Made by a program: the position numbers and the translations under genes
Origin: Clostridia bacterium
Lineage (GTDB): Bacteria; Bacillota; Clostridia; Christensenellales; CAG-917
Assembly: GCA_017461985.1 (NCBI GenBank)
Contig: JAFTSA010000006.1
Location: 110-64,109 of the forward strand
Length of the DNA: 64,000 nt
Direction of reading: 5' to 3'
Shown here: positions 1-64,000 of the stretch, piece by piece
Layout of the letters: each line of letters opens with the position of its first letter
Numbering within the stretch: position 1 is the stretch's first letter
The notes under the pieces: model-generated
What the model was told of the DNA's origin: nothing
The model's database searches: none
Seen by the model: the letters and a program-made list of their open reading frames with translations, nothing else

Positions 1-177
1 CGATGTACGGATTGGATAAACGCTGAAAGCATCTAAGCGTGAAACCAGCCTCAAGATAAGATATCCCTAAAGAGAAATCTGAGTAAGGCCCCTTGTAGAC
101 CACAAGGTTGATAGGTCAGGTGTGTAAGCGCAGTAATGTGTTCAGCTAACTGATACTAATAGGCCGAGGGCTTCAAT
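1..177 (+). rRNA. rrl: 23S rRNA, 3'-terminal ~177 nt (partial; gene continues upstream of window)
   Basis: Conserved 23S 3'-domain strings CGCTGAAAGCATCTAAGCG and GATAGGTCAGGTGTGTAAGCGCAGTAATG...ACTAATAGGCCGAGGGCTT. A 5S gene follows ~100 nt downstream. The 3' end is approximate. Confidence 0.9.
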
Positions 178-277
178 CAAAATACAAATTTCAAAGGTCT
201 AATACAAATACAGCAAAAATTCTATTCCTATGCGGTTGTGAATGTGCGATTCGTACATTGAATCAATATTCAACCAT

Positions 278-395
<118 letters not shown>

Positions 396-407
396 TCCAA
401 ACAAAAT

Positions 408-432
408 AACCACTCAATAGAGTGGTTTTTTT
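408..432 (+). terminator. Intrinsic terminator of the rrn operon
   Basis: Hairpin AACCACTC-AATA-GAGTGGTT followed by a T-run. Confidence 0.8.
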
Positions 433-750
433 GTTGCCTTTTTTCAGTGTAGATGCCTTTTCAGTGTCTATGTTTTACTTGTGCTTTTGCCTCGTTGATG
501 CGTGTTTGTTTTTGATTTGAATTTAATGGCATGTTTTATTTGTAGATATGAATTTTTGTTTTGAGGTCATAGATTGTGATTTTTCACCTAGAACAGGGCT
601 TCTAAATCAACTTCTGCCGTCAAAATCCAATTGCTTATGGACAGACGGTCAGGTTTTCAGTGCAAATTGCCCAGTTTTTGCAACGTTTTGTCCAAATATT
701 CCTTTTATTTGTCCTTATTTGTTTTGAAGGATGGTGAATGTAAGTTGATG

Positions 751-779
751 TTGACATTATTTGTCAAAAGAAATATAAT
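751..779 (+). promoter_or_regulatory. Sigma-A type promoter for the first small lipoprotein gene
   Basis: TTGACA (751-756), 17-nt spacer, TATAAT (774-779), ~35 nt upstream of GGAGGG RBS/ATG at 813. Confidence 0.65.
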
Positions 780-812
780 ATACGTACAATAAATAATCCT
801 TGGAGGGATAAT

Positions 813-1184
813 ATGAACAAGAAAGTTATCAGCATCGTAGCAATTATCGCTCTCGTGGCAATCCTCGGCGTTTGCCTCGTGGCTTGCAACGCAGACAGTT
901 ATGCAAAGAAACTGGAAGGCAAAGGCTATACCGTCGAAACTATGTCAGGTGAAGAACTTGATGCATACACAGAAGAACTTGGCGTTGACTTCGACATCAA
1001 GTGGGGCGTCGGTGGACAAAAGGGCACTGATATGGTTGCAATCTACGCATTTGCAAATGCAGATGATGCAGAATCATTTGGTACATTGCTCCGCCTCGGC
1101 GCATCATATTTAGGATATGAAGCAGAAGTCAAAGGCAAACTTGTCTTCTTCGGCACAGAACAAGGCATCAAAGACGCAAAATAA
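813..1184 (+). CDS. Small lipoprotein, function unknown (paralog A)
   Basis: 123-aa ORF with GGAGGG RBS. Signal peptide with lipobox LVAC|N. Has its own promoter and terminator. Paralog of 1307..1669. Confidence 0.8.
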   Translation: MNKKVISIVAIIALVAILGVCLVACNADSYAKKLEGKGYTVETMSGEELDAYTEELGVDFDIKWGVGGQKGTDMVAIYAFANADDAESFGTLLRLGASYLGYEAEVKGKLVFFGTEQGIKDAK

Positions 1185-1242
1185 TCATTTTTATTGAAAA
1201 AAGAAGTCCACTCAAAAGAGTAGACTTTTTACTTGTTTACTA

Positions 1243-1271
1243 TTGACTTTATCACGATAAAGTGCTAAAAT
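1243..1271 (+). promoter_or_regulatory. Sigma-A type promoter for the second small lipoprotein gene
   Basis: TTGACT (1243-1248), 17-nt spacer, TAAAAT (1266-1271). Confidence 0.55.
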
Positions 1272-1306
1272 ACATACATCAATAAAATAATCCTTGGAGG
1301 GATAAT

Positions 1307-1669
1307 ATGAACAAAAAAGTTATCAGCATCGTAGCAATTATCGCACTCGTCGCAATCCTTGGTGTTTGCCTCGTCGCATGTAACGCAGACAGCTATGCAA
1401 AGAAACTTGAAAAAGCAGGTTATGTTGTTCAAACATTCACCGGTGATGAAGCAAATGATGAAGCCGAAGCAGAAGGCGTCAAGTGGATGGTTGTTGGCCT
1501 CAAGATGAACAACCTCATTGATGCAGATTCAGTTATGGTTGTTGCATTTGACAATGCAGACGATGCAAAGGCATTTGCAGACGCAATGAACGGTGAAGGC
1601 GAAAACGTCGAACTTTCAGGCAAAATCGTCATCGTTGGCACAGAACAAGGCGTTAAGGATGCAAAATAA
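1307..1669 (+). CDS. Small lipoprotein, function unknown (paralog B)
   Basis: 120-aa ORF. The first 35 aa are identical to paralog A, with only synonymous DNA differences. Same lipobox and same 5' leader/RBS. Confidence 0.8.
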   Translation: MNKKVISIVAIIALVAILGVCLVACNADSYAKKLEKAGYVVQTFTGDEANDEAEAEGVKWMVVGLKMNNLIDADSVMVVAFDNADDAKAFADAMNGEGENVELSGKIVIVGTEQGVKDAK

Positions 1670-1684
1670 GTATTGAATTAACCT

Positions 1685-1717
1685 AAAAAAGTCCACTCGA
1701 AAGAGTGGATTTTTTTT
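1685..1717. terminator. Bidirectional intrinsic terminator (lipoprotein B / dpaB)
   Basis: A-run, hairpin TCCACTC-GAAA-GAGTGGA, T-run. Sits between convergent genes. Confidence 0.75.
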
Positions 1718-1842
1718 GCCCTAAATCAGGTTGATTTAGGGTGTTTTGTTTTTCTGATTTGATTGTTTAATAATATTTGTTTTACGGTTTTGTGTTGATT
1801 TCTTAATATTGACTAGCTGATTTGATAGGTTTGTAGGTTTCT

Positions 1843-2406
1843 TTATAGAAATAGTGGAGTGATTTGCTTGCCTTCTATTGCCTTTTCGCAGGTGGGGAGG
1901 ATGAGAGAGGTGTCTGCAATGAGGCTGTTAGGCTTTTTCAATGGGGCATCTTGACCGAAAGGCACGAAAAACAGGTTTCTCGTGTTGAGGAGAGTGCCTA
2001 TATTTCGCGCATTTGCCCCTAGAGCATCGTTGGAACTGACGGACAGCACAACGGGTTTGTTGTTGCGTAGGGTTGCTTTAACCGCCATTGTGACCGGCGT
2101 ATCGGTTATGCCGTGGGCTATTTTGGCAAGGGTATTGCCTGTGCAAGGGGCAACAAGCATAAGGTCTACGCCCTTCACTGTACCCATTGGCTCGGCCTCT
2201 ACAATGGTCTTTATTGGGGTGTGGCCGGTGAGGCGGATTATCTCATCTTCAAAGTCCTTAGCCTTGAAGAAACGTGTGTCAAAGGCGGACACAACGTAGC
2301 TGAATACTGGCACAACCTGGTGACCTGTATCAATAATTTGACCCAGTGCAACAAGCAAGTTTTTGAAGGTGCAGAATGACCCTGTGACACCAAGACCTAT
2401 CTTCAT
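1843..2406 (-). CDS. dpaB: Dipicolinate synthase subunit B (flavoprotein family)
   Basis: 187 aa. N-terminus MKIGLGVTGSFCTF is typical of the SpoVFB/flavoprotein fold. Its start overlaps the dpaA stop by 4 nt (ATGA). Confidence 0.8.
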   Translation of the reverse strand: MKIGLGVTGSFCTFKNLLVALGQIIDTGHQVVPVFSYVVSAFDTRFFKAKDFEDEIIRLTGHTPIKTIVEAEPMGTVKGVDLMLVAPCTGNTLAKIAHGITDTPVTMAVKATLRNNKPVVLSVSSNDALGANARNIGTLLNTRNLFFVPFGQDAPLKKPNSLIADTSLILPTCEKAIEGKQITPLFL

Positions 2407-3116
2407 TTCGTCACCTCCAACACGTAGTCTTTTATTGCTCTTGCAGCGCTCAGCGGTGCGGTTTTTGCAGGTAGAGCGGGGTAGATTTCTGCATCAATGC
2501 CTAGATACTTTGCAAAGCATAGGTTCAATGCAGGCTTTGTGGCAAGATCTATATAAAGGGCAGAGGGGGAGAAGGTGAGCACCGCTTTGTCGTCAATGAT
2601 ATGCTGAGGCACAGTGTTTATCACCGTATCGTATGGGGCAAAATCAAAACTGCCCACAGGGATGACCTCATCGGCAAATGCGTAGGCAGGGCGCAGAGAA
2701 GCCGTCGTTGCCACTGTAAGCCTTTTTACGCCCACTTGACGTAGTATTCGGGCAACCGCAGCGCCCGTACGACCAAAGCCTATGACAAGGACACTCATCT
2801 CGTCAAGTGCCATAAGGGCGTGAGAAAGTATGACGTGGAGTGTGCCTTCCGCAGTCAAACGGGAGTTGCGTGCCTGGAATTTTTCGTCCTCAAGCATATT
2901 GAAATATTTGACGTCAGTGGAGTTGAAATGAGCCTTCACCTCCTCGTCCGCTTTGCCACCTATGACCACTTCGTGGTCTCCCACCTCTGCCACGTTGCCA
3001 AGTCCAAGCAATATGTTTGGCGCATATATATGAGTCCGCTTTTTGGCGGAGAAACCCAGTTCATTTCTCAGGAAAAACATCCTTTCGTCAGTTTGATAAA
3101 TGATGAATTCAGCCAT
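2403..3116 (-). CDS. dpaA: Dipicolinate synthase subunit A (dehydrogenase-like)
   Basis: Rossmann motif VLVIGFGRTGAAVA. Paired with dpaB. Start placed at ATG 3116, preceded by GGAGGA, rather than the longer track ORF start at 3182. Confidence 0.7.
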   Translation of the reverse strand: MAEFIIYQTDERMFFLRNELGFSAKKRTHIYAPNILLGLGNVAEVGDHEVVIGGKADEEVKAHFNSTDVKYFNMLEDEKFQARNSRLTAEGTLHVILSHALMALDEMSVLVIGFGRTGAAVARILRQVGVKRLTVATTASLRPAYAFADEVIPVGSFDFAPYDTVINTVPQHIIDDKAVLTFSPSALYIDLATKPALNLCFAKYLGIDAEIYPALPAKTAPLSAARAIKDYVLEVTK

Positions 3117-3201
3117 AAATCCTCCATACCGTATCCTATGCAAAAAGCGGTTTTGGTGTTGCCATAATAGATGAAAATACATAGAATATCCTGGAGGGAA
3201 T

Positions 3202-4215
3202 ATGGACAGATATTATCTTGGAAGCAACACATATAAAGGTTTTTACGGCTTGTATGAAGAAGCAATCGCACCCCTTGACAGAGTGTTTTTGTTGAAGGGA
3301 GGCCCCGGCACAGGCAAATCGTCCCTTATGAAAAAGGTGATGAAAGAGGGGCTGAATAGGGGGCATAAAGTTGAGTGTTGGCACTGCTCGGGGGACCCGA
3401 ATTCACTGGACGGAGTGCTGCTGAAGGAACTAGGTGCTGCAGTCATTGACGCCACTGCACCCCACGCAGTTGAGCCAAAAATCCCAGTGGCAAAAGAGGT
3501 CATCATCAACCTTTTGGACTGTGTAAGAAGGGACAAAATCAAAGATTATCGCACCCACCTTGAAAAACTTGCAAATGACAAAAAAGAGTGTTTTGTCCGT
3601 GCTTATGAACACTTAAAGTGTGGTTTTGGTTATTTTACACAAATAAACAGACTTTTGACTGTCAATGTAGATATGGGTGAAATTGACCTCGTTGCAAGGG
3701 AGTATACACTGAAAATTGCAGGTGAAAATATGGGAGATGACAAGGTGAAAAAGAAGGGCGCAGGTAGAAGATTTTTTAGGGCAATAACCCCAGAAGGAGT
3801 CGTCAGTTTCGATGACGCTTTGAAAGACAAAAAGGTGATTGCAGTGAAAGGTGAAGATATCCTCATAGACAGGTTTGTGACAACCCTTGTGGACAGTGTT
3901 GGAGGGGACGTCATCTTCCTCAACCCCTACGATGCTGACTTTGTTGAGGGTTGTGTCGTCGGTGACGTGGCGGTGGTGAGAGAGTGTGGCAACCCTGACT
4001 GCACCGTTGACCTCACTGATTTTGAAAAGAAGGCTGACCTATACGCTCTCAGCCGTGCTAGGGCAAAACTTGACGAGGAGATTGAAGAGGGTGTAGGAAA
4101 CATATCAAAGGCACGAAGTGTCCATATGGGGATTGAGCGGTTTTATGTCGGCGCTATGGATTTTGACCTTGCGGACAAATTGACCGACCGAGTGCTGAAA
4201 GATATTTTCGATTGA
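3202..4215 (+). CDS. P-loop NTPase of unknown function
   Basis: 337 aa with Walker A GGPGTGKSS near the N-terminus. I recall similar conserved hypothetical ATPases in spore-forming Firmicutes, from memory only. Divergent from dpaAB. Confidence 0.6.
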   Translation: MDRYYLGSNTYKGFYGLYEEAIAPLDRVFLLKGGPGTGKSSLMKKVMKEGLNRGHKVECWHCSGDPNSLDGVLLKELGAAVIDATAPHAVEPKIPVAKEVIINLLDCVRRDKIKDYRTHLEKLANDKKECFVRAYEHLKCGFGYFTQINRLLTVNVDMGEIDLVAREYTLKIAGENMGDDKVKKKGAGRRFFRAITPEGVVSFDDALKDKKVIAVKGEDILIDRFVTTLVDSVGGDVIFLNPYDADFVEGCVVGDVAVVRECGNPDCTVDLTDFEKKADLYALSRARAKLDEEIEEGVGNISKARSVHMGIERFYVGAMDFDLADKLTDRVLKDIFD

Positions 4216-4334
4216 CAATACGAGGGTGCGGTTTGCCATAAACCGACAAAAAAAGATATGGAAATATCTTTCATCTTTCGTCTTGAAAAAATCGTAGTGG
4301 ACAAGTGGGATAAAAAGGAGTATAATCGTAGGGT

Positions 4335-5660
4335 ATGGAAAAGCAAGTTGACAAGAAGAAATACCCTAAACCCCCAAAGACTATGTGGTCCACAAGGCAT
4401 CAGTTTATACTGCTGTTTATCTGCGTTGTGATGAAAGTGGTGTGCAACGCCCACTACAAAAAGTCTAAGGAGTTTCAAGCGCAAAAAAAGAGCGGACCTA
4501 TGCTTGTCCTGTGCAATCATATGTCAGCCCTTGACTTCTGCTATTTTTCATCCCCCTTCTTCTTCAAGAAGATCAACTTTGTCGTGGCAGAGAATATGAA
4601 ATATTCAAAGCCCCTCTTTGCGAAGATGATTGAGGGATATCGTTGCATACTGAAAAAGCAATATTACTCTGACTTTTCTTGCATCAAAAACATAAAACGC
4701 TATCTTGATGCAGGCATATCCGTGGCACTTTGTCCTGAGGGCAAGGTGGCGGCAGAGGGCAAGACCGGTGTCATACCCTCATCAATTGCAAAGTTGGTGA
4801 AATGGCTGGGCTATCCTGTGGCAACCGTGGTGACGAAAGGGGCAGGGCTCACCCGTCCTAAATGGGCACATACGATGCGCCGTGGCAGAGTGGACTCCTA
4901 CTGCGATATGCTTTTCACCGCCGAGGAAGTGAAGGCTTTGTCCGCTGACGAAGTTATGGACAAAATCAAATCAGCACTCTATCAAAACGAGCACGCCGAC
5001 CAACTTGAAAGAGGTGTGAAATTCCACGGCACAAGATATGCTGAAGGACTTGAAAGATTGCTTTATCGTTGCCCTAAATGTGGAGCAGAATTTGCTATAA
5101 CCTCAAAGGGTGACACCCTCACCTGTTCAAACTGTAAAAACACGGTTAGATACTCTAAAAGTGGCGGTTTGCACCCTGTTGGCGATAGTGTTTGTCCTGA
5201 GCGTATTGACACTTGGTTTGACCTTGAAAGAGAGGTTGTGGCAGAGGAGGTCAAGGCGGAAAACTTTGCCCTTGATTATCCCGTGCACCTCTTCATTGAA
5301 AACGAGGATGGAGACGGCTATCGTTTTGTCACAAGCGGTGACTTGCACCTTGACAAAGAAGTGGTGTCCTTCAAGTCAAATATGACCGACCGCCCTGTGA
5401 AAGTGGACACCGTCTACAAGATTGGGGATATGGAACTCATCTTTGATGAAAACAGCCCTCGTGAGGCGGTTGAAGAGGAGTTTTTGGAAATCTCTCGTCC
5501 CACCAAAAACTACGTGACGGTGGCAAACATCCCCGGCACTTCCGTGGACATCTACGACGAAAAACACACTTATAGATTTATCTTCGCAAAGGAGCTTGCG
5601 GCAAGCAAATACACCCTTGCGGTGGAAGAGTTGTCAAGACTGCGCGGAGACAAACTGTAA
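4335..5660 (+). CDS. PlsC-family acyltransferase with C-terminal extension containing a zinc ribbon
   Basis: H(X)4D motif NHMSALD and CPEGK motif. Internal CPKCG...CSNC 4-Cys ribbon. Start codon uncertain (weak RBS). Confidence 0.7.
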   Translation: MEKQVDKKKYPKPPKTMWSTRHQFILLFICVVMKVVCNAHYKKSKEFQAQKKSGPMLVLCNHMSALDFCYFSSPFFFKKINFVVAENMKYSKPLFAKMIEGYRCILKKQYYSDFSCIKNIKRYLDAGISVALCPEGKVAAEGKTGVIPSSIAKLVKWLGYPVATVVTKGAGLTRPKWAHTMRRGRVDSYCDMLFTAEEVKALSADEVMDKIKSALYQNEHADQLERGVKFHGTRYAEGLERLLYRCPKCGAEFAITSKGDTLTCSNCKNTVRYSKSGGLHPVGDSVCPERIDTWFDLEREVVAEEVKAENFALDYPVHLFIENEDGDGYRFVTSGDLHLDKEVVSFKSNMTDRPVKVDTVYKIGDMELIFDENSPREAVEEEFLEISRPTKNYVTVANIPGTSVDIYDEKHTYRFIFAKELAASKYTLAVEELSRLRGDKL

Positions 5661-5678
5661 ACAAAATGAAACCATTGA

Positions 5679-5707
5679 AAAAAACCACTCATTTGAGTGG
5701 TTTTTTG
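5679..5707 (+). terminator. Intrinsic terminator after the acyltransferase gene
   Basis: AAAAACCACTC-ATTT-GAGTGGTTTTT. Confidence 0.8.
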
Positions 5708-5889
5708 TTGTCTATTTGGCTTTTCAACATTTTCCCATAGTTTTCCACAGTATCATGGATTTTTGCCCTTGTTTTGTGAGGGTTGGAAACCCCCTGAAAA
5801 AATCCACTATTGACATTGGGTCTTGTATTGTGATATATTGTATACGTATAGTTATAAGTGCGCCTGCATTTGCACGCGCGGAGGCGATT

Positions 5890-8800
5890 ATGAGAAAAAC
5901 AGTCAAGACTTTACTTATTTTGCTTTTGGTGACCTTGTTCACCTGTGTTTTCGTGGCCTGTGGCGAAGTTGAAGCCGAGCCCATTGAAGACGTCCCCCCT
6001 CCCACACACGTGGGCGGCAACGGCTCTAATAGTGGTGATGGCGGAAGCGGTGACGGTGGCGATGGCGGTGACGGCGGAAACGTTGACGTCGCTCCTGTAG
6101 ACCCCACCAGCGGAACACCGGTGTATTTGACTTTCTCCTATTTGAAGCAAGCACCCTCAGTGTTCAAGCACATCTACGTTGAGGACTTCGACATTGCAGA
6201 CATCGAATATCACGTGACCTATGAGTGCATCGTCAACGGCAAGAAGCAATATCTTGCAGGGGAAGGCACTCCGCTCTCAATGGATTTGCTGACAAAGGAA
6301 AGTCGTGACAGACTTGAAAACTTCGGCAAAAACGGCGAAATCAGCGGACATTTCTTCATCTTCGTTGAGTACGATGCGGAATACACTGATGCAGAAGGCA
6401 ACGTGAAGACAAAGACCGTTGAAGGCTCATTTGCAATGCATATGAAGACAAAGGCGGCACTCCTTGAGTTTGTCGAATTGAAATTTAAGTTGAACGGCGG
6501 ATATTCACTCTTTGGCAACTACTCAAAAGCAGACGGCGGAACTTCAACCATAGTGGTTGAAAAGGGCCAAACTTGGACTTGGAACGAGTTTATCACCGAT
6601 TTCCCTGTGTACAAAGCAGGCTATGCAATCGACAGCGTGACTGTGGGCGGAAAAACTTATAATGCCTCATCAACCGACACAATCACCATCAAAGACGACG
6701 CAACAATCTCAGTGGGCTGGACTGAAAACGTCATGCCCATCACCTTTGACATCAATCTCCCCGACGGCGTGACAACTTGGGCACCCGTGGACAAAAACCT
6801 CCTCACCAACTTCAACGAAGCCAACGGCACTTGGTCAGTGGACGTTGAAAAGGGTGAAGGATTTATCCCTCGTCCTTCAGTCAACAACATCGCAACAATC
6901 CCCGGCTACACCTTTGCAGGTTGGCGCACCGCAAACGGCACTGTTTGGAATTTCAACAGACGCGCGGGAGACGAAGCATTCACCCTCTACGCAATGTGGA
7001 CAATCCGCACCTACTCAGTGAAGTTTGTCCTTATGGGCGGTGAATTCAATGCAAACAAGGGCTACACCGACACAGCAATCGCAAGCCTCAAAAAAGCAGG
7101 CATTGACGTGAACTATGCTCTCGGCTATGGCCCTGAAGACCCTGAATACGATCCCGATTCCACAAGAGACTTGTTGGCATTCAAGCCCTATATCGTCACC
7201 TTCACTGGAATCCCCTATGGCGCAAATCTTGCAGACTACTTTGCAACTTGCAAGGTGCGTAGTGACAGTGAAGGCCTCATTTCAATCTCAGCAGATCCTG
7301 CAATTCTTGCAACACAAATCACAAAGAGTGAAGGTTGCTACGAGGTTGACGGCTGGTATACCGAGTCATCATACAACGGTGATGAACTCTACACCGCAGG
7401 GGCAGTCACCGAAGACCTTGTCCTCTATCCCAAGTGGTCATTGAGAGAAGGCCTTGGCGAACAAGAACTGAACGAATACTTCGCAAAGAAATTGTTCAAC
7501 TACACAGTGAAGTCAGACGGCACTCTCCGTATTGACCTCATCATCGATAGCTCAGTCAGTGAACTTGTCATCCCCGACAGCGTCTATATTGACGGCAAGA
7601 AATACACCGTCACCGAAATCGGCGAAGGCGCAATCATGAACATCAAGACCCTCATCACCGTTGATTTGAGTGGGGCAAAATCACTGACACGCATTGGAAG
7701 AAACGCCTTTGCATATTGTCCTAACCTCCGCGAAGTCATCATCCCCGACACAGGCCTCAACGTGACCTATATCGGTGAAAACGCATTCCGTGGAACAGAA
7801 TTCATCAACAGCTACAAGACAGCAACCGGTTATGACTTTGCAGTCATCGGCAGTGTGCTTGTCAAGTACGTGGGTGACACCGCAGTGACAGAAATCAATG
7901 TTGATACTACAAACGTGCTGCTTGCGAATGTGGATACAATCGCTCCCGGTGCATTTAGTGAACTGACCGCACTTGAAACTGTCACCATTGGCGATGGCAT
8001 CAAGTTCATCTATGACAAGGCATTCTACAAGGATACCGCTCTCGCAACAGTCCTTGGCGGCGGTGGTCTTGAATATGTTGCATCAGACGCATTTGACCAA
8101 ACCGCATACGTGTCAACACGTCCCGTTGACGACCCTGCAACTCTCACTGACGAAAGCACCTTCCTCCGCATCGGCAGTATCTATTATCGCTACGTAGGCA
8201 CGGGCAAGAGCGCAGAAATCCCCGAAGGAGTCAAGGTCATCGCACCCAACGCATTCTCAACAGGTCACCTCATTGAAAACATCACCTTTGGTGATGCAAG
8301 CCAAATCAAGTCTATCGGCACAGATGCATTTGCCAACACCAAGTGGATCAGTGAAAACCATACAACCGCAGAAACTGGTGACGCAAACACCTTTGTCCAA
8401 GACGGCTTTGTTGTCATCAACGGCATCCTCATTGCAAAACGTGGTAGAGATGCAGTTGTTGAACTGCCTGACCTTGTGAGAGTCATCGCAACAGGGGCAT
8501 TTGACAACGCATACGTCACCAACCTTACAATAACAGCAGACTCACATCTTGAACTGATTGAAAGAGACGCATTCAACGGCGCAAGCAACTTGAAGGCTCT
8601 CAGTTTCATCAATGCAACTGACAACGTATTCGTCAATTTCAATGACGGCGCATTCTCCAACGAAAACGGAGAAGTCATCAACGACGAGTTCAAGATTTAT
8701 CTCTATCAAGCACCCATCACCACCCTCGGCACAGCAGTCAGCGACAGCGACTCAGATGCAGTGAAGGCTTGGAAGGAACTCTACAAGGGTGCAAGCGAAA

Positions 8801-11145
8801 TGTTTGCAGTGCTTGAAACAAAGAGTGCTCGCATCAACAGCGCAATCGGCTTGCCCACCGAATATCTCTTTGACGGCGTAGCAGTTGACTTTGTGTCAGT
8901 TTGGGATAGCCTCGGTCTACTCAATGCAGGCAAGACGCATATCGTTGACGGCAAAATCGTGGTGAGAAGTGACGGAGTTGAAAGCAAGGAAGACCTTGCT
9001 GTCACAGACGTCATCTCAATTGCAGGAGGCAGAGAAGTGGCTCTTGACGGCGCCGTTGGCGAAGGCAAGACAATGTCCTTCAAGGTGGACGGCGTACAAG
9101 CAGAGGGCTATACATACAGCGTCTATCCTGCAATCAAAGCAAGCACAATGGCAGTCTGGTACGTGGCGGACGACGGCACTGAAGTGGAAGGTCTGCCCAC
9201 TTTCTATACCACACAATCCAACTTCAACGAAGAAGGCTACGTCATCAAGATCAAGTTCAACTACAACAACGCAACGGGAAGCCAAGGCGAAATCCTCCTC
9301 ACCGACGATATGGTGACCGTCACCGGCTACACCCCTGTGTACGGCGTCAACAAGACTCTCCAAATCGACGTTGACTATCATGGACTTGCCGTATATAGAG
9401 TCAACGCAGAGTACTCTGTCAAGAAACCTCAAAGTGTCAGCATTGAGCAATGCTCAGAGATGGCAATTTCAATCAATGCATTGACCGCAGAAATCAACTC
9501 TGTGGCAAGAAACGTCATCCTCAAAGTGACCATGAGCGACGGCACGTTCAAGTACGTCAACATTGACGGAAAGGCAACCTTCATTGCAGTAGTTGATGCA
9601 ATCAACAGAAACGCAACCGCAGAGGAAGTGTCACTTGACACAACCAACCTTGGCTATCACACAGTTGGTCTCCGCTACGGCGCACCTGGTGACTACGTCT
9701 ATTGCACGGTGCTTTACTCAGTCACCTTGAACACAGACGGCTCAATGTTCAACTACACCATTGACGGCGACACAGCAACAATCACCAGTGTCAAGTCAGG
9801 CTATGACTCAACCATTGCAATCCCTGCAAGAGTCCGCCTCACAGACAACGGTGTCTATAACCCCGACAGCGCAAACGAATACACAGTTGTTGCAATCGGT
9901 GACGGCGCATTTAAGGATAGAACAGGTCTTGAATACGTCTATATCCCCGCAACCATCAAGGCAATCGGCAACGAAGCCTTTATGGGTTGCACAGACTTGA
10001 AGCAAATCCGCTCATTCACCGTGACAGAAGCAATTGACTGCGGTCTTAGCACAGGTCTTGTTACATTTACCGAGCAACAAGCAAAATATCTTGGTGAAGT
10101 GACAATCACCGGCGTTGCAGAGGGTGTCAAGGGCGAGATTGAAATCCCCGCAACAGTCACTTACAACAAAGTCCTTGTGGGCGCAGGGGCAGACGGCGTT
10201 GACCTTGACGCAACTTACGTCCTTGACGTAAAACTTGGTGAAGGCGCACTTGACGGCTACAACGGCGCAATCGTCCTCCCCGACACTGAATACTTCCGTG
10301 GATATGCAGAAGCAAACCTCCAAGGCAAGAACGTCACCTTCTACACCGAAGGCAACGGCGACAAGGCATCAAACTTTGTGTTCAGCAACTATGACAACCC
10401 CGTCATCACCTACGCATATATGACTGGCGACGTCATCATCAACTACAGAGCAAAATTCACCGTCACTGACGGCGTCATCGTCATCCCCGAATCAATGGTT
10501 GGCTCACAACCTGCCGAAGGCAGTTCATATGCATTCGAATATGACTACAACATCATCGGCATCAAAGAGCAAGCCTTTGCAAGAGCATATGAAGATGGTA
10601 TGAGAACAATCTATCTTCCCAACTCACTGCGCTACTACGAAGGTGAACTGGAATATCTCTTCGGCACAGGCAACTACGACAAGGTGACACAACACGTCTA
10701 CGACGTGAGAGAAGATGCAATCTATGCACCCAGCAATGCATTCCCCAACGTGGAAACCATCGGCAACAAGGCATTCTACGGATGCACAAGCCTCGGCGAC
10801 CTTGATTTCAGCCTTGCAACAGACCTCAACCACCTTGGCAACTACGCCTTCTACGGATGCACCGCAGTGGTCAATATGGACCTCAGCGCAACCAAGATTA
10901 CAGCAATTGAAGCATCAACCTTCAGTGGATGCACAGCACTTGAAGAAGTCAAACTGCCCACCACCGTCACCGAAATCGGCGACTTGGCATTTGACTGGTG
11001 CACCGCTCTCACAAAGGTTGAAGGCACTGCAAGCGTCACCTACATCGGCGCATACGCCTTCCACAACTGCACCGCATTGACCACCATATCAGTGCCCGCA
11101 GGTGCAACCGTGGCAGACACCGCCTTTGACGGCACAAATCTGTGA
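5890..11145 (+). CDS. Giant surface lipoprotein with BspA-type leucine-rich repeats and Listeria-Bacteroides repeat domains
   Basis: 1751 aa from ATG 5890 (MRKTVKTLLILLLVTLFTCVFVAC, lipobox). The track ORF start at 5596 lies inside the upstream gene/terminator. Gly/Asp/Ser linker, GW..W repeat modules (e.g. YTFAGWRT...LYAMW) and many LRR_5-like units (AF.gCt.L..v.iP..v..Ig..AF). Confidence 0.85.
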   Translation: MRKTVKTLLILLLVTLFTCVFVACGEVEAEPIEDVPPPTHVGGNGSNSGDGGSGDGGDGGDGGNVDVAPVDPTSGTPVYLTFSYLKQAPSVFKHIYVEDFDIADIEYHVTYECIVNGKKQYLAGEGTPLSMDLLTKESRDRLENFGKNGEISGHFFIFVEYDAEYTDAEGNVKTKTVEGSFAMHMKTKAALLEFVELKFKLNGGYSLFGNYSKADGGTSTIVVEKGQTWTWNEFITDFPVYKAGYAIDSVTVGGKTYNASSTDTITIKDDATISVGWTENVMPITFDINLPDGVTTWAPVDKNLLTNFNEANGTWSVDVEKGEGFIPRPSVNNIATIPGYTFAGWRTANGTVWNFNRRAGDEAFTLYAMWTIRTYSVKFVLMGGEFNANKGYTDTAIASLKKAGIDVNYALGYGPEDPEYDPDSTRDLLAFKPYIVTFTGIPYGANLADYFATCKVRSDSEGLISISADPAILATQITKSEGCYEVDGWYTESSYNGDELYTAGAVTEDLVLYPKWSLREGLGEQELNEYFAKKLFNYTVKSDGTLRIDLIIDSSVSELVIPDSVYIDGKKYTVTEIGEGAIMNIKTLITVDLSGAKSLTRIGRNAFAYCPNLREVIIPDTGLNVTYIGENAFRGTEFINSYKTATGYDFAVIGSVLVKYVGDTAVTEINVDTTNVLLANVDTIAPGAFSELTALETVTIGDGIKFIYDKAFYKDTALATVLGGGGLEYVASDAFDQTAYVSTRPVDDPATLTDESTFLRIGSIYYRYVGTGKSAEIPEGVKVIAPNAFSTGHLIENITFGDASQIKSIGTDAFANTKWISENHTTAETGDANTFVQDGFVVINGILIAKRGRDAVVELPDLVRVIATGAFDNAYVTNLTITADSHLELIERDAFNGASNLKALSFINATDNVFVNFNDGAFSNENGEVINDEFKIYLYQAPITTLGTAVSDSDSDAVKAWKELYKGASEMFAVLETKSARINSAIGLPTEYLFDGVAVDFVSVWDSLGLLNAGKTHIVDGKIVVRSDGVESKEDLAVTDVISIAGGREVALDGAVGEGKTMSFKVDGVQAEGYTYSVYPAIKASTMAVWYVADDGTEVEGLPTFYTTQSNFNEEGYVIKIKFNYNNATGSQGEILLTDDMVTVTGYTPVYGVNKTLQIDVDYHGLAVYRVNAEYSVKKPQSVSIEQCSEMAISINALTAEINSVARNVILKVTMSDGTFKYVNIDGKATFIAVVDAINRNATAEEVSLDTTNLGYHTVGLRYGAPGDYVYCTVLYSVTLNTDGSMFNYTIDGDTATITSVKSGYDSTIAIPARVRLTDNGVYNPDSANEYTVVAIGDGAFKDRTGLEYVYIPATIKAIGNEAFMGCTDLKQIRSFTVTEAIDCGLSTGLVTFTEQQAKYLGEVTITGVAEGVKGEIEIPATVTYNKVLVGAGADGVDLDATYVLDVKLGEGALDGYNGAIVLPDTEYFRGYAEANLQGKNVTFYTEGNGDKASNFVFSNYDNPVITYAYMTGDVIINYRAKFTVTDGVIVIPESMVGSQPAEGSSYAFEYDYNIIGIKEQAFARAYEDGMRTIYLPNSLRYYEGELEYLFGTGNYDKVTQHVYDVREDAIYAPSNAFPNVETIGNKAFYGCTSLGDLDFSLATDLNHLGNYAFYGCTAVVNMDLSATKITAIEASTFSGCTALEEVKLPTTVTEIGDLAFDWCTALTKVEGTASVTYIGAYAFHNCTALTTISVPAGATVADTAFDGTNL

Positions 11146-11152
11146 GGTGAAT

Positions 11153-11554
11153 ATGAAAGTTCTTGTCACACTGGGCAACAGAATGAACGATGACGGCACA
11201 CTGTCAAACGCTATGCTTGACCGCCTCAACAAAACCCTTGAGGTGGAAAATGACTATGACAAAGTCATAGTCACAGGTGGCATTGCCAACCCTAAAGCAG
11301 GAGTTGCAGAAGGGGACAAGATGTGTGAGTGGCTTGTTGAGCACGGCGTCAACCCCGACAAAATCTTGGTTGAAAACCGCTCGTTGACTACAAAGGAAAA
11401 CGCCAAATACACCGCACAAATCTTGGCAGAAATCGGCGTCAATGAAATCACCCTTCTTTCAAGTGCCTATCACATTGACAGATGGTATCTCAACCCTTCA
11501 AAGCTTTTCAAAAAGTACGCGAAGGTGACAATCGCAGGCACAATCAAAGCCTAA
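11153..11554 (+). CDS. DUF218 / YdcF-family protein
   Basis: 133 aa from ATG 11153 (GAGGTG RBS). Pattern VTGG...EGD.M..WL...GV....I..E..S.TT.ENA is typical of DUF218. Confidence 0.65.
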   Translation: MKVLVTLGNRMNDDGTLSNAMLDRLNKTLEVENDYDKVIVTGGIANPKAGVAEGDKMCEWLVEHGVNPDKILVENRSLTTKENAKYTAQILAEIGVNEITLLSSAYHIDRWYLNPSKLFKKYAKVTIAGTIKA

Positions 11555-11601
11555 ATCAAATTCAAAAGGGCAACGGGCAACTCCCGTTGCCTTTATACGT
11601 T

Positions 11602-12663
11602 ATGAAACTTTTTTCAAAGAAAGATAAACTTGGCAATATGTCCGTCAGCGACTTTGCTCAATATTTGAAGCAAGTGGAAAAGAGGGACTTCATCATCAAA
11701 ACCGCACTGAAAGTTTTGCTTGTTGCGGTGCTGTTTCAATTCGTTTTTATGCCCCTCACAGGCTTCCTGCCTCGTGTAGAGGAGGGTTGGACAGTGGACA
11801 GCACAAATCCTCATATTTGCTTCCAAAACGGCGCAAAAATCTCTGCACACCGCGCAGGGGGTGACCTTGCTCCTGAGGAAACTATGAGCGCATTCAAACT
11901 CTGTGTTGAAGCCACTGAATATGAGGTGGACATACTGGAGTTTGACTTGCATATGACAAAGGACGGAGAGCTTGTCCTCATGCACGACGACACCGTCAAC
12001 CGCACCTCAAACGCAACAGAGCACTTTGGTGACAAGTCAGTTTATGTCAAGGACAAGACCTTGGCAGAGTTGAAAGAGCTTAACTTTGGCGAAAACTATC
12101 AAGCCCTTGACGGCAGTTATCCTTACCGTGGACTTCGTGGAGATGATATCCCCGAAGACGTCAAAATCCTCACCCTTGACGAAATCCTCACTTACCTCAA
12201 AGGCAAGGATTTGGACTATATCATTGAAATCAAGGACGGCGGAGAATTGGGTGAAAGGGCAATGGACAAACTGTATGACACCATGGTGGAATACAATATC
12301 CTTGACCGCACAATCGTAGGCACTTTTCAAGGCAATGTGACAAAGTATATCGACGAGAAATACCCCGACGTCACAAGAAGTGCAAGCATTGTTGAAGTGT
12401 TGGGATTTTATTTTGCATTCTTATATCGCATAGAGGAAGTCAACTTTGATTTTGACGTTTTGCAAATTCCCCAAGGCTTCAAAGGATTCTTTGACCTTGG
12501 AGCAAAGACCTGCATCGACTACGCTCACGCATCAGGACTTGCAGTGCAATTTTGGACAATCAACGATGCAGAGGACATCGCTCGCCTTGTAGAAAACGGC
12601 GCAGACGTCATCATCACTGACAACCCCGAAACAGCCTACAACGTTATCCGTGGCGAAAATTAG
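11602..12663 (+). CDS. Glycerophosphodiester phosphodiesterase family protein, membrane-anchored
   Basis: GDPD motifs AHRAGG..APEET and FDLHMTKDGELVLMHDDTVNRTS. N-terminal TM helix. Start moved to ATG 11602, downstream of a hairpin. Confidence 0.8.
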   Translation: MKLFSKKDKLGNMSVSDFAQYLKQVEKRDFIIKTALKVLLVAVLFQFVFMPLTGFLPRVEEGWTVDSTNPHICFQNGAKISAHRAGGDLAPEETMSAFKLCVEATEYEVDILEFDLHMTKDGELVLMHDDTVNRTSNATEHFGDKSVYVKDKTLAELKELNFGENYQALDGSYPYRGLRGDDIPEDVKILTLDEILTYLKGKDLDYIIEIKDGGELGERAMDKLYDTMVEYNILDRTIVGTFQGNVTKYIDEKYPDVTRSASIVEVLGFYFAFLYRIEEVNFDFDVLQIPQGFKGFFDLGAKTCIDYAHASGLAVQFWTINDAEDIARLVENGADVIITDNPETAYNVIRGEN

Positions 12664-12745
12664 CGGATGAAACAAGACCATAAATTAGGCAGGAAATCCA
12701 ACCGATAAATCAACTCGGCAAAAGAGAAAAACAATAAGAACAAAA

Positions 12746-12776
12746 ACAAAAAACCGCACATAAAGTGCGGTTTTTG
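12746..12776. terminator. Bidirectional intrinsic terminator
   Basis: A-run, CCGCAC-ATAAA-GTGCGG, T-run. Lies between convergent genes. Confidence 0.75.
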
Positions 12777-12804
12777 TCATTATAAAGTGTCGTTATAGTG
12801 CAAT

Positions 12805-13506
12805 TTAATACAAATAAATTGTCACGTTTGGAATGTGGAAATGTCTATTTGGTGTACAAAAATACTTATATTCCTTATCATAAAGGACAGGATCCAAATC
12901 ATCATACTCAACAAAATCGAACACTAGATTTCTCCACTCATCAATAGAATTAAAGATGGTTTCAAATCCTAGTATTTGAAATTGAAAGTCTGTTGATTCT
13001 AGTCCGAGCATCATAGCAAAAGTTTCATTGGTTAGGTTCTGTGCATTGTCATTTCTAATATATGCGGTTGTGAGATATTCAGTGCCTACCTTATATTCAT
13101 CAATATTGTGTGTTTCTGCCCATTGTGCTTTCAATCTATCACTTTTTGCTACAACATTCAGACGTACCGTCATACCCTCAAAGCCATATACAATGTATAG
13201 TGTCATGTCGTTTTCTACAGGATTGTTTTCGTTGTATAAATTGTACCCATCTGGTGTCCAAGATAAGGCGCAAAGATCGTTATATGCTCCATTAAAAAGA
13301 GGAAATTTGTGAACCTGAAAAACTTGAGCAAGAATAAACGTTTGCCCTTTGACTACTTTGAAAATATATGGATCTCCTGATGCTAAATATCCATGAACCG
13401 TTACAGTGCAATATTCAGCGGTGGGGGCTTTGTTGCATGCAACAAAAAGCACCGCCGTCAGGGCAAGCACAACAACCAACAAAACCACAAAAAACTTATT
13501 CTTCAT
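12805..13506 (-). CDS. Lipoprotein, function unknown (AT-rich, atypical codon usage)
   Basis: 233 aa. Signal peptide with lipobox LFVAC|N. Visibly AT-richer than its neighbours. Confidence 0.65.
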   Translation of the reverse strand: MKNKFFVVLLVVVLALTAVLFVACNKAPTAEYCTVTVHGYLASGDPYIFKVVKGQTFILAQVFQVHKFPLFNGAYNDLCALSWTPDGYNLYNENNPVENDMTLYIVYGFEGMTVRLNVVAKSDRLKAQWAETHNIDEYKVGTEYLTTAYIRNDNAQNLTNETFAMMLGLESTDFQFQILGFETIFNSIDEWRNLVFDFVEYDDLDPVLYDKEYKYFCTPNRHFHIPNVTIYLY

Positions 13507-13574
13507 AATAGGGTACCTCTAGAAGTGAGTCTATATTATATACAATCTAGATTGGTTGTTTATTGGGTTTTGGG

Positions 13575-14327
13575 TTATTCTGCGGAGGTCACCACACTTT
13601 TCAAGAAGGCAAGAACGTAAGCAACGGTGGCTTCACGTTGGGCATTTTTTTCCTCTTGTGTGGCAGGGCCGTCACGGAACATAGTGAGTGTGCCGTCGTC
13701 GTCAAAGGTGCTGAAGGACATATGGCAACCCTCAATCATATGTTGCTCTGAGTCATCAGGTATGCAGAGCTTTGCGTCAGATTTCATATCGGCGGAGAGG
13801 ACGCCGTCCTTTGTGGCTTCAAGAAGGAGCACGGGTATGCTTGCGTCTGCAATGTTGTCTGCGACGTCGACAAGAGGGGCAAGAAGCACAACTCCTGCAA
13901 CTTTGTCACGATTTTCGTTGGTGCGTCTCACTGCAGCACCGCCCCCTTGACTATGTCCGCCCACAAAGAATTTTATGTTGGGGTAGTCGGTGAAGGTGTA
14001 TTCTTCCTCGTCGTAAAAAACGTTGGGGAACATATTTGTGGATATGACCACAAGATAACCTTGCTTTGCAAGAGCGCTTGCAAGATAGTCGTAATGTTCG
14101 GCGGGGATGGCAGTGCCAAGATAAAACAAAAATCCGTGGGTGGCATTGGCATCGGGCACGTAGGTGACGTAGTCTTCATCACTGACAATTTCGTAGGCAT
14201 AGTTGTTGTCTATTGAGTAGTCCACAGGGGGAATAATCTCGGGAGGCTCAGGGGGAGTGCATCCCACAAAAACCGCCATAGAGGTCACAAGAAAAACTGC
14301 CAAAATCAAAACAAGTATCTTTTTCAT
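13575..14327 (-). CDS. Alpha/beta-hydrolase lipoprotein (dienelactone-hydrolase/chlorophyllase-like)
   Basis: 250 aa. Lipobox FVGC|T. Nucleophile elbow GGHSQGGG. Confidence 0.7.
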   Translation of the reverse strand: MKKILVLILAVFLVTSMAVFVGCTPPEPPEIIPPVDYSIDNNYAYEIVSDEDYVTYVPDANATHGFLFYLGTAIPAEHYDYLASALAKQGYLVVISTNMFPNVFYDEEEYTFTDYPNIKFFVGGHSQGGGAAVRRTNENRDKVAGVVLLAPLVDVADNIADASIPVLLLEATKDGVLSADMKSDAKLCIPDDSEQHMIEGCHMSFSTFDDDGTLTMFRDGPATQEEKNAQREATVAYVLAFLKSVVTSAE

Positions 14328-14388
14328 AATTTTCTCCTGCTTTCATTATACCATACACCCACAAACCTAGTCAATGCCGATAATTTTT

Positions 14389-14446
14389 GTGTGCAACAAA
14401 ATAAAAAGGCAGACAAATCGCACTTGCCTGTCTTTTTATGGTGGAG
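14389..14446. repeat. 58-bp direct repeat copy A (terminator-like hairpin plus last 8 nt of tRNA-Ala)
   Basis: GTGTGCAACAAAATAAAAAGGCAGACAAATCGCACTTGCCTGTCTTTTTATGGTGGAG matches 15175-15232 with 3 mismatches. Confidence 0.85.
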
Positions 14447-14514
14447 TGCCGACAAACATAATCGAACACTTAAAATACGCACTAATATACCAAATATATG
14501 AATTGGAATTTGTA

Positions 14515-14934
14515 TTACTCGATTGTGAAATTTTCTGTTTTTAAATCACAATAGTACCTTCCGCTTTCTGCGGAAAATCTCAAAACACAATAGTCGGGAT
14601 CAGTAACACCGCCTTTATAAAATATCGTGTCCCCTTTGCGCCAAATCATATCTTTTGTCTTTTGGTCGGTTAACACTTCCATTTTACCTATTAACATAAC
14701 ACCTGTGTATTTAATCAATCCTTTATGATAGAAGTAAACACTTGCATTTGGATTATCCATATACTGTTTTACTCTCATTGAAGAAGTGTTTGTAGAAAAA
14801 TAAAAGTGATGCAGACCATTGATTTTTCTCGGTCTAAGCATTGCTTTTACATTGGGAAATCCTTCTTCGTCAACAGAACAGATAAATGCAACCTTTTGCT
14901 TCTTGATAAATTCTATAATTTTGTTGTTGTCCAT
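14515..14934 (-). CDS. Pyridoxamine 5'-phosphate oxidase-like FMN-binding protein (general stress protein 26-like)
   Basis: 139 aa from ATG 14934 (GGGAGA RBS). N-terminal pattern I.EFIKKQKVAFICSVDEEGFPNVKAM is typical of the PNPOx split-barrel family. AT-rich. Confidence 0.6.
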   Translation of the reverse strand: MDNNKIIEFIKKQKVAFICSVDEEGFPNVKAMLRPRKINGLHHFYFSTNTSSMRVKQYMDNPNASVYFYHKGLIKYTGVMLIGKMEVLTDQKTKDMIWRKGDTIFYKGGVTDPDYCVLRFSAESGRYYCDLKTENFTIE

Positions 14935-15024
14935 AATATCTCCCATAAATTCTTATTTATCTGTCAGCCATTAATTTAAATATACCACGCAAGACCACAA
15001 AATTCAATAACTATAATATAAGGT

Positions 15025-15045
15025 TGGTGGAGATGAGGGGATTCG
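15025..15045 (-). repeat. Orphan 21-nt copy of the tRNA-Ala 3' end (T-arm half + acceptor + CCA)
   Basis: TGGTGGAGATGAGGGGATTCG is identical to 15225-15245, exactly 200 bp from the intact gene. Confidence 0.85.
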
Positions 15046-15174
15046 TTCTTGCATTTCGCAAGACAAAAATGCTTGTATATGCGTATGTCTTGCTCAATGC
15101 TTCGGTCATCGCTAAAAATGATGGGTGTCCACCATTTTTTTTTGACGCTTTTGTTCGAACCCCCTCAACATTTG

Positions 15175-15232
15175 GTGTGCAGCAAAATAAAAAGGCAGGC
15201 AAATTGCACTTGCCTGTCTTTTTATGGTGGAG
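15175..15232. repeat. 58-bp direct repeat copy C (tRNA terminator plus first 8 nt of the tRNA 3' end)
   Basis: See copy A. Here it is contiguous with the intact tRNA. Confidence 0.85.
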
Positions 15233-15300
15233 ATGAGGGGATTCGAACCCCTGGCCTATGCGTTGCGAACGCATCGCTCTACCAACTGAGCCACACCCCC
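15225..15300 (-). tRNA. tRNA-Ala (anticodon CGC), CCA encoded
   Basis: Hand-folded cloverleaf. Acceptor GGGGGUG/CAUCUCC with G3:U70. D arm GCUC-AGUUGGUA-GAGC. Anticodon stem AUGCG/CGCAU with loop UUCGCAA. T arm AGGGG-UUCGAAU-CCCCU. 3' ACCA. Confidence 0.9.
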
Positions 15301-15315
15301 ACGACATATTTTCGT

Positions 15316-15333
15316 CAACTGAGCCACACCCCC
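15316..15333 (-). repeat. Orphan 18-nt copy of the tRNA-Ala 5' end (acceptor + D-arm start)
   Basis: CAACTGAGCCACACCCCC is identical to 15283-15300, 33 bp away. Confidence 0.8.
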
Positions 15334-15420
15334 AAAAAAGAGAGTATTTTGATGACGGAATATATATTACACCATAATTTTGTTTTATTCAAGCAAACAC
15401 GGTCAATTTGTCTGTTAAGC

Positions 15421-15456
15421 AAAATAAAAAGCACTGCAAGCGCAGTGCTTTTTTTG
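15421..15456 (-). terminator. Intrinsic terminator downstream of the AcnX operon
   Basis: GCACTGC-AAGC-GCAGTGC flanked by A- and T-runs. Confidence 0.75.
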
Positions 15457-15470
15457 TTGGTTGATGATGA

Positions 15471-15914
15471 TTAATACACTTCAACGATGCCGTCGGGCTT
15501 GACAACAATCTTCATGCCGTCTTTGACGTAGGAGAGGAATTCATCGCCAAGAGAGTCGATGACGGGCATTGTGATGCCGTCCACCCACACGTCTGCAAGG
15601 ACTGCGCCTGCTGCTGCAAGTGAGTCAATGGGGTTGGCAAAAAGCATACAAGCGGGGTTTTTGTGCAGTGCACAAGCGCAGTAGAGCACAAGACCGCCCG
15701 TTGTTGAGCCGATTGTTTGAGGGAGGCAAAGAGCCTTGTTGATGAGGGGTTTGCCATAAAGTTGCTTGTTGCTTTGGTCGCCACACTTGACTTCGTCATC
15801 ACCAAATTGGAGAGCCATTTGGAAGGATGCGAGGGTGTTGAAACCTTCTGTTGTGACAACTGCTTCTGCGGTCACTTCACCGGGAGTGACAACTCTACCT
15901 TTGAATTGTTTCAT
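15471..15914 (-). CDS. Aconitase X swivel-domain protein (DUF126, AcnX small subunit)
   Basis: 147 aa. Pattern G.vv.PGEv.aEavv..EgF..l and P.tiGSTtG is typical of DUF126. Overlaps the upstream DUF521 gene by 1 nt. Confidence 0.7.
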   Translation of the reverse strand: MKQFKGRVVTPGEVTAEAVVTTEGFNTLASFQMALQFGDDEVKCGDQSNKQLYGKPLINKALCLPQTIGSTTGGLVLYCACALHKNPACMLFANPIDSLAAAGAVLADVWVDGITMPVIDSLGDEFLSYVKDGMKIVVKPDGIVEVY

Positions 15915-17188
15915 CAGTTTTTACCTCCTGTGATAGTGTTCAAAATTTCGCCGTCAGTGTAGTATCTTGCACTTGTGTAGGTGCGGAGTTTGTTTGATGA
16001 GGTGATGACGGGCATTTTTTTGCAGAGGGGGTTGTTCATATACATAAGAGGGCAGATGTATGAAGTGATGACACCGGTTGCTTTAAGGCGAGGTGCATAT
16101 TCTGTGCCGTTGAACGCTTCAAGGACTGCAGGAGATGCGGTGAAGACGGTGGGGATTGTCACCTTCTTCTTGCCGTTTGCTTTGAGTGATGCTTCAATCT
16201 TCACTGTCCAGTCTTTCAGTTGTTCAAGGGAGAGGTGAGGGCAACCGACAAAGCAGAGTTTGGGTTTTGCATCGGGGTTTTTCCAGATGACGGGATAGCC
16301 CTTTTGCACTCTTTCAAGTTCTGCGTCGTCAATGACGTATTCCTTTGCGCCTTCTGCGATGAGGCTTTCGCCAAGTTCAACTGCTTCGGGGGTGAGGTTT
16401 GCGATGTGATAGAGGCCAACTGCGCCGTTTGATGCGGTTGCTGCGCCAAAGTCTTTGAGGTATGCGCAAGCGGAGTCGGTGAGTTCAGTGCCAATCCACT
16501 TGTCAAGGCCAACAACGTAAGGCACGTCTTCCATAACCTTCATGCCGATTGCAGAGCCAAGGAGTTGTGCTTCGGGTTTCTTTGTGGTGTTGACTTTGAC
16601 CACCCAAGTTGCCTTACGGCCTTCGTCTGTGAGAAGTCCAAAGTAAGGCACGTAGCCAACGATTGAGCCCATAATGTCGATGATGCCTGAGTTGCGGTTG
16701 CATCTTGCGCCCAAAACTGAGTTGGCATAGACAACGGCTGATGATTCTGCCCAAGAGAGGACTTCGCCTTTTGCGGGCTTGTTGCCCACTTCGTCCATAT
16801 AGCAAGTGCAGGTGAATGCCTTGTCGTCAATGAGACCCAACTTTTCAAGTTGACCTTCATAGAAGTCTTGTTTTGAATACATAAACTTGTTGAAAATCAG
16901 GTTTTGCAAGAAGTTGGCGGGGACGTTTTTGTCAATAGGGCGGGGGTCAACAGAGAACTTTTGTCCTGAGGACACGCCTGCGTCAAGAAGTTGTTGCATA
17001 AGGTCGTAGACGGGGGACATAACTTTCAGTCCAAATGACGTCACGAGGTGGTTGTATTTTGAGGTGATAGGCACAAGTTTTTCTGCGCCGAAGGCGTCAC
17101 CGTACATGACGAGGGTCTTCATGACCTTTGCCATGGTTTCGCCTTTTTCACCGTTCAGTATGGCTTGTTGTTCAGTTGTGAGAATCAT
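15914..17188 (-). CDS. Aconitase X catalytic-domain protein (DUF521, AcnX large subunit)
   Basis: 424 aa. N-terminus L..EQQAILNGEKGETMAKVMKTLV.YGDAFGAEKLVPI is typical of DUF521. Confidence 0.7.
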   Translation of the reverse strand: MILTTEQQAILNGEKGETMAKVMKTLVMYGDAFGAEKLVPITSKYNHLVTSFGLKVMSPVYDLMQQLLDAGVSSGQKFSVDPRPIDKNVPANFLQNLIFNKFMYSKQDFYEGQLEKLGLIDDKAFTCTCYMDEVGNKPAKGEVLSWAESSAVVYANSVLGARCNRNSGIIDIMGSIVGYVPYFGLLTDEGRKATWVVKVNTTKKPEAQLLGSAIGMKVMEDVPYVVGLDKWIGTELTDSACAYLKDFGAATASNGAVGLYHIANLTPEAVELGESLIAEGAKEYVIDDAELERVQKGYPVIWKNPDAKPKLCFVGCPHLSLEQLKDWTVKIEASLKANGKKKVTIPTVFTASPAVLEAFNGTEYAPRLKATGVITSYICPLMYMNNPLCKKMPVITSSNKLRTYTSARYYTDGEILNTITGGKN

Positions 17189-17200
17189 ATTTTCCTCCTA

Positions 17201-19273
17201 TTACAGTTTCATACACACTGACCATGCGCCCCAAATGACAGAGCGGAGGTTGCCCACTTTTTCTGCATCGCCGAGGACGTGGATATGTCTGCCTTTTGCG
17301 GTGAGAGGTGCGGGATTGTAGCCGACGGACAAGATGACGTCATCCTTTTCAACGTCAAAGGTTTTGCCGTCTTTGTCGCGGAGAGTGACTGTTGTGTCGT
17401 TGATTGAAACAAGTGCTGTTTCAAGGTGCACGGGCACTTTGTTTGTCTTGAAGAAGTCACGGAGATAGCTGGTGTTGGCAAGGCAGATACCCTTTGTTGT
17501 GATGAGGTCGTCTTGCATTTCAACGATGACGGGCTTCTTGCCTGCAAGGTAGAGGTCGTATGCGATTTCGCAACCAGTGAGACCGCCACCGATGACAACA
17601 ACTCTGTCACCAACGGGCTTGTTGCCGAGGAGATAATCCACTGCTTCAACGGCTGTGTCTGCGCCCTTGACAGGGATGCTTTTTGCCTTTGCGCCTGTTG
17701 CGATGATGACTTCGTCTGCGCCGAGAGCATTGACGTCTTTGACTTCAGTGTTCAACTTGACTTCGATTGTAGGATACTTTGAAAGTTCGCGGATATACCA
17801 AGCAATGAGGGCTCTGTCCTTTTCCTTGAAGGAAGGTGCAGATGCTGCAATAAACACACCGCCCAACTTGTCGGTTTTTTCATAAAGAGTGACTTTATGT
17901 CCACGTTTTGCAAGAAGAAGTGCCGATTCCATACCGCCGATGCCACCGCCGATGATTGCAATGTTCTTCACTTTCTTGGCAGGTGCGACGTAATATTTCT
18001 TTGATTGCATTGTTTCAGGGTTCAGTGCGCAACGGGCAAGTCCCATAGTGTCGGGGAGGTCTTGGGTGTTGGCGTGGCCCTTTGATGATGAGAAGTTGAA
18101 GCAACCGCTATGGCAACAAATGCAGGGTTTGATGTCTTCAACTCTGTCTTCGATGATCTTTGTGATCCATTCGGGGTCGGTGAGGAATTGACGTGCAACG
18201 CCCACTGCGTCAATACGTCCTTCTGCAACTGCTTGTGCGCCCACTTCTGCGTCCATTCTGCCTGCGCAAACCACAGGGATATTGACGAATTTCTTGATGT
18301 GAGCAACGTCTTCGAGGTTGCAGTTTTCAGGCATATACATAGGGGGATGTGCCCAGTACCATGAGTCGTAAGTGCCGTTGTCTGCATTGAGCATATCGTA
18401 GCCTGCTTCTTCAAGGAACTTGACTGCCTTTTCAGATTCTTCCATATCACGGCCAACTTCAACATAGTCTTCGCCGGGCATTGCGCCTTCGCAGAAACCT
18501 TTCATCTTTGACTCAACTGAGTAGCGGAGGGACACGGGATAGTCGTCACCGCAGACGGCTTTGATTGCCTTGACGATTTCTGCAGCAAAGCGATAGCGGT
18601 TTTCAAAGCTTCCGCCGTATTCGTCAGTACGCTTGTTGAAGAACTCGATGGCGAATTGGTCAAGGAGATATCCTTCGTGGACTGCGTGGACTTCAACGCC
18701 GTCAACACCTGCGTCCTTGCAGAGTTTTGCCGTCTTTGCAAATGCTTCGATGATTTCGTGGATTTGCTCAACGGTGATTTCAGGACATTCGATGTCGTGT
18801 GCCCAGCGTGAAGGTTGAGGGGAAGGAGATGCCAGTTCGTGTGAGGTGTCGATGATGGGCTTGATGAGGGCTCTTGTCACCTTGTTTTTGTGGAGAGGTG
18901 CAATGAGTTCAGTGATTGCCCAGGAGCGTCCCATACCTGCGGTCAGTTGCACAAACAACTTTGCGCCAGTCTCGTGGATCTCGTCCATAAAGTCTTTGAG
19001 GTCCTTGAACATTTTGGGGTTTTGCCACAGCCACTTTCCCCAGAAAGTATCGCGGACAGGTGCGATGCCGGGGATGATGAGGCCAACGTTGTTGTTGGCT
19101 CTTTCAAGGAAGAGTTTGGCTGCTTCCTTGTCGAAGTGACAGCCCGTAAGTTCAAACCAACCGAAGAGAGAAGTGCCACCCATAGGGCACATCACGATAC
19201 GGTTTTTGATCTCAACGTTGCCAATTTTCCAAGGTGTAAATAACGCCTCGTATTTTTTGTCCGTCTTGTTCAT
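17201..19273 (-). CDS. Old-yellow-enzyme / 2-enoate (2,4-dienoyl-CoA) reductase-like flavoprotein with C-terminal FAD/NAD(P) domain
   Basis: 690 aa. N-terminal OYE TIM-barrel signature (LFTPWKIGNVEIKNRIVMCPMG). Cys cluster CICCHSGC. GGGIGG dinucleotide-binding motif in the C-terminal half. Confidence 0.8.
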   Translation of the reverse strand: MNKTDKKYEALFTPWKIGNVEIKNRIVMCPMGGTSLFGWFELTGCHFDKEAAKLFLERANNNVGLIIPGIAPVRDTFWGKWLWQNPKMFKDLKDFMDEIHETGAKLFVQLTAGMGRSWAITELIAPLHKNKVTRALIKPIIDTSHELASPSPQPSRWAHDIECPEITVEQIHEIIEAFAKTAKLCKDAGVDGVEVHAVHEGYLLDQFAIEFFNKRTDEYGGSFENRYRFAAEIVKAIKAVCGDDYPVSLRYSVESKMKGFCEGAMPGEDYVEVGRDMEESEKAVKFLEEAGYDMLNADNGTYDSWYWAHPPMYMPENCNLEDVAHIKKFVNIPVVCAGRMDAEVGAQAVAEGRIDAVGVARQFLTDPEWITKIIEDRVEDIKPCICCHSGCFNFSSSKGHANTQDLPDTMGLARCALNPETMQSKKYYVAPAKKVKNIAIIGGGIGGMESALLLAKRGHKVTLYEKTDKLGGVFIAASAPSFKEKDRALIAWYIRELSKYPTIEVKLNTEVKDVNALGADEVIIATGAKAKSIPVKGADTAVEAVDYLLGNKPVGDRVVVIGGGLTGCEIAYDLYLAGKKPVIVEMQDDLITTKGICLANTSYLRDFFKTNKVPVHLETALVSINDTTVTLRDKDGKTFDVEKDDVILSVGYNPAPLTAKGRHIHVLGDAEKVGNLRSVIWGAWSVCMKL

Positions 19274-19333
19274 AAAATTCCTCTTTATATAAAGTTTTCT
19301 TTGCTCTGGTTTTGCCGTAGTTCACAGTAGAAC

Positions 19334-19360
19334 TTTGATATACTAAAAGTATATATCAAA
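19334..19360. promoter_or_regulatory. Candidate operator palindrome upstream of the reductase/AcnX operon
   Basis: TTTGATATAC-TAAAA-GTATATATCAAA, 60-90 bp upstream of the start codon at 19273. Confidence 0.3.
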
Positions 19361-19482
19361 GAAATTTGATAGTCAATAGCGACATCCACTAAATAACAAT
19401 ACAAAATCGCAATATTATTTGAATAAAATCCTGTGAAAAACCTCTCTTTGCCTATGAATTTGCGCTCTACGCAAAATAATCT

Positions 19483-19511
19483 TTGATTTATTGAGCAGTG
19501 TGTAGTAAAAT
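19483..19511 (+). promoter_or_regulatory. Sigma-A type promoter for pepO
   Basis: TTGATT, 17-nt spacer, TAAAAT. Confidence 0.5.
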
Positions 19512-19565
19512 ATAGTGGATAGGCACTTTTGCCTCAATTTGAAAATTCAATTTAAGGAGAAATAT

Positions 19566-21464
19566 ATGGAAAAGGTTAGAATTCAAGACGATCTTTACAC
19601 TCACGTAAACCAAGAAACTCTTGACCAACTTGTTATCCCCGATGACAAACCCACCGCAGGCGGTTTTGCAGTTTTGGCAGACGGCGTTGAAAAGTTGATG
19701 ATGGACGAGTTCAACGAAATGAGCGCAAGCGGAAATTATCCCAACGACTATTTGAAAAGAGCAGTCACCCTTTTCAACCTGGCAGGCGACGCAAAGAGAA
19801 AGGCTCGTCACGGCATCAAGCCCGCATTGAAAAACTTGTCAATCCTTGCCAAAATCAAGGACGTCAAAGCATTTGGCAGATATTATAAGGAACTGAAACT
19901 CCGCAGAATCCCCGTGCCCTTCGACCTTGACGTTGACACAGATATGAAAAACACCGAAAGACACTGCGTCATGATCAGTGGCCCCGGCGTCATCCTTCCC
20001 GATGCATCATATTATAAGGAAGAAATGGCAGGTCAAAGAGACGCTCTCCTCGCTATGTGGTCAAACATCGCAAAGGCAATCCTTGCTCAAACCGACCTCA
20101 CCGCAGAAGAACAAGAACTCTACCTCAACGACACCTTGGCATTTGATAGAGCACTCGCAGGCGTGGTCAAGACAAGAGAAGAGTGGTCCAACTATATCAA
20201 GGCATACAACCCTATGAAGACCTCTCGTGTTGCAACAATGCTGAAGACCGCCAACTTTAGAAGAGTCCTCAAGGACCTCTTTGGTGAACTTCCTGAAACA
20301 GTCATCGTTGCAGAGCCCAGATTCTTCAAGGCTTTCACCTCAATCTTCAACCAAGAAACCTTTGAACAATACAAGCACTGGGCATACGTCACCGGTCTGT
20401 ATGGCTCATGCTCACTGCTTTCAGAAGAATTGAGAGATTTGGGCGGAGCATTTATGCGCGCACTTTCAGGCATCGCAGCAAGCACCCCCATCAACAAGTT
20501 TGCATATCAACTTGCATCACAAATGTACTCAGAGCCCGTTGGCCTCTACTATGGTGAAAAGTACTTCGGCGAAGAAGCAAAGAAGGACATCATTGACATC
20601 GTTCAACAAATCATCGACACCTACAAGTCACGCATTGAAAAGAACGATATCCTCGGCCCCGAAACCAAGGAAAAGGCAATCTTGAAGCTGTCAACAATGG
20701 GCGTCAAAATGGGTTATCCCGACAAGGTGCAAGAAATCTACGACAAACTTGTCTTTGATGAAAAGAAATCACTGTTTGACGTGGTTCGCTCACTGGGCAG
20801 AATTAGAACCCTTGAAAACCTTGCAAAACTGAACAAGCCCACTGACCCCACCATTTGGCCTATGCCCGGACACATGGTCAACGCTTGCTACAATCCTTCC
20901 GTCAACGACATCACCGTCCCCGCAGCAATCCTTCAAGCACCCTTCTATTCATTGAAACAAACAAGAAGTGAAAACTTGGGTGGTATCGGCGCAGTCATCG
21001 GTCACGAAATATCCCACGCATTTGACTCCAACGGCGCAAAGTGCGATGAAAAGGGCAACATCAACAACTGGTGGACAAAGGACGATGAAAGACGCTTCAA
21101 AACAAAGGTCAATGCAATGGTCAAGCAATTTGACGGCATCGAACTTCCTTGTGGCACTGTCAACGGCAAGTTTATCGTCAGCGAAAACATGGCAGACAAC
21201 GGTGGTATGGCAGTCACCATCGAAATTATGAACAAGACCGAAGGCTCATCCTTTGAAGAATACTTCACCAACTGGGCAAAAGTTTGGTGTCAAAAGGCAA
21301 AGCCTGAATATGAGCAACTTCTCCTGAAAGTTGACGTTCACGGACCTCACATTCTCCGCGCCAACATCCCTCCCAGAAACTTCCCCGAATGGTATTCCAC
21401 CTTCAACGTGAAGAAGACAGACAAGATGTATATAGCCCCCTCAAAACGTATAATTATATGGTAA
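19566..21464 (+). CDS. pepO: M13-family zinc metalloendopeptidase (PepO-like)
   Basis: 632 aa from ATG 19566 (GGAGA RBS). HEISHAFD zinc motif and ENMADNGG motif. Confidence 0.85.
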   Translation: MEKVRIQDDLYTHVNQETLDQLVIPDDKPTAGGFAVLADGVEKLMMDEFNEMSASGNYPNDYLKRAVTLFNLAGDAKRKARHGIKPALKNLSILAKIKDVKAFGRYYKELKLRRIPVPFDLDVDTDMKNTERHCVMISGPGVILPDASYYKEEMAGQRDALLAMWSNIAKAILAQTDLTAEEQELYLNDTLAFDRALAGVVKTREEWSNYIKAYNPMKTSRVATMLKTANFRRVLKDLFGELPETVIVAEPRFFKAFTSIFNQETFEQYKHWAYVTGLYGSCSLLSEELRDLGGAFMRALSGIAASTPINKFAYQLASQMYSEPVGLYYGEKYFGEEAKKDIIDIVQQIIDTYKSRIEKNDILGPETKEKAILKLSTMGVKMGYPDKVQEIYDKLVFDEKKSLFDVVRSLGRIRTLENLAKLNKPTDPTIWPMPGHMVNACYNPSVNDITVPAAILQAPFYSLKQTRSENLGGIGAVIGHEISHAFDSNGAKCDEKGNINNWWTKDDERRFKTKVNAMVKQFDGIELPCGTVNGKFIVSENMADNGGMAVTIEIMNKTEGSSFEEYFTNWAKVWCQKAKPEYEQLLLKVDVHGPHILRANIPPRNFPEWYSTFNVKKTDKMYIAPSKRIIIW

Positions 21465-21550
21465 GTTGACGAATAAAAAGCAGTTTACGTTGCAAAAACG
21501 ACAACTTAAACTACCAAATCTTACAAAACAATCAAACAAAACAAAAACAA

Positions 21551-21580
21551 AAGCGGACTCAAATGAGCCCGCTTTTTTTG
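21551..21580. terminator. Bidirectional intrinsic terminator
   Basis: AGCGGACTC-AAAT-GAGCCCGCT followed by a T-run, between convergent genes. Confidence 0.7.
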
Positions 21581-21591
21581 TGTCGTATCGG

Positions 21592-23466
21592 TTATTCCGG
21601 AGTGACGGTGTACGTTCCGTCAGTGCAGACTATGGTGTATGATGAGGACTCATAGCGAGTGTCAATTTGTACTAGGCTTGTCCATTTATCATAAGTGCCG
21701 TTGTATGTGACTTCCACTGATTGAGAACTAAAATACATTGCTGTGGTGAATATGGTTGTCAATGTTGAGGGCAAGGAAACCTTTTCAAGGCTTGTGCACT
21801 CGCTGAAAGTGTGTGTTTCGATGTGCTCAAAACCTTCTTCAAAAACGACATTTTTGAGAGATGTGCAACCTTTGAAAAGCTCGGTGCCAGTCTTTTTCAC
21901 AGAGCCTGGGATGACAACATTTTTGAGAGATGTGCAGTATTGGAAAGCGCAATTTGCGATTTCATTGAGAGTGGTTGAAAGCGTCAATGTTTCTAATGAA
22001 GAACAGTAGTTAAATGCGCCATATTCTATCATCTTGACGGAGTTGGGCATGACAAGTTCCTTCAAAGATGTGCACTCATAAAACGCTTCGCGTCCAATGT
22101 TTTCAAGTTGTGAATTGTCGCTGAAGGTGATTGTTTCAAGGTTGGTGCAACCCCTAAACAAAGATTCGTCCAAAGTCTTTACGTGAGAGGGAATATTTAT
22201 GGTGGTCAGAGATATGCAGCCATTAAATGTGTTTGGACCAAATTCTTCAAGATTTTCTGGTAAAGTGACGGATGTCAATGAAGTACAACCAGAAAAAGTC
22301 CTTCCTCTAAACGATGAAACTGAGTCGGGAATTTTAACGACTTTCAAACTTGTGCAACCCTCAAACATGCCTACTCCAAGTCTTTTGATGCCATATGGAA
22401 TTGTCACATCGACCAAACTTTCACAGCAGTAGAAAGCAAAGTCATTGACAAAACTTATGTTGGGAGATAGAGCCGCAGATTTTAAACTTGTACAATATGA
22501 AAACGCGCCGTAGCCTATGTCTACTATGGTGTTTGGCAAAACAACAGATTCAATGCCAGTGTAACCAAATGCACCAGTGCCAATATATTTAAGCTTTCCA
22601 TCCGTGGCAAAATTTATGGTTTTCAGCTGTGAACACATATTAAATGCGCCTTGCTCTACAAATGCCAAACTCGCTGGAAAAGTGATTGATTTAAGAGCAC
22701 TACATCCTCTGAAACAAGAATCAGGAATTTTGCTTAAACCTTCTGGGAGGTTGATTTGTTTCAAAGCACGACAATTTTGGAAAGCAGAGACCCCAAATTT
22801 GTTAATGGTTGAGGGGAGTGTGATGTCCGATAGAGCAGTACAGTCGCTGAAAGCATAATCCCCAATTGATTCTAGCTTTTCGGGCAACTTGATGCTTTTA
22901 AGGCGAGTGCACATAGAAAATGCGTTGCTTGGGATAGCTGTAATTTTGCTTCCACTTTCGAAAATAACAGCAGTGATATGTTTTAGATTTTCATTGCTTT
23001 CGGCTGTATATTTGGTGACATAATTGGGAATCACCAATGTTGTGGGAGCATTATCCTTGACACCTGTAATTTTACAAGTGTTATCAGTGGAGACAAATTC
23101 AAAGTATTTCATTTCTTCTTTGGGTGTCCAACGTGCAAACAACACCAAACCAGCTCTTTTGACGGGAAATCGCTTTTCCCATTTTGTGCCGAGAATGTAG
23201 TTGCCGTTCAGTACGCCATCAACCATATACCAGCCTTCAAAGTCGCAACCGAGATGTTGTTCGGGCTCGCTTACATCAACTTGTCTATGGTTTGTGGTGA
23301 CAAATTTTGTGTTGAATTCGCCAGTGGTGGGGTCTTGGATGATAAGAGTGACGTCAAACTCCTGAAAATCCACGTGCCTAAATCCCGTGTCAGAGCAGGC
23401 GGAAAAAACAAGAAGTGACAACAGTGCCACGGCAAATATTGTGAATATAAGGATAGGTTTTTTCAT
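21592..23466 (-). CDS. Surface lipoprotein with BspA-type leucine-rich repeats
   Basis: 624 aa. Lipobox VFSAC|S. N-terminal GW..W module. About 20 LRR_5-like units (F..CtsLk.v.iP.sv..Ig..aF). AT-richer codon usage than the 5890 paralog class. Confidence 0.8.
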   Translation of the reverse strand: MKKPILIFTIFAVALLSLLVFSACSDTGFRHVDFQEFDVTLIIQDPTTGEFNTKFVTTNHRQVDVSEPEQHLGCDFEGWYMVDGVLNGNYILGTKWEKRFPVKRAGLVLFARWTPKEEMKYFEFVSTDNTCKITGVKDNAPTTLVIPNYVTKYTAESNENLKHITAVIFESGSKITAIPSNAFSMCTRLKSIKLPEKLESIGDYAFSDCTALSDITLPSTINKFGVSAFQNCRALKQINLPEGLSKIPDSCFRGCSALKSITFPASLAFVEQGAFNMCSQLKTINFATDGKLKYIGTGAFGYTGIESVVLPNTIVDIGYGAFSYCTSLKSAALSPNISFVNDFAFYCCESLVDVTIPYGIKRLGVGMFEGCTSLKVVKIPDSVSSFRGRTFSGCTSLTSVTLPENLEEFGPNTFNGCISLTTINIPSHVKTLDESLFRGCTNLETITFSDNSQLENIGREAFYECTSLKELVMPNSVKMIEYGAFNYCSSLETLTLSTTLNEIANCAFQYCTSLKNVVIPGSVKKTGTELFKGCTSLKNVVFEEGFEHIETHTFSECTSLEKVSLPSTLTTIFTTAMYFSSQSVEVTYNGTYDKWTSLVQIDTRYESSSYTIVCTDGTYTVTPE

Positions 23467-23545
23467 AGTTCTCCTTTTGCATCGGTGCGCTTGTGTACAA
23501 AATTATAATGGGCGCGCAGGCGCGTGTCAATAGGGCTGTTTGTTT

Positions 23546-24409
23546 TTACACAGTTTTCATAAGGTGGAAATATTGCTTTGGAGTCAGGTCAAATTCCTTT
23601 TTGAAGGCGCGGAAAAAGTGGGTGTAATCTGAAAATCCACAGCGTACGTAAACATCAGTTATGGACAGACCTTGCTCAATCAATTCCTTGGACATAAGAA
23701 GACGTTTTTTCAGGATATAACTGTGGGGTGAAACGCCGGTTTCCTCTTTGAAAAGATGGGCAAAATAATACTTGTTGGTATAGAGGGCATTTGATATGTC
23801 GTCAAGGGTGATTGACTCGGTTAGATGCTCTGAAATATACTCGATTGCACGGGATATAATCTTGGATTGTTCCGCTTGTTTTGCTTGTCTGTTTTTAAGA
23901 TAATGCGCACCTAAAAGAGTGAGGGTGTTGATGACGTGATTTTCTGCACTTAGGTCAGCCCCAAAAGAGGTGGAATTTTCACTTTCGATGACTGCAATAA
24001 GCTCGGTCACAAGTTTTTCAGAAAGAGCGGAGTTTCTCACAAGATATGCACCCTTTTCCTTTGCCTTTTGAAAGCAGGTGGCAAGGTCGGTTGAAGGGGA
24101 GGAAAGACGCTTGACGTAGGCAGGATTTATCCACAGCACGATGCGGTCATAGGACTTGCTTCCGTCCTTGACGTTTGGTTGGTGCAGATAGTTTGGGGGA
24201 ATAAGCAAAACGTCCCCCGCTTGCAGACGATATAGGCCGTCCTCAACGATATAGTCAACAGACCCCCCGATGAAGCAATAGACCTCATAAAAATCGTGGG
24301 AGTGCATTTCCACAGTTTTGAAATACTTATCTCGGTAAAGATTTACTTCGAAATCTTTCTTTGACATAAGCTGTGAAGATTTCCATTTTGTGGTGATATT
24401 TTCTCTCAT
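23546..24409 (-). CDS. AraC-family transcriptional regulator (cupin sensor + HTH)
   Basis: 287 aa. C-terminal AraC HTH pattern (SPHSYILKKRL..SKELI...LSITDVY..CGFSDYTHFFRAFKK). Divergent from uxaC. Confidence 0.85.
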   Translation of the reverse strand: MRENITTKWKSSQLMSKKDFEVNLYRDKYFKTVEMHSHDFYEVYCFIGGSVDYIVEDGLYRLQAGDVLLIPPNYLHQPNVKDGSKSYDRIVLWINPAYVKRLSSPSTDLATCFQKAKEKGAYLVRNSALSEKLVTELIAVIESENSTSFGADLSAENHVINTLTLLGAHYLKNRQAKQAEQSKIISRAIEYISEHLTESITLDDISNALYTNKYYFAHLFKEETGVSPHSYILKKRLLMSKELIEQGLSITDVYVRCGFSDYTHFFRAFKKEFDLTPKQYFHLMKTV

Positions 24410-24535
24410 ACTTCAATTTTAACGCAATATAGCAAGATTTGCAAGTTTTTTCGCAATTTTGTCAATTTACTGACAAAAAATGCCGTAGTATAATACAGCC
24501 ATAGAGTAAATATTATCCCATCCATGCGTACGCCG

Positions 24536-24562
24536 TTGTGGTTGCAAAGCGACCACAACGCT
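24536..24562 (+). promoter_or_regulatory. Perfect 9-bp stem-loop in the uxaC leader
   Basis: CGTTGTGGT-TGCAAAGCG-ACCACAACG with no T-run, ~35 nt upstream of ATG 24596. Confidence 0.3.
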
Positions 24563-24595
24563 GCAAAAGACGCAACCTAAAAAAAGGAAGAAAAA

Positions 24596-25981
24596 ATGTT
24601 TTTTAACGACAAAGTTTTTCTTGAAAACGACAAGGCAGTGGAACTTTACGAATACGCAAAGTCCCTGCCTATTTTTGATTATCACTGTCACCTTGCTCCC
24701 CAAGATATCCTTGGCGACAAGGTGTTTTTAAATTTGACGGACTTGTGGCTCAACGGCGACCACTACAAGTGGCGTATTATGAGAGCGTACGGCGTTGACG
24801 AAAAGTTCATCACCGGTGACGGCGATGACAAAGAAAAGTTTTTCCGCTTTGCAGAGGCTTTGCCCCATTTCATCGGCAACCCTGTCTATCACTGGGCGCA
24901 TTTAGAATTGAAAAAGTATTTTGACCTCACTCTCCCCATTTGCCCTAAAAACGCAGAGGAGATTTGGACTCGCACCCTTGAAAAGATGGCGGACGGCAGT
25001 TTTTCTGCAAAGAAATTGATTGAACGTTCAAACGTTTGTGCAGTTGTCACCACAGACGACCCCGTTGACGATCTTTCCGCCCATAGAGCAATTGCAGGAG
25101 AGGATAACCCCTTCAAGGTGCTCCCTTGCTTTAGAGCAGACCGCCTCATCAACATTGACAAGCCTGACTATGCAGATTACGTCAAGAAACTTGGTGAAGT
25201 GGCAGGGGTTGAAATCAAAGGATTCAATGAACTTCTTGAAGCAGTTGAAAGACGTCTTGATTTCTTTGTGGCAAACGGCGCAACTGCAGTGGACATCGGC
25301 ATGGAAGATTTCCCCTTTGGCTACGGTGACGTCAGTCAATGCGACGACATCCTTGAAGACAGACTTGATGAAAAATTCATTGATGATGACGACAAGGCGG
25401 AATTCCAGTTCACCCTTATGGCACATATTGCAAAGATGCTTCGTGATAGAGGCATGGTGATGCAACTGCACGTAGGTGTCATCCGCAACTGCAACACAGT
25501 CCTTTTTGACAGATGTGGTGTTGATGTAGGCGGTGACAGTGTGGCAAACGTCCTCAACGTCAACAATGCAAGGGATTTCCTTGACTACGTTGAGCAAAAC
25601 GGAGGCCTTCCTAAGACAATAATCTACACCCTGAATCCCACAGCATATTATCCCCTTGCCACCCTCATCGGTGATTTCCAAGGAGGAGAAAGAGGCAAGA
25701 TTCAACTGGGTGCAGCCTGGTGGTTTATGGACCATCGTGACGGCATAAAAGAGCAGATGAGAGTGCTATCTTCAACGGGCGGACTTGGTCTCTTCAACGG
25801 TATGCTTACAGACAGCAGAAGTTTCACCTCATACGCTCGACACGACTATTTCCGCAGAATATTCTGCTCACTTGTAGGTGAGTGGGTTGAAAGCGGTGAA
25901 TACCCCGACGACAAGGAAACCCTTGAAAATCTTGTGAAAAACGTTTGCATTGACAATGCAAAAATATATTTTGGAGTTTAA
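24596..25981 (+). CDS. uxaC: Glucuronate isomerase
   Basis: 461 aa. N-terminal L..D.A..LY......PI.DYHCHL signature. Confidence 0.9.
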   Translation: MFFNDKVFLENDKAVELYEYAKSLPIFDYHCHLAPQDILGDKVFLNLTDLWLNGDHYKWRIMRAYGVDEKFITGDGDDKEKFFRFAEALPHFIGNPVYHWAHLELKKYFDLTLPICPKNAEEIWTRTLEKMADGSFSAKKLIERSNVCAVVTTDDPVDDLSAHRAIAGEDNPFKVLPCFRADRLINIDKPDYADYVKKLGEVAGVEIKGFNELLEAVERRLDFFVANGATAVDIGMEDFPFGYGDVSQCDDILEDRLDEKFIDDDDKAEFQFTLMAHIAKMLRDRGMVMQLHVGVIRNCNTVLFDRCGVDVGGDSVANVLNVNNARDFLDYVEQNGGLPKTIIYTLNPTAYYPLATLIGDFQGGERGKIQLGAAWWFMDHRDGIKEQMRVLSSTGGLGLFNGMLTDSRSFTSYARHDYFRRIFCSLVGEWVESGEYPDDKETLENLVKNVCIDNAKIYFGV

Positions 25982-25982
25982 G

Positions 25983-27026
25983 ATGAAACTGACTTTTAGA
26001 TGGTATGGTCTTGGTGACAGAATCCCCCTTGACCACATAAGACAAATCCCCAATATGTACAGTGTCGTGACCGCAGTTTACGACGTGCCCGTTGGCGAAG
26101 TGTGGCCTAGAGAAAGCATTGCAACTCTTGTGAGAGAAGCAGAGGCACATGGACTTAAAGCAGAAGTCATCGAGTCCGTCCCCGTCCACGAAGACATCAA
26201 ACTTGGTCTGCCTACAAGAGACAAGTATATTGCCAACTATTGCGAGAATATTCGTCGTCTTGGTGAAGTGGGTGTCAAGTGCATTTGCTACAACTTCATG
26301 CCCGTCTTTGACTGGACAAGAACACAACTAGACAAGTTGGCAGAAGACGGCTCAACAAGCCTTGTATACTACGGCGAACAACTTGACGGCAAGGACCCTT
26401 TGGTTGATGATATGAACTTGCCCGGTTGGGACGCAAGTTATCAAAAAGAGGACTTAAAACGTCTGTTTGAGCAATATAAAGCCGTGGATAGTGAAAAATT
26501 GTGGGAAAACCTTGGCTACTTCCTTGAACGTATAATCCCCGTTGCAGAGGAGTGTGGCATCAACATGGCAATCCACCCCGACGACCCCCCTTGGGACATC
26601 TTTGGTCTGCCTCGTATCATCACCAACGAGAAGAATATCGACAGATTCCTCTCCCTCGTTGACAGCCCCAATAATGGTCTCACTTTCTGCACAGGCTCAC
26701 TGGGCGCAGACAAAAACAACGACCTTGTTGCAATGACCCGCAAGTACGCAAAGATGGGCAGAATCCACTTTATGCACGTGAGAAATATCCGTGTCTACGA
26801 CAAGGGATTTGAAGAGTGTGCTCACGACCAATCCGCAGGCACTCTTGACATCCTCGGCATTATGAAAGCCCTCTATGACAACAACTTTGACGGCTATCTC
26901 CGCCCCGACCACGGCAGAATGATTTGGGGGGAAGAAGGCAAGCCCGGATACGGTCTTTACGATAGAGCACTGGGTGCAAGTTATATCAACGGCGTATGGG
27001 CAACCCTCAACAGATTCAACAAGTAG
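25983..27026 (+). CDS. uxuA: Mannonate dehydratase
   Basis: 347 aa from ATG 25983 (MKLTFRWYG...). The track ORF start overlaps uxaC. Confidence 0.85.
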   Translation: MKLTFRWYGLGDRIPLDHIRQIPNMYSVVTAVYDVPVGEVWPRESIATLVREAEAHGLKAEVIESVPVHEDIKLGLPTRDKYIANYCENIRRLGEVGVKCICYNFMPVFDWTRTQLDKLAEDGSTSLVYYGEQLDGKDPLVDDMNLPGWDASYQKEDLKRLFEQYKAVDSEKLWENLGYFLERIIPVAEECGINMAIHPDDPPWDIFGLPRIITNEKNIDRFLSLVDSPNNGLTFCTGSLGADKNNDLVAMTRKYAKMGRIHFMHVRNIRVYDKGFEECAHDQSAGTLDILGIMKALYDNNFDGYLRPDHGRMIWGEEGKPGYGLYDRALGASYINGVWATLNRFNK

Positions 27027-27068
27027 TCAAAAAAACCGAAACAAAACCCTAAAAGGGAAAGGATAATT

Positions 27069-27911
27069 ATGAAAACACCTATCAGCATCAATTTGAAGGA
27101 AAAAGTTGTGGTCATCACAGGAGCAGGCGGAGTCATCTGCGGATGTCTTGCAAAGGCCCTTGCATCAAACGGCGCAAAGGTTGCACTTCTTGACCTCAAT
27201 CTTGAAGCAGCAGAGGCTGTGGCAAATGAAATAGTCGCAGAAGGCGGTGTGGCAAAGGCATACAAGACAAACGTCCTTGACAAGGAAAATCTTGAAGCCG
27301 TCCGTGAAGAAATTGAAAAGGATTTGGGTGTCACCGACATCCTCATCAACGGCGCAGGCGGAAATAACCCTCGTGCCACCACAGACAACGAATACTGCAC
27401 CTTTGAAAAGCAAGTGGACAAGGACTTCTTTGACCTTGACGCAGGCGGTGTGAGATTTGTCTTTGAACTGAACTTCATCGGCAGTTTCCTCCCCACCCAA
27501 GTTTTCTGCAAAGGTATGGTTGGAAGAAAGGGCTGTTCTGTCCTGAACATTTCATCAATGAACGCCTTTACACCCCTCACCAAAATCCCTGCATACAGCG
27601 CAGCAAAGGCAGGCATCAGCAACTTTACAGAGTGGCTTGCAGTGCACTTTGCAAAGGTGGGCATCCGTGTCAACGCAATTGCACCGGGATTTTTTGTGAC
27701 CAACCAAAATAGAGCATTGCTCTTTGACAATGAAGGCAACGCAACTCCCAGAACAAAGAAAATCCTGAACGCAACCCCTATGGAAAGATTTGGCGAAGTT
27801 GAGGAACTTGTGGGCGCAACACTCTTCCTTTTGAGTGAAGAGGCAGCAGGTTTCATCACTGGTGTGGTCCTTCCCATTGACGGTGGTTTCAGCGCATATT
27901 CAGGTGTGTAG
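27069..27911 (+). CDS. Short-chain dehydrogenase, probable D-mannonate/fructuronate oxidoreductase
   Basis: 280 aa. TGAGGVIG cofactor motif and YSAAK catalytic motif. The operon context with uxaC/uxuA suggests UxuB-equivalent function. Confidence 0.7.
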   Translation: MKTPISINLKEKVVVITGAGGVICGCLAKALASNGAKVALLDLNLEAAEAVANEIVAEGGVAKAYKTNVLDKENLEAVREEIEKDLGVTDILINGAGGNNPRATTDNEYCTFEKQVDKDFFDLDAGGVRFVFELNFIGSFLPTQVFCKGMVGRKGCSVLNISSMNAFTPLTKIPAYSAAKAGISNFTEWLAVHFAKVGIRVNAIAPGFFVTNQNRALLFDNEGNATPRTKKILNATPMERFGEVEELVGATLFLLSEEAAGFITGVVLPIDGGFSAYSGV

Positions 27912-27919
27912 AGGTGACT

Positions 27920-28531
27920 ATGGACTTTTCATTTTTCAACACAAACAAAGTAGTGCCCGTTGTGGTGCTGAACAACACCCACGAAACAATCCCCAAACTC
28001 AGCGCACTGAAGCGTGGTGGCATCAACGTGGCGGAAATCACTTTCCGCACCCCTTGCGCACCTGACTGTCTTGCACTTGCTGTCAAGACTTTCCCCGATA
28101 TGCTTGTGGGCGTTGGCACAATCATCAATAGAGAACAATGTGTGAAGGCCCTTGACCTTGGGGCAAAGTTTGTCGTGTCCCCCGGTTTTTCAAAGGAAGT
28201 GGCAGAGGAGTGTATCTCCCGTGACGTACCCTATATCCCCGGCGTCATCACCCCCACAGAGGTTATGATGGCAAAGGCAGTTGGGCTCAACGTCCTCAAG
28301 TTTTTCCCTGCCAGCGACTTTGGTGGGATCAAAACAATGAAAGCATTGTCCGCAGCATTTCCTGACGTCCGCTTTGTGCCTACAGGTGGTGTTGGTGAAA
28401 GCAATCTCCACGAATTCCTTGGACAAAAATTTGTCCTTGGCGCAGGTGGAAGTTGGATGATGAAAGGAACTGAAAGCGACATCGAAATCGCATCAAGACG
28501 TGCGGTGGAAATCGCAAAGGAGTATATATGA
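27920..28531 (+). CDS. eda: 2-dehydro-3-deoxyphosphogluconate (KDPG) aldolase
   Basis: 203 aa from ATG 27920 (GAGGTG RBS). Eda-like pattern (VVPV..., G.N.AEITFRT, KFFPA, F.PTGGV). Confidence 0.8.
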   Translation: MDFSFFNTNKVVPVVVLNNTHETIPKLSALKRGGINVAEITFRTPCAPDCLALAVKTFPDMLVGVGTIINREQCVKALDLGAKFVVSPGFSKEVAEECISRDVPYIPGVITPTEVMMAKAVGLNVLKFFPASDFGGIKTMKALSAAFPDVRFVPTGGVGESNLHEFLGQKFVLGAGGSWMMKGTESDIEIASRRAVEIAKEYI

Positions 28532-29547
28532 GAGTAATTACGTTTGGCGAAATTATGTTACGTTTTGCCCCTGAGGGCTACAACCGTCTTTTCCAAACCC
28601 CTGTCCTCAACGGCACTTTTGGTGGCGGTGAAGCAAACGTTGCAGTGTCCATTGCAAACTTTGGTGGAGATGCCGCATTTGTGACAAAACTCCCCGAAAA
28701 CGCAATCGCAGAAGCCTGCTTGAGAGAACTTCGTGGCTTTGGCGTTGACACAAAACACGTCGCACGTGGCGGTGAAAGAATGGGTGTCTACTATATGGAG
28801 AAGGGTGCATCTTGCCGTCCTTCAAACGTCATCTACGACAGAGCACACTCATCAATTTCAACGGCAACCGACAGCGACTTTGACTGGGACAAAATCTTTG
28901 ATGGAGCGGACTGGTTCCACTTCACAGGCATCACTCCCGCCCTCAGCGATGAACTTGCCAAAGTGACCTTAAACGCACTTAAAGTGGCAAAAGCAAAGGG
29001 ATTAAGTGTCAGTTGTGACCTCAACTACCGCAAAAAGCTTTGGTCAAGAGAAAAGGCAAAAGAGGTTATGACAGGCCTTATGCCTTACGTTGATCTGTGC
29101 ATTTGCAATGAGGAAGACGCAAAGGACGTCTTTGGTATCGAGGCAGACGGCACCGACATTGAAAAGGGTGCATTGAGCCGTGAGGGATACGTGGGCGTAG
29201 CCAAAAAACTCACTGACAAATTCGGCTTTAAGAAAGTGGCAATCACTCTCCGCGAAAGTTTTTCTGCCAACGACAACGATTGGTCTGCAATGCTTTACGC
29301 TGACGGCGAAGCACACTTCTCAAACAAATATTCACTGCATATCGTTGACAGAGTTGGTGGTGGTGACAGCTTTGGTGCAGGGCTCATATACGGCCTCACC
29401 AACGGCTACACCAATCAAGACGCTCTTGAATTTGCAGTGGCAGCAAGCGCATTGAAACACACCATTGAAGGCGACTTCAATCGTGTCGGTGTCAAGGAAG
29501 TCCAGTCACTCATCAAAAACGGCGGAAGCGGTAGAGTGCAAAGATAG
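28528..29547 (+). CDS. kdgK: 2-dehydro-3-deoxygluconokinase (PfkB family)
   Basis: 339 aa. PfkB signature DRVGGGDSFGAGLIYG. 4-nt overlap with eda. Confidence 0.8.
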   Translation: MRVITFGEIMLRFAPEGYNRLFQTPVLNGTFGGGEANVAVSIANFGGDAAFVTKLPENAIAEACLRELRGFGVDTKHVARGGERMGVYYMEKGASCRPSNVIYDRAHSSISTATDSDFDWDKIFDGADWFHFTGITPALSDELAKVTLNALKVAKAKGLSVSCDLNYRKKLWSREKAKEVMTGLMPYVDLCICNEEDAKDVFGIEADGTDIEKGALSREGYVGVAKKLTDKFGFKKVAITLRESFSANDNDWSAMLYADGEAHFSNKYSLHIVDRVGGGDSFGAGLIYGLTNGYTNQDALEFAVAASALKHTIEGDFNRVGVKEVQSLIKNGGSGRVQR

Positions 29548-29569
29548 ATTATAATAAAGGAGAAAATAT

Positions 29570-31828
29570 ATGAACAGAGTACTTATCAACACAGGATGGC
29601 GTTTCTTCAAAAACTGCAACAGTATTGAAGAAATGGACGCAATTGAAAGCATCAAAGTCAATTTGCCCCACACTTGGAACAACCTTGACGGTCAAGACGG
29701 CGGAAGCGATTATTTCCGTGGCAAGTGTTTTTACAGAAAGAAAATTGCTCTCACCAAAAAGGAAAACAAGGTGTATTATCTTGAATTCCGTGGCGTCAAC
29801 GCAATGAGTGAAGTGTTTGTCAACGGCGTGTCCGTTGCATATCACGAAGGCGGTTTTTCAACCTTCCGTGCCAACGTCACCGACCAACTCGTAGACGGCG
29901 AAAACACAATCATCGTGTCTGCAGACAACTCCTCAAACGACAGAGTCTATCCTCAAATGGCAGACTTCACTTTCTTTGGCGGTATCTACAGAAACGTGTA
30001 TATCATCGAAGCACCCGCAGTGAGATTTGACCTTGACTATCTGGGTGGAGAAGGCGTTGCAGTGACACCCATCGTCAACGAAGACGGCAGCGCAACAGTC
30101 ACAGTGGACAGTTTCATCACTGGTGCAACTGAAAGTGCAACAGTGAAATGTGATCTCCTTTTTGACGGTGAAGTGGTGGCAACAGCAGAAGCACCTGCAA
30201 CTGCAAAAACAACCCTCACTTACACCCTTGAAAATCCCACTCTTTGGGACGGCGTTGAAAACCCTGCACTCTACACAGCAAAAGTCACTCTTACGACCGA
30301 CAGCGACAGCGATGAAAGAGTTGTCCGCTTTGGTGTCCGCACAATGAAGGCAGACAAAGACGGATTCTGGCTCAACGGCAGAAAATATCCCCTCCACGGC
30401 GTATCCCGTCACCAAGACAGACAAGATATGGGTTGGGCAATCACCGAAAAGGAACACAAGGAAGACATCGACCTCATCAAGGAACTTGGTGCAAACACAA
30501 TCCGTCTTGCACACTATCAACACGACCAATATTTCTATGACCTCTGCGACGAATATGGTATGGTGGTTTGGGCAGAAATCCCCTACATTTCATCACATCT
30601 TGCCAACGGCGATGAAAACGCAGTGAGCCAAATGAAGGAACTCATCACTCAAAACTACAACCACGCATCAATCTTCTGCTGGGGACTGAGCAATGAAATC
30701 ACCATCACCGGTGAAAGTGAAGAACTGATGGCACTCCACCACAGACTCAACGACCTTTGCCACAATATGGACAAAACTCGTCCCACAACCATGGCAAACG
30801 TGACAATGCTTGACACAACCTCTCCCATCATCGACCTCCCCGACATCATGTCATACAACCACTATTTCGGCTGGTATATGGGCGACGTCAACGGCAATGC
30901 AGAATGGCTTGACGACTTTAGAGCAGCACGCCCCGACAGAACAATCGGCATCAGTGAATACGGCTGTGAAGCAATCCTCACTTGGCACAACTCAAACCCC
31001 AAGCAAGGTGACTACAGTGAAGAATATCAAGCATATTATCACGAAAGCCTCCTCCGCATCTTCGCAGAACGTCCTTACATCTGGGCAACCCACGTTTGGA
31101 ATATGTTTGACTTCGGCGTTGACGGCAGAAACGAAGGCGGTGTTGCAGGCCGCAACAACAAGGGTCTCGTCACTTACGACAGAAAGACAAAGAAGGACAG
31201 TTTCTACATCTACAAAGCATACTGGACCACCGATCCTTTCGTCCACATCACCTCAAAGAGATATTACTACCGCGCAGAAAAGACCACCACAGTCAAGGTG
31301 TACAGCAACTGCGACAAGGTGACGTTGTTTGTTGGTGGCAAGGAATTTGCAACCCAAGAAGGCAAGCATATCTTCACCTTTGAAGTGCCTCTCAAGACTC
31401 TCGGTGCAACCAAGATCAAGGCAGTCAGCGGAGAGGTCAGTGATGAAGCATCAATCAAGTACGTGAGAAAGCCTTATCAAGGATATATCTTGAAGACAGA
31501 AGAAAAAGTGGACAACTGGTTTGACAAAAACAATGAATTTGACTTCAAGTTCCCCGAAGGATATTTCTCAATCAAGGACAAACTTGGTGACATTATGGCA
31601 ACCGAAGAAGGCGAAGCCCTCATCAGCAGTCTTATGGACAGAGTGGTCAAGACAATGATGGCAGGTCCTGACAGTGAGTCAAAAGGCGAAGTGAAAATCA
31701 GCAAGGGCATGATGAAGCTTGCAGGCGGTATGACCATTGAACGTATCGCAGGCATGGCAGGGGATAAAGTGACACCCGACGTCCTCTTTGAAGTCAACGA
31801 AATGCTGAACAAAATCAAGAAGCCTTAA
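29570..31828 (+). CDS. GH2 glycoside hydrolase, probable beta-glucuronidase with C-terminal extension
   Basis: 752 aa. Acid/base motif WGLSNE, nucleophile motif ISEYG, and an N-x-K motif (GRNNKG) at the position that recognises the glucuronate carboxylate in E. coli GUS. No signal peptide. Lies in the hexuronate operon. Confidence 0.7.
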   Translation: MNRVLINTGWRFFKNCNSIEEMDAIESIKVNLPHTWNNLDGQDGGSDYFRGKCFYRKKIALTKKENKVYYLEFRGVNAMSEVFVNGVSVAYHEGGFSTFRANVTDQLVDGENTIIVSADNSSNDRVYPQMADFTFFGGIYRNVYIIEAPAVRFDLDYLGGEGVAVTPIVNEDGSATVTVDSFITGATESATVKCDLLFDGEVVATAEAPATAKTTLTYTLENPTLWDGVENPALYTAKVTLTTDSDSDERVVRFGVRTMKADKDGFWLNGRKYPLHGVSRHQDRQDMGWAITEKEHKEDIDLIKELGANTIRLAHYQHDQYFYDLCDEYGMVVWAEIPYISSHLANGDENAVSQMKELITQNYNHASIFCWGLSNEITITGESEELMALHHRLNDLCHNMDKTRPTTMANVTMLDTTSPIIDLPDIMSYNHYFGWYMGDVNGNAEWLDDFRAARPDRTIGISEYGCEAILTWHNSNPKQGDYSEEYQAYYHESLLRIFAERPYIWATHVWNMFDFGVDGRNEGGVAGRNNKGLVTYDRKTKKDSFYIYKAYWTTDPFVHITSKRYYYRAEKTTTVKVYSNCDKVTLFVGGKEFATQEGKHIFTFEVPLKTLGATKIKAVSGEVSDEASIKYVRKPYQGYILKTEEKVDNWFDKNNEFDFKFPEGYFSIKDKLGDIMATEEGEALISSLMDRVVKTMMAGPDSESKGEVKISKGMMKLAGGMTIERIAGMAGDKVTPDVLFEVNEMLNKIKKP

Positions 31829-31880
31829 TCTTGTCACAACAGTTTCAAAAAACTTAAAACAAATCACCACAAAACTTAAT

Positions 31881-31914
31881 AAAAAAACGGACTGATTTCA
31901 GTCCGTTTTTTTTG
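31881..31914. terminator. Bidirectional intrinsic terminator
   Basis: A-run, ACGGACTG-ATTT-CAGTCCGT, T-run. Confidence 0.8.
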
Positions 31915-31994
31915 TTGTGCCTAAGAGGATTGATTTTGATTGTTTTGACAAAACAGGCGGTTTATTTTGTCGGTTTTGACACTTAAAACATTGA

Positions 31995-32591
31995 TTAATC
32001 AAACAAGTTCTTGATTGTGCCGATGCAGATAGAGCGCATTTTGTCATAGTCCAAATACTCGTGACGGTCAAAAATGCACTCGTGAGCAAAGCTTTGGACA
32101 ATGCCTATTGCAAAGTGGATTTTCTCTTTGAGAGCCTCTGTGGTGACGCCAAGTTCAGTCAGCTTGCTCAGTATCCTGTCAGTCATTTTGTCCTCAAGTT
32201 CAATGAACTTTACGTTGACTGCCTCGTCACTTGCGGTCATCGCGTGGAGGGCCTCGTGGATGTTGGCATTTTTGCGGTGAGCGTCAATGGTGACGTCCAA
32301 AATTTGAGGCACGAGGGTGTCAAAATCCACGGGAGCGGACAACTTGTCAAAGGTGGCAAAGACAGGTGTCAACACCTTTTCAAGATAGATGTCAAGGACG
32401 TCGAGGAGTATGTCGCGCTTGTCTTTGAAGTAGCCGTAAACGATGCCGGTTGACACACCTGCACACTTGGCAATTTCCGCTGTGTTGGTGGCGTAGTAGC
32501 CCACCTTTGAAAACAACTCGTAGCCGGCTTCAATGATTTTTTTCTTCTTGGCGATTGAACGCTCTTGACGGGGTGTCCTGACTTCGCTCAT
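31995..32591 (-). CDS. TetR-family transcriptional regulator
   Basis: 198 aa. N-terminal HTH (I..AGYELFSKVGYYATNTAEIAKCAGVSTGIVYGYF). Confidence 0.85.
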   Translation of the reverse strand: MSEVRTPRQERSIAKKKKIIEAGYELFSKVGYYATNTAEIAKCAGVSTGIVYGYFKDKRDILLDVLDIYLEKVLTPVFATFDKLSAPVDFDTLVPQILDVTIDAHRKNANIHEALHAMTASDEAVNVKFIELEDKMTDRILSKLTELGVTTEALKEKIHFAIGIVQSFAHECIFDRHEYLDYDKMRSICIGTIKNLFD

Positions 32592-32703
32592 ATTTCTCCT
32601 CGTGCGAAACGCGCGCGTTTTTATTTTATGGTTATATTATACCTCATATTGTCAATAAAGAAAAGAAAAATTTTCAAAATATGAAATTTCTTTCAACTTT
32701 TTC

Positions 32704-32732
32704 TTGACAACTCACCCTTTCGGGCATATAAT
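32704..32732 (+). promoter_or_regulatory. Sigma-A type promoter for feoAB
   Basis: TTGACA, 17-nt spacer, TATAAT. Confidence 0.6.
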
Positions 32733-32776
32733 ATCATCGTTAAAAATATGAAATAACTTTCACATTTGGAGAAAAT

Positions 32777-33010
32777 ATGGAAAAACTACTCAGTGAATTT
32801 AAGATAGGTGAAAAAGGCTCTGTCAAGAGCGTTGCAGGTGACGGTCCTATTAGAAGACGTCTTTTTGATATGGGTGTCACACCGGGGGCAAAGATTGTGC
32901 TGAAAAAGTGCGCACCTCTTGGAGACCCTCTTGAAGTCAACCTCAGAGGCTATGAACTCACCCTTAGAAAGGCTGAGGCAAGTTTTGTCACCATGGAGGT
33001 GGAAAGATGA
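32777..33010 (+). CDS. feoA: Ferrous iron transport protein A
   Basis: 77 aa. FeoA SH3-like pattern (G....V..v.g......RL.dMGv.pG..i......aPlGDP.ev...g..l.lRk.eA). Confidence 0.85.
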   Translation: MEKLLSEFKIGEKGSVKSVAGDGPIRRRLFDMGVTPGAKIVLKKCAPLGDPLEVNLRGYELTLRKAEASFVTMEVER

Positions 33011-35298
33011 TGAAGTTTGCGCTTGCCGGAAACCCTAACTCCGGCAAAACCACCTTATTCAATGGACTGACTGGCTCAACTGCCCACGTAGGCAACTGGC
33101 CCGGTGTCACCGTTGACAAAAAAGAAGGCGTCTACAAAAAGTGTGCCGAGCCCATTTCAATCGTGGACTTGCCCGGCATTTATTCACTTTCTCCCTACAC
33201 TCCTGAGGAAGTCATTTCACGTAATTTTATTCTTGATGAAAAACCTGACTGCGTCATCAACATAATTGACGCCACCAACCTTGAAAGAAACCTCTATCTT
33301 TCCACTCAAATTTTGGAAATTGACGTGCCTATGGTCATAGCGCTCAATATGATTGACGAGGTGGAGAAAAGCGGTGACGTCCTTGACGCAAAAAAACTTG
33401 AAGAAAAAATTGGCGTGCCCGTGGTTGAAATCTCCGCATTGAAGGGCAGAGGCCTTGACGAACTAATGACCCGTGCTTACGAGGCAAGCCGTACTCCTAG
33501 AAAGGGTAGGACAGTCCTTGACGGCACTTCAATCGTACACCTTATCGGTGACTGCAAGATTGCTCTTGAAGGTCAAAAAGTGGACAACGCACTTTTCCAC
33601 GCAGTCAAACTTGTTGAACTTGACGAGTTGGAAGTGAAGATGCACCCCGACTCCGCATTTATGGTCGAGGAGTTCAAAAAGACCTTTGAGGACGACACTT
33701 TCGGCACTGACTTTGACGCAATCATTGCAGACGCAAGATACAAGTATATTACCAAAAATTGTTCTCCCGCCCTTGTCAAAAAGGTGAGAAGTGCAGATGC
33801 ACCCTCCCGTTCAGACAAAATAGACAAAGTGCTGACACACAAGTTTTGGGGTATCCCTATCTTCCTCCTCATCTTGTTTGCGCTTTTCCACCTAACTTTC
33901 TCAGAAAACTTGTTGTTCTTGGGCGCAGCCCTTCCTGAAGGCTGGGTTGCTCTTGAAGGCACAGCTCTTGAAGGAGTTTTTGGAGACGGCGGAATCAACT
34001 CACCCGGTGTTGTGTTGTTCAACTTGTTGGATTTGGCCACCTCATCTCTTGGTGAAGCAATCGCAGGGGCAATGGAAGCAGGCGGTGTCAGTGAGTGGGC
34101 AATAGGCCTTGTGTGCGACGGTATGCTTGGCGGTGTGTTTGCAGTGCTCAGTTTCCTCCCTCAAATCCTTCTCCTATTCCTGTTCTTCTCAATCCTTGAA
34201 GACAGCGGATATATGGCACGTGTTGCCTTCATCCTTGACCGCATCTTTAGAAAATTCGGTCTGTCAGGCAGAGCATTTATGCCTATGATTATGGGTTTTG
34301 GTTGCTCAGTGCCTGCAATGGTCAACACTCGCACCCTTGCTGACGAAAAGGAACGTATTGCAACAATACGAGTGATTCCTTTCTTCAGTTGCGGAGCAAA
34401 ACTTCCTATCCTCACCGCAATCGCAGGGGGCATAGGCTTGACCTTTGGACTCCCTCACACCGATCTTATCACCTACGGAATGTACGTGGTCGGCATAGTG
34501 GTGGCAATCTGTGCAGTGCTCATTATGCGCTCAACCACAATGAAAGGCGAAGTCCCTCCCTTCATCATGGAGTTGCCCACATATCACTTGCCTCAATTCA
34601 AAAACTTGATGCTCCACCTTTGGGACAAGGCAAAACACTTTGTTCAAAAGGCATTCACCATTATCCTTGCATCGACAATCGTCATTTGGTTTATATCCCA
34701 CTTCTCATGGGGTTGGAACTATCTCCCCGATGAGCAAATCAATGAAAGCATATTGGCAGGTGTAGGCAGACTGTTGCAACCTTTGTTTACTCCTCTTGGA
34801 TTTGGCAGTCAAATCGGCTCATTTGGTTGGGTGTTTGTGGTGGCAGCAATCACAGGCCTCATCGCAAAGGAAAACGTCATTGCAACCTTTGGCACTTTGG
34901 CTGGATGCATCACCGCAGGTTTTGTGGCAGACGAAGCCCTTGAAGGCATTGACGCAGTGGCAAGTATGATAGGCGCAACCGAAATCGGTGTGCCTGCACT
35001 CATCGCGTTCATAGTGTTCAATATGCTCACAATTCCTTGTTTTGCAGCGGTGGCAACTGCAAAGGCAGAACTCGGCAAAAAGAGATTCAATATGACCTTG
35101 GTGTTCTGGGTCGTCACATCCTACGTGGTTGCATCAATGTTCTACCTCATCGGTGAATGGTGGTGGACGGTGTTCATCTTCGTGGCAGTGTGGGCAATGG
35201 TCATCACCCTTGTCATCCTCAACAAGCAAGGCAAAATCAATCTTGACGTGCTGAATCCCAAAAACGTAATAGCAAAAATAAAGACACTAAAAAAATAG
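33007..35298 (+). CDS. feoB: Ferrous iron transport protein B
   Basis: 763 aa. N-terminal G-domain GNPNSGKTTLFN...DLPG. Polytopic C-terminal permease. Confidence 0.9.
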   Translation: MMKFALAGNPNSGKTTLFNGLTGSTAHVGNWPGVTVDKKEGVYKKCAEPISIVDLPGIYSLSPYTPEEVISRNFILDEKPDCVINIIDATNLERNLYLSTQILEIDVPMVIALNMIDEVEKSGDVLDAKKLEEKIGVPVVEISALKGRGLDELMTRAYEASRTPRKGRTVLDGTSIVHLIGDCKIALEGQKVDNALFHAVKLVELDELEVKMHPDSAFMVEEFKKTFEDDTFGTDFDAIIADARYKYITKNCSPALVKKVRSADAPSRSDKIDKVLTHKFWGIPIFLLILFALFHLTFSENLLFLGAALPEGWVALEGTALEGVFGDGGINSPGVVLFNLLDLATSSLGEAIAGAMEAGGVSEWAIGLVCDGMLGGVFAVLSFLPQILLLFLFFSILEDSGYMARVAFILDRIFRKFGLSGRAFMPMIMGFGCSVPAMVNTRTLADEKERIATIRVIPFFSCGAKLPILTAIAGGIGLTFGLPHTDLITYGMYVVGIVVAICAVLIMRSTTMKGEVPPFIMELPTYHLPQFKNLMLHLWDKAKHFVQKAFTIILASTIVIWFISHFSWGWNYLPDEQINESILAGVGRLLQPLFTPLGFGSQIGSFGWVFVVAAITGLIAKENVIATFGTLAGCITAGFVADEALEGIDAVASMIGATEIGVPALIAFIVFNMLTIPCFAAVATAKAELGKKRFNMTLVFWVVTSYVVASMFYLIGEWWWTVFIFVAVWAMVITLVILNKQGKINLDVLNPKNVIAKIKTLKK

Positions 35299-35308
35299 AG
35301 AGGTAATT

Positions 35309-35476
35309 ATGCAACCTATAGAGATAGTGCTCATCGTCGCAAGCGTCCTTGTGGTGGTGGCAGTGATGGTCTCTGCCATCGTCAAAAAGGCAAAAGGCAA
35401 GAGTGGATGTGGCTGTGGATGCAGTGGTTGTCCTCACGCATCAGCTTGTCAATCCAAAAAGACGAAGAAAGCATAA
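35309..35476 (+). CDS. FeoB-associated Cys-rich small membrane protein (not in ORF track, 55 aa)
   Basis: ATG 35309 after GAGAGG. MQPIEIVLIVASVLVVVAVMVSAIVKKAKGKSGCGCGCSGCPHASACQSKKTKKA has one TM helix plus a CGCGCSGC cluster. Sits immediately after feoB, as in the known FeoB-associated family. Confidence 0.7.
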   Translation: MQPIEIVLIVASVLVVVAVMVSAIVKKAKGKSGCGCGCSGCPHASACQSKKTKKA

Positions 35477-35680
35477 AAAATAGTTTATCAAACAAAAATA
35501 AAACCATAAAACCCTTGTTTTGTAAACATAAATGAAAACGAGGGTAGAACGCAAGTGCTAGAAAAAGGCAACAAAATCACCTGAAATAGGTGCTCAAAGC
35601 AAACCCAGCTATGGCACTGAAATCACAAAACAAAACACAAAATAAATCAAAAAATCCTTAAATCCTTATAGCAAAAATCC

Positions 35681-35716
35681 AAAAAAGAAAACGGACGTTG
35701 TCGTCCGTTTTCTTTT
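35681..35716. terminator. Bidirectional intrinsic terminator
   Basis: AAAACGGACG-TTGT-CGTCCGTTTT. Confidence 0.8.
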
Positions 35717-35735
35717 GTATTACAAAATTAATCAA

Positions 35736-36302
35736 TCAATATTGTCTGCCAAATAGTGCGTTGACGTAGGACTTCATTTCACTCTCAGTGCACTTTTCGA
35801 CATTGTCAAGATACCACAAGCACAGGTCGACAAGTGAGCCTGCGAAGGCTGTTGCCGTCACCAAGATAGGCACGTTGTGAGGGAAGGTGCTGTGGAATTT
35901 GCCAAGTTGATATTTCACTGATTGAGTCAATGAATCCTTGATGGTGATGATGACCTTTTCATTGCGGTTGTGCTTGAGAAGGTTTGCCACGTGATTTTTG
36001 TTGTCCTTGACAAAATCAAAGGTCAGGTGAGCCAGTTTCAACAACACTTCGTTGGGGGTTGAAGCCTTGACGTCCTTTGAAAAACGTGCATACACTTCGT
36101 CCTTCAGTTCCTCAAGGGCAAAGGTCAAAAGGTGATATTTGTCTTCAAAGTGAGCGTAGAAAGTTGCACGATTGACAAGGGCCTTTGTGCAAAGGTCGAT
36201 GACGCTTATCTTTTCAAGGGATTGCTCCTCCATCATATCAAGAAGAGTCGCACTCAAAAGTTTTCTTGTGCGTATGATACGCAGATCTTCTTTGTAGTCC
36301 AC
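35736..36302 (-). CDS. TetR-family transcriptional regulator
   Basis: 188 aa with N-terminal TetR HTH (SVIDLCTKALVNRATFYAHF). Confidence 0.8.
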   Translation of the reverse strand: MDYKEDLRIIRTRKLLSATLLDMMEEQSLEKISVIDLCTKALVNRATFYAHFEDKYHLLTFALEELKDEVYARFSKDVKASTPNEVLLKLAHLTFDFVKDNKNHVANLLKHNRNEKVIITIKDSLTQSVKYQLGKFHSTFPHNVPILVTATAFAGSLVDLCLWYLDNVEKCTESEMKSYVNALFGRQY

Positions 36303-36518
36303 AATAATCTCCTTTTCGGCAGTTTTTTACATTTTGACACAGAATCCCGCTTTTGTCAAGATATCAAACACTTGTATAAATAAAAAATCATAAATTCCTT
36401 TTCGACCTATTAAGTCCACCACCGTAGACTTTTGTCATCATGGTGTGTGGTTATCTTTTCCACGATAGGTTAAAAACCACTTAAAAATCAAAGATTTTTC
36501 ACTCGAATGAAATATATG

Positions 36519-36547
36519 TTGTCAATCGGGCGTACCTTTGATATAAT
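36519..36547 (+). promoter_or_regulatory. Sigma-A type promoter for the lipoprotein gene 36610
   Basis: TTGTCA, 17-nt spacer, TATAAT. Confidence 0.55.
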
Positions 36548-36609
36548 GAAAAAAAGGTGGAACACTCAAAAACAATACAAAATAAACTGAACTGAAAAGA
36601 AGGTATATT

Positions 36610-37479
36610 ATGAAAAAAATTCTTGCAATAGTCATCGCAGTTTTGATGATAGGCGCACTTGCAGTGACCTTCACTGCTTGTGGTGATGACACCCCTGAAG
36701 TCTTTGAAAAGACTCTCACCGTAACCGAGGCAGAGGACTACGTCTTTGGCGCAAACGGCGCAATCAACAACGGCGGAAAAGTCTTCAACGTGAAGGCAAC
36801 TTTCTCAGGCCACGCAAACGGCGAGACAGCAACCGGTGAAACAATCCTTGTGCTTGACACCACTGAAGGAGAAAACTTTGCTTCAATCTATGACAACCAA
36901 ACCTCAAAGGATGACGACGACGGCGAAATCACCAACAAAACCGAATTCCTCTTCATCAACTGGACTGAAAGAAGCAACGGCACTTTGAGAAACAACGGCG
37001 TTGTGCACGCCTATTCTAGAGATGGCGAAACACCTGTTTCAAACCTCCTTACGTCAGGATATGAAGGTCTCCAAAACAACTTGCTGAAAAACAGTGGACT
37101 CCAAGGCGGAAAGAACGTTCTTGAAAACCAAATCCACAACCCTGGTGAAGACGTCTACGACACCCTTCAATACACTGCAAAAGCAATCTACAACGACAGC
37201 GCAATGACTGACCTCAACAAAGTTGAAGTGACCATCACCTATCACTACGAAGATGATGACCAAATCGTCAACGGCACTGCAAACATCGTTATGTCAATGA
37301 GAGAAGTGACAATCTACGACGGCACAACCAAGACTCTCCTCGTCTTTGACAGCATTGTAGTGACAGAAAGTGCTGGCAGCAACATGACAATCAACTACGT
37401 CTACGGCGTTGACAGTTTTGCTACACCTGACCTTGATGACCTCAGTGGCACTTGGCCCGAAGCATATCCCATTGCATAA
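36610..37479 (+). CDS. Lipoprotein, function unknown
   Basis: 289 aa. Lipobox FTAC|G. No recognisable catalytic motifs. Confidence 0.65.
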   Translation: MKKILAIVIAVLMIGALAVTFTACGDDTPEVFEKTLTVTEAEDYVFGANGAINNGGKVFNVKATFSGHANGETATGETILVLDTTEGENFASIYDNQTSKDDDDGEITNKTEFLFINWTERSNGTLRNNGVVHAYSRDGETPVSNLLTSGYEGLQNNLLKNSGLQGGKNVLENQIHNPGEDVYDTLQYTAKAIYNDSAMTDLNKVEVTITYHYEDDDQIVNGTANIVMSMREVTIYDGTTKTLLVFDSIVVTESAGSNMTINYVYGVDSFATPDLDDLSGTWPEAYPIA

Positions 37480-37594
37480 TAAACGCTGATTTATATTCAT
37501 CGATATAATCAAAAAAGCCCGCCATTTCCGTGGGCTTTTCTTTTTGGAATTTTGCTGTTCGATGGGTTAGAATTGCGTTTTGTGTCAAGCAATC

Positions 37595-40555
37595 CTATTT
37601 TGTTTTGATGATGATTGTCTTGATTTCGTGAGGACGGAAGGTGAGATGAGTGCTTGAAGGCACTTGTTCCTTTTCAAGAAGATTGCTTTCATATATGGCG
37701 GTGTAGGGGAAGTTGACCGTCAAATTGACGTCCGCCTTTGCGCCGTATCTTTCGTATATGCGGAGAGCAATGCCGTCAGCGGTAGGCTTTACGGTTTCGA
37801 GGATGACGGAGTTGTTGTCCATTGTCACAAGGGGATTCACGTCAACTGCCTTGTCAAGGATGAGGGCGGGCAGATTGAAGTTGTATGCCTTTGCCACCAA
37901 CTCTTTGCGGTCCTCGGGGAAGTCCATTTTGTAGGAGATATGATGCACCATTCTGTCGCAAGTAGGGTCAGGGTAGACGGGGGAACGGAGCAGGTTGATG
38001 CTCATCATTCCGTTTTTCACACGGAAGCCGTATTTGGAGTTGCTGTAAAGGGCGAAAAGACCTCTTGTGCCAGTTGCCACGTATTTGTGAGCGCAGATTT
38101 CAAATTGTTCCTTTTCAACACTATCCTTTTCTGTGGTGGCACGTTGGATTGATCCAAATTGAACGTCGCATTCAACGGTGTCGCTATAATCTCTAGGCTC
38201 AAACTGGACACGGAGCATTTTGTGGGTTTCCTTCCAGTCAACGGTGAGGTCAAAGGTGACCTCAGTGCCTACGCCCAACTTCACCTTTTCAATGATGGTG
38301 CTGTCACCAAGGCGGTAGGTGTGCTCAACCACCCCGTAGACGCCTTCGTGATATGAGCGTGTTGAGAGGTGTTTCACCTTTATGGGGTGAGAGAGATAGT
38401 CATTGTCAATGTCCCATGCGTTGTAGTGGAGCTTCTTGTCGTGATAGCCAATGAACTTGCCCAGTTCACCTTTTGCTCTTTCCGTGCCACGGACTTTGTC
38501 AAAGTAGGAGATGACGTTTCCTTCACTTGAAAACACAATTCTCACTCTATCGTTTTCAAGGGTTTTGTCTGTGACAGAGGGGAGAGTGTAGGGCGTTTCA
38601 ACAAGGGGGGCAGATGAGTATGCACTGACAGTTGCACTCAAAATCTTGCCCTCGTTTTCAGTGTAGACGGTTTGTTCAAAAGGTGAGGGGTTGAGCACAA
38701 ACAAGGAGTTTACACCACTCATTTTGCTTATTAAAGTGTTGATTTTGTCATTTGTCAAAGTTAGCGCATCGTTCAGTTCCGCTCTGCTTTCACGGTGCAC
38801 TCTCTCAATGCTGCTACCGGGAAGTATGTCGTGGAATTGATTGAAAAGCACGGTTTTCCAAATGTTGTCAACCTCGTCCTTGTCAAATTTTTCACCCCTC
38901 AAAGTGCCCACTGCAGACAGCCATTCAAGGGTGTGAAGGGCGTGTTCGTTGGCACGATTAAGACGCTTGTTTTCGCTTTGTGAGGTGTATGTGCCACGGT
39001 GTTTTTCAAGATAAAGTTCACCCTTGTATTCAGGGATATCGTCACCAAGGTTTTCAAAGAAACTGTCTGTTGTGCCAAAGGTCACCTTGCCATGGGAATA
39101 GAGTTTTTGTTCTCTTTCAATCAACTCTACGTGGGATTCACCTGCACCGCCACCGCCGTCACCGTTGCCGTAAATGACAAGTGCTTTGCCCACTTCTTTT
39201 TGCAGGTTTTTGCGGTTGGATTTGGCAATGGTGAGGGGTGATGCTTCGTTGGTGTAAGTGCCCTCAGGAGACAGGTGTGCAGTCACTTTACTGCCGTCGG
39301 GGGCAACCCATTTGAAGGTTTGATAGGGGAAGGTGTTGGTCTTGTTCCAGCTGAGTTTTATGGTGGCAAAATTGTCCTTGCCCACACCCTTGATGATTTG
39401 AGGAAGGGTGCAAGGATAGCCGAATACGTCAGGCAGCCACATAGTGTTTGAACTCTTGCCAAAGTGCTCAAGGAAGAACTCCTCACCATAGTGGAATTGA
39501 CGGATTATGCTTTCACCTGAGGGCAGATTGCAGTCGCACTCGGTCCACATACCCCCTTGGATTTCTATGTTGCCGTCCGCTACGGCTTTCTTGATTTTTT
39601 CAAAGGTTTCGGGGCTTTCGGTGCGCATCCAGTCAAACATTTGTGCTTGACTTGCGCCAAAGATGAAGTGGTCGTTTTTCTCAATGAGGCTGAGGGCATT
39701 TGTGAAAGTGCGGAGAGCCTTTCTTATGGTTTCTCTTTTAGGCCACAGCCAGCAAAGGTCAAGGTGAGCGTGTCCTATGCAGGTGTAGTCCACGGGGTTG
39801 ACCTTGTCAATGCGCTTGTTTATGTATTTATGCACGGGGCTGTTTTCGTCATAGAGAGGTGCAAGCACTGCTTTTGCTCCCTCAATATCCCCCTTTTTGT
39901 ACAGATTGAAACTGCGGACAAGATGTCCTTTCACCTCGTCAGCGCACTTGCTGTCAAAGGATACGTTTTCCTCTGCTGCAAGAAGAAGTGCCACAGTCAA
40001 ATAGTCGTAATAGAAGTCACTGACCTTATCATTTTTGGTGGCAAGATAGGCGTAGACAAACTTGGGTTTGAAGACGAAATTGCCGTTGACGCCGTTGTTT
40101 CCGCAGTCTACGTACAGGGTGAAAGAGCCGTCTTCCTTTATCTTTCCAGTCAAGTCAAATATGCGTTTGCCTGCCCCCGGTCCTTGAAGGACGTCGCCTA
40201 CACCCATAATGGTGGTGGCAATGTCAAAGGGAGTGTCATCACTGTAGGCAAGAGCCTCTCCGTTTATGTTGAAAACAACAACGGGGTGCTTGTCTTGAAG
40301 TTCCTGAGGAACTTTGCCCGTCAGTTTGAACCAAGCGCAACCAAATTTTTCATCTGCCCAAAGGTCACCTTTTTCAATCTTTTCAAAGGTGTGGTTTTTC
40401 AGGTCTTCGTAGGGGATAGGCTCGGCACTTTTCAAGCACTCTGCGGTGAGGTCGATGGCATAAGTGTAGACGTCACGGCGCACTCTCCTTACGTTTTTGG
40501 AGAGGGTGGGGTGTTTCAGCATTCCGCCAAGCAAATTTTTGATGATTTCAATCAT
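37595..40555 (-). CDS. GH38 alpha-mannosidase (cytoplasmic)
   Basis: 986 aa. GH38 N-terminal signature IGHAHLDLCWLWP. No signal peptide. Confidence 0.85.
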   Translation of the reverse strand: MIEIIKNLLGGMLKHPTLSKNVRRVRRDVYTYAIDLTAECLKSAEPIPYEDLKNHTFEKIEKGDLWADEKFGCAWFKLTGKVPQELQDKHPVVVFNINGEALAYSDDTPFDIATTIMGVGDVLQGPGAGKRIFDLTGKIKEDGSFTLYVDCGNNGVNGNFVFKPKFVYAYLATKNDKVSDFYYDYLTVALLLAAEENVSFDSKCADEVKGHLVRSFNLYKKGDIEGAKAVLAPLYDENSPVHKYINKRIDKVNPVDYTCIGHAHLDLCWLWPKRETIRKALRTFTNALSLIEKNDHFIFGASQAQMFDWMRTESPETFEKIKKAVADGNIEIQGGMWTECDCNLPSGESIIRQFHYGEEFFLEHFGKSSNTMWLPDVFGYPCTLPQIIKGVGKDNFATIKLSWNKTNTFPYQTFKWVAPDGSKVTAHLSPEGTYTNEASPLTIAKSNRKNLQKEVGKALVIYGNGDGGGGAGESHVELIEREQKLYSHGKVTFGTTDSFFENLGDDIPEYKGELYLEKHRGTYTSQSENKRLNRANEHALHTLEWLSAVGTLRGEKFDKDEVDNIWKTVLFNQFHDILPGSSIERVHRESRAELNDALTLTNDKINTLISKMSGVNSLFVLNPSPFEQTVYTENEGKILSATVSAYSSAPLVETPYTLPSVTDKTLENDRVRIVFSSEGNVISYFDKVRGTERAKGELGKFIGYHDKKLHYNAWDIDNDYLSHPIKVKHLSTRSYHEGVYGVVEHTYRLGDSTIIEKVKLGVGTEVTFDLTVDWKETHKMLRVQFEPRDYSDTVECDVQFGSIQRATTEKDSVEKEQFEICAHKYVATGTRGLFALYSNSKYGFRVKNGMMSINLLRSPVYPDPTCDRMVHHISYKMDFPEDRKELVAKAYNFNLPALILDKAVDVNPLVTMDNNSVILETVKPTADGIALRIYERYGAKADVNLTVNFPYTAIYESNLLEKEQVPSSTHLTFRPHEIKTIIIKTK

Positions 40556-41430
40556 ATTGCACCAAGTTTTTGCGTTGCCTCCGCACCTGCAAGGTTTGCC
40601 TTTTCGGTGACGGGGATGAGAGCATCGACTGTGAGAGGTGTGTGAGATGCAAGAAGGTTGTCAATGCCTTGAAGAGCAGTGCCAAAGAAGGCATCGCCTG
40701 CTCCTGTTGTGTCTATGGGAGTGACTTTTGTTGAAGGGATGAAGGCGTGAGAGCCACCTGCATACACGTGGCTTCCGTTTCCGCCGTCTGTGATGAAGAG
40801 GACGCCCTTGTGGTCAAGGACTTTGACACCTTCATCAAGGGTTGACGCGCCGGTGTAGTCAAGAAGTTCGTCAAGACCAAGTTTCAAGATGTCCGCGCTT
40901 TTTAGATAGGGCTTGAAAATGTCGTTTCGTGCGGACTTGCTTTCATAGATGTCGTCACGGAAGTTGGCGTCAATTGAAATGACAATGCCTTTTTTCTTTG
41001 CTTTGCCTATCAATGCGGTGGCAAAATCTCTGCCCACACTCTCGCTCAGCATAAGTGTGCCAACGTGAAGGATTTTGACGTCACTGAAAAGCTCAAAATC
41101 CACGTCATCGAGGGACAGTTGATAGTCCGCGGTGTCGTGACGGAAAAAGGCAAAATCTCTTTCACCGTTTTCATCGTGTGCCACAAATGCTAGGGTAGTG
41201 TTGCGGTCCTCGTCCACCTTGATGACTGTTTTGTCAAGACCAAACTGGTCAAGGTTTTTCAGGATAAACTTGCCGGGGACGTCGTCGCCCACCTTTCCAA
41301 CAAAACCAACCTGAGCACCGGCACGCTTTGCGCCCACTGCCACGTTGAAGGGTGCGCCACCTACGTGCATGGTGTAGGTGTCTCCGTTGCCCATCATATC
41401 AACCAAAATTTCGCCAACTGAAAGTATCAT
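40552..41430 (-). CDS. PfkB-family sugar kinase (fructokinase-like)
   Basis: 292 aa. GGAPFNVA and DTTGAGDAF motifs. 4-nt overlap with the GH38 gene. Confidence 0.8.
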   Translation of the reverse strand: MILSVGEILVDMMGNGDTYTMHVGGAPFNVAVGAKRAGAQVGFVGKVGDDVPGKFILKNLDQFGLDKTVIKVDEDRNTTLAFVAHDENGERDFAFFRHDTADYQLSLDDVDFELFSDVKILHVGTLMLSESVGRDFATALIGKAKKKGIVISIDANFRDDIYESKSARNDIFKPYLKSADILKLGLDELLDYTGASTLDEGVKVLDHKGVLFITDGGNGSHVYAGGSHAFIPSTKVTPIDTTGAGDAFFGTALQGIDNLLASHTPLTVDALIPVTEKANLAGAEATQKLGAI

Positions 41431-41507
41431 AATTGCTTGTTTTTAGATTTTATTTTGTCTTGCTTTAACAGTGTTAAAGCATTTTTATTGTCTATTTTGT
41501 TTTAAGT

Positions 41508-42560
41508 CTATTGCTTTGAGGGGAGACACTCCACCATTTCAACACTGCCGTCTGCCACAATTTGATATTTGCCTTCTGCAACGTAGGGCAGGAAGAAGTA
41601 GTCGCCTTTGACGATTTCCTTTTCGTAGTTGTCGCCGACAATTTTGCCTTTGCCCTCGGTGCAAATCCACACTGAGGGTGCATAGGGCAGTGTAAGTGCG
41701 CCAGTTGTGACGGTGTATCTGTTTTCACCAAAGCAAGGTGTTATATCATAAGATATAAGTTCTTCCTTTTTGACGCCGTCGCGGTCGTATGCCACCTCAG
41801 GTGTCACCTTTGCGCCTTTCAGTGCCTTTTCACCTACAAGAGAGTAGTCAAAGCAGTCAAGAGCGGTGGACTTGTCAAGACCGATATATTCCTCATTTTC
41901 ACTGATATGATAGTCTCCGCACCACTTTTCGGGTTGGATGGTGAAGTCGGTGGGCTCTTGCACTTCGAGGATTGTGCAACCTGCGCCGATTGCGTGGATG
42001 AGGCCAGCGTTGATGATGAAGATGTCACCAACCTTTGCGTCAACCTTGTATAGGATTGAAGACATAATATCTCTTTCAGTTTCACTGCGCTCTTCAAGGG
42101 CGGAAAGTTCCTCTTTGGTTATATCACGATTGAAACCAAAATAGATTGAAGCGTTTGGTCTTGTTGCCAGCACAAGCCACGCCTCCGTCTTGCCGTAGTC
42201 ACTGCCAAAGTGCTTTTTGGCAAAAGCCTTTGTGGGGTGCACTTGCATAGGCAGGCGGATTGCGCTGTCGAGATATTTCACAAGGCAGTCATACTTTCTG
42301 CCACCAAGGATTTCGTCAGGGTATTCTGCAATGAGGTCGTCAAAGAATTTGTCCGTGCCTTTCACCACTGCCACGCCGTCACGAGGGCCGAAATATCTAG
42401 GATTGATGGCTTTCACCTTGCTTGCAATCCATTCTTCGGGGAAGAAATCGTCCTCTTCTTCGGGGCGGTTTCTAAAACGGGAAATACCTTTTCCGCCAAG
42501 GTACACACGGTACACTCTGTTGTCTTCAAAAAATATGGGTTGAGAAATTACGTTTTTCAT
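41508..42560 (-). CDS. Class I mannose-6-phosphate isomerase-like protein
   Basis: 350 aa. Cupin metal-site pattern (MQVHP...KTEAW...HAIGAG). Confidence 0.7.
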   Translation of the reverse strand: MKNVISQPIFFEDNRVYRVYLGGKGISRFRNRPEEEDDFFPEEWIASKVKAINPRYFGPRDGVAVVKGTDKFFDDLIAEYPDEILGGRKYDCLVKYLDSAIRLPMQVHPTKAFAKKHFGSDYGKTEAWLVLATRPNASIYFGFNRDITKEELSALEERSETERDIMSSILYKVDAKVGDIFIINAGLIHAIGAGCTILEVQEPTDFTIQPEKWCGDYHISENEEYIGLDKSTALDCFDYSLVGEKALKGAKVTPEVAYDRDGVKKEELISYDITPCFGENRYTVTTGALTLPYAPSVWICTEGKGKIVGDNYEKEIVKGDYFFLPYVAEGKYQIVADGSVEMVECLPSKQ

Positions 42561-42683
42561 AGTGTCTGCCTCACGGCTATATTGTTGTTTAATTGTGTTT
42601 TGATTGTAGTGTTTTGCTTGTGTTAAGGTTGTTGTTTTTAATCACGATTTTTGAGTTGCAACTACGTCAAGTTTTGCGACAAA

Positions 42684-43592
42684 TCAAAATCTATCCACTG
42701 TAAACTTGACAAAGAAATTCACCTTTTCACCGACGCCTATTTTGTTTCGTTTGAAGGTGTCGTCAAGGAAGGTTGTTGTAGGCTCAAGACCTTGAGCGTA
42801 ATCTCCACTCATACGGCTATTCCATTGGACGAAATAGGGGAGAGTGTCCTTGGAGTAATCAAGGGAGAATTTTCTTCCTATGCGGTCATTGACTACTTCA
42901 ACATGAGGGGTTTTGTGGGTGATGTAGTAGCACTGTTCCTCTTCTCCGTCTATGCAGTCGGTGAGGGTGTTTCTGCCCTCAAACTTTGCTTTTGCCCAGT
43001 CATTTCTAGGAAGGACGGACTCCTCGTCTTGGACTATGCGGACGCCCTCGTCAAGCATAGGATAGCCCACGTTGACGTGGTAGAGAAGACAGTATTCACT
43101 GTCGGTGTAGCCTTGGTTTTCAAGGGTGTCACTGATTGTCACTGAGCCACTGCCCACCTTTGTTGTGATGGTGCGGGTGAAAAGAAGATTGCCTTCAAAA
43201 AGTGCGCTGGCACGGACAGTGCCCACCACCTTGATTTCATCTTCAGTGACTGAGATGTTAGTGACAGTTGCAGGGGTTGTGTGGAGAGTGCCGTGAACTT
43301 CGTATCCATCTCTAGAGCCTGCGTTGTCAAGACCGCAAGTGTAAAGCATACCTCCCTCAAAACGACGTTTATACTCTAAATTTGCAAGATGAAACCCGTT
43401 TTTGGACAAAAATGACATATTCACCTCGCCGTCAAACAGTTGCATCATATCAAGCGCTTTTGACTCATTGAGCAGATATCGAATACGTCCGTTGTACACT
43501 TCAACGACCTTGATTCCTGCCTCAGTGCCATCGGTCAAGGTGTATCTTCTGGCATAGGCGATTTGTGAAAGATGATTGATTTTTCCGTTCAT
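42684..43592 (-). CDS. Aldose-1-epimerase-like protein (DUF4432 family)
   Basis: 302 aa. Mutarotase-like beta-sandwich pattern. First gene of the mannoside operon. Confidence 0.55.
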   Translation of the reverse strand: MNGKINHLSQIAYARRYTLTDGTEAGIKVVEVYNGRIRYLLNESKALDMMQLFDGEVNMSFLSKNGFHLANLEYKRRFEGGMLYTCGLDNAGSRDGYEVHGTLHTTPATVTNISVTEDEIKVVGTVRASALFEGNLLFTRTITTKVGSGSVTISDTLENQGYTDSEYCLLYHVNVGYPMLDEGVRIVQDEESVLPRNDWAKAKFEGRNTLTDCIDGEEEQCYYITHKTPHVEVVNDRIGRKFSLDYSKDTLPYFVQWNSRMSGDYAQGLEPTTTFLDDTFKRNKIGVGEKVNFFVKFTVDRF

Positions 43593-43679
43593 AGTCTTTT
43601 CCTTAGGTGGGGCTTTCAGCCCCAGATATAAAAATTATACCATAAGCATTTGCATATTTCAATATGCAATTGTTGTGAT

Positions 43680-43703
43680 AAAAAAGGCACTCGATCGAGT
43701 GCC
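43680..43703 (-). terminator. Intrinsic terminator after the CofE-like gene
   Basis: Perfect palindrome GGCACTCGATCGAGTGCC followed by T6 on the minus strand. Confidence 0.75.
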
Positions 43704-43710
43704 TTGTTTG

Positions 43711-44901
43711 TTAGTCGTTTGCGTAATTTGTGAAGTAGTTTTGGATGAATATGAAGGGCGTGCCTTTGTCACCGCTTCCGCTGGTCAAGTCACACAGTGA
43801 GCCGATAAGGTCGGTGAGTCTTCTAGGTGTTGTGCCTTGTGATGCTTGTGATGCAACGAGGTTTGTGGGCTTTGCCTTTATCATATCCTTGATTGCCTTC
43901 TTTGCGTCCTCACCACTGAGGTTGCCGATGGCGTTGTCTGCAAGATATTTCAATTTAAGTTCATTGGGTGTGCCTTCAAGTCCAGATGTATATCCGGGGG
44001 AGACAACGGGGTCAGCCAGCTCCCAAATCTTGCCGACGGGGTCTTTGAATGCGCCGTCACCATACACCATAACTTCAACCTTTTTGCCGGTCTTTTCATA
44101 GAGGGCTTTTTGGATGTCCTCAACAAGAGGTTGACAATCTCTGGGGAAGAGTTTGACACTGTCGTCGGTTGCAAGGTTTGAACCTAAGATACCGTAGTCG
44201 CTGTTGTAGCCACTGCCGTCAACTGACTCGTTCAAGATGTCGTGGAGAGAGATGACTGTCTTTGCGCCGTTTTCAAGAAGGATACGCTTTGTGCGGAAAC
44301 GTGTGTGGATGTCGGCGTTGATGACTGTGTCAGTGTATTTCAAGATTTCTTGAGGACGGTTGGCAAGGATGATTTCGGTGTTGTCACCACCCATCTTTTT
44401 GTAGAGGGCCACGTAGTCCATACCGGTGAAGGGGTGCTTGATTTCACCAAAGGTGTCGTACACTTCCTTTTCGGTGAAGACGTCGGTGTAGGGGTTGACA
44501 CCCTTTTCGTCAAGAGCGTCAAGGCTCATAAGGTGGTTGCCCACTTCGTCACTGGGGTATGACAACATGATGACCAGTTTGTCAACGCCCTTTGCAATGC
44601 CTTTAAGAAGAAGTGCGAAACGATTTCTTGAAAGGATAGGGAAGATGAGACCAACGGTGCCACCGCCAGTTTTTCTTCTTACGTCAGTTGCAATTTGGTC
44701 AACGGTTGCGTAGTTGCCTTGGGCTCTTCCTACAACTGCCTCGGTGAGAGCAAAGACGTCGCGGTCTTGGATTTTGAAACCTGTGTCGGGGTCGGCAGCT
44801 GCATTGAGCAGACTGTCCACCGCGATTTTGACAAGGTCGTCACCTGTTTTGATGATAGGGGCTTTGATACCTCTTGAAATTGTGCCTACTGTAGATGACA
44901 T
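43711..44901 (-). CDS. CofE-like (F420-0:gamma-glutamyl ligase family) protein, long form
   Basis: 396 aa from ATG 44901 (GGAG RBS). N-terminal pattern [14 protein letters not shown]....[17 protein letters not shown] resembles the CofE fold. Function in a non-F420 organism is unknown. Confidence 0.5.
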
Positions 44902-44994
44902 AGTGCGCTCCAAAAATAGAATGTGCTCTTTGAGCACCAAAATTATATCACCCTTTCGCCCCCGTGTAAAGTCGCGTGAGGAAAAAATCCAATA

Positions 44995-45023
44995 TTGACA
45001 CTGATATTTTGTAGGTCTATAAT
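44995..45023 (+). promoter_or_regulatory. Sigma-A type promoter for the FAD-oxidoreductase/radical-SAM pair
   Basis: TTGACA, 17-nt spacer, TATAAT. Confidence 0.6.
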
Positions 45024-45050
45024 TGTGGTAGAAAGATAAAGGGAGAACTT

Positions 45051-46391
45051 ATGGCAAAAATTGTTGTTATTGGCATGGGACAAGGCGGAGTCCTTGCAGG
45101 CGGTATGCTGGCAAAGGCAGGCTTTGACGTTGCTATTTATGAAAAATCACCGAAGGGTGCAGTGAGCCACGACTGGCACGACGATATCCGCTTTGACATA
45201 TTTGAGATTTGCGGGATTGCACCTCCCAGTAGAGAAAATTACACTCAAAAGAGCAAGTGGCTTTTTGTGTCACCTGATGAAAAGAATAGTCTTAAAGTGC
45301 CTCCTGCAAAACCTATGGAAGAGGTGTCAGTGTCAAGACGAGGCCTCAGCGACCATCTTGTGAATATTGCAGTAGAGAATGGGGCAAAGGTGTTTTACGA
45401 CACCCCCGTTGACAGCCTTGTCCTTGAAGGGGACAGAGTTGTTGGCGTCAAGGTGGATGACGAGGTTATATCCGCCGATTTGGTCATTGACGCAAGTGGA
45501 CTCAACTCACCTTTTAGAGGTCAAATACCTGCAAAATTCGGCGTGCCTGCAGACAGTGGCAAAAACGGAATTATGCGTGGTTGGAGAGGCTTTTTTGTAC
45601 GCAATGAAGAGGCCCCCACACCCGACCCTGAAAGCACGTTGTATATCAAGCATCTTGACGGCGTTGGCATCAGTTGGTGCAACCTCAACGACAGAAATGA
45701 AGTTGACGTTTTGATTGGCAGAATCGGTGAAAAACTGACCGAAGAAGAGCAAAGGTCATGTCTTGAAGCATTGCGCAAAAATCACCCTATCCTCACCGAC
45801 AAAATGGTGAAGGAAGGCAAGTGGGTGGACATAGGCGTGAGATGCACTGCAGGTGGTCTTGTGGCAGACGGCTACGCCCTTGTTGGTGACAGTGCATTTA
45901 TGACAATGCCCATTATGGGAAGCGGAATTGAAGCCAGCATGAAGGCAGGCAAGTGGCTTGTTGAACATATCCTTGAAGAGGGTGTAAAGGACTTCTCTGC
46001 AGAAAATCTTTGGGGCTATCAAGTGAAATATTTTGACGAACTCGGTGCGGACTACGTTTTCATCGATGTTGTCAAAAGATGGGCTTTAAACATCGATCCT
46101 AAGGAGATAAACTGGCTGTTTGGTTGTGGCGCGGTCACAAACGACGATATGGCACTGCTGTCAACAGACACCGAAAACCCTGTGAAACTAGGGGTCGGTG
46201 ACATCCTCAAAAAGGTGGGTATACTGCTCAAAAATCCTCGCCTAATCGGTCAAGCAATCAAGTGGCTTCTTAGAGGTCTTAGAGCAAAGAGTGTGGCAAA
46301 CGGTATGCCCGAAAAGTACGATATGAGAAAAGTCCAGAAATGGCAAAAGAAATATGACGATGTTATCGCCAAAATTGAAAGAGGGGAATAA
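45051..46391 (+). CDS. FAD-dependent oxidoreductase (geranylgeranyl-reductase-like)
   Basis: 446 aa. N-terminal dinucleotide fold IVVIGMGQGG....AKAGFDVAIYEK. Confidence 0.7.
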   Translation: MAKIVVIGMGQGGVLAGGMLAKAGFDVAIYEKSPKGAVSHDWHDDIRFDIFEICGIAPPSRENYTQKSKWLFVSPDEKNSLKVPPAKPMEEVSVSRRGLSDHLVNIAVENGAKVFYDTPVDSLVLEGDRVVGVKVDDEVISADLVIDASGLNSPFRGQIPAKFGVPADSGKNGIMRGWRGFFVRNEEAPTPDPESTLYIKHLDGVGISWCNLNDRNEVDVLIGRIGEKLTEEEQRSCLEALRKNHPILTDKMVKEGKWVDIGVRCTAGGLVADGYALVGDSAFMTMPIMGSGIEASMKAGKWLVEHILEEGVKDFSAENLWGYQVKYFDELGADYVFIDVVKRWALNIDPKEINWLFGCGAVTNDDMALLSTDTENPVKLGVGDILKKVGILLKNPRLIGQAIKWLLRGLRAKSVANGMPEKYDMRKVQKWQKKYDDVIAKIERGE

Positions 46392-47218
46392 TGGCAGATA
46401 CGTTTAGAATCGCTCGCGTAGGTCTTCATCACTTTGAAGAGCCCTGCATTTCGGGCGAAAAAGGAAGCGGAACAATATTTTTCAGCGGTTGCAATATGAA
46501 GTGTGTTTTTTGCCAAAACCACCAGATTTCTCATGAGGGTGTTGGCCTTGAAATTTCCCCTGCGGAACTTATGAAATGCATGCTTTATTTGCAGTCAATA
46601 GGGGCGGAGAATATCAACATTGTCACCCCTCCTCAAAACGTCAATTTGCTTGCCAACGTGCTCAAGGTTGTGCGCACCCAACTGACCATACCCGTGGTGT
46701 GGAATAGCAGTGGTTATGAGACGGTGGCAAACCTGAAAAAACTTGAAGGATTGGTGGATATATATCTCCCCGATTTCAAGTACAGCGACAATCGTCTTGG
46801 ACAGGAATACTCCGGCGTGCCCAACTACTTTGAGGTGGCAAGTGAGGCAATACGTGAAATGCGCCGTCAACAGCCCGTCAACCAATTTGACGATGACGGC
46901 ATGATGACAAAAGGCGTCATAGTCCGTCACCTTGTGCTCCCACGTGGCATACGCAACACCGTAGGTGTGATGCAAGCAATCGCATCCATTGACAAAAAGA
47001 TGTACGTCAGCGTCATGGGACAATATTTCCCAACCCCTGCAGTCAGCGGACACCCTGCTCTAAGTAGACGCATCAATCAACTTGAATACGATATGGCAGT
47101 TGACGCCTTCTTTGACGCAGGCCTTAGCCAAGGATTTTCACAAGAACTTGACAGTGCAAAAGAGGAATACGTGCCCGATTTCAACCTTGAGGAATTGAAG
47201 AAGATTTTGGGAAGGTAA
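46391..47218 (+). CDS. Radical SAM protein, PflX-like (PFL-activase-related, COG1313-type)
   Basis: 275 aa. HHFEEPCISG..GSGTIFFSGCNMKCVFCQN (CX3CX2C). Translationally coupled (TAATG) to the upstream oxidoreductase. Confidence 0.75.
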   Translation: MADTFRIARVGLHHFEEPCISGEKGSGTIFFSGCNMKCVFCQNHQISHEGVGLEISPAELMKCMLYLQSIGAENINIVTPPQNVNLLANVLKVVRTQLTIPVVWNSSGYETVANLKKLEGLVDIYLPDFKYSDNRLGQEYSGVPNYFEVASEAIREMRRQQPVNQFDDDGMMTKGVIVRHLVLPRGIRNTVGVMQAIASIDKKMYVSVMGQYFPTPAVSGHPALSRRINQLEYDMAVDAFFDAGLSQGFSQELDSAKEEYVPDFNLEELKKILGR

Positions 47219-47342
47219 AAATTGAAAAAAAATTAAAAAAATATGAAAATAGCACCGTCATTTGGTTGCTATTTTTTTTTGGTTGTGATAAGGTATCTAT
47301 AGTTTGTGAAAGCGAAAGCCGACACATCCACTGGAGGAACAA

Positions 47343-47429
47343 ATGACACGCACAGCAATTCAACTGAAAAGTGGAAAAAAGAAGGTCACAATGGTGGCCG
47401 ATGGCGCATTTGTTTCTATAATTGCCTAA
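47343..47429 (+). CDS. Candidate 28-aa leader/small ORF upstream of the uracil permease gene
   Basis: GGAGGA 4 nt upstream of the ATG. MTRTAIQLKSGKKKVTMVADGAFVSIIA. The stop is 6 nt before an intrinsic terminator. No homology evidence. Confidence 0.3.
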   Translation: MTRTAIQLKSGKKKVTMVADGAFVSIIA

Positions 47430-47435
47430 AAAATT

Positions 47436-47464
47436 CGTTGCCGTTGCGGTGACGATTTTTTTTT
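47436..47464 (+). terminator. Leader terminator / attenuator upstream of pyrP-upp
   Basis: CGTTGCC-GTTGC-GGTGACG (7 bp including 2 G-U pairs), then A plus T9. Lies 115 nt upstream of ATG 47579. Confidence 0.55.
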
Positions 47465-47578
47465 GCCCGAGGCAGAAGACGATATATCCCCTTGCGTGTG
47501 TACGCATAGCGCGTGATATATATTGATACGAAAGAAACCAAAAAAAACTAAAATAAATCACAAAACGGAGAAGAAACT

Positions 47579-49144
47579 ATGAAACTTGTTTACGACGTCC
47601 ATGACAGACCTAAGTTCAACAAGATGCTCGTGTTCGCATTGCAACAAGTGCTCGCCATCATGGCAGCAACCATCGCAGTGCCTACCATCATCGGCTTGCC
47701 CACACAAATCCCCGCAGCAATCCTCGGCGCAGGCGTAGGCACAATCGTCTACTTGCTCTTCACCAAGTTCAAGAGCCCTGTCTTCCTTGGAAGTTCATTT
47801 GCATTCCTCAACTCACTGGGTGTTGCACTTGCATACGGCTATTGCGGTATCATCGTCGGCTCAATCTTCGCAGGCCTTGTTTACATCATCATCGCAGTGG
47901 TCATTCACTTCGCAGGCACAAAATGGGTTGGCAAACTTATGCCTCCCGTCATCATCGGACCTACCGTGGCAGTCATCGGTCTCTCCCTTGCAGGCAACGC
48001 AATGGGTGACATGGTCAAAGCAAGCGCAGACGCACTCAACGGCGGCTACAACCTCATCGGTCTCCTCTGCGGTCTTGTGACCTTCTTCGTGGTCATCATC
48101 TGCTCAGTGCAAAAGAAGTACAAGATGATGAAACTGATCCCCTTCATCATTGGTATCGGCGCAGGTTATGCACTTGCAACAATCTTCACCGGCATCGGCA
48201 TTGCAACTGGTGTTGAATATCTCCAAGTCATCAACTGGCAACCCCTCGTTGACAACTTCAAGGAAGTCACCGTCCAATCATTCCTCAACTATCCTGACTT
48301 TGCTCTCATCGAAGCAATCAAGGAAATGGTCACTGGCGAATCAACAATCGAAGGCGCACAAATCCTCAACGGCGCAGGCGTTGCAGAAGCAGCCCTTGCA
48401 TTCCTCCCCGTTGCACTCGTCGTCTTTGCAGAACACATCGCAGACCACAAGAACCTTTCATCAATCATCGACAAGGACCTCGTGGAAGGCGAACCTGGCC
48501 TCAAGCGTACACTCCTTGGTGACGGCGTTGGCTCAATCGCAGGTACAATCCTCGGCATCTGCCCCAACACCACCTACGGTGAATCAGTTGGTTGCGTCGC
48601 AATCACAAGAAACGCATCAATCAGCACAATCTTCACAGCAGCAATCATGTGCATCGTGCTCTCATTCATCTCACCTCTCATGTGCTTGCTCCAAACCATC
48701 CCTGCATGTGTCATGGGTGGCGTGTGCCTGACACTCTACGGCTTTATCGCATGTAGCGGTCTTAAGATGTTCAAGAACATCGACCTCGGCGAAAACAAGA
48801 ACCTCTTCACAGTGTCTGCAATCCTCATCGCAGGCATCGGCGGTCTTGCAATCAAGATTCCTTACATGATCGACGGAAACGGCGTTGTCACAAAGGCAAT
48901 CACCATCACATCAGTCGCAACCGCACTCATCCTCGGCATCGCAACATACGCAGTCTGCAACAAGCTTGAAAAGAAAGACAGCGCAGTTGAAGAAGAAATC
49001 GAAAACAAATCAATCGTCACCGAAGCAGCAGTGCAAGTGGGCGTTGTTGACACTCTTGTTCAAACTGAAGATGCACCCGCAGAAGAAACAGCAGATGCAA
49101 CAGTTGAAGAAACAGAAACAGTCGAAACAACCGAAGAAAACTAA
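47579..49144 (+). CDS. pyrP: Uracil/xanthine permease (NCS2 family), acidic C-terminal tail
   Basis: 521 aa. NCS2 pattern (FALQQVLAIMAATIAVP, GESVG). Followed by upp. Confidence 0.8.
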   Translation: MKLVYDVHDRPKFNKMLVFALQQVLAIMAATIAVPTIIGLPTQIPAAILGAGVGTIVYLLFTKFKSPVFLGSSFAFLNSLGVALAYGYCGIIVGSIFAGLVYIIIAVVIHFAGTKWVGKLMPPVIIGPTVAVIGLSLAGNAMGDMVKASADALNGGYNLIGLLCGLVTFFVVIICSVQKKYKMMKLIPFIIGIGAGYALATIFTGIGIATGVEYLQVINWQPLVDNFKEVTVQSFLNYPDFALIEAIKEMVTGESTIEGAQILNGAGVAEAALAFLPVALVVFAEHIADHKNLSSIIDKDLVEGEPGLKRTLLGDGVGSIAGTILGICPNTTYGESVGCVAITRNASISTIFTAAIMCIVLSFISPLMCLLQTIPACVMGGVCLTLYGFIACSGLKMFKNIDLGENKNLFTVSAILIAGIGGLAIKIPYMIDGNGVVTKAITITSVATALILGIATYAVCNKLEKKDSAVEEEIENKSIVTEAAVQVGVVDTLVQTEDAPAEETADATVEETETVETTEEN

Positions 49145-49198
49145 TTGATTATGACAAGCCCGCCTAATGGTGGGCTTGTATTCTATTTTAGGTGAATT

Positions 49199-49837
49199 AT
49201 GAAAAACTACGAAAACGTGACAATCTTTGAACATCCTCTCATCCAACACAAAGTCGCAATCCTTCGTGATGAAAAGACAAGCACCAAAGAGTTTAGAGAA
49301 CTGGTTGAAGAAATCACCACCCTCATGGTGTACGAAGCACTGAAAGACGTGCCCACCAAGAAGGTTATGGTCAGAACTCCTCTTGAACTCACTGAACAAA
49401 CAATGGTGGCAGACAACGCAGTGTCAATCGTGCCTATTCTCCGTGCAGGCCTTGGCATGGTCAACGGTGTCCACACCCTGTTCCCCTTGGCAAGAGTTGG
49501 TCATATCGGTATGTACCGCAATGAAGAAACCCTTCAACCCTGCGAATACTACTGCAAACTCCCCGATGGCATTGAAAACAGCATCGCAATCCTTCTTGAC
49601 CCCATGCTCGCAACCGGCGGTAGTGCAGTGGCAGCAATCGATGTCTTGAAAAAGCGTGGTTGCAAAGATATCCGCCTTATGAACATCATCGGCGCACCCA
49701 TCGGTGTTGAAACCGTTGCAGAAGCACACCCCGACGTGAAAATCTACGTGTCAACCCTTGACCGTCAACTCAACGACGTAGGCTATATTTTGCCTGGTCT
49801 CGGTGACGCAGGTGATCGCTTGTTCGGCACTAAGTAA
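49199..49837 (+). CDS. upp: Uracil phosphoribosyltransferase
   Basis: 212 aa. HPLIQHK...LRD..T....FR and the PRPP loop LLDPMLATGGS. Confidence 0.9.
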   Translation: MKNYENVTIFEHPLIQHKVAILRDEKTSTKEFRELVEEITTLMVYEALKDVPTKKVMVRTPLELTEQTMVADNAVSIVPILRAGLGMVNGVHTLFPLARVGHIGMYRNEETLQPCEYYCKLPDGIENSIAILLDPMLATGGSAVAAIDVLKKRGCKDIRLMNIIGAPIGVETVAEAHPDVKIYVSTLDRQLNDVGYILPGLGDAGDRLFGTK

Positions 49838-49871
49838 AACCGCGCTATTTAGCGCCTGACTTTGCAAACAA

Positions 49872-49899
49872 AGCCACTCACTGAGTGGCTTTTGTTTTG
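49872..49899 (+). terminator. Intrinsic terminator of upp
   Basis: AGCCACTC-ACT-GAGTGGCT followed by a T-rich run. Confidence 0.75.
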
Positions 49900-49900
49900 A

Positions 49901-50083
49901 GTTATATTTTGCTACGCAAAGTTATATTGCCTTACGGCAGTTATATTTGCCTACGGCAAGTGATATTGCTCACTTTGTTCGCAGTTGAGGATATTCTCTC
50001 GACCGCAACTCACCGTAGGTGAATATCACGTCCGTAGGACATATCACTCACGAAGTGAATATAACGCACAAAGTGCATATAAC
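49901..50083. repeat. Inverted array of nine ~18-20-nt modules (GTKATAT + 4-bp-stem mini-hairpin): five forward, four reverse
   Basis: Forward units start at 49901, 49921, 49940, 49960 and 49984. Reverse units are 50011-29, 50030-47, 50048-65 and 50066-83. See the first finding. Confidence 0.85.
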
Positions 50084-50091
50084 TGCGCAAG

Positions 50092-50115
50092 CAAAAAGCC
50101 ACTCGACCGAGTGGC
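50092..50115 (-). terminator. Intrinsic terminator of the rubrerythrin gene
   Basis: GCCACTC-GACC-GAGTGGC with a T-run on the minus strand. Confidence 0.7.
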
Positions 50116-50122
50116 ATTTGTT

Positions 50123-50719
50123 TTATTCCGCGTTGTCGTTTAGGTGCAACATGACAAAGCCTTGTTTTGCTCTGCAGAGAGGGCATTCTTGCCAAGCGGA
50201 TTTGGCGGTGTGCTCATATCCGCAACCTGCACATTTCCACTTCATTGCCACCTTGCGCTTGTACATTGTGCCTGTCTTCATTTGGTTGAACAGATCCTCA
50301 AAGAGCATGCTGTGGCATTTCTCCACCTCTGCGGTCATAAGGAAGAGCCTTTCAATCTCCTTGAAACCCTCTTGCTTTGCCACCTTTGCAAAGGCAGGAT
50401 AGATGTCAAAAGCCTCCTTCTTTTCGTCTTCGCTGGCAAGACGCAAGTTTTCAGTCAAATCCCACTTTTCCTTGAAAGGATAGCCTGCGCAGACCTCCAC
50501 ATTGTCAATGGTTTTGTCGCTGGCTTGTTGGATATAGGTGTAGAACATACGCGCATGGTTGAACTCATTGTACGCCACCTTGTCGATGATTTCAGCAAGG
50601 CAGGCATAACCCTCTTTTCTTGCGCCGTATTCCATAAACTCATATCTTGTCCGTGCTTGGCACTCACCGGCGTACGCCCGTGCCAAATTGTTCAGTGTTT
50701 TGCTTTCCAAAAGTTCCAT
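50123..50719 (-). CDS. rbr: Rubrerythrin
   Basis: 198 aa from ATG 50719 (GGAGG RBS). Ferritin-like diiron motifs (E..A..RY, E..H) plus a C-terminal rubredoxin CAGCG...CPLC. Confidence 0.85.
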   Translation of the reverse strand: MELLESKTLNNLARAYAGECQARTRYEFMEYGARKEGYACLAEIIDKVAYNEFNHARMFYTYIQQASDKTIDNVEVCAGYPFKEKWDLTENLRLASEDEKKEAFDIYPAFAKVAKQEGFKEIERLFLMTAEVEKCHSMLFEDLFNQMKTGTMYKRKVAMKWKCAGCGYEHTAKSAWQECPLCRAKQGFVMLHLNDNAE

Positions 50720-50800
50720 ATTATACCTCCACCACAATTTTGCACCAACCACGGATTTTTATACTTGCAAGGAGAATACGGCTTGAAATAAAAAAAGCAC

Positions 50801-50832
50801 AAAAAAAGCACTCAATCGAGTGCCTTTTTTTT
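50801..50832. terminator. Bidirectional intrinsic terminator
   Basis: A7, GCACTC-AATC-GAGTGC, then C plus T8. Confidence 0.75.
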
Positions 50833-50846
50833 GGATGACAATGAAA

Positions 50847-51107
50847 TTAGTTGTTTGAGGTGAGGTCTTCAAGGCAGTAGATTTTGCCTTTCAGTGCAAG
50901 TGAGATGATGTCAACGATGAAGAGAATCCAGCCACCGAAGATTGCGAGGAGCACTGCCAACACCATACCAAGTGTGTTTTTGCCGAGGAAACTGCGTGAG
51001 AAGCGATAGAGGTTTGAAGGAATGTCCCAGAGCAAGCAGAGAAGGACTTTGACCCAAAGGGCGAGGCCTTCGTATGATTTCATGTAATTTGTTGCAAAGT
51101 TTTCCAT
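50847..51107 (-). CDS. Small membrane protein, function unknown
   Basis: 86 aa with two predicted TM helices. GGAGA RBS. Confidence 0.5.
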   Translation of the reverse strand: MENFATNYMKSYEGLALWVKVLLCLLWDIPSNLYRFSRSFLGKNTLGMVLAVLLAIFGGWILFIVDIISLALKGKIYCLEDLTSNN

Positions 51108-51150
51108 AATATATCTCCTAAAAATATTGTTTTATTTTGTTTTGATTTGT

Positions 51151-51744
51151 CTATTTGTTGTGGCCCAGGAACGCTTGTTCCGCCCTTAGTGTATGCTGAT
51201 GCTCCTTGTTTGATTCAATAGTGGACTTAAATTGTAAGGGGCTAGCGTTTTCATAGGTGCAGAAACGGATGGTGTAGCCGTTGTCATCAATAGGCTCACC
51301 TTCTTCTACGCAAGTCCAGTTGTCAAGGCTGTCAAGATTGTCGTGGAAGACGGTTGCACCGCCGTCAGCATCCACCTTTGTTATATAGGCGGTTTTGCAG
51401 TAGGGGAGAAGGGTATGATACATCATTGCACCGCCGATGACGTACACTTCATTGTCTGTGACCTTGTGGACTTGTTCAAGAAGTTCGTCAAGAGAGGTGG
51501 CAAGGACGTAGCCCTTTTCTACTGCGTCCATAAGGTCGCCCTCAGGGTTCAGCACAATGTTGACACGGTTTTTAAGTGGCATGCCGTTGGGCAGTGAGCG
51601 GAGAGTGTTTGCACCCATAACCACCACTTTGCCACGAGTGTGCTCAACAAAGTGTTTCATATCTTTTTTCAGGTCAAACAGCAAGCCGTTGTTTTTGCCG
51701 ATGCCCCATTTTTTGTCAACTGCAACGATAAGTTTCATAATCAC
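51151..51744 (-). CDS. folA: Dihydrofolate reductase (with ~30-aa C-terminal extension)
   Basis: LIVAVDKKWGIGKNNGLLF....DMKHF...T.GKVVVMGANT signature. Start is GTG 51744 or ATG 51738. Abuts the thyA stop. Confidence 0.8.
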   Translation of the reverse strand: MIMKLIVAVDKKWGIGKNNGLLFDLKKDMKHFVEHTRGKVVVMGANTLRSLPNGMPLKNRVNIVLNPEGDLMDAVEKGYVLATSLDELLEQVHKVTDNEVYVIGGAMMYHTLLPYCKTAYITKVDADGGATVFHDNLDSLDNWTCVEEGEPIDDNGYTIRFCTYENASPLQFKSTIESNKEHQHTLRAEQAFLGHNK

Positions 51745-52575
51745 CTATACAGCCACTTCGATCTTGTCTTCAAGGGGAGTGAACTCATATCCTTCAAGTT
51801 TGAAATCGTTGACTGTGAAATCGTAAAAATTCTTGATTTCGGGGTTTATCCAGAATTTTGGTGCGTTAAACTGCGGATTTGTGAGAATTTTCTCCACAAT
51901 AGGCACGTGTCTATCATAGATGTGAGCATCTGAAATCACGTGAACAAGTTCACCAACTTCAAGGCCACTGACTTGGGCAAACATATGCACGAGCACTGCA
52001 TATTGCACCACGTTCCAGTTGTTGGCGGTGAGGGTGTCTTGACTGCGTTGATTGAGGATGGCGTTCAATTTGTTGCCAGTCACGTTGAAGGTGACGGAGT
52101 ATGCACAAGGATAGAGGTGCATCTCGTGAAGGTCTTGGAAGTTGTAGATGTTTGTCATTATGCGACGTGATGACGGGTTGTGTTTCAGGTCATAAAGCAC
52201 TCTGTCAACTTGGTCAAATTCACCCTCAGGATAGGTGTGTTTGACCCCCAGTTGATAGCCGTATGCTTTGCCGATTGAACCGCTTTCATCTGCCCAACTG
52301 TCCCAGATATGTGAGTTCAGATCCTTCACGTTGTTGGACTTCTTTTGCCATATCCAAAGGATTTCGTCAATGGCAGATTTGAACGCCGTACGACGAAGTG
52401 TGATGATGGGGAACTCCTTTGACAGGTCATAGCGGTTGACTATGCAAAACTTCTTCACTGTATGGGCAGGAGTGCCGTCAAGCCATCTAGGGCGGACGGG
52501 GAGATCGGTGTCCCAAACACCTTCGTCAATGATTTGCCTACAGGTATCTACAAAAATTTTGTCTGCGATGCTCAT
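51745..52575 (-). CDS. thyA: Thymidylate synthase
   Basis: 276 aa. ThyA motifs (LRRTAFKSAIDEILWIW, PCAYSVTFNV, NQRSQD). Confidence 0.85.
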   Translation of the reverse strand: MSIADKIFVDTCRQIIDEGVWDTDLPVRPRWLDGTPAHTVKKFCIVNRYDLSKEFPIITLRRTAFKSAIDEILWIWQKKSNNVKDLNSHIWDSWADESGSIGKAYGYQLGVKHTYPEGEFDQVDRVLYDLKHNPSSRRIMTNIYNFQDLHEMHLYPCAYSVTFNVTGNKLNAILNQRSQDTLTANNWNVVQYAVLVHMFAQVSGLEVGELVHVISDAHIYDRHVPIVEKILTNPQFNAPKFWINPEIKNFYDFTVNDFKLEGYEFTPLEDKIEVAV

Positions 52576-52599
52576 AATCTTTCACCTTGCGGTGTTTAT

Positions 52600-54357
52600 T
52601 TAGTCTTTGATTTTCAGTTGTTCGTTCAGTTTCTTCACCATATCAATGGGGAACTTGACCACCTTTCTGTCGTAGGTGATGAGGCCGTTGATTTCCTCTT
52701 CCACGTCACTGACTTGTGTGTATACGGTTGCAGAGAGGCCTCTGTCGATGAGGGGCATAATGCTCTTTTCATAGAGGTTTTTGAAGCCTTTTGCAAGGGA
52801 TTCGGGCTTTCTGTACACGCGGTAGCCGAAGATCTTGTCAGGTGAATACATATGGTTTTCAGTGGGCAGTGAGTATCCGCCGAATTCACTGAGGACGTAG
52901 CAACGTTTTTCACGGAAAGGCTTGGTGATAGGCTTGAAATAGATGTGGCGTGATTTGAGATCACTGGAGTTTTTGCCTTGATCGTTCCAACCGCTGACGC
53001 TGTCGATGATACGGGTGGGATCGATTTCCTTCATTTCCTTTGTGATGCGGACTGAGTCAAATTGTCCCCAACCTTCGTTGAAGGGCACCCACACTGAAAG
53101 TGAAACAACGTTTTTGAGGTAGTTCATTGTTTCGCGGAGTTCACGTTCAAACTCGGCTCTGCCGTCTGCGTTTTGTCTGCCAAACTTCTTGTATTGTGAA
53201 GGGCTGTCGTCCTTGACGTGATATTCAAAGAATGCAAGGAAACCAATGTAGAGAAGGCCGTACTTTTCACCACCAGACACCATATCTTGCCACACAAGGA
53301 TACCTTCCTTGTCGCAGTGATAGTACCATCTGAGAGGCTCAATCTTGATATGTTTTCTTATCATGTTGAAACCCATTGATTTGACCAACTTCACGTCGTA
53401 TTCAAGAGCGGAGTTGGAGGGAGGTGTCAACATACCGTCTGACCAGTAGCCTTGGTCAAGGACACCGGTGTGGAAATAGGGCTTGTTGTTGAGGCCAAGA
53501 CGCTTGAATCCCATCTTGTCGGTGACAACGCTGAATTTGCGCATACCGAAGTATGATTTGACGATGTCGTCACCCACCTTTATGACAAGGTCATAAAGTT
53601 TGGGGTTTTCAGGACACCAAAGTTCATAGTCGGTCATTGAGATTGTGGCTGTGTCACGGTCACAGGACACTTTGGCTTTGGTGACGCCGTTGTCTGCCAC
53701 GATGATTTCTGCGGTGACGTCTGAGGACTTGTCCAGTTTCACCACAACGCAGTCGTTGTCAATGTCGGGGATGATGGTGACGTCTTTAAGGTATGTAGCA
53801 GGCACGCTTTCAAGCCACACACTTTGCCAAATGCCTGATTGAGGGGTGTACCAAATGCCACCGCTCTTTGTGGCCTGCTTTGCTCTTGCGTGATATGAGG
53901 TGTCACTGGGGTCTGTCACCACTACGTCGATGGTGTTTTCGCCTGCATGAACAACTCCGCTAAGGTCCATTGTGAAGGGGGTATATCCGCCTGCGTGCTC
54001 ACCGATAAGCGTGCCGTTGACGGTCACTTTGCACTCATAGTCCACTGCGCCGAAGTGGATGAAGGTCTTGTCCTTCAAGAAGTCTTCGGGGAGGGTAAAG
54101 GTGCGGTGATAGTAGAGCACGTCTTGAGGTGTCACCATTGTGCCTTCGGGGAGACCTGAAAGAAGTGATTCAGGTGAGTAGGGCACGAGGATATCCCCTT
54201 GATAGCCGTCAAAACGTTCACTATTGCGATAGATTGCATATTGCCACTTGCCGTTGAGGGTGACGTAGCTGTCCCGTTGGAATTGAGGACGAGGATATTC
54301 ACTGAGGGGGATATCTGTTGTTTCAAAGGGAGTGTTCAGTCTGATGTGTCTTTTCAT
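52600..54357 (-). CDS. GH2-family glycoside hydrolase, specificity unknown
   Basis: 585 aa. N-terminal EYPRPQF.R..Y..LNG.W. Acid/base PFNEGWG. Nucleophile LSEFGG. No signal peptide. Confidence 0.7.
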   Translation of the reverse strand: MKRHIRLNTPFETTDIPLSEYPRPQFQRDSYVTLNGKWQYAIYRNSERFDGYQGDILVPYSPESLLSGLPEGTMVTPQDVLYYHRTFTLPEDFLKDKTFIHFGAVDYECKVTVNGTLIGEHAGGYTPFTMDLSGVVHAGENTIDVVVTDPSDTSYHARAKQATKSGGIWYTPQSGIWQSVWLESVPATYLKDVTIIPDIDNDCVVVKLDKSSDVTAEIIVADNGVTKAKVSCDRDTATISMTDYELWCPENPKLYDLVIKVGDDIVKSYFGMRKFSVVTDKMGFKRLGLNNKPYFHTGVLDQGYWSDGMLTPPSNSALEYDVKLVKSMGFNMIRKHIKIEPLRWYYHCDKEGILVWQDMVSGGEKYGLLYIGFLAFFEYHVKDDSPSQYKKFGRQNADGRAEFERELRETMNYLKNVVSLSVWVPFNEGWGQFDSVRITKEMKEIDPTRIIDSVSGWNDQGKNSSDLKSRHIYFKPITKPFREKRCYVLSEFGGYSLPTENHMYSPDKIFGYRVYRKPESLAKGFKNLYEKSIMPLIDRGLSATVYTQVSDVEEEINGLITYDRKVVKFPIDMVKKLNEQLKIKD

Positions 54358-54369
54358 ATTTCCACCTTA

Positions 54370-54918
54370 TTATAGCGTGACCATAGTCACAATTTTTCCG
54401 TCCAATGACTTGAGTGTGACGGTGTTGTTTTCATAGATAGCATAGGAGTGGGGAGTGCCGTCTTTGGGCATAGCCACCGAGCCTACGCAGACGTAGTGCA
54501 CACCATCAACGATGGTGTGATAGGGGGTGTGGAAGTGGCCGTAAAACACCACGTCACCGGGCTTTGCCTTTGTGGTGGGCAGGTCCTTATTCACCTTGTG
54601 TCCGTGGGTGAAGAAAAGTCGGCGGTCGCCGTCCTTCCAACAAAAATCACGGCGGATGGGGAAGGGTGAAATCATTTGGTCCACTTCGCTGTCGCAGTTG
54701 CCCTTGATGAGGAGGAAATCGCCCATTCTTTCTTCAAGGAGAGACTCCACCTTCATAGGTGCATATTCCTCGGGGAAGGGGTTGCGAGGGCCGTGATTGT
54801 AGGTGTCACCAAGAAGCACCACTTTTTTGTCGGCGCTGTCAAGGTCAACCACTTGCCAAAATTTTTTGAGATAAGCGTAGCTTCCGTGGATGTCGGAGGC
54901 AATATAAATCTTTTTCAT
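54370..54918 (-). CDS. YfcE-type metallophosphoesterase
   Basis: 182 aa. DIHG, GD..NHG and GH.H motifs. Confidence 0.75.
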   Translation of the reverse strand: MKKIYIASDIHGSYAYLKKFWQVVDLDSADKKVVLLGDTYNHGPRNPFPEEYAPMKVESLLEERMGDFLLIKGNCDSEVDQMISPFPIRRDFCWKDGDRRLFFTHGHKVNKDLPTTKAKPGDVVFYGHFHTPYHTIVDGVHYVCVGSVAMPKDGTPHSYAIYENNTVTLKSLDGKIVTMVTL

Positions 54919-55952
54919 CAGTATCTTCTGTCGTCGCGTCTGTCGTAATCTCTATCATCACGGCGGTCGCGGTAATCTCTGTCGTCACGTCTATCGTAGT
55001 CGCGTTCACGGCGGTCATAGTCACGTCTGTCGTAATCCCTGTCGTCACGACGGTCGTAACCCCTGTCATCACGTCGGTCGTAGTCGCGGTCATAGTCACG
55101 AGGAGCACGGCGGGTGTAATCCCTGTCGCGGTCGTATCTGCGGTCGCGGTCGTAGTCTATGTCGTCATCTCTACGGGTGCGCATTGCGTGGCGGTCGTAG
55201 TTGGTCTTTGCGCTGTTTCTGCCCGGCTTGAAAAGCATGATTGCAATGATGACTGCAGGCACAGCAATGCCGATGATGAGGATTATGCGGAGAAGCGTAG
55301 ACTTGCTTGTGTCAACGCTTTCACCAAGATTTTCATCGGGGGTTTTGTTGAGGAGGCCTTGACGTGCGGTTTCATCGATGATGTGATAGCTCACGTTTTC
55401 GGTGGTGAAATTCTCTCTTGCCACAAGACCGAAAACAACGTTTTCGTTGAAACTTGCTTGCACAAAGAATTTGTCGCCGTTAAGTCCCAAAAGTTTCACT
55501 GTCCAACCAGTCTTTGTGTCAATGGTGTGCGCGCCAATGGTGACGGTGACACCCTCTTTCAAAAGAAGGTTTTGAGGCAGTGCGTTTTCAAGAGTCACTC
55601 CGTCGTATGCTTTGGGGAGTTCTTGAAGGTTTGACACGTCCACTGTTGCGTTGAGGCCTGCAATATCCAAAATATACACGGTCAAGTCACCGCTGACAAC
55701 CAAGGATTTGACGGGGTAGTAATAACTTTCGATGAGGTAAAAGAGCACGTCACCCGTTTCGCCGTCCACAACTGCAACGTTTGACCCACCGGCGTAGGCG
55801 TTGTTTTCAAGGTCGCTGGGGGCAACGTATGCAAAAACTGCGGTGTCAGAAGCCTCTGCAACGCCTGTTTCACCTTGAAATCCCCAGACCAAAAAACTGA
55901 GGGCAAGGACAAGGATGAGTGCTGAAATAGTGAGAAATTTTTTCATATCCAT
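54918..55952 (-). CDS. Bitopic membrane protein with C-terminal Arg/Asp/Tyr-repeat tail
   Basis: 344 aa. N-terminal signal/anchor, ~200-aa extracytoplasmic domain, TM helix (LLRIILIIGIAVPAVIIAIMLF), then a ~100-aa tail of RDYDRR-type repeats. 1-nt overlap with the YfcE gene. Confidence 0.7.
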   Translation of the reverse strand: MDMKKFLTISALILVLALSFLVWGFQGETGVAEASDTAVFAYVAPSDLENNAYAGGSNVAVVDGETGDVLFYLIESYYYPVKSLVVSGDLTVYILDIAGLNATVDVSNLQELPKAYDGVTLENALPQNLLLKEGVTVTIGAHTIDTKTGWTVKLLGLNGDKFFVQASFNENVVFGLVARENFTTENVSYHIIDETARQGLLNKTPDENLGESVDTSKSTLLRIILIIGIAVPAVIIAIMLFKPGRNSAKTNYDRHAMRTRRDDDIDYDRDRRYDRDRDYTRRAPRDYDRDYDRRDDRGYDRRDDRDYDRRDYDRRERDYDRRDDRDYRDRRDDRDYDRRDDRRY

Positions 55953-56019
55953 AATATTTTACTATATATATAAACAAAAATAAAGAGGTTTAGTCCAATT
56001 TTTTGAAATTTTTAAGATT

Positions 56020-56050
56020 AACGGGCAAAGCCCGTTGTTTTTGTTTTTTT
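56020..56050 (+). terminator. Orphan plus-strand terminator-like hairpin at the left edge of the phage block
   Basis: ACGGGC-AAA-GCCCGT followed by a T-rich run. There is no plus-strand gene upstream. Confidence 0.4.
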
Positions 56051-56340
56051 GCGATGGGTCAAAAACAAAAAAAATGAAAGATGAAAAATAGTGGTTGAGA
56101 TAGAACCGAAAAATAGAAAGTGAAGATTGTGGCTCGGAAAAGAAAAAACAAACACGGTCAACACTTTAAAATTCACCAATCAAAAAGACTGAATAGGAGG
56201 CGGAAAACGGCAAAAAAGGCAGGGGTTTTTCATCTCGTCAAAAATTTTTTTTCGGGGATTAACGTAGTTAGATGCTGGGTTTCGAAAAGTTTTTGGCACA
56301 AAATTTGCATTTTGGCATTTTCGTGGTGTATGGTCGAAAT

Positions 56341-57774
56341 ATGGAAAGCGAAATCATCAAAAAAATCCTTCAAATCGAAAGGGAGGAGAGGCTCAGAAAA
56401 AACGACGCCCTCACCCTCTACAATCGTGACAAAATCCATCAAAAACAAATGGCTTTTCACCGCTCAACCAAGCGCAATCGTTGGGTTTTCGGTGGCAACA
56501 GAAGTGGCAAAACCGAGTGCGGTGCAGTGGAAACTGTATGGCTTGCAAGAGGCATACACCCCTTCAAGGAAAACCGCAGTGGTTTGGACGGCTGGGTGGT
56601 CAGTTTGACAAGAGAGGTGCAACGTGACGTGGCGCAGGCAAAGATACTGAAATACCTCTCCCCTCGCTACATTGAAGAAATCGTCATGGTCAGCGGAAAG
56701 AAGGGCGCGCCTGAATACGGCGTAATCGACCATATAGTGGTGCGAAACGCCCTTGGTGGTCTGTCCAAAATAGGTTTCAAGTCCTGTGACCAAGGACGTG
56801 AGAAATTTCAAGGCGCAAGCCTTGATTTTGTTTGGTTTGATGAAGAGCCACCCGAGGATATTTACGCCGAGTGCCGTATGCGTGTCTTTGACAAAAAGGG
56901 TATGATTTTTGGCACTATGACACCTTTGAAAGGTCTCACTTGGGTGTATGACGAAATTGAAATGAACGTGCGAAACAACCCCGAAGTTTGGACCGTCCAC
57001 ATGGAGTGGAAGGACAATCCCTATCTTGATGAAAACGAGATTGAAGCAATGCTTTCAGTAACCTCTGAAAGTGAGCAGGAGAGCAGACGATTTGGCAAAT
57101 TCACGGTGGGTGAAGGTCTTGTCTATCCGGAGTTTAACCCTGACGTCCACGTCATCGAGCCCTTTTCAATACCTCGCAGTTGGCAGAGCAACATATCAAT
57201 CGACCCGGGGCTTAACAACCCCACCAGTTGCCACTTTTATGCAGTGGACTATGACGGCAACATATACGTGGTTGGTGAGCACTACGAAAGGGGAAAATCC
57301 ATTGACCATCACGTGGAAAAGATTATGGCACTTGCAGACAAACTTGGTTGGCATCGTGACAGCAAGGGCAGGCTCAACGCCCTCATAGACAGCGCCGCAA
57401 CTCAACGTACTCTTGCCAGTGAAAAGAGTGTTGCAGAGCTTTTCTATGAAAAGGGAATTTTGGTGAACACCAACGTAAAAAAGGATTTATACAGCGGAAT
57501 ACAGCGTGTAAAGTCCTTGTTGTGTCAAAATCCCCCGAAACTCTATATCTTCAAAACCTGCACGAATATGATAAGTGAATTGAAGTCATATTGGTGGGGA
57601 CATGACGACAGACCCAAGAAGGTGGACGACCACGCAATGGACGACTTACGATATTTTGTTATGAGCCTACCAGACCCTGCAAAGGAGCAGAAACACACCC
57701 CCTCTGTCATTGAGGCGGACAAAGAAAAACTGATAAGATTCAACAGGAGAAATCAATGGATGAAGAACTCGTAA
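56341..57774 (+). CDS. terL: Phage terminase large subunit
   Basis: 477 aa from ATG 56341. Walker A GGNRSGKTE. Walker B LDFVWFDEEP. C-terminal nuclease-like region. Confidence 0.85.
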   Translation: MESEIIKKILQIEREERLRKNDALTLYNRDKIHQKQMAFHRSTKRNRWVFGGNRSGKTECGAVETVWLARGIHPFKENRSGLDGWVVSLTREVQRDVAQAKILKYLSPRYIEEIVMVSGKKGAPEYGVIDHIVVRNALGGLSKIGFKSCDQGREKFQGASLDFVWFDEEPPEDIYAECRMRVFDKKGMIFGTMTPLKGLTWVYDEIEMNVRNNPEVWTVHMEWKDNPYLDENEIEAMLSVTSESEQESRRFGKFTVGEGLVYPEFNPDVHVIEPFSIPRSWQSNISIDPGLNNPTSCHFYAVDYDGNIYVVGEHYERGKSIDHHVEKIMALADKLGWHRDSKGRLNALIDSAATQRTLASEKSVAELFYEKGILVNTNVKKDLYSGIQRVKSLLCQNPPKLYIFKTCTNMISELKSYWWGHDDRPKKVDDHAMDDLRYFVMSLPDPAKEQKHTPSVIEADKEKLIRFNRRNQWMKNS

Positions 57775-58061
57775 AGGCACTTTTAAAAAAGGCAACGGGC
57801 TACAACTACGATGAAATCACCGAGGAATATGTGGTGGACGAGTCGGGGCAAGCGGTGTTGACAAAGAAGAAAGTGACCACCAAATATTATCCCCCTGACT
57901 CGGGGGCACTGAAGACCTATCTTGAACTGGTTGGCGAAAGCGCAGTTGAGGATATGACTGACGAAGAGTTGCAAAAAGAAAAGGCAAGACTTCTTAAACA
58001 ACTTGCAGATATGAACAAAGGAAAAAGGGGGACGAAGAAAAGTGAAAGTGTACAAACTTGA
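57756..58061 (+). CDS. Small phage protein resembling the C-terminal part of some terminase small subunits
   Basis: 101 aa. ATGYNYDEITEE...KKKVTTKYYPPDSGALKTYLEL recalls the A.GY.YEE...PPD..A motif I remember from Firmicute phage TerS proteins. No N-terminal HTH. Confidence 0.35.
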   Translation: MDEELVKALLKKATGYNYDEITEEYVVDESGQAVLTKKKVTTKYYPPDSGALKTYLELVGESAVEDMTDEELQKEKARLLKQLADMNKGKRGTKKSESVQT

Positions 58062-58476
58062 GGGCAAAACTCGGTGCGCAGAATGTGGTGAAAACGCCGA
58101 ACTTTATTTGGACGTGCTTGACACCCCGCTGTGCAAAAAATGCGGAGTGAAACTCTATAAGGAACTGGGCTTTCACTTTGTGCCCCGTGCCGTACCCAAC
58201 GTGATATTGCGCAGTGAAAAACAGGACGCGCCCCTATCTCATCTTCTTTACAAAGACAAGTACGAAAAAGGGGCAGACAAAGGCAAGGTTGAGGACAATC
58301 CAACAAAGGACAATCATCCAACAAAGGACAACTTGACAAATGGCAATCACTCAAAAGACGAAAGAGCAAAAAGCACGTTTCCTCAGCTTGCAAGAAGTAC
58401 AAAAGAACTTTCCACCCCCGAAAGAGTGCGTATGAAGATAAGACGGCACTTACTTAGACAACAAAAACACAGATAA
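58042..58476 (+). CDS. Phage zinc-ribbon protein, function unknown
   Basis: 144 aa with GTG start. CAECG-x17-CKKCG. Low-complexity basic C-terminus. Confidence 0.45.
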   Translation: MKVYKLEGKTRCAECGENAELYLDVLDTPLCKKCGVKLYKELGFHFVPRAVPNVILRSEKQDAPLSHLLYKDKYEKGADKGKVEDNPTKDNHPTKDNLTNGNHSKDERAKSTFPQLARSTKELSTPERVRMKIRRHLLRQQKHR

Positions 58477-58485
58477 GGAGAAAAT

Positions 58486-60351
58486 ATGAAACAAATTGAA
58501 AACGAACTTGTGTCTTCCGTCCTCAAGGACTTCAAGGAAAGACAGGAAGCAAGACGCCCTCTTGAACTGAATTGGCGACTGAATATGAACTTTGTCATCG
58601 GCAATCAGTTTGCAGAGATTTCCCCTCGAGGCGACATCGAGGACAGAGGTAAGCAATATTTTTGGCAATCCCGTGAGGTGTACAACCATATCGCACCCAT
58701 TTTGGAAACAAGGCTGTCAAAACTGGCAAAGGTGAAAGCAAACGCACCCGTGCGCCCTCAAACCAACGACGACGGCGACGTGGCATCGGCAAAACTTGCC
58801 ACAAAACTATTGAAAGCGGTCAGTGAAGAAAACGACTTCACAGGACTTTTGTCAAAGGCAAACACTTGGAGTGAAATCACCGGCTCGGTGTTTTACAAGG
58901 TGGTGTGGGACGGCGACAAGGGCAAAGCCCTTGACCTTGAAAAGACGGTGAAAGAAGGTGACGTCCGCATCAGTGTATGCTCACCCTTTGAAATCTTCCC
59001 CGAAGACCTTGCAGTGGCAGACGTTGACAAGCAACCCTCAATCATGCACGTGAAGGTTATGTCCGTTGAGGACGTAAAGTCTATGTGGGGTGTGGAGGTA
59101 GACGGTGAAGAAATCGGCGTATTTTCCTTTGACAACACCTCGGTGGCAGGGGGCTTTGGTTATAGCGCAACCGTCCCTAGATTTGTCAGTGAAAAGAAGA
59201 GTGACAGCGTGCTGGTCATTGAGAAATATTCAAAGCCTACGGTGGATTACCCCAAGGGCAGACTTGTCATCGTGGCAGGGGACAAACTTGTTTTTGACGG
59301 CGACCTTCCCTTTGTCAACGGCGAAGAAGGCACACGCACCTATCCCTTTGCAAAGCAACACTGCCTTGACGCGCTGGGCAGTTTCTTCGGCTCAAGCGTT
59401 GTAGAGCGCATTATCCCTGTGCAGAGGGCATACAACACCGTGAAAAACCGCAAACACGAGTTTATGAATCGCATTGCAATGGGTGTCCTTGCAGTTGAGG
59501 ACGGCTCAGTTGACACCGACAATCTTGAGGAAGAGGGGCTTTCCCCCGGCAAGGTGCTGATATATCGTCAAGGAAGCACCCCTCCCATTATGATGAACGC
59601 AGGACAAGTGCCTACGGAGTTTAGCCGAGAAGAGGAAAAACTCTTGAACGAATTTGTGATGATAAGCGGTGTCAGTGAGGTGACAACCTATTCACAAGTG
59701 CCCGCCAACGTATCCTCAGGCACGGCAATATCCCTCCTGCTTGAGCAGGACGACACCCGTATATCCTTGACCGCAGACAGTATCCGAGACGCAGTGCGCA
59801 AGATAGGCAAGCACATCATCCGCCTCTACAAGCAATATGCAAAGACAGAGCGCATCAAACGAGTGGCAGGAGAAAACGGTGAGATTGAAATCACTTGCTT
59901 TAAAGCAAGTGACCTCAACAGCGAGGATATCGTCTTTGACACCGTCAACGAAATTGAGGACAATGTGTCAACCCGCAGAGCAATGGTCTACGACCTGTTG
60001 AAACTGGGGCTCTTCACCGATGAAAGAGGGGTTATGTCCAACCGCACAAGGGCAAAGCTCTTTGAAATCCTCGGCTTTGGCAACTGGGAAAACGGCAGAG
60101 ATATTGACGAAGCCCACATCAACAAGGCAGGCAGAGAAAACCTTATCCTTGAAGATGACTTCATCACGCCTGACCCTGTGGACAATCACGCAATCCATAT
60201 TGACGAGCACACTCGTCTTGCTGTGTCGCAAAGATGTCAAAATGACGAAGCCTTCAAGGAAAGAGTACTTCGCCACATAACCGCCCACAAGGAATACAGC
60301 ACCCTTGACAGCGGAATTCAAAACCTTGAAAAACAAATGGGGGAAATATGA
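58486..60351 (+). CDS. Phage portal protein
   Basis: 621 aa. The size, the position after TerL and the N-terminal ELNWRLNMNFVIGNQ pattern fit portal families. Confidence 0.75.
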   Translation: MKQIENELVSSVLKDFKERQEARRPLELNWRLNMNFVIGNQFAEISPRGDIEDRGKQYFWQSREVYNHIAPILETRLSKLAKVKANAPVRPQTNDDGDVASAKLATKLLKAVSEENDFTGLLSKANTWSEITGSVFYKVVWDGDKGKALDLEKTVKEGDVRISVCSPFEIFPEDLAVADVDKQPSIMHVKVMSVEDVKSMWGVEVDGEEIGVFSFDNTSVAGGFGYSATVPRFVSEKKSDSVLVIEKYSKPTVDYPKGRLVIVAGDKLVFDGDLPFVNGEEGTRTYPFAKQHCLDALGSFFGSSVVERIIPVQRAYNTVKNRKHEFMNRIAMGVLAVEDGSVDTDNLEEEGLSPGKVLIYRQGSTPPIMMNAGQVPTEFSREEEKLLNEFVMISGVSEVTTYSQVPANVSSGTAISLLLEQDDTRISLTADSIRDAVRKIGKHIIRLYKQYAKTERIKRVAGENGEIEITCFKASDLNSEDIVFDTVNEIEDNVSTRRAMVYDLLKLGLFTDERGVMSNRTRAKLFEILGFGNWENGRDIDEAHINKAGRENLILEDDFITPDPVDNHAIHIDEHTRLAVSQRCQNDEAFKERVLRHITAHKEYSTLDSGIQNLEKQMGEI

Positions 60352-61100
60352 AAACACTGAAACTGCACGAACTTAAAGACCAGCTTGAAGAAATCTTGGA
60401 CTTTGTAGAGAAGGACGAGGAACAAGTTGAAGAAAATATTGACAAAAACACCGTCTTTTTAGACGGTGTTTCCACACCCGAAAAAGGTGTAGAAACAGTC
60501 ACTGCGGAGACTCAATCCGCAGAGGACGAAACAGAGGGAGAAATCCTCGAAGACAACAAAACAGAAATAGAAGGAGAGGAACAATCCAAGCCTAAAAAGT
60601 TCAAATCCGTTGAGGAGCTTGAAAAGGCCTATGAAAGTCTTGAAAAGGAATTTACAAGACGGTCACAACGCCTTGCCAAACTTGAAAAGGAAATGAAACA
60701 AGACAAGGTGGAAACTGACGCAGAGTGGAAAGCCAAAGTGGACAAATTCTTCACTGAAAATCCCAGCGCAAAACCCTTTGCAAAGCAAATGTCCGATCAA
60801 ATCATCCGTGACAACACCTTGCGCATGAGAAGTGATTGCCTTGAAACCGCTCTGACGAGAGTGCTTCTTGAGGCCTATCGCGCACCCAAAGACCTTGCAA
60901 CTGACGAAGACTTTTTGAAAGAACATATTCTCGGCTCTGACTTTGTCAAGAAAGCCGTGATTGAAGGGTATATGAAGGACCTTCGTGAGGGCAAACCTCC
61001 CGTGCTCATCAGCGCAAGAGGACAAAACACCATTGCCCCAAGAAGTAAGCCTAAGACCATTGAAGAAGCAGGCAAGATGTTCCGCCAAAATAACAGATAA
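60348..61100 (+). CDS. Phage scaffolding protein
   Basis: 250 aa, acidic and coiled-coil rich, located between portal and capsid genes. 4-nt overlap with the portal gene. Confidence 0.6.
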   Translation: MKTLKLHELKDQLEEILDFVEKDEEQVEENIDKNTVFLDGVSTPEKGVETVTAETQSAEDETEGEILEDNKTEIEGEEQSKPKKFKSVEELEKAYESLEKEFTRRSQRLAKLEKEMKQDKVETDAEWKAKVDKFFTENPSAKPFAKQMSDQIIRDNTLRMRSDCLETALTRVLLEAYRAPKDLATDEDFLKEHILGSDFVKKAVIEGYMKDLREGKPPVLISARGQNTIAPRSKPKTIEEAGKMFRQNNR

Positions 61101-61111
61101 AGGAGAAAATT

Positions 61112-62482
61112 ATGGTCACACTTTCAAACGCAAACAATGCCCTGAAAACATATTATCTGGGCGTACTCGCCAACCAACTCAACGTTGGCATCAACCCCTT
61201 CCTTGCAAAGATTGAGCAAACAACCGCAGACGTCTGGGGCAGGGAAATCAAAAAACTCGTGCCTTACGGCCTCAACGGCGGTGTGGGCAGTGGTTCAGAA
61301 ACAAGCAACCTTCCTGCAGTTGGTGGCAACACCTATGCAGAATTCACTTTGTCACTGAAAAACCTCTATGGTCAAATTGAAATCACTGACAAAGCAATCC
61401 GCGCATCACAAAATTCAGTGGGCGCATTTGTCAACCTTCTCAACGCCGAAATGGAAGGACTTCTTGAAGCAAGCAAGTTCAACTTTGGCAGAATGCTCTA
61501 TGGTGACGGCAGTGGTCTTATCACAAAAACAACCGCACAAACCACCGGCAGTGCAATTCCTGTTGCCAGTGTCAAATGCTTGATGGAAGGCATGCGAATT
61601 GACGTCTATTCAGCAAGCAACACAAAGAATAACGATCTTTCAGGTGGCAGAATTGTTGCAATCGACCGCGCAAACAAGGTCATCTATGTTGATTCAAGCA
61701 CCTCAACAACTTTGGGAGCAGGCAGCAAAATCTACATCCAAGGCTCAAAGAACAATGAAATCACCGGTCTTGAAGCACTCTTTACAGCAGAGGACCTCTA
61801 CGGTCTCTACAGAGAGGAATATCCTTTCCTCTCCCCCTATGTCAAAGAGGAACACAACGGAGTCACCGCAAGTGCAATCCAAAGCGCCATCGACGCCATC
61901 GAAGAAAACTCCGGAAGCACCATTGACTTCATCGTGTGCTCATACGACGTGAGAAAGGGCTACGTTGAAAATATGTCATCAACCCGCACCAACGTGGACT
62001 ATATGACCATTGACGGTGGCTACAAGGCAATTTCATACGCAGGCACTCCTATTGTGGCAGACCGCTTTGTTGAAGACGGAGTTATGTACCTCCTCAACAG
62101 CGGAGACTTCAAACTCCATCAACTCTGCGACTGGCGTTGGCTTGAAGGAGAAGGTGGCAGCGTCCTTCACCAAATCGCAGGCAAACCCGCCTACACCGCA
62201 ACCTTGGTCAAGTATGCAGACCTCCTTTGCTCACGTCCTATGGGTCAAGCAAAGATCGTCTTCACCAAGACCACCACACCCAGTTTCTACACCGTGAAGT
62301 TCAACTCTAACGGCGGCACTGCAGTGGCAGATCAAATCGTCCTCCCCGGCGGACAAGCAGTTGAACCTGTCTCACCCACAAAGTCAGGCAAGAGTTTTGA
62401 CGGCTGGTATTTCAACGGCAGTGAATACGACTTCGCCGACGCAGTGACAGGCGATATGGAAATCGTCGCAGAATGGGCATAG
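61112..62482 (+). CDS. Phage major capsid protein with C-terminal Listeria-Bacteroides repeat domain
   Basis: 456 aa. Position after the scaffold gene. HK97-fold-type MCP pattern (YGQIEITDKAIRAS, LYGDGSG). The last 65 aa are FYTVKFNSNGG...GKSFDGWYFNG...DMEIVAEWA. Confidence 0.7.
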   Translation: MVTLSNANNALKTYYLGVLANQLNVGINPFLAKIEQTTADVWGREIKKLVPYGLNGGVGSGSETSNLPAVGGNTYAEFTLSLKNLYGQIEITDKAIRASQNSVGAFVNLLNAEMEGLLEASKFNFGRMLYGDGSGLITKTTAQTTGSAIPVASVKCLMEGMRIDVYSASNTKNNDLSGGRIVAIDRANKVIYVDSSTSTTLGAGSKIYIQGSKNNEITGLEALFTAEDLYGLYREEYPFLSPYVKEEHNGVTASAIQSAIDAIEENSGSTIDFIVCSYDVRKGYVENMSSTRTNVDYMTIDGGYKAISYAGTPIVADRFVEDGVMYLLNSGDFKLHQLCDWRWLEGEGGSVLHQIAGKPAYTATLVKYADLLCSRPMGQAKIVFTKTTTPSFYTVKFNSNGGTAVADQIVLPGGQAVEPVSPTKSGKSFDGWYFNGSEYDFADAVTGDMEIVAEWA

Positions 62483-62483
62483 T

Positions 62484-62789
62484 ATGAAAGGACTTATCCC
62501 CATTGAAAAGGACTTGTTTTCAATCGCGGACAGACTGAAAGAAGTGGATGAGAGATACAGGGTGTACAGAAACACCTTGGCTCACCGCTTCGAGGTCTTC
62601 ATAGGAGAGGCACTACAATTTGTAGTGCCTTTCCAAAAACTGGACTCTCGCACAGTGGAATACGCAAGAAAAACTCGCATTGAACGAGTGGACAAAATCG
62701 TCCAAGAATTGGACAAACAAAACGAACTGCTTGAAAAGAGAAAAAATCGCAAAATCATTGAGGACGCTCTGGCACAAGCAGGCTTTTAG
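62484..62789 (+). CDS. Phage structural-module protein, unknown function
   Basis: 101-aa ORF, tightly packed after the MCP gene. Confidence 0.45.
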   Translation: MKGLIPIEKDLFSIADRLKEVDERYRVYRNTLAHRFEVFIGEALQFVVPFQKLDSRTVEYARKTRIERVDKIVQELDKQNELLEKRKNRKIIEDALAQAGF

Positions 62790-62797
62790 GAGAAAAT

Positions 62798-63343
62798 ATG
62801 GAAATCAAAAAAATAATCAAAATTTGTCTTGTCAAAATGGGTGAAAAGGACTTTCTTGACAACCCCACTCTCACCGACGTGCAACAGGAAATCAAGGATA
62901 AATTGCTGTCAGCCTTCAACGTGGCGTACAGCGAGGCGGTCACTGACCTTATGCCCCTCATCACCAAGGAAAAGGTCAATGTGGTAGGGGGAGAAGTGGA
63001 CTGCACGGCTCTTACAAAACAAATGGTGCACCCCGTCCGTCTTGAAGATGCAAGAGGGGTGAAACATCGCTATCACGTTATGCCCACTTTTATCACCACC
63101 GACTTTGACGGAGAGGGCGTTTTGACCTACGCCTACGCCCCTGATGAATATCAGTTTGGTGACACCTTTGAGGACCTTCGTTTCACCGCAGAAACTTTGG
63201 CAGAAGGCACTCTTGCAGTCTACTATTTTGCTTCCCGTGCATTTGACCTTGCCTCAGTCCACGACGACAACTTCCGCACCGCTGTGAAAAAGCAAAAGTA
63301 CAAGGGCAGAGAAATTGTCTTGAAGGAAAGGAGGTGGGGCTGA
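62798..63343 (+). CDS. Phage structural-module protein (possible head completion/adaptor)
   Basis: 181-aa ORF with GGAG RBS. Assigned by position only. Confidence 0.4.
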   Translation: MEIKKIIKICLVKMGEKDFLDNPTLTDVQQEIKDKLLSAFNVAYSEAVTDLMPLITKEKVNVVGGEVDCTALTKQMVHPVRLEDARGVKHRYHVMPTFITTDFDGEGVLTYAYAPDEYQFGDTFEDLRFTAETLAEGTLAVYYFASRAFDLASVHDDNFRTAVKKQKYKGREIVLKERRWG

Positions 63344-64000
63344 TGAAAAGGATTAAGACCTCCTCGTCAAAACTGAAGGTCGGCTTCAAGGGGATCGTCT
63401 ATTCAGTGGATGAAGACGTCCTCGGCGTGGAGTACAGCCCCGAAACCTACAACTTCACTTTCCGCGCAGGAGTGCTGAAAGGGGATGTCGGAGTCAGCGA
63501 AGCGTCTGGCTACAACCGTGATTCAGTGCTCATCCGTCACGCTCTGCCCAGGCTTGGAAGCGGAGTCAAAATAAACGACGTATTCGTCTATCATCGCATG
63601 ACGGATGGTGAGTATGACGACAGACTCATCGTTCAAACCACAGACGGCAACTTTTTCAACACCAAAATTTTTGAAGAGGACATCTGGCACGCAATGCCTT
63701 ATCCCTACACCAAAGAAAGGGTGTGCGGAGTCAGTTATAACTATGAGGGCAATGACGTATTTTTGATGTCCTCAAATGATATCGGTCTTATGATTTATGA
63801 TGGTGAACAGGCAACCAAAGTGGAAGGCGGACCGGGGTTTTCATCCATCGCAATACACTATGAAAGAGTGTTTGGCGTGGAAAGTGGCAAGGAAAATCAG
63901 GTGTGGTTTTCTTCAACACTAGACCCCACAAACTGGACTGTCAGCGGTGATAGCGCGGGCTACGTCACCTTCCAAGACGAGTGTGGTGATTGTATCAAAG
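63343..64000 (+). CDS. Phage structural protein, 5' partial (open to window end; absent from ORF track)
   Basis: ATG 63343 overlaps the previous stop (TGATG). I hand-translated 219 codons and found no stop (MKRIKTSSSKLKVGFKG...). Confidence 0.6.
   Translation, partial: MKRIKTSSSKLKVGFKGIVYSVDEDVLGVEYSPETYNFTFRAGVLKGDVGVSEASGYNRDSVLIRHALPRLGSGVKINDVFVYHRMTDGEYDDRLIVQTTDGNFFNTKIFEEDIWHAMPYPYTKERVCGVSYNYEGNDVFLMSSNDIGLMIYDGEQATKVEGGPGFSSIAIHYERVFGVESGKENQVWFSSTLDPTNWTVSGDSAGYVTFQDECGDCIK

Follow-up and report, generated by a model that had tools for sequence, protein, structure and literature searches.

The segment at positions 49901–50083 of the window, i.e., the whole 64,000-nucleotide stretch analysed here, is an inverted pair of Gut-1-type arrays that carries no gene and varies among strains. 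Each arm consists of five heptamers, the innermost of which is degenerate, alternating with four mini-hairpins, and ends at a bidirectional intrinsic terminator. The repeat family to which the locus belongs is abundant in gut Christensenellaceae/Clostridia, its insertions cluster in or next to intrinsic terminators, and it is tightly linked to solitary genes for PF05635, the 23S rRNA IVS protein (IVP).

Architecture of the locus and its match to Gut-1

The array is flanked by the stop codons of the convergent genes upp (49837) and rubrerythrin (50123). From left to right, the following features are found:

49870–49898, no strand assigned: terminator copy T1, palindrome AAAGCCACTC-ACT-GAGTGGCTTT, then TGTTTT; bidirectional, touching the outer end of the left arm
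49901–49966, minus strand: left (F) arm, three GTTATAT and one GTGATAT, with perfect hairpins at 49908–49920, 49928–49939 and 49947–49959
49967–49990, minus strand: innermost imperfect hairpin of the left arm (TGCTCACTTTGTTCGCA) and degenerate heptamer GTTGAGG (reverse complement CCTCAAC)
49991–50002, no strand assigned: centre between the arms (ATATTCTCTCGA)
50003–50083, plus strand: right (R) arm, degenerate heptamer CCGCAAC and perfect hairpins at 50010–50022, 50030–50040, 50048–50058 and 50066–50076
50084–50093, plus strand: small extra hairpin TGC-GCAA-GCA, after the last heptamer and before the terminator A-tract
50094–50124, no strand assigned: terminator copy T2, AAAA-GCCACTC-GACC-GAGTGGC-ATTTGTTTT, predicted on both strands

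Within the two inverted arms, heptamers GTKATAT or ATATMAC alternate with seven perfect mini-hairpins, the stems of which are all different. The forward heptamers lie at 49901, 49921 and 49940 (GTTATAT) and at 49960 (GTGATAT), at spacings of 20, 19 and 20; the reverse heptamers lie at 50023 and 50041 (ATATCAC) and at 50059 and 50077 (ATATAAC), at spacings of 18, 18 and 18. All spacers between neighbouring heptamers are perfect hairpins with zero spare bases at the heptamer junctions, namely TTTGC-TAC-GCAAA, TGCC-TTAC-GGCA and TTGCC-TAC-GGCAA in the left arm, and GTCC-GTA-GGAC, TCAC-GAA-GTGA and GCAC-AAA-GTGC in the right arm. A further right-arm hairpin, TCACC-GTA-GGTGA, is flanked by the degenerate heptamer CCGCAAC and the first ATATCAC; thus, the four hairpins of this arm precede, in order, ATATCAC, ATATCAC, ATATAAC and ATATAAC. 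An earlier reading made from the sequence only had described a heptamer/mini-hairpin array boxed in by two terminators, and the sequence is as described, with both flanking terminators predicted. That reading gave all stems as 4 bp, but those of the forward arm are 5, 4 and 5 bp. The mirror order that it saw in the arms is imperfect, since the base at heptamer position 3 is T, T, T, G along the forward arm, as against C, C, A, A along the reverse arm. Its “degenerate central unit” corresponds to the family’s conserved innermost imperfect hairpin, together with a degenerate heptamer ending in AAC. The conserved inner motif, ...AAC-TGCGAGCGAAGCGAGGCA-heptamer, recurs in the distant family members L284, L002 and L009.

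This cluster is not a product of chance. Indeed, eight of the 31 GTKATAT heptamers in the window fall in the 183 bp of the locus, and the remaining 63.8 kb contain the other 23. A detector blind to heptamer identity, which requires identical 7-mers on either side of a perfect hairpin, identified six modules at the locus and four single, unrelated matches in the remaining 64-kb window. Furthermore, of the 164 unique spacers of the family, 80% form a perfect stem (4 bp or longer) anchored at both ends of the spacer, versus 4% of shuffled spacers.

T1, which is predicted to be terminator-like with 10 pairs, and T2 are near-identical direct copies of one palindrome, AAAGCCACTCnnnnGAGTGGCnTTTGTTTT, and both are predicted terminators. 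The direct repeat of ~30–36 bp corresponds to the entire terminator and is imperfect. T2 is the resident bidirectional terminator common to upp and rubrerythrin, and it forms the constant right flank in all strains (L001–L010). At the position of the small hairpin 50084–50093, a longer hairpin, TTTGCAAAAT...ATTTTGCAAA, is found in other strains.

The array had been taken not to be a described family. However, each arm matches the Rfam family RF01706 (Gut-1 RNA), the left arm at 49899–49971 on the plus strand (44.3 bits, E 1.8e-07) and the right arm at 50018–50085 on the minus strand (44.7 bits, E 1.4e-07), and the related locus L255 carries the sequence of one Gut-1 seed from Weinberg 2010; therefore, the locus belongs to a described family. 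Both arms align to positions 1–77 of the Gut-1 model with no non-canonical pairs flagged (E 6.6e-08 and 8.4e-08). Their scores lie under the curated gathering score of 50 bits; Rfam at its gathering threshold misses the locus, and the match appears only with E-value reporting. The related arrays L164 and L242 exceed this score (50.1–57.8 bits). The Gut-1 model and the window arms alike have four heptamers alternating with three covarying hairpins, although the heptamer is GTTATAT/GTGATAT in the window and GUGAAAU in the Gut-1 consensus. Another difference is that Rfam models one arm, on the strand that is disfavoured by the wobble and loop statistics presented below. The published seed alignment includes GUGAUAU-type members, with a second arm in inverted orientation visible in their flanks. 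In the original description by Weinberg et al. 2010, the sole comment is that Gut-1 occurs in human-gut environmental sequences only; no host, function, IVP link or terminator targeting was reported (PMC2864571). Our literature search for a Christensenellaceae repeat or a terminator-loop MITE found nothing.

Family distribution, strain variation and insertion sites

Uniqueness of the locus, which would have spoken against the sequence-only reading, is not observed. Besides the Gut-1 match, one 20-nt module pattern identified more than 115 stretches in GTDB genomes, almost all of them from Christensenellaceae or unclassified Clostridia MAGs of human and ruminant guts. Among the matches listed, single MAGs contain up to seven loci. 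In total, ~210 related loci were compared, comprising 115 GTDB genome loci (among the matches listed), 80 metagenome IVP loci and 16 viral-contig (IMG/VR) IVP loci. Contigs of the window’s species came from ENA metagenome assemblies, some contigs with both IVP and Gut-1 are labelled human gut metagenome, and many relatives are ruminant-gut MAGs. Similarity searches of GenBank phages and PLSDB plasmids gave no similarity to the locus, and a loose three-heptamer pattern on viral contigs was uninformative, the matches listed being AT-rich chance matches.

The usual form of the family is F4-R4, i.e., four forward and four reverse heptamers with ~30–60 nt between the arms. Single arms and one-directional arrays, with 9–11 modules at the longest, are also found. 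Across the family, the mode is three, not four, perfect hairpins per arm, the spacing inside arrays varies from 16 to 27 bp, and the spacer hairpin unit measures 11–17 nt. The heptamer itself differs between elements (GTKATAT, GTGAAAT, GTGAAGT, ATGATGT, GCTAAAT, ATGAATT and others).

The GTDB representative MAG L146 shows 96–97% identity to the window across the flanking genes and is thus assigned to the window’s species. Among strains of this species, the spacer between upp and rubrerythrin is between 207 and 1238 bp long. The array pair of the window is also present in L001 and L008, and L005 has no array and a single terminator. In L006, the window’s left array lies in the opposite orientation against the resident terminator, together with an AT-rich ORF; indeed, the reverse complement of the left arm is identical to the terminator-abutting array of L006. 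A second polymorphic site, at 43677|43678, has no insert in the window or in six of the ten strain contigs fetched. In the other four, it contains an element whose terminal array touches the terminator A-tract, and this clean pair of empty and filled sites shows no target-site duplication.

In other species, elements that we refer to as type A are ~310 bp long without an IVP gene and 640–1300 bp long with one. At least 12 type A copies lie exactly in the loops of A-tract/stem/T-tract terminators, and since these terminators have 12 different stems, the insertions are independent. Type A elements carry their own terminator-like hairpins at the upstream end, and their arms are internal, the element ends lying 100–200 bp beyond them. 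These insertion points were found by boundary-anchored inspection of the flanks, which gave a clear result; a generic search for enclosing helices was not discriminating (flank complementarity of 45% observed versus 37% in the control). The window copy lies between two full terminator palindromes, i.e., beside rather than inside a terminator. Recombination between terminator palindromes could yield this arrangement as well as the inversions between strains. The window copy is an ordinary orphan member of the family in a recombination-prone spacer between convergent genes.

The structured strand and the PF05635 gene

The hairpins are under selection. The family contains 59 different stem sequences, and within one element, pairwise site differences amount to 10% in the heptamers and 54% in the stems. 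The two DNA strands are not equivalent in this respect. When the arms are read on the strand 5'-hairpin-ATATMAC-3', i.e., outward from the centre, stem mismatches are G.T in 14 cases and A.C in none in the first set of loci, and 10 and 3, respectively, in independent loci with other heptamers, which gives 24 versus 3 for both sets. The hairpin is closed by a C-G pair in 91 of 132 cases in the first set and in 99 of 115 in the independent set, and the outward-strand loops (GTA, GAA, AAA, GTAA and GATA) are of the GNA/GNNA type. After elements were oriented by their asymmetric centre, the signature was present in each arm separately, on opposite physical strands. In the window, the structured strand of the left arm is the minus strand, which reads outward as hairpin-ATATAAC with loops GTA, GTAA and GTA; that of the right arm is the plus strand, with C-G-closed loops GTA, GTA, GAA and AAA. 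The minimum-energy fold of the plus strand consists of exactly the four right-arm hairpins and the terminator.

These observations indicate that the structured strand is the outward-reading one, the reverse complement of Rfam’s orientation. The terminator, which is 5' of the motif in the Rfam orientation, is accordingly 3' of it on the outward strand. The excess of G.T mismatches and the C-G closure on this strand imply that the hairpins matter in its single-stranded form. The single-strand structural constraint proposed in the sequence-only reading is therefore borne out by the diversity of the stems and by mismatches that are G.T and not A.C on one strand. Folding energies fail to separate strands or models, every z-score being about −4 to −9.

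The only gene carried by the family encodes a ~115-residue PF05635/TIGR02436 protein, the Avd-like four-helix bundle IVP. It adjoins arrays in 18 of the 115 GTDB loci (among the matches listed). The gene lies between the arms in at least two loci (L207 and L218), 36 nt outside one arm and within the element boundaries in a subfamily of 12 loci, and between two flanking array pairs in L284. Searches from the protein side gave a consistent picture: at least two modules occur within 450 bp of the IVP gene in 41 of 80 metagenome loci, and arrays occur within ~450 bp of it in 7 of 16 loci on viral contigs (IMG/VR). Modules are 28 times denser near the IVP gene than farther off (2.4 versus 0.085 per kb). 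No IVP gene (PF05635/TIGR02436) is present within the 64-kb window.

IVP sequence identity drops as the distance between heptamers grows. This correlation is compatible with cognate recognition, but shared ancestry by itself might give rise to it too. With the IVP profile, matches were obtained to PDB 2RLD (E 7e-44) and 2GSC, in each of which five chains are deposited, and the 2GSC protein is described as five four-helix bundles. PF05635 resembles Avd, and IVP gives a weak match to the Avd family NF033474. Avd forms a pentameric barrel and, in the DGR ribonucleoprotein, makes contact with a dedicated RNA element. Clustering of the ORFs at the ~210 loci revealed no transposase, recombinase, HUH protein or reverse transcriptase beside the arrays; the recurrent ORFs of the 115 genome and 80 metagenome loci are only IVP, common families (ABC transporter, AraC and SDR) and flanking genes of the same species.

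A single sigma-70-like site, typically TTGACT-17-TATATT, is found in 47 of 82 (57%) non-redundant pairs. The innermost hairpin of one arm, the heptamer that follows and the centre make up this site, which points into the other arm. The background expectation for such promoter-like sites is ~8% per direction, and only two pairs have sites both ways. The arm predicted to be transcribed ends at a hairpin or a canonical terminator. Because its stem recurs with the element beside different tRNA genes, this arm-end terminator belongs to the element. Of the 26 IVP-linked pairs, 14 have a predicted arm promoter directed away from IVP, two have one directed toward it and one has both; 10 of the 14 away-pointing promoters belong to one subfamily. 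IVP has its own promoter between the array and its start codon in 18 of the 26, so the arrays are not simply the 5' leader of IVP. No sigma-70-like promoter was predicted in the centre of the window copy.

Possible roles of the arrays

The reading that we prefer, and to which we give roughly even chances, is that each arm is an outward-reading single strand whose hairpin spacers present the heptamers to an IVP oligomer, the window copy being passive. Each arm would function as one outward-read strand, most likely in the form of a small RNA with its start in or close to the centre and its end at the flanking terminator. The hairpins would serve as compact, looped-out spacers that are free in sequence but strict in geometry, and looping them out would set the identical heptamers side by side for a sequence-specific oligomeric binder. 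The candidate binder is the cognate IVP, given that its solved relatives and Avd are pentameric and that Avd binds RNA. An RNA is favoured by the promoter-like sites in 47 of 82 pairs, by arms that touch a terminator at their outer end and by arm promoters that mostly point away from IVP. Counting against it in the window are the centre free of promoter-like sites and the lack of an IVP gene within 64 kb, and on these two grounds we consider the window copy most likely to be a passive, non-autonomous derivative, whose transcription would depend entirely on read-through from upp or rubrerythrin. At most, it could then serve as a trans-acting decoy or add structure between the convergent genes. 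Of the roles suggested in the sequence-only reading, a protein-titrating RNA remains the best functional guess.

More tentatively, Gut-1 may be the cognate single-stranded ligand of solitary IVPs, with about five heptamers wrapping a pentameric barrel. IVP and array together would then be a class of mobile element that lacks a transposase gene and homes to stable hairpin loops, i.e., terminators here and 23S rRNA helices elsewhere, and the orphan arrays would be non-autonomous derivatives or decoys. A fixed rule of five heptamers per pentamer was set aside, and the match is loose, given that three perfect hairpins per arm is the mode. If this cognate-ligand reading is true, Gut-1 is annotated on the wrong strand in Rfam.

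The main rival is a symmetric role in single-stranded DNA mobility, which we regard as possible with a modest probability. Here, the arrays would be ssDNA cis-sites of a mobile element, and the outward strands would be 3'-ended strands or lagging-strand templates. The mini-hairpins and heptamers would serve as recognition sites for IVP and/or a host enzyme at excision or at insertion into extruded terminator hairpins, and the inverted pair would represent the two ends of a miniature element. Since a pair has one predicted promoter but the signature on both arms, the RNA model is less direct than the symmetric DNA model, which better explains the outward-strand signature. It also fits the GNA loops closed by C-G; mini-hairpins of the C(GNA)G type are known chiefly from DNA, where they are exceptionally stable. 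Insertion exactly in terminator loops on 12 occasions, strain-variable presence with one segment inverted between strains, and the IVP gene between the arms in L207 and L218 all agree with such mobility. However, there is no associated transposase, recombinase, HUH or RT gene in ~210 loci, target-site duplication is not consistent, the arms of type A elements are internal, with the ends 100–200 bp beyond, and one-directional arrays of 9–11 modules exist. In addition, the conserved promoter and terminator layout suits expression better.

Recognition of the heptamers in duplex DNA appears improbable. The arrays would then be an operator or iteron field in which IVP or another protein binds the heptamers to autoregulate the IVP promoter, with orphan arrays titrating the protein. 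In many loci, the pair is indeed located immediately upstream of the IVP promoter, and the heptamers are uniform within, and specific to, each element. Yet this model leaves unexplained both the perfect palindromic spacers of arbitrary sequence (80%) that touch the heptamers and the excess of G.T over A.C, 24 to 3, on one strand. The spacing, which ranges from 16 to 27 bp in arrays, also speaks against it. The related suggestion that the 7-mers of the window lie on one DNA face is weak because a period of 18–20 bp does not correspond to a whole number of helical turns.

A branched ladder or cruciform, in which a single RNA or ssDNA spans both arms, the heptamers pair across them and the mini-hairpins project from four-way junctions, is quite unlikely. 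The whole 261 nt does fold far better than shuffles, at −103 kcal/mol (z = −9.2), but any inverted repeat automatically gives a high folding z-score. Three of the four heptamer pairs of the window copy are complementary in mirror order, and pairing across arms had been proposed in the sequence-only reading. That pairing is nevertheless not favoured: the structured strand differs between the arms, the heptamers of the commonest subtype are not complementary position by position (GTGATAT lies opposite ATATAAC), and single arms and one-directional arrays are common. Least credible of all is a REP/BIME-like element moved by a RAYT (IS200-like HUH) transposase, since the family shares with REP/BIME the extragenic setting between convergent genes, the association with terminators, the hairpins with a short conserved motif and the many copies per genome, but no RAYT/HUH or other transposase gene was found in the 2.5–8 kb flanks of the 115 + 80 + 16 loci, the associated gene is actually PF05635, and the unit is a heptamer plus a perfect hairpin of 11–17 nt in arrays of 4–5, not GTAG plus an imperfect palindrome of 20–40 nt.

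Several other classes of repeat were considered and set aside. MITE or transposon ends with multiple transposase sites (Tn7, Mu and Tn402 type) are not compatible with the internal arms of type A, the lack of target-site duplication at the clean pair of empty and filled sites and the lack of a transposase at the ~210 loci. In contrast to a CRISPR array, conservation is restricted to 7 nt and the variable portion is palindromic, and no cas neighbours are present at the ~210 loci. Type III antitoxin repeats, which are tandem units of ~36 nt before a toxin gene, were rejected because no toxN-like neighbours occur at the same loci. The integron attC core GTTRRRY does not fit, and the heptads of omega-protein operators are contiguous, whereas those here are spaced by hairpins. 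A DnaA-box-like TTATCCACA is present in type A, yet a multi-copy element is not a replication origin.

Returning to the reading of IVP as the partner of single-stranded arrays, the closest known system is the 23S rRNA IVS with its protein (S23p/IVP). Family members carry the PF05635 gene, and type A copies occupy the loop of a stable hairpin, with the insert enclosed by the host stem. We know of no heptamer-hairpin arrays described in rRNA IVSs. The Gut-1 elements differ in that they target intrinsic terminators and sites downstream of tRNA genes rather than helices 25/45, and the window copy is gene-less and beside a terminator. Horizontal transfer is the assumed mode of spread of IVSs, and their protein is described as having no known function (PMC11270868). 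IVP also shares a homologous four-helix-bundle fold with Avd of the DGRs, but no reverse transcriptase, template repeat or variable repeat is found near IVP genes, and the Avd-binding RNA is not a heptamer-hairpin array.

Regularly spaced short motifs are shown to an oligomeric protein by CsrB/RsmZ (GGA hairpins), TRAP-binding (G/U)AG repeats and ToxI. The likeness to these systems is one of working principle only, in that repeats stand beside a partner gene and orphan copies could be decoys. There is no sequence or protein homology, and in Gut-1 the spacers are obligate hairpins, the arrays are inverted pairs and the partner is a four-helix bundle. REP/BIME, IS1397/ISKpn1, which insert into REP loops, and class C group II introns, which insert after terminators, are likewise extragenic and hairpin-based or target hairpins or terminators; however, no RAYT, IS3-type transposase or intron RT/ribozyme is found here, and the unit structure differs.

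Within the literature searched and to our knowledge, the host clade, the reversed structured strand, the PF05635 partnership and the homing to terminator loops are undescribed for this family. Gut-1 has been in Rfam since 2010 without a known host, partner or function, and the present analysis places it in Christensenellaceae/Clostridia genomes. PF05635 proteins are widespread, and we are aware of no function for them outside DGRs. Collectively, these findings provide a testable hypothesis on the ligands of IVS proteins and on the route by which IVS-like inserts may enter hairpin loops.

A second insertion site and its terminators

Strain variation is not confined to the spacer between the convergent upp and rubrerythrin genes. 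A second variable site was found at 43666–43710 of the window, with the insertion point at 43677|43678, and is flanked by a DUF4432-like gene on one side and an F420-ligase-like gene on the other. The site is unoccupied in the window, and it carries a 110–285 bp insert in four strain contigs of the same species (L002, L003, L006, and L009). The end of the insert is a Gut-1-type array, i.e., heptamers alternating with mini-hairpins, placed directly against a terminator, AAAAGGCACTC...GAGTGCCTTTT.

Terminators with nearly the same stem (GCCACTC/GAGTGGC, GGCACTC/GAGTGCC, or GCACTC/GAGTGC) are present at separate loci of this species, namely at 49870–49898, 50094–50124, and 43680–43710 of the window and in the upp–rubrerythrin spacers of L003 and L009. 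Their loops vary by strain (AATC, GACC, GAAC, AATT, ACT, and GTT). Since the stems are nearly alike across loci while the loops differ among strains, this pattern suggests that copying or exchange acts on the terminators themselves.

Other occupants of the upp–rubrerythrin region

Directly 3′ of the upp stop codon, one to three tandem units of ~130 bp per strain are located in L002–L007, L009, and L010 (about 6640–7100). Each unit is bordered by inverted repeats, either AAAAAGGCACTATTTGG ... CCAAATATTGCCTTTTT or AAAACCGCGCTATTTAG ... CTAAATATCGCGGTTTT, which enclose a terminator-like hairpin, CCCACGG...CCGTGGGATTTTT. In the window, the left repeat at 49838–49869 is all that remains of a unit, and it contains the palindrome GCGCTATTTAGCGC (49842–49855). 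These units look like a separate MITE-like family occupying the same spot as the Gut-1-type pair.

The spacer also contains a segment of ~330 bp whose orientation in L002 and L007 is opposite to that in L003 and L009. It comprises GGAGGAGCAGCGGCGACGA, a C/G-rich motif centred on CACGTG, and mini-hairpins with GTA loops; an Rfam scan of L002 at gathering thresholds gave no match to it. Some strains carry an AT-rich ORF as spacer cargo, with a hydrophobic segment at its N-terminus, which encodes 151 aa in L006 (7249–7704) and is truncated to 106 aa in L010 (7108–7428); neither copy has a Pfam match. Beyond rubrerythrin, two strains have an additional ORF of 287–297 aa between this gene and an 86-aa gene (L007, 7999–8892; L009, 7894–8757). 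No Pfam hits are on record for this ORF, and it is absent from the window.

Heptamers outside the locus and variant arrays

Outside the array locus, GTKATAT occurs 23 times in the 64-kb window, whereas shuffling the entire window with dinucleotide frequencies preserved gives an expectation of ~6.6. None of these 23 sites has a hairpin module, and the excess may reflect composition or codon usage.

In the elements of other species that are inserted in terminator loops (type A), the interval separating the first heptamer from the upstream terminator hairpin contains a conserved TTATCCACA (or TTGTCCACA), which resembles a DnaA box (L157, about 1640–1660; L137, L168, and L204). Other related loci have long one-directional arrays of 7–11 modules (L242, 577–1749; L164, 70–192 and 4135–4296; L268, about 2850–3030), some of which show a ~37-nt super-repeat equal to two modules. 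One such array immediately precedes a thymidylate synthase promoter, and another immediately follows a gene for the PF05635 protein (23S rRNA IVS protein).

Within the window's species, the L004 spacer (about 7150–7450) holds a nested array pair with the heptamer ATGAAAT / AATTCAT, adjoining an ATATAAC array. Elements of different heptamer classes therefore accumulate at one locus.

Follow-up and report, generated by a model that had tools for sequence, protein, structure and literature searches.

A Listeria-Bacteroides repeat domain on the major capsid protein of a GTA-like cassette in Christensenellales

Genes of the cassette

The window, i.e., the whole 64,000-nucleotide stretch of DNA analysed here, ends within a cassette of about 9.8 kb whose ten genes specify the head, neck and nozzle of a podovirus-type particle. 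Its genes run in the order TerL, a TerS-like ORF, portal, scaffold, capsid protein, two small neck ORFs, nozzle and DUF7934, and all features located below lie on the + strand. The large terminase (56272..57774; Terminase_6N, Terminase_6C and phrog_2) is the first cassette gene and is found as a single copy per genome in relatives. It is followed by an ORF of 101 aa (57756..58061) that resembles the C-terminal part of a small terminase (phrog_309, E 2e-7), the alignment covering only positions 195-242 of the 319 in that family. This TerS-like ORF is conserved in 70 of 80 loci, and a DNA-binding domain was not detected in it, though none was specifically excluded. An additional ORF of 144 aa (58042..58476) has the CxxC...CxxC pattern of a Zn-ribbon in its translation and is confined to the closest relatives, with tblastn matches only in loci L029-L033, L035, and L036. 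The portal protein (58486..60351) is of the P22/SU10 type (PF16510, E 1.6e-21; PF23899, E 2e-11; phrog_156). The acidic and helical product of the next gene (60348..61100) has no family match in Pfam or PHROG and is regarded as a putative scaffolding protein from its position between the portal and capsid genes; it is conserved in 75 of the 80 loci.

Downstream of the capsid gene, a second 101-aa ORF (62484..62789; conserved in 68 of 80 loci) is a candidate head-completion or adaptor protein, and an ORF of 181 aa (62798..63343) is an adaptor candidate from its conserved length, counterparts being 176-187 aa in 45 of 46 loci with one outlier of 81 aa. Neither matches a Pfam or PHROG family. The gene for a 480-aa protein begins at 63334, runs to the window end at 64000 and continues to 64776. 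Its AF2 model (pLDDT 90.7) was matched by Foldseek to tail-complex chains of Pa223, VP1, GP4, Pan3, SU10, P22, and T7 (best TMq 0.74, E 1.7e-21), the T7 chain being the nozzle protein gp12, and its profile matches the SU10 tail chain 7z47_G, deposited as "Surface protein" (E 2.7e-4). By its fold, this protein is a tail nozzle or hub of the P22 gp10, T7 gp12, and SU10 type, which marks the cassette as podovirus-type (short-tailed). A DUF7934 profile compared with the PDB gave coiled-coil noise only; the protein may be a needle or a fibre. Stops that appeared to lie inside DUF7934 in some relatives, and very short ORF calls in loci L030, L045, and L046, arose from the alignment and from the choice of start; the ORFs are intact.

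The capsid protein and its C-terminal domain

The ORF at 61112..62482 encodes 456 aa, made up of a core, a linker and a C-terminal domain. PHROG 14242 ("major head protein") matches residues 3-374, within the N-terminal 374 residues of the ORF, with E 1.2e-49. The single-chain AF2 model (pLDDT 85.2, pTM 0.76) was matched by Foldseek to the capsids of Pa223, Mic1, A-1(L), SU10, and HK97 in the PDB with probability 1.0, while the top match in BFVD was the capsid protein of Arthrobacter phage Jasmine (TMq 0.71). The gene follows the portal and scaffold genes, as is the case for HK97-fold major capsid proteins. The initial annotation had named this ORF the major capsid protein and had proposed a structure prediction; the profile match and the HK97 fold recovered in the model bear the name out, and the ORF is an HK97-fold major capsid protein.

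The core comprises residues 1-382 (61112..62257) and terminates in a conserved ...CxRPMGQAKIVF. Alignments place a Thr-rich linker of nine residues, the TKTTTPS region, at residues 383-391 (62258..62284). Translation of 62285..62479 gives exactly the 65 C-terminal residues of the ORF and reproduces those quoted when the tail was initially proposed to be a Listeria-Bacteroides repeat. That proposal stands: PF09479 (Flg_new, the family also known as TIGR02543) matches residues 393-453 of the whole protein over profile positions 1-64 of 65, with 49.2 bits (E 5.9e-13) against a curated gathering cut-off of 27 bits. The 65-residue segment alone scores 54.1 bits (E 1.7e-14), and the domain scores 52.8 bits in a genome-wide scan. 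A profile built from 134 sequences also matches the InlB B-repeat structures 2y5p, 7nms, and 1m9s over residues 380-456 (E 0.005-0.008). In the AF2 model the segment consists of strands without helix (pLDDT 84-93). The InlB B-repeat itself has a beta-grasp-like fold in which the helix is absent. The last 65 residues are a genuine Flg_new or Listeria-Bacteroides repeat domain of the InlB B-repeat type. It is the sole accessory domain found in the capsid protein by the Pfam scan, which gave no match to Ig-like domains (I-set, Big_2, fn3) at E <= 0.01. The domain falls outside the Ig-like decoration class of Hoc, pb10, and BIG2, though it may work in a similar way.

Flg_new modules are also found in the surface proteins of the bacterium, as had been claimed from two proteins in the window. 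The claim holds genome-wide, where eight large ORFs besides the capsid gene carry Flg_new; six of the eight have an N-terminal lipoprotein signal, and four of those six already look Flg_new-like in the residues right after the lipobox cysteine. It is borderline for the first of the two proteins, the LRR (BspA-type) lipoprotein at 5596-11145 (1849 aa), which has one marginal match at 6808..6993 (25.8-26.9 bits, or 27.4 bits counting neighbouring matches) that includes the YTFAGW...LYAMW quoted originally. It fails for the second, at 21592-23466, which is without Pfam match at E <= 1e-3.

Distribution and evolution of the tail

PF09479 is present in all of the best 120 database homologues of the capsid protein (61-90% identical, 455-479 aa), and the fusion is therefore no sequencing accident. 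Among the best 150 representatives at 50% identity nearly all full-length proteins are 380-400 aa long and stop at the core end, tail-less relatives ending 5-10 residues past residue 382, and the capsid proteins of isolated Arthrobacter and Microbacterium phages align to residues 3-382 only. A survey of related capsid proteins, which had been suggested at the outset, accordingly found the tail in some and not in others: it is present in 28 of 80 species-level loci, and in 16 of 29 relatives carrying the capsid gene. In a tree the tail defines one well-supported clade, comprising 26 members with and three without it, and there is one tail-bearing outlier outside. The sequences thus indicate that the tail is a derived feature marking one sub-clade, which was gained once or twice and lost a few times. 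The three members of the tail clade that are without the domain imply that it is dispensable for assembly. Other relatives have short low-complexity tails on their capsid proteins, and comparison of the sequences suggests that the capsid C-terminus accepts added sequence, including a folded domain.

The initial annotation had called such a decoration unusual. This is true of sequenced phages, among which the architecture is rare, but not of this cassette, in which it is standard in a large clade. Among 50,697 phage records the sole clear case of Flg_new on a virion protein was the tail tube of Streptococcus phage Dp-1, and a Flg_new or Listeria-Bacteroides repeat fused to a capsid protein was not found in the literature. 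A good Flg_new match in MT838705.1 ("UNVERIFIED Bacteriophage sp.") was discarded as probable bacterial DNA: by eye, the ORF translations of this record include an RF3-type GTPase and a surface protein whose C-terminus is S-layer-homology-like.

The capsid gene of one sub-lineage very probably acquired, on one or two occasions, an in-frame 3' extension that adds a single Flg_new domain of about 65 residues on a flexible linker of Gly, Ser and Thr. The C-termini of HK97-fold capsid proteins face the capsid exterior, as in T7 gp10 display, phi29 BIG2, and encapsulins. Each capsid subunit should therefore show one module outside the shell, and by analogy with this topology external display of the Flg_new domain would be expected.

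What a displayed domain would do is a separate matter. One alternative is that it acts as cement, docking on neighbouring subunits or capsomers and stabilising a small capsid against DNA pressure without binding any external ligand, comparable to the P22 I-domain or to a counterpart of lambda gpD fused to the capsid protein. Capsids are known to be stabilised by auxiliary domains within the coat protein (PMC7602432), phi29 BIG2 is touched by another capsid component, a protein-protein "sticky patch" has been described on the InlB B-repeat (PMC8900821), and the pLDDT of the linker (81-87) is not low and might mean a defined, docked position. Against this, the linker is 7-30 residues long and rich in Gly, Ser and Thr in the alignments of relatives, with a column entropy of 2.1-3.1 bits, which fits a tether better than precise docking. 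A fixed interface should also be conserved together with the core, whereas the domain surface is variable, and the domain is missing from most relatives as well as from the three members of the tail clade. A role as cement therefore seems unlikely.

The pattern of substitution bears on a second alternative, namely that the capsid gene picked up a Flg_new module from the host at its 3' end, which is kept as a cheap external appendage with no specific function. Mean pairwise identity is 49% in the Flg_new domain and 75% in the capsid core, i.e., the domain evolves about two times faster; at least three losses have occurred, and the short tails on other relatives appear meaningless. This faster evolution would be explained by weak constraint as well as by adaptation to a ligand. 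On the other hand the domain is intact across dozens of species-level lineages with 60-85% core identity, a span over which 200 bp evolving neutrally should have gathered stops and frameshifts. The dN/dS of the tail is 0.03-0.64, typically 0.15-0.3, and thus well under 1 in most pairs, and the fold-core residues of Flg_new are invariant in 87 orthologues. By these comparisons the tail is under purifying selection while its surface residues vary, and a functionless passenger is improbable. The exposed positions are highly variable and, as read off the profile alignment, include those matching strand beta-2 of InlB, which is the proposed binding patch (PMC8900821).

Inheritance of the cassette and its proposed role

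Genes for an integrase, a repressor, replication or recognisable lysis functions are absent from the block of about 9.8 kb. The block is flanked by thyA, GH2, and metallophosphatase genes on one side and by an ABC/FtsX transporter on the other, and thyA lies 3.4-3.9 kb upstream of the cassette in three genera (g1, g5, and g10). All 12 genomes examined from the genus and 22 of 25 from the family have a single cassette; one related genome (G033) has two copies. Gene order is retained in 80 sampled Christensenellales species, gene lengths are intact in the same number, so that the block is not decaying, and TerL identity follows thyA identity closely (Spearman 0.92). A single copy, a fixed order, synteny with thyA and parallel divergence together point to a domesticated GTA-like element. 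The cassette has what is expected of a GTA: a structural and packaging cluster that is too small for a complete phage and is without replication, integration or lysogeny genes, and vertical inheritance as seen from locus, copy number and a divergence parallel to that of thyA. As far as genomes can tell, it is a vertically inherited, domesticated podovirus-type element resembling a GTA and comparable in kind to FpGTA, and not the inducible prophage separate from its host that had been assumed initially. It is very improbable that the domain instead helps a true virus to adhere and that the cassette is an ordinary prophage, inducible or decaying; the genes clearly encode phage structural proteins, G033 carries two copies, and 51 related IMG/VR contigs are classed as viral, but these contigs are mostly short and hold the same cassette, and a small block between housekeeping genes, identical in content and order in 80 species and kept in position across genera, argues otherwise.

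A LexA or Cheo-box-like GAAC-N4-GTTC was absent near the cassette start, and no Rfam family was found in the 320-nt leader. Genes that follow DUF7934 in relatives have their counterparts here at dispersed housekeeping loci, and tracing these genes did not lead to a second phage-like locus that would supply lysis or fibre proteins. GTA-like packaging has been reported in Christensenellaceae MAGs, without link to genes (Borodovich et al., PMC12946183).

Phages with adhesins on their capsids have been described (PMC7602432). The module on this GTA-like capsid would most likely act as a built-in adhesive decoration and not as the primary receptor-binding device, so that particles would more often stay on or near the envelope of a recipient, or in gut mucus and glycans. 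A role in adhesion is suggested by analogy and by the occurrence of the same module in surface lipoproteins of the bacterium; the function of Flg_new and B-repeats is poorly understood even in InlB (PMC8900821). We assign a probability of about 0.58 to the statement as a whole, i.e., that the capsid of a GTA-like cassette displays Flg_new externally as an adhesive decoration, and consider its structural and contextual parts, taken alone, to be very likely. A more specific possibility is that the module binds cells of the same lineage, either homotypically or through a shared envelope ligand. Weak homotypic contacts have been proposed for the InlB B-repeat, and with host lipoproteins carrying the same module near their lipid anchor coated particles might bind such cells. 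This idea, built on analogy, is a long shot. If true, recipient specificity would be built into a GTA-like particle and co-evolve with the host surface, a new mode of addressing gene-transfer particles that is encoded by the capsid protein.

The GTA-like system is widespread in uncultured gut Christensenellales, and capsid-mediated DNA mobilisation in these taxa is now emerging (PMC12946183). If the domain binds envelopes or mucus it would shape the destination of the particles and therefore the partners in DNA exchange in the gut. Flg_new is a typical module of bacterial surface proteins that is here a fixed part of the capsid protein in a large clade of this host-owned particle system, and as a single unit of about 65 residues with many natural variants it offers a simple experimental handle on the Flg_new/B-repeat family.

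Covalently fused capsid accessory domains are already known, in the form of phi29 BIG2 and T7 10B. BIG2 sits at the C-terminus of phi29 gp8, and both gp8 and the capsid protein described here have a small all-beta domain fused to an HK97-fold capsid protein. A covalent fusion of the phi29 type implies one copy per subunit on the outer surface. The domains differ, as BIG2 is an Ig-like beta-sandwich and the present one a B-repeat, with InlB as the beta-grasp-like prototype, and in this respect the fusion is unlike the described capsid-fused accessory domains, which are almost all Ig-like. The carriers differ as well, phi29 being a lytic phage and the cassette a chromosomal GTA-like element known from its genes. 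Ig-like domains on major head proteins, including that of phi29 gp8, have been reviewed together with T4 Hoc, T5 pb10, and N4 gp17 (PMC7602432). The latter follow the same logic, with many adhesion-type domains on a capsid that are dispensable for assembly and are thought to hold particles on surfaces (PMC7602432), but they are separate, non-covalently bound Ig-like proteins, whereas here a domain of another fold is fused. Glycan binding by decoration proteins such as Hoc has been shown experimentally (PMC7602432), and the same review cites the "bacteriophage adherence to mucus" model of Barr et al. 2013 (PMC3696810).

Among GTAs, the head spikes of RcGTA bind the recipient capsule and raise transfer frequency without being essential (PMC7296036, PMC10218006). 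The likeness lies in a capsid-borne adhesin on a GTA particle, though here the adhesin is predicted and GTA activity is inferred from genomics. In RcGTA, a siphovirus-like particle of Alphaproteobacteria, the spikes moreover consist of base and fibre proteins of their own, placed at the vertices, whereas one domain per subunit of a podovirus-like particle in Clostridia is expected here. For FpGTA of Faecalibacterium prausnitzii, particles of about 40 nm with roughly 8.5-9 kb of DNA from the host have been shown (Borodovich et al., Nat Commun 2026, PMC12946183). By its description it resembles the present cassette in being a ten-ORF operon of about 10 kb with TerS-like, TerL, portal, scaffold, capsid and short-tail proteins, in the absence of replication genes and in its conservation across a genus. 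It differs in that the TerS-like gene is upstream of TerL and not downstream, and in having a second locus with fibre, receptor-binding and lysis proteins (PMC12946183); the text of that paper holds no mention of decoration, adhesins, Ig-like domains or repeat domains.

The same module is known from two further settings. In the tail tube protein Gp49 of phage Dp-1 (HQ268735.1), annotated "Listeria Bacteroides repeat domain", Flg_new is likewise C-terminal on a major virion building block, but on the tail tube and not the capsid, and it is 35% identical to the capsid Flg_new. The B-repeat of InlB from Listeria monocytogenes (2Y5P, 7NMS) belongs to the same family and has fold-core residues in common with the capsid domain; there it lies inside an invasion protein that is secreted, and what it binds and does is still debated (PMC8900821), whereas here it forms the C-terminus of a capsid protein.

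The capsid protein and its C-terminal domain

The ORF at 61112-62482 (+) encodes an HK97-fold capsid protein followed by a linker and a folded C-terminal Flg_new domain that is under selection, and it stands in a host-owned podovirus-type cassette, i.e., a phage-derived block of head, neck and nozzle genes. The translation of 62285-62479 (+), which forms the C-terminal end of this 456-aa ORF, is exactly the 65 residues that the initial annotation had read as a Listeria-Bacteroides repeat on a major capsid protein, and both parts of that reading are borne out. Residues 3-374 correspond to PHROG 14242 "major head protein" (E 1.2e-49), and PF09479 (Flg_new, Listeria-Bacteroides repeat) matches residues 393-453 over nearly the full Pfam model (49.2 bits, E 5.9e-13; 54.1 bits for the isolated 65-residue segment), against a curated cut-off of 27 bits. 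A profile of 134 homologues matched the InlB B-repeat structures 2y5p, 7nms and 1m9s over residues 380-456 (E 0.005-0.008). The AlphaFold2 model of the protein (mean pLDDT 85.2, pTM 0.76; tail 84-93) was matched by Foldseek at probability 1.0 to the HK97-fold capsids of Pa223, Mic1, A-1(L), SU10 and HK97, the best match in the viral model library being the capsid protein of Arthrobacter phage Jasmine (TMq 0.71, TMt 0.80). On these grounds the ORF is a capsid protein and its tail a genuine Flg_new domain.

Display and possible role of the domain

From what is known of the fold, the C-terminus of the capsid protein would lie outside the shell, as it does in T7 gp10 display, phi29 BIG2 and encapsulin C-termini, so that every subunit should display one Flg_new module. 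In a genome-wide scan the module was found in eight other large ORFs of this genome, one of which carries 14 MBG_2 adhesin-type repeats; a lipoprotein signal peptide opens six of the eight, and four of those six look Flg_new-like from the first residues behind the lipobox cysteine. Two genes of the window had initially been assigned the module as well, on evidence that proves weaker: the LRR protein at 5596-11145 gave a borderline match containing the quoted motif, and the protein at 21592-23466 gave no match at E <= 1e-3. Five Flg_new proteins of this genome are lipoproteins (contig:positions C9:95633-98239, C6:99714-102218, C10:36411-43637, C5:14646-16130 and C5:133434-135815); Flg_new-like sequence starts about 10-35 residues from the lipobox cysteine in four of them and about 150 residues further in in the protein at C5:133434, positions that suggest a membrane-proximal stalk or envelope-binding role in this lineage. 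We consider it somewhat probable (about 0.55-0.6) that the displayed modules act in adhesion, because of the analogy with Hoc-type decorations (PMC7602432), with the head spikes of the gene transfer agent (GTA) RcGTA, which bind the recipient capsule (PMC10218006), and with the bacterium's own surface proteins carrying the module. That the domain instead serves as capsid cement is rather unlikely, and that it is a neutral passenger less probable still.

PF09479 is present in all 120 of the closest homologues, and among 40 relatives the tail is found in copies at least 61% identical, more distant ones ending at about residue 382-394. The survey of related capsid proteins proposed at the outset found the tail in 28 of 80 species loci, behind Gly/Ser/Thr-rich linkers of 7-30 residues, while the other loci end at the core; their tail-less proteins stop 5-10 residues past ...GQAK(L/I).... 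Among the 150 best representatives in a library of 1.8 billion proteins, the full-length ones (30-54% identical) nearly all measure 380-400 aa and likewise end at the core, and capsid proteins of isolated Arthrobacter, Microbacterium and Cellulosimicrobium phages match residues 3-382 only. In a core-based tree, 26 tail-bearing and three tail-less proteins form one well-supported clade and one further tail-bearing protein falls in a neighbouring group. Tail presence takes a minimum of four changes on this tree, two of them forced by supported branches, and the most economical account is that it was gained once or twice and later lost a few times. In three capsid genes of relatives (L056, L080, L100) unrelated Lys-rich tails (e.g. 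...YGRAKSLTKKGQKKG...) replace the conserved ending GQAK-L-x-GIT. Frameshifts or assembly errors, all at one place close to the 3' end, are the likely cause.

Within the clade dN/dS is 0.03-0.64 for the domain (typically 0.15-0.3) and 0.02-0.19 for the core, at a mean pairwise identity of 49% vs 75%. Across 87 sequences the fold-core residues V395, F397, G401, G402, Q408, V410, P419, P422, F429, W432, G436, F441, A453 and W455 are near-invariant, and exposed positions, including 404, 406 and 407, reach up to 2.5-3.4 bits of entropy. By our reading of the profile alignment, the InlB counterpart of these three would be strand beta-2, where a ligand patch has been proposed (PMC8900821). The fold of the domain is maintained while the surface diversifies.

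The cassette and its inheritance

The cassette starts with the large terminase gene TerL (56272-57774) and continues, all on the + strand, with a 101-aa ORF whose match to a small terminase family is confined to the C-terminal part, a Zn-ribbon ORF of 144 aa (CxxC...CxxC; 58042-58476), the genes for a P22/SU10-type portal protein, the scaffold and the capsid protein, a 101-aa and a 181-aa ORF, a tail nozzle protein of 480 aa and, past the window end, a 368-aa DUF7934 protein as the last product. The nozzle protein (model pLDDT 90.7) resembles podovirus tail-complex chains of Pa223, VP1, GP4, Pan3, SU10, PhiM1, P22 and T7 (Foldseek; best E 1.7e-21, TMq 0.74), including gp12, the nozzle protein of T7, and an entry whose title names the PhiM1 nozzle and fibre complex, and its sequence profile also matches SU10 tail chain 7z47_G, deposited as "Surface protein". 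The DUF7934 gene lies about 830 nt past the window end (9940-11046 of L004, the contig continuation; PF25588, E 2e-80); its product is fast-evolving (95% down to 26% identity among relatives), coiled-coil-rich by profile behaviour, and probably a distal tail needle or fibre. The Zn-ribbon ORF has tblastn matches in seven of 80 loci (L029-L033, L035, L036), all among the eight closest, and none in the other 73; it seems to have been inserted recently, in one lineage, into a cassette that is otherwise fixed.

The block lies directly between host genes, with those for thyA, a GH2 enzyme, a metallophosphatase and a membrane protein upstream and those for an ABC/FtsX transporter and a ParA/NUBPL ATPase downstream, and the phage-like part is therefore only about 9.8 kb long. 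Neither an integrase nor a repressor or replication gene was found, and the only sign of a lysis gene was a weak match of the nozzle protein to an amidase-family PHROG. The membrane-protein gene just upstream (54918-55952, -), whose product has a tail of about 100 aa of Arg/Asp/Tyr repeats, recurs beside the cassette: tblastn gave weak matches at this position in about 15 of 80 loci, eight of which also show the thyA-GH2-metallophosphatase synteny. In a 320-nt leader free of genes, the coding strand carries a strong hairpin of terminator type (TAACGGGCAAAGCCCGTTG, then a T-run) at 56019-56047 (+), some 230 nt before TerL starts. The hairpin is not the terminator of the neighbouring gene, which is divergent, and the cassette could be controlled there by attenuation or antitermination; neither an Rfam family nor a LexA-like box was found in this region.

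In a survey of 41 genomes (this one and 40 relatives) the capsid gene occurred once in each of the 12 genomes of the genus, once in 22 of the 25 family genomes, and in seven of the 16 from other families of the order. One genome of the order, G033, is an exception to the one-copy rule, with two diverged copies of the TerL and capsid genes (C1:988388-989542 and C1:2225465-2226616); its capsid copies are 52% and 38% identical to the one studied here, possibly reflecting a second acquisition or an old duplication. TerL-DUF7934 spacing is the same everywhere, spanning 8.9-10 kb in most genomes, and in this genus (wherever one contig holds both genes) and two others, thyA stands 3.4-3.9 kb upstream of TerL. 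Identity to this genome's TerL tracks that of thyA (Spearman 0.92, 21 genomes), the value for the capsid protein being 0.77. Gene order is the same in 80 of 80 fetched loci, with conserved gene lengths. When one genome per species was scanned, at least 576 species had a relative, by record titles many Christensenellales/Christensenellaceae MAGs and the rest mostly unclassified Clostridia, from human, mouse, rabbit, ruminant and chicken guts. IMG/VR has 51 related contigs, most of them short and with the same cassette. Because of this occurrence, spacing, synteny and divergence with thyA, and fixed gene order and lengths, the cassette is read as inherited, with the signature of a domesticated GTA-like element. 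It is very improbable that the capsid gene belongs to an ordinary, visiting prophage.

Relation to known particles

Neither accessory domains fused to capsid proteins nor adhesins on capsids are new in kind. Literature searches yielded no account of a capsid protein with Flg_new, and among 50,697 phage records the module is annotated once on a virion protein, the Dp-1 tail tube. Thousands of capsid-Flg_new sequences do stand in databases, under the names "phage major capsid protein" and "uncharacterized repeat protein". A further candidate phage record, MT838705.1 ("UNVERIFIED: Bacteriophage sp.", 4.96 kb), was set aside as it appears to be bacterial chromosomal DNA; its translated ORFs read as an RF3-type release-factor GTPase and a surface protein with Flg_new and an S-layer-homology-like C-terminus. 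The domain is significant mainly for where it occurs: on the shell of a GTA-like particle, widespread in gut Clostridia, it would present a surface module of the host's own type. GTA-like packaging has been recorded in Christensenellaceae MAGs, the responsible genes not being named (PMC12946183). The same paper describes the GTA of Faecalibacterium prausnitzii (FpGTA), and its text mentions no decoration, Ig-like or repeat domain, or adhesin. FpGTA particles are about 40 nm across and hold about 8.5-9 kb of host DNA each (PMC12946183); it is in gene content that the present cassette is likened to FpGTA I, a 10.5-kb operon of ten ORFs with the same kinds of genes (PMC12946183).
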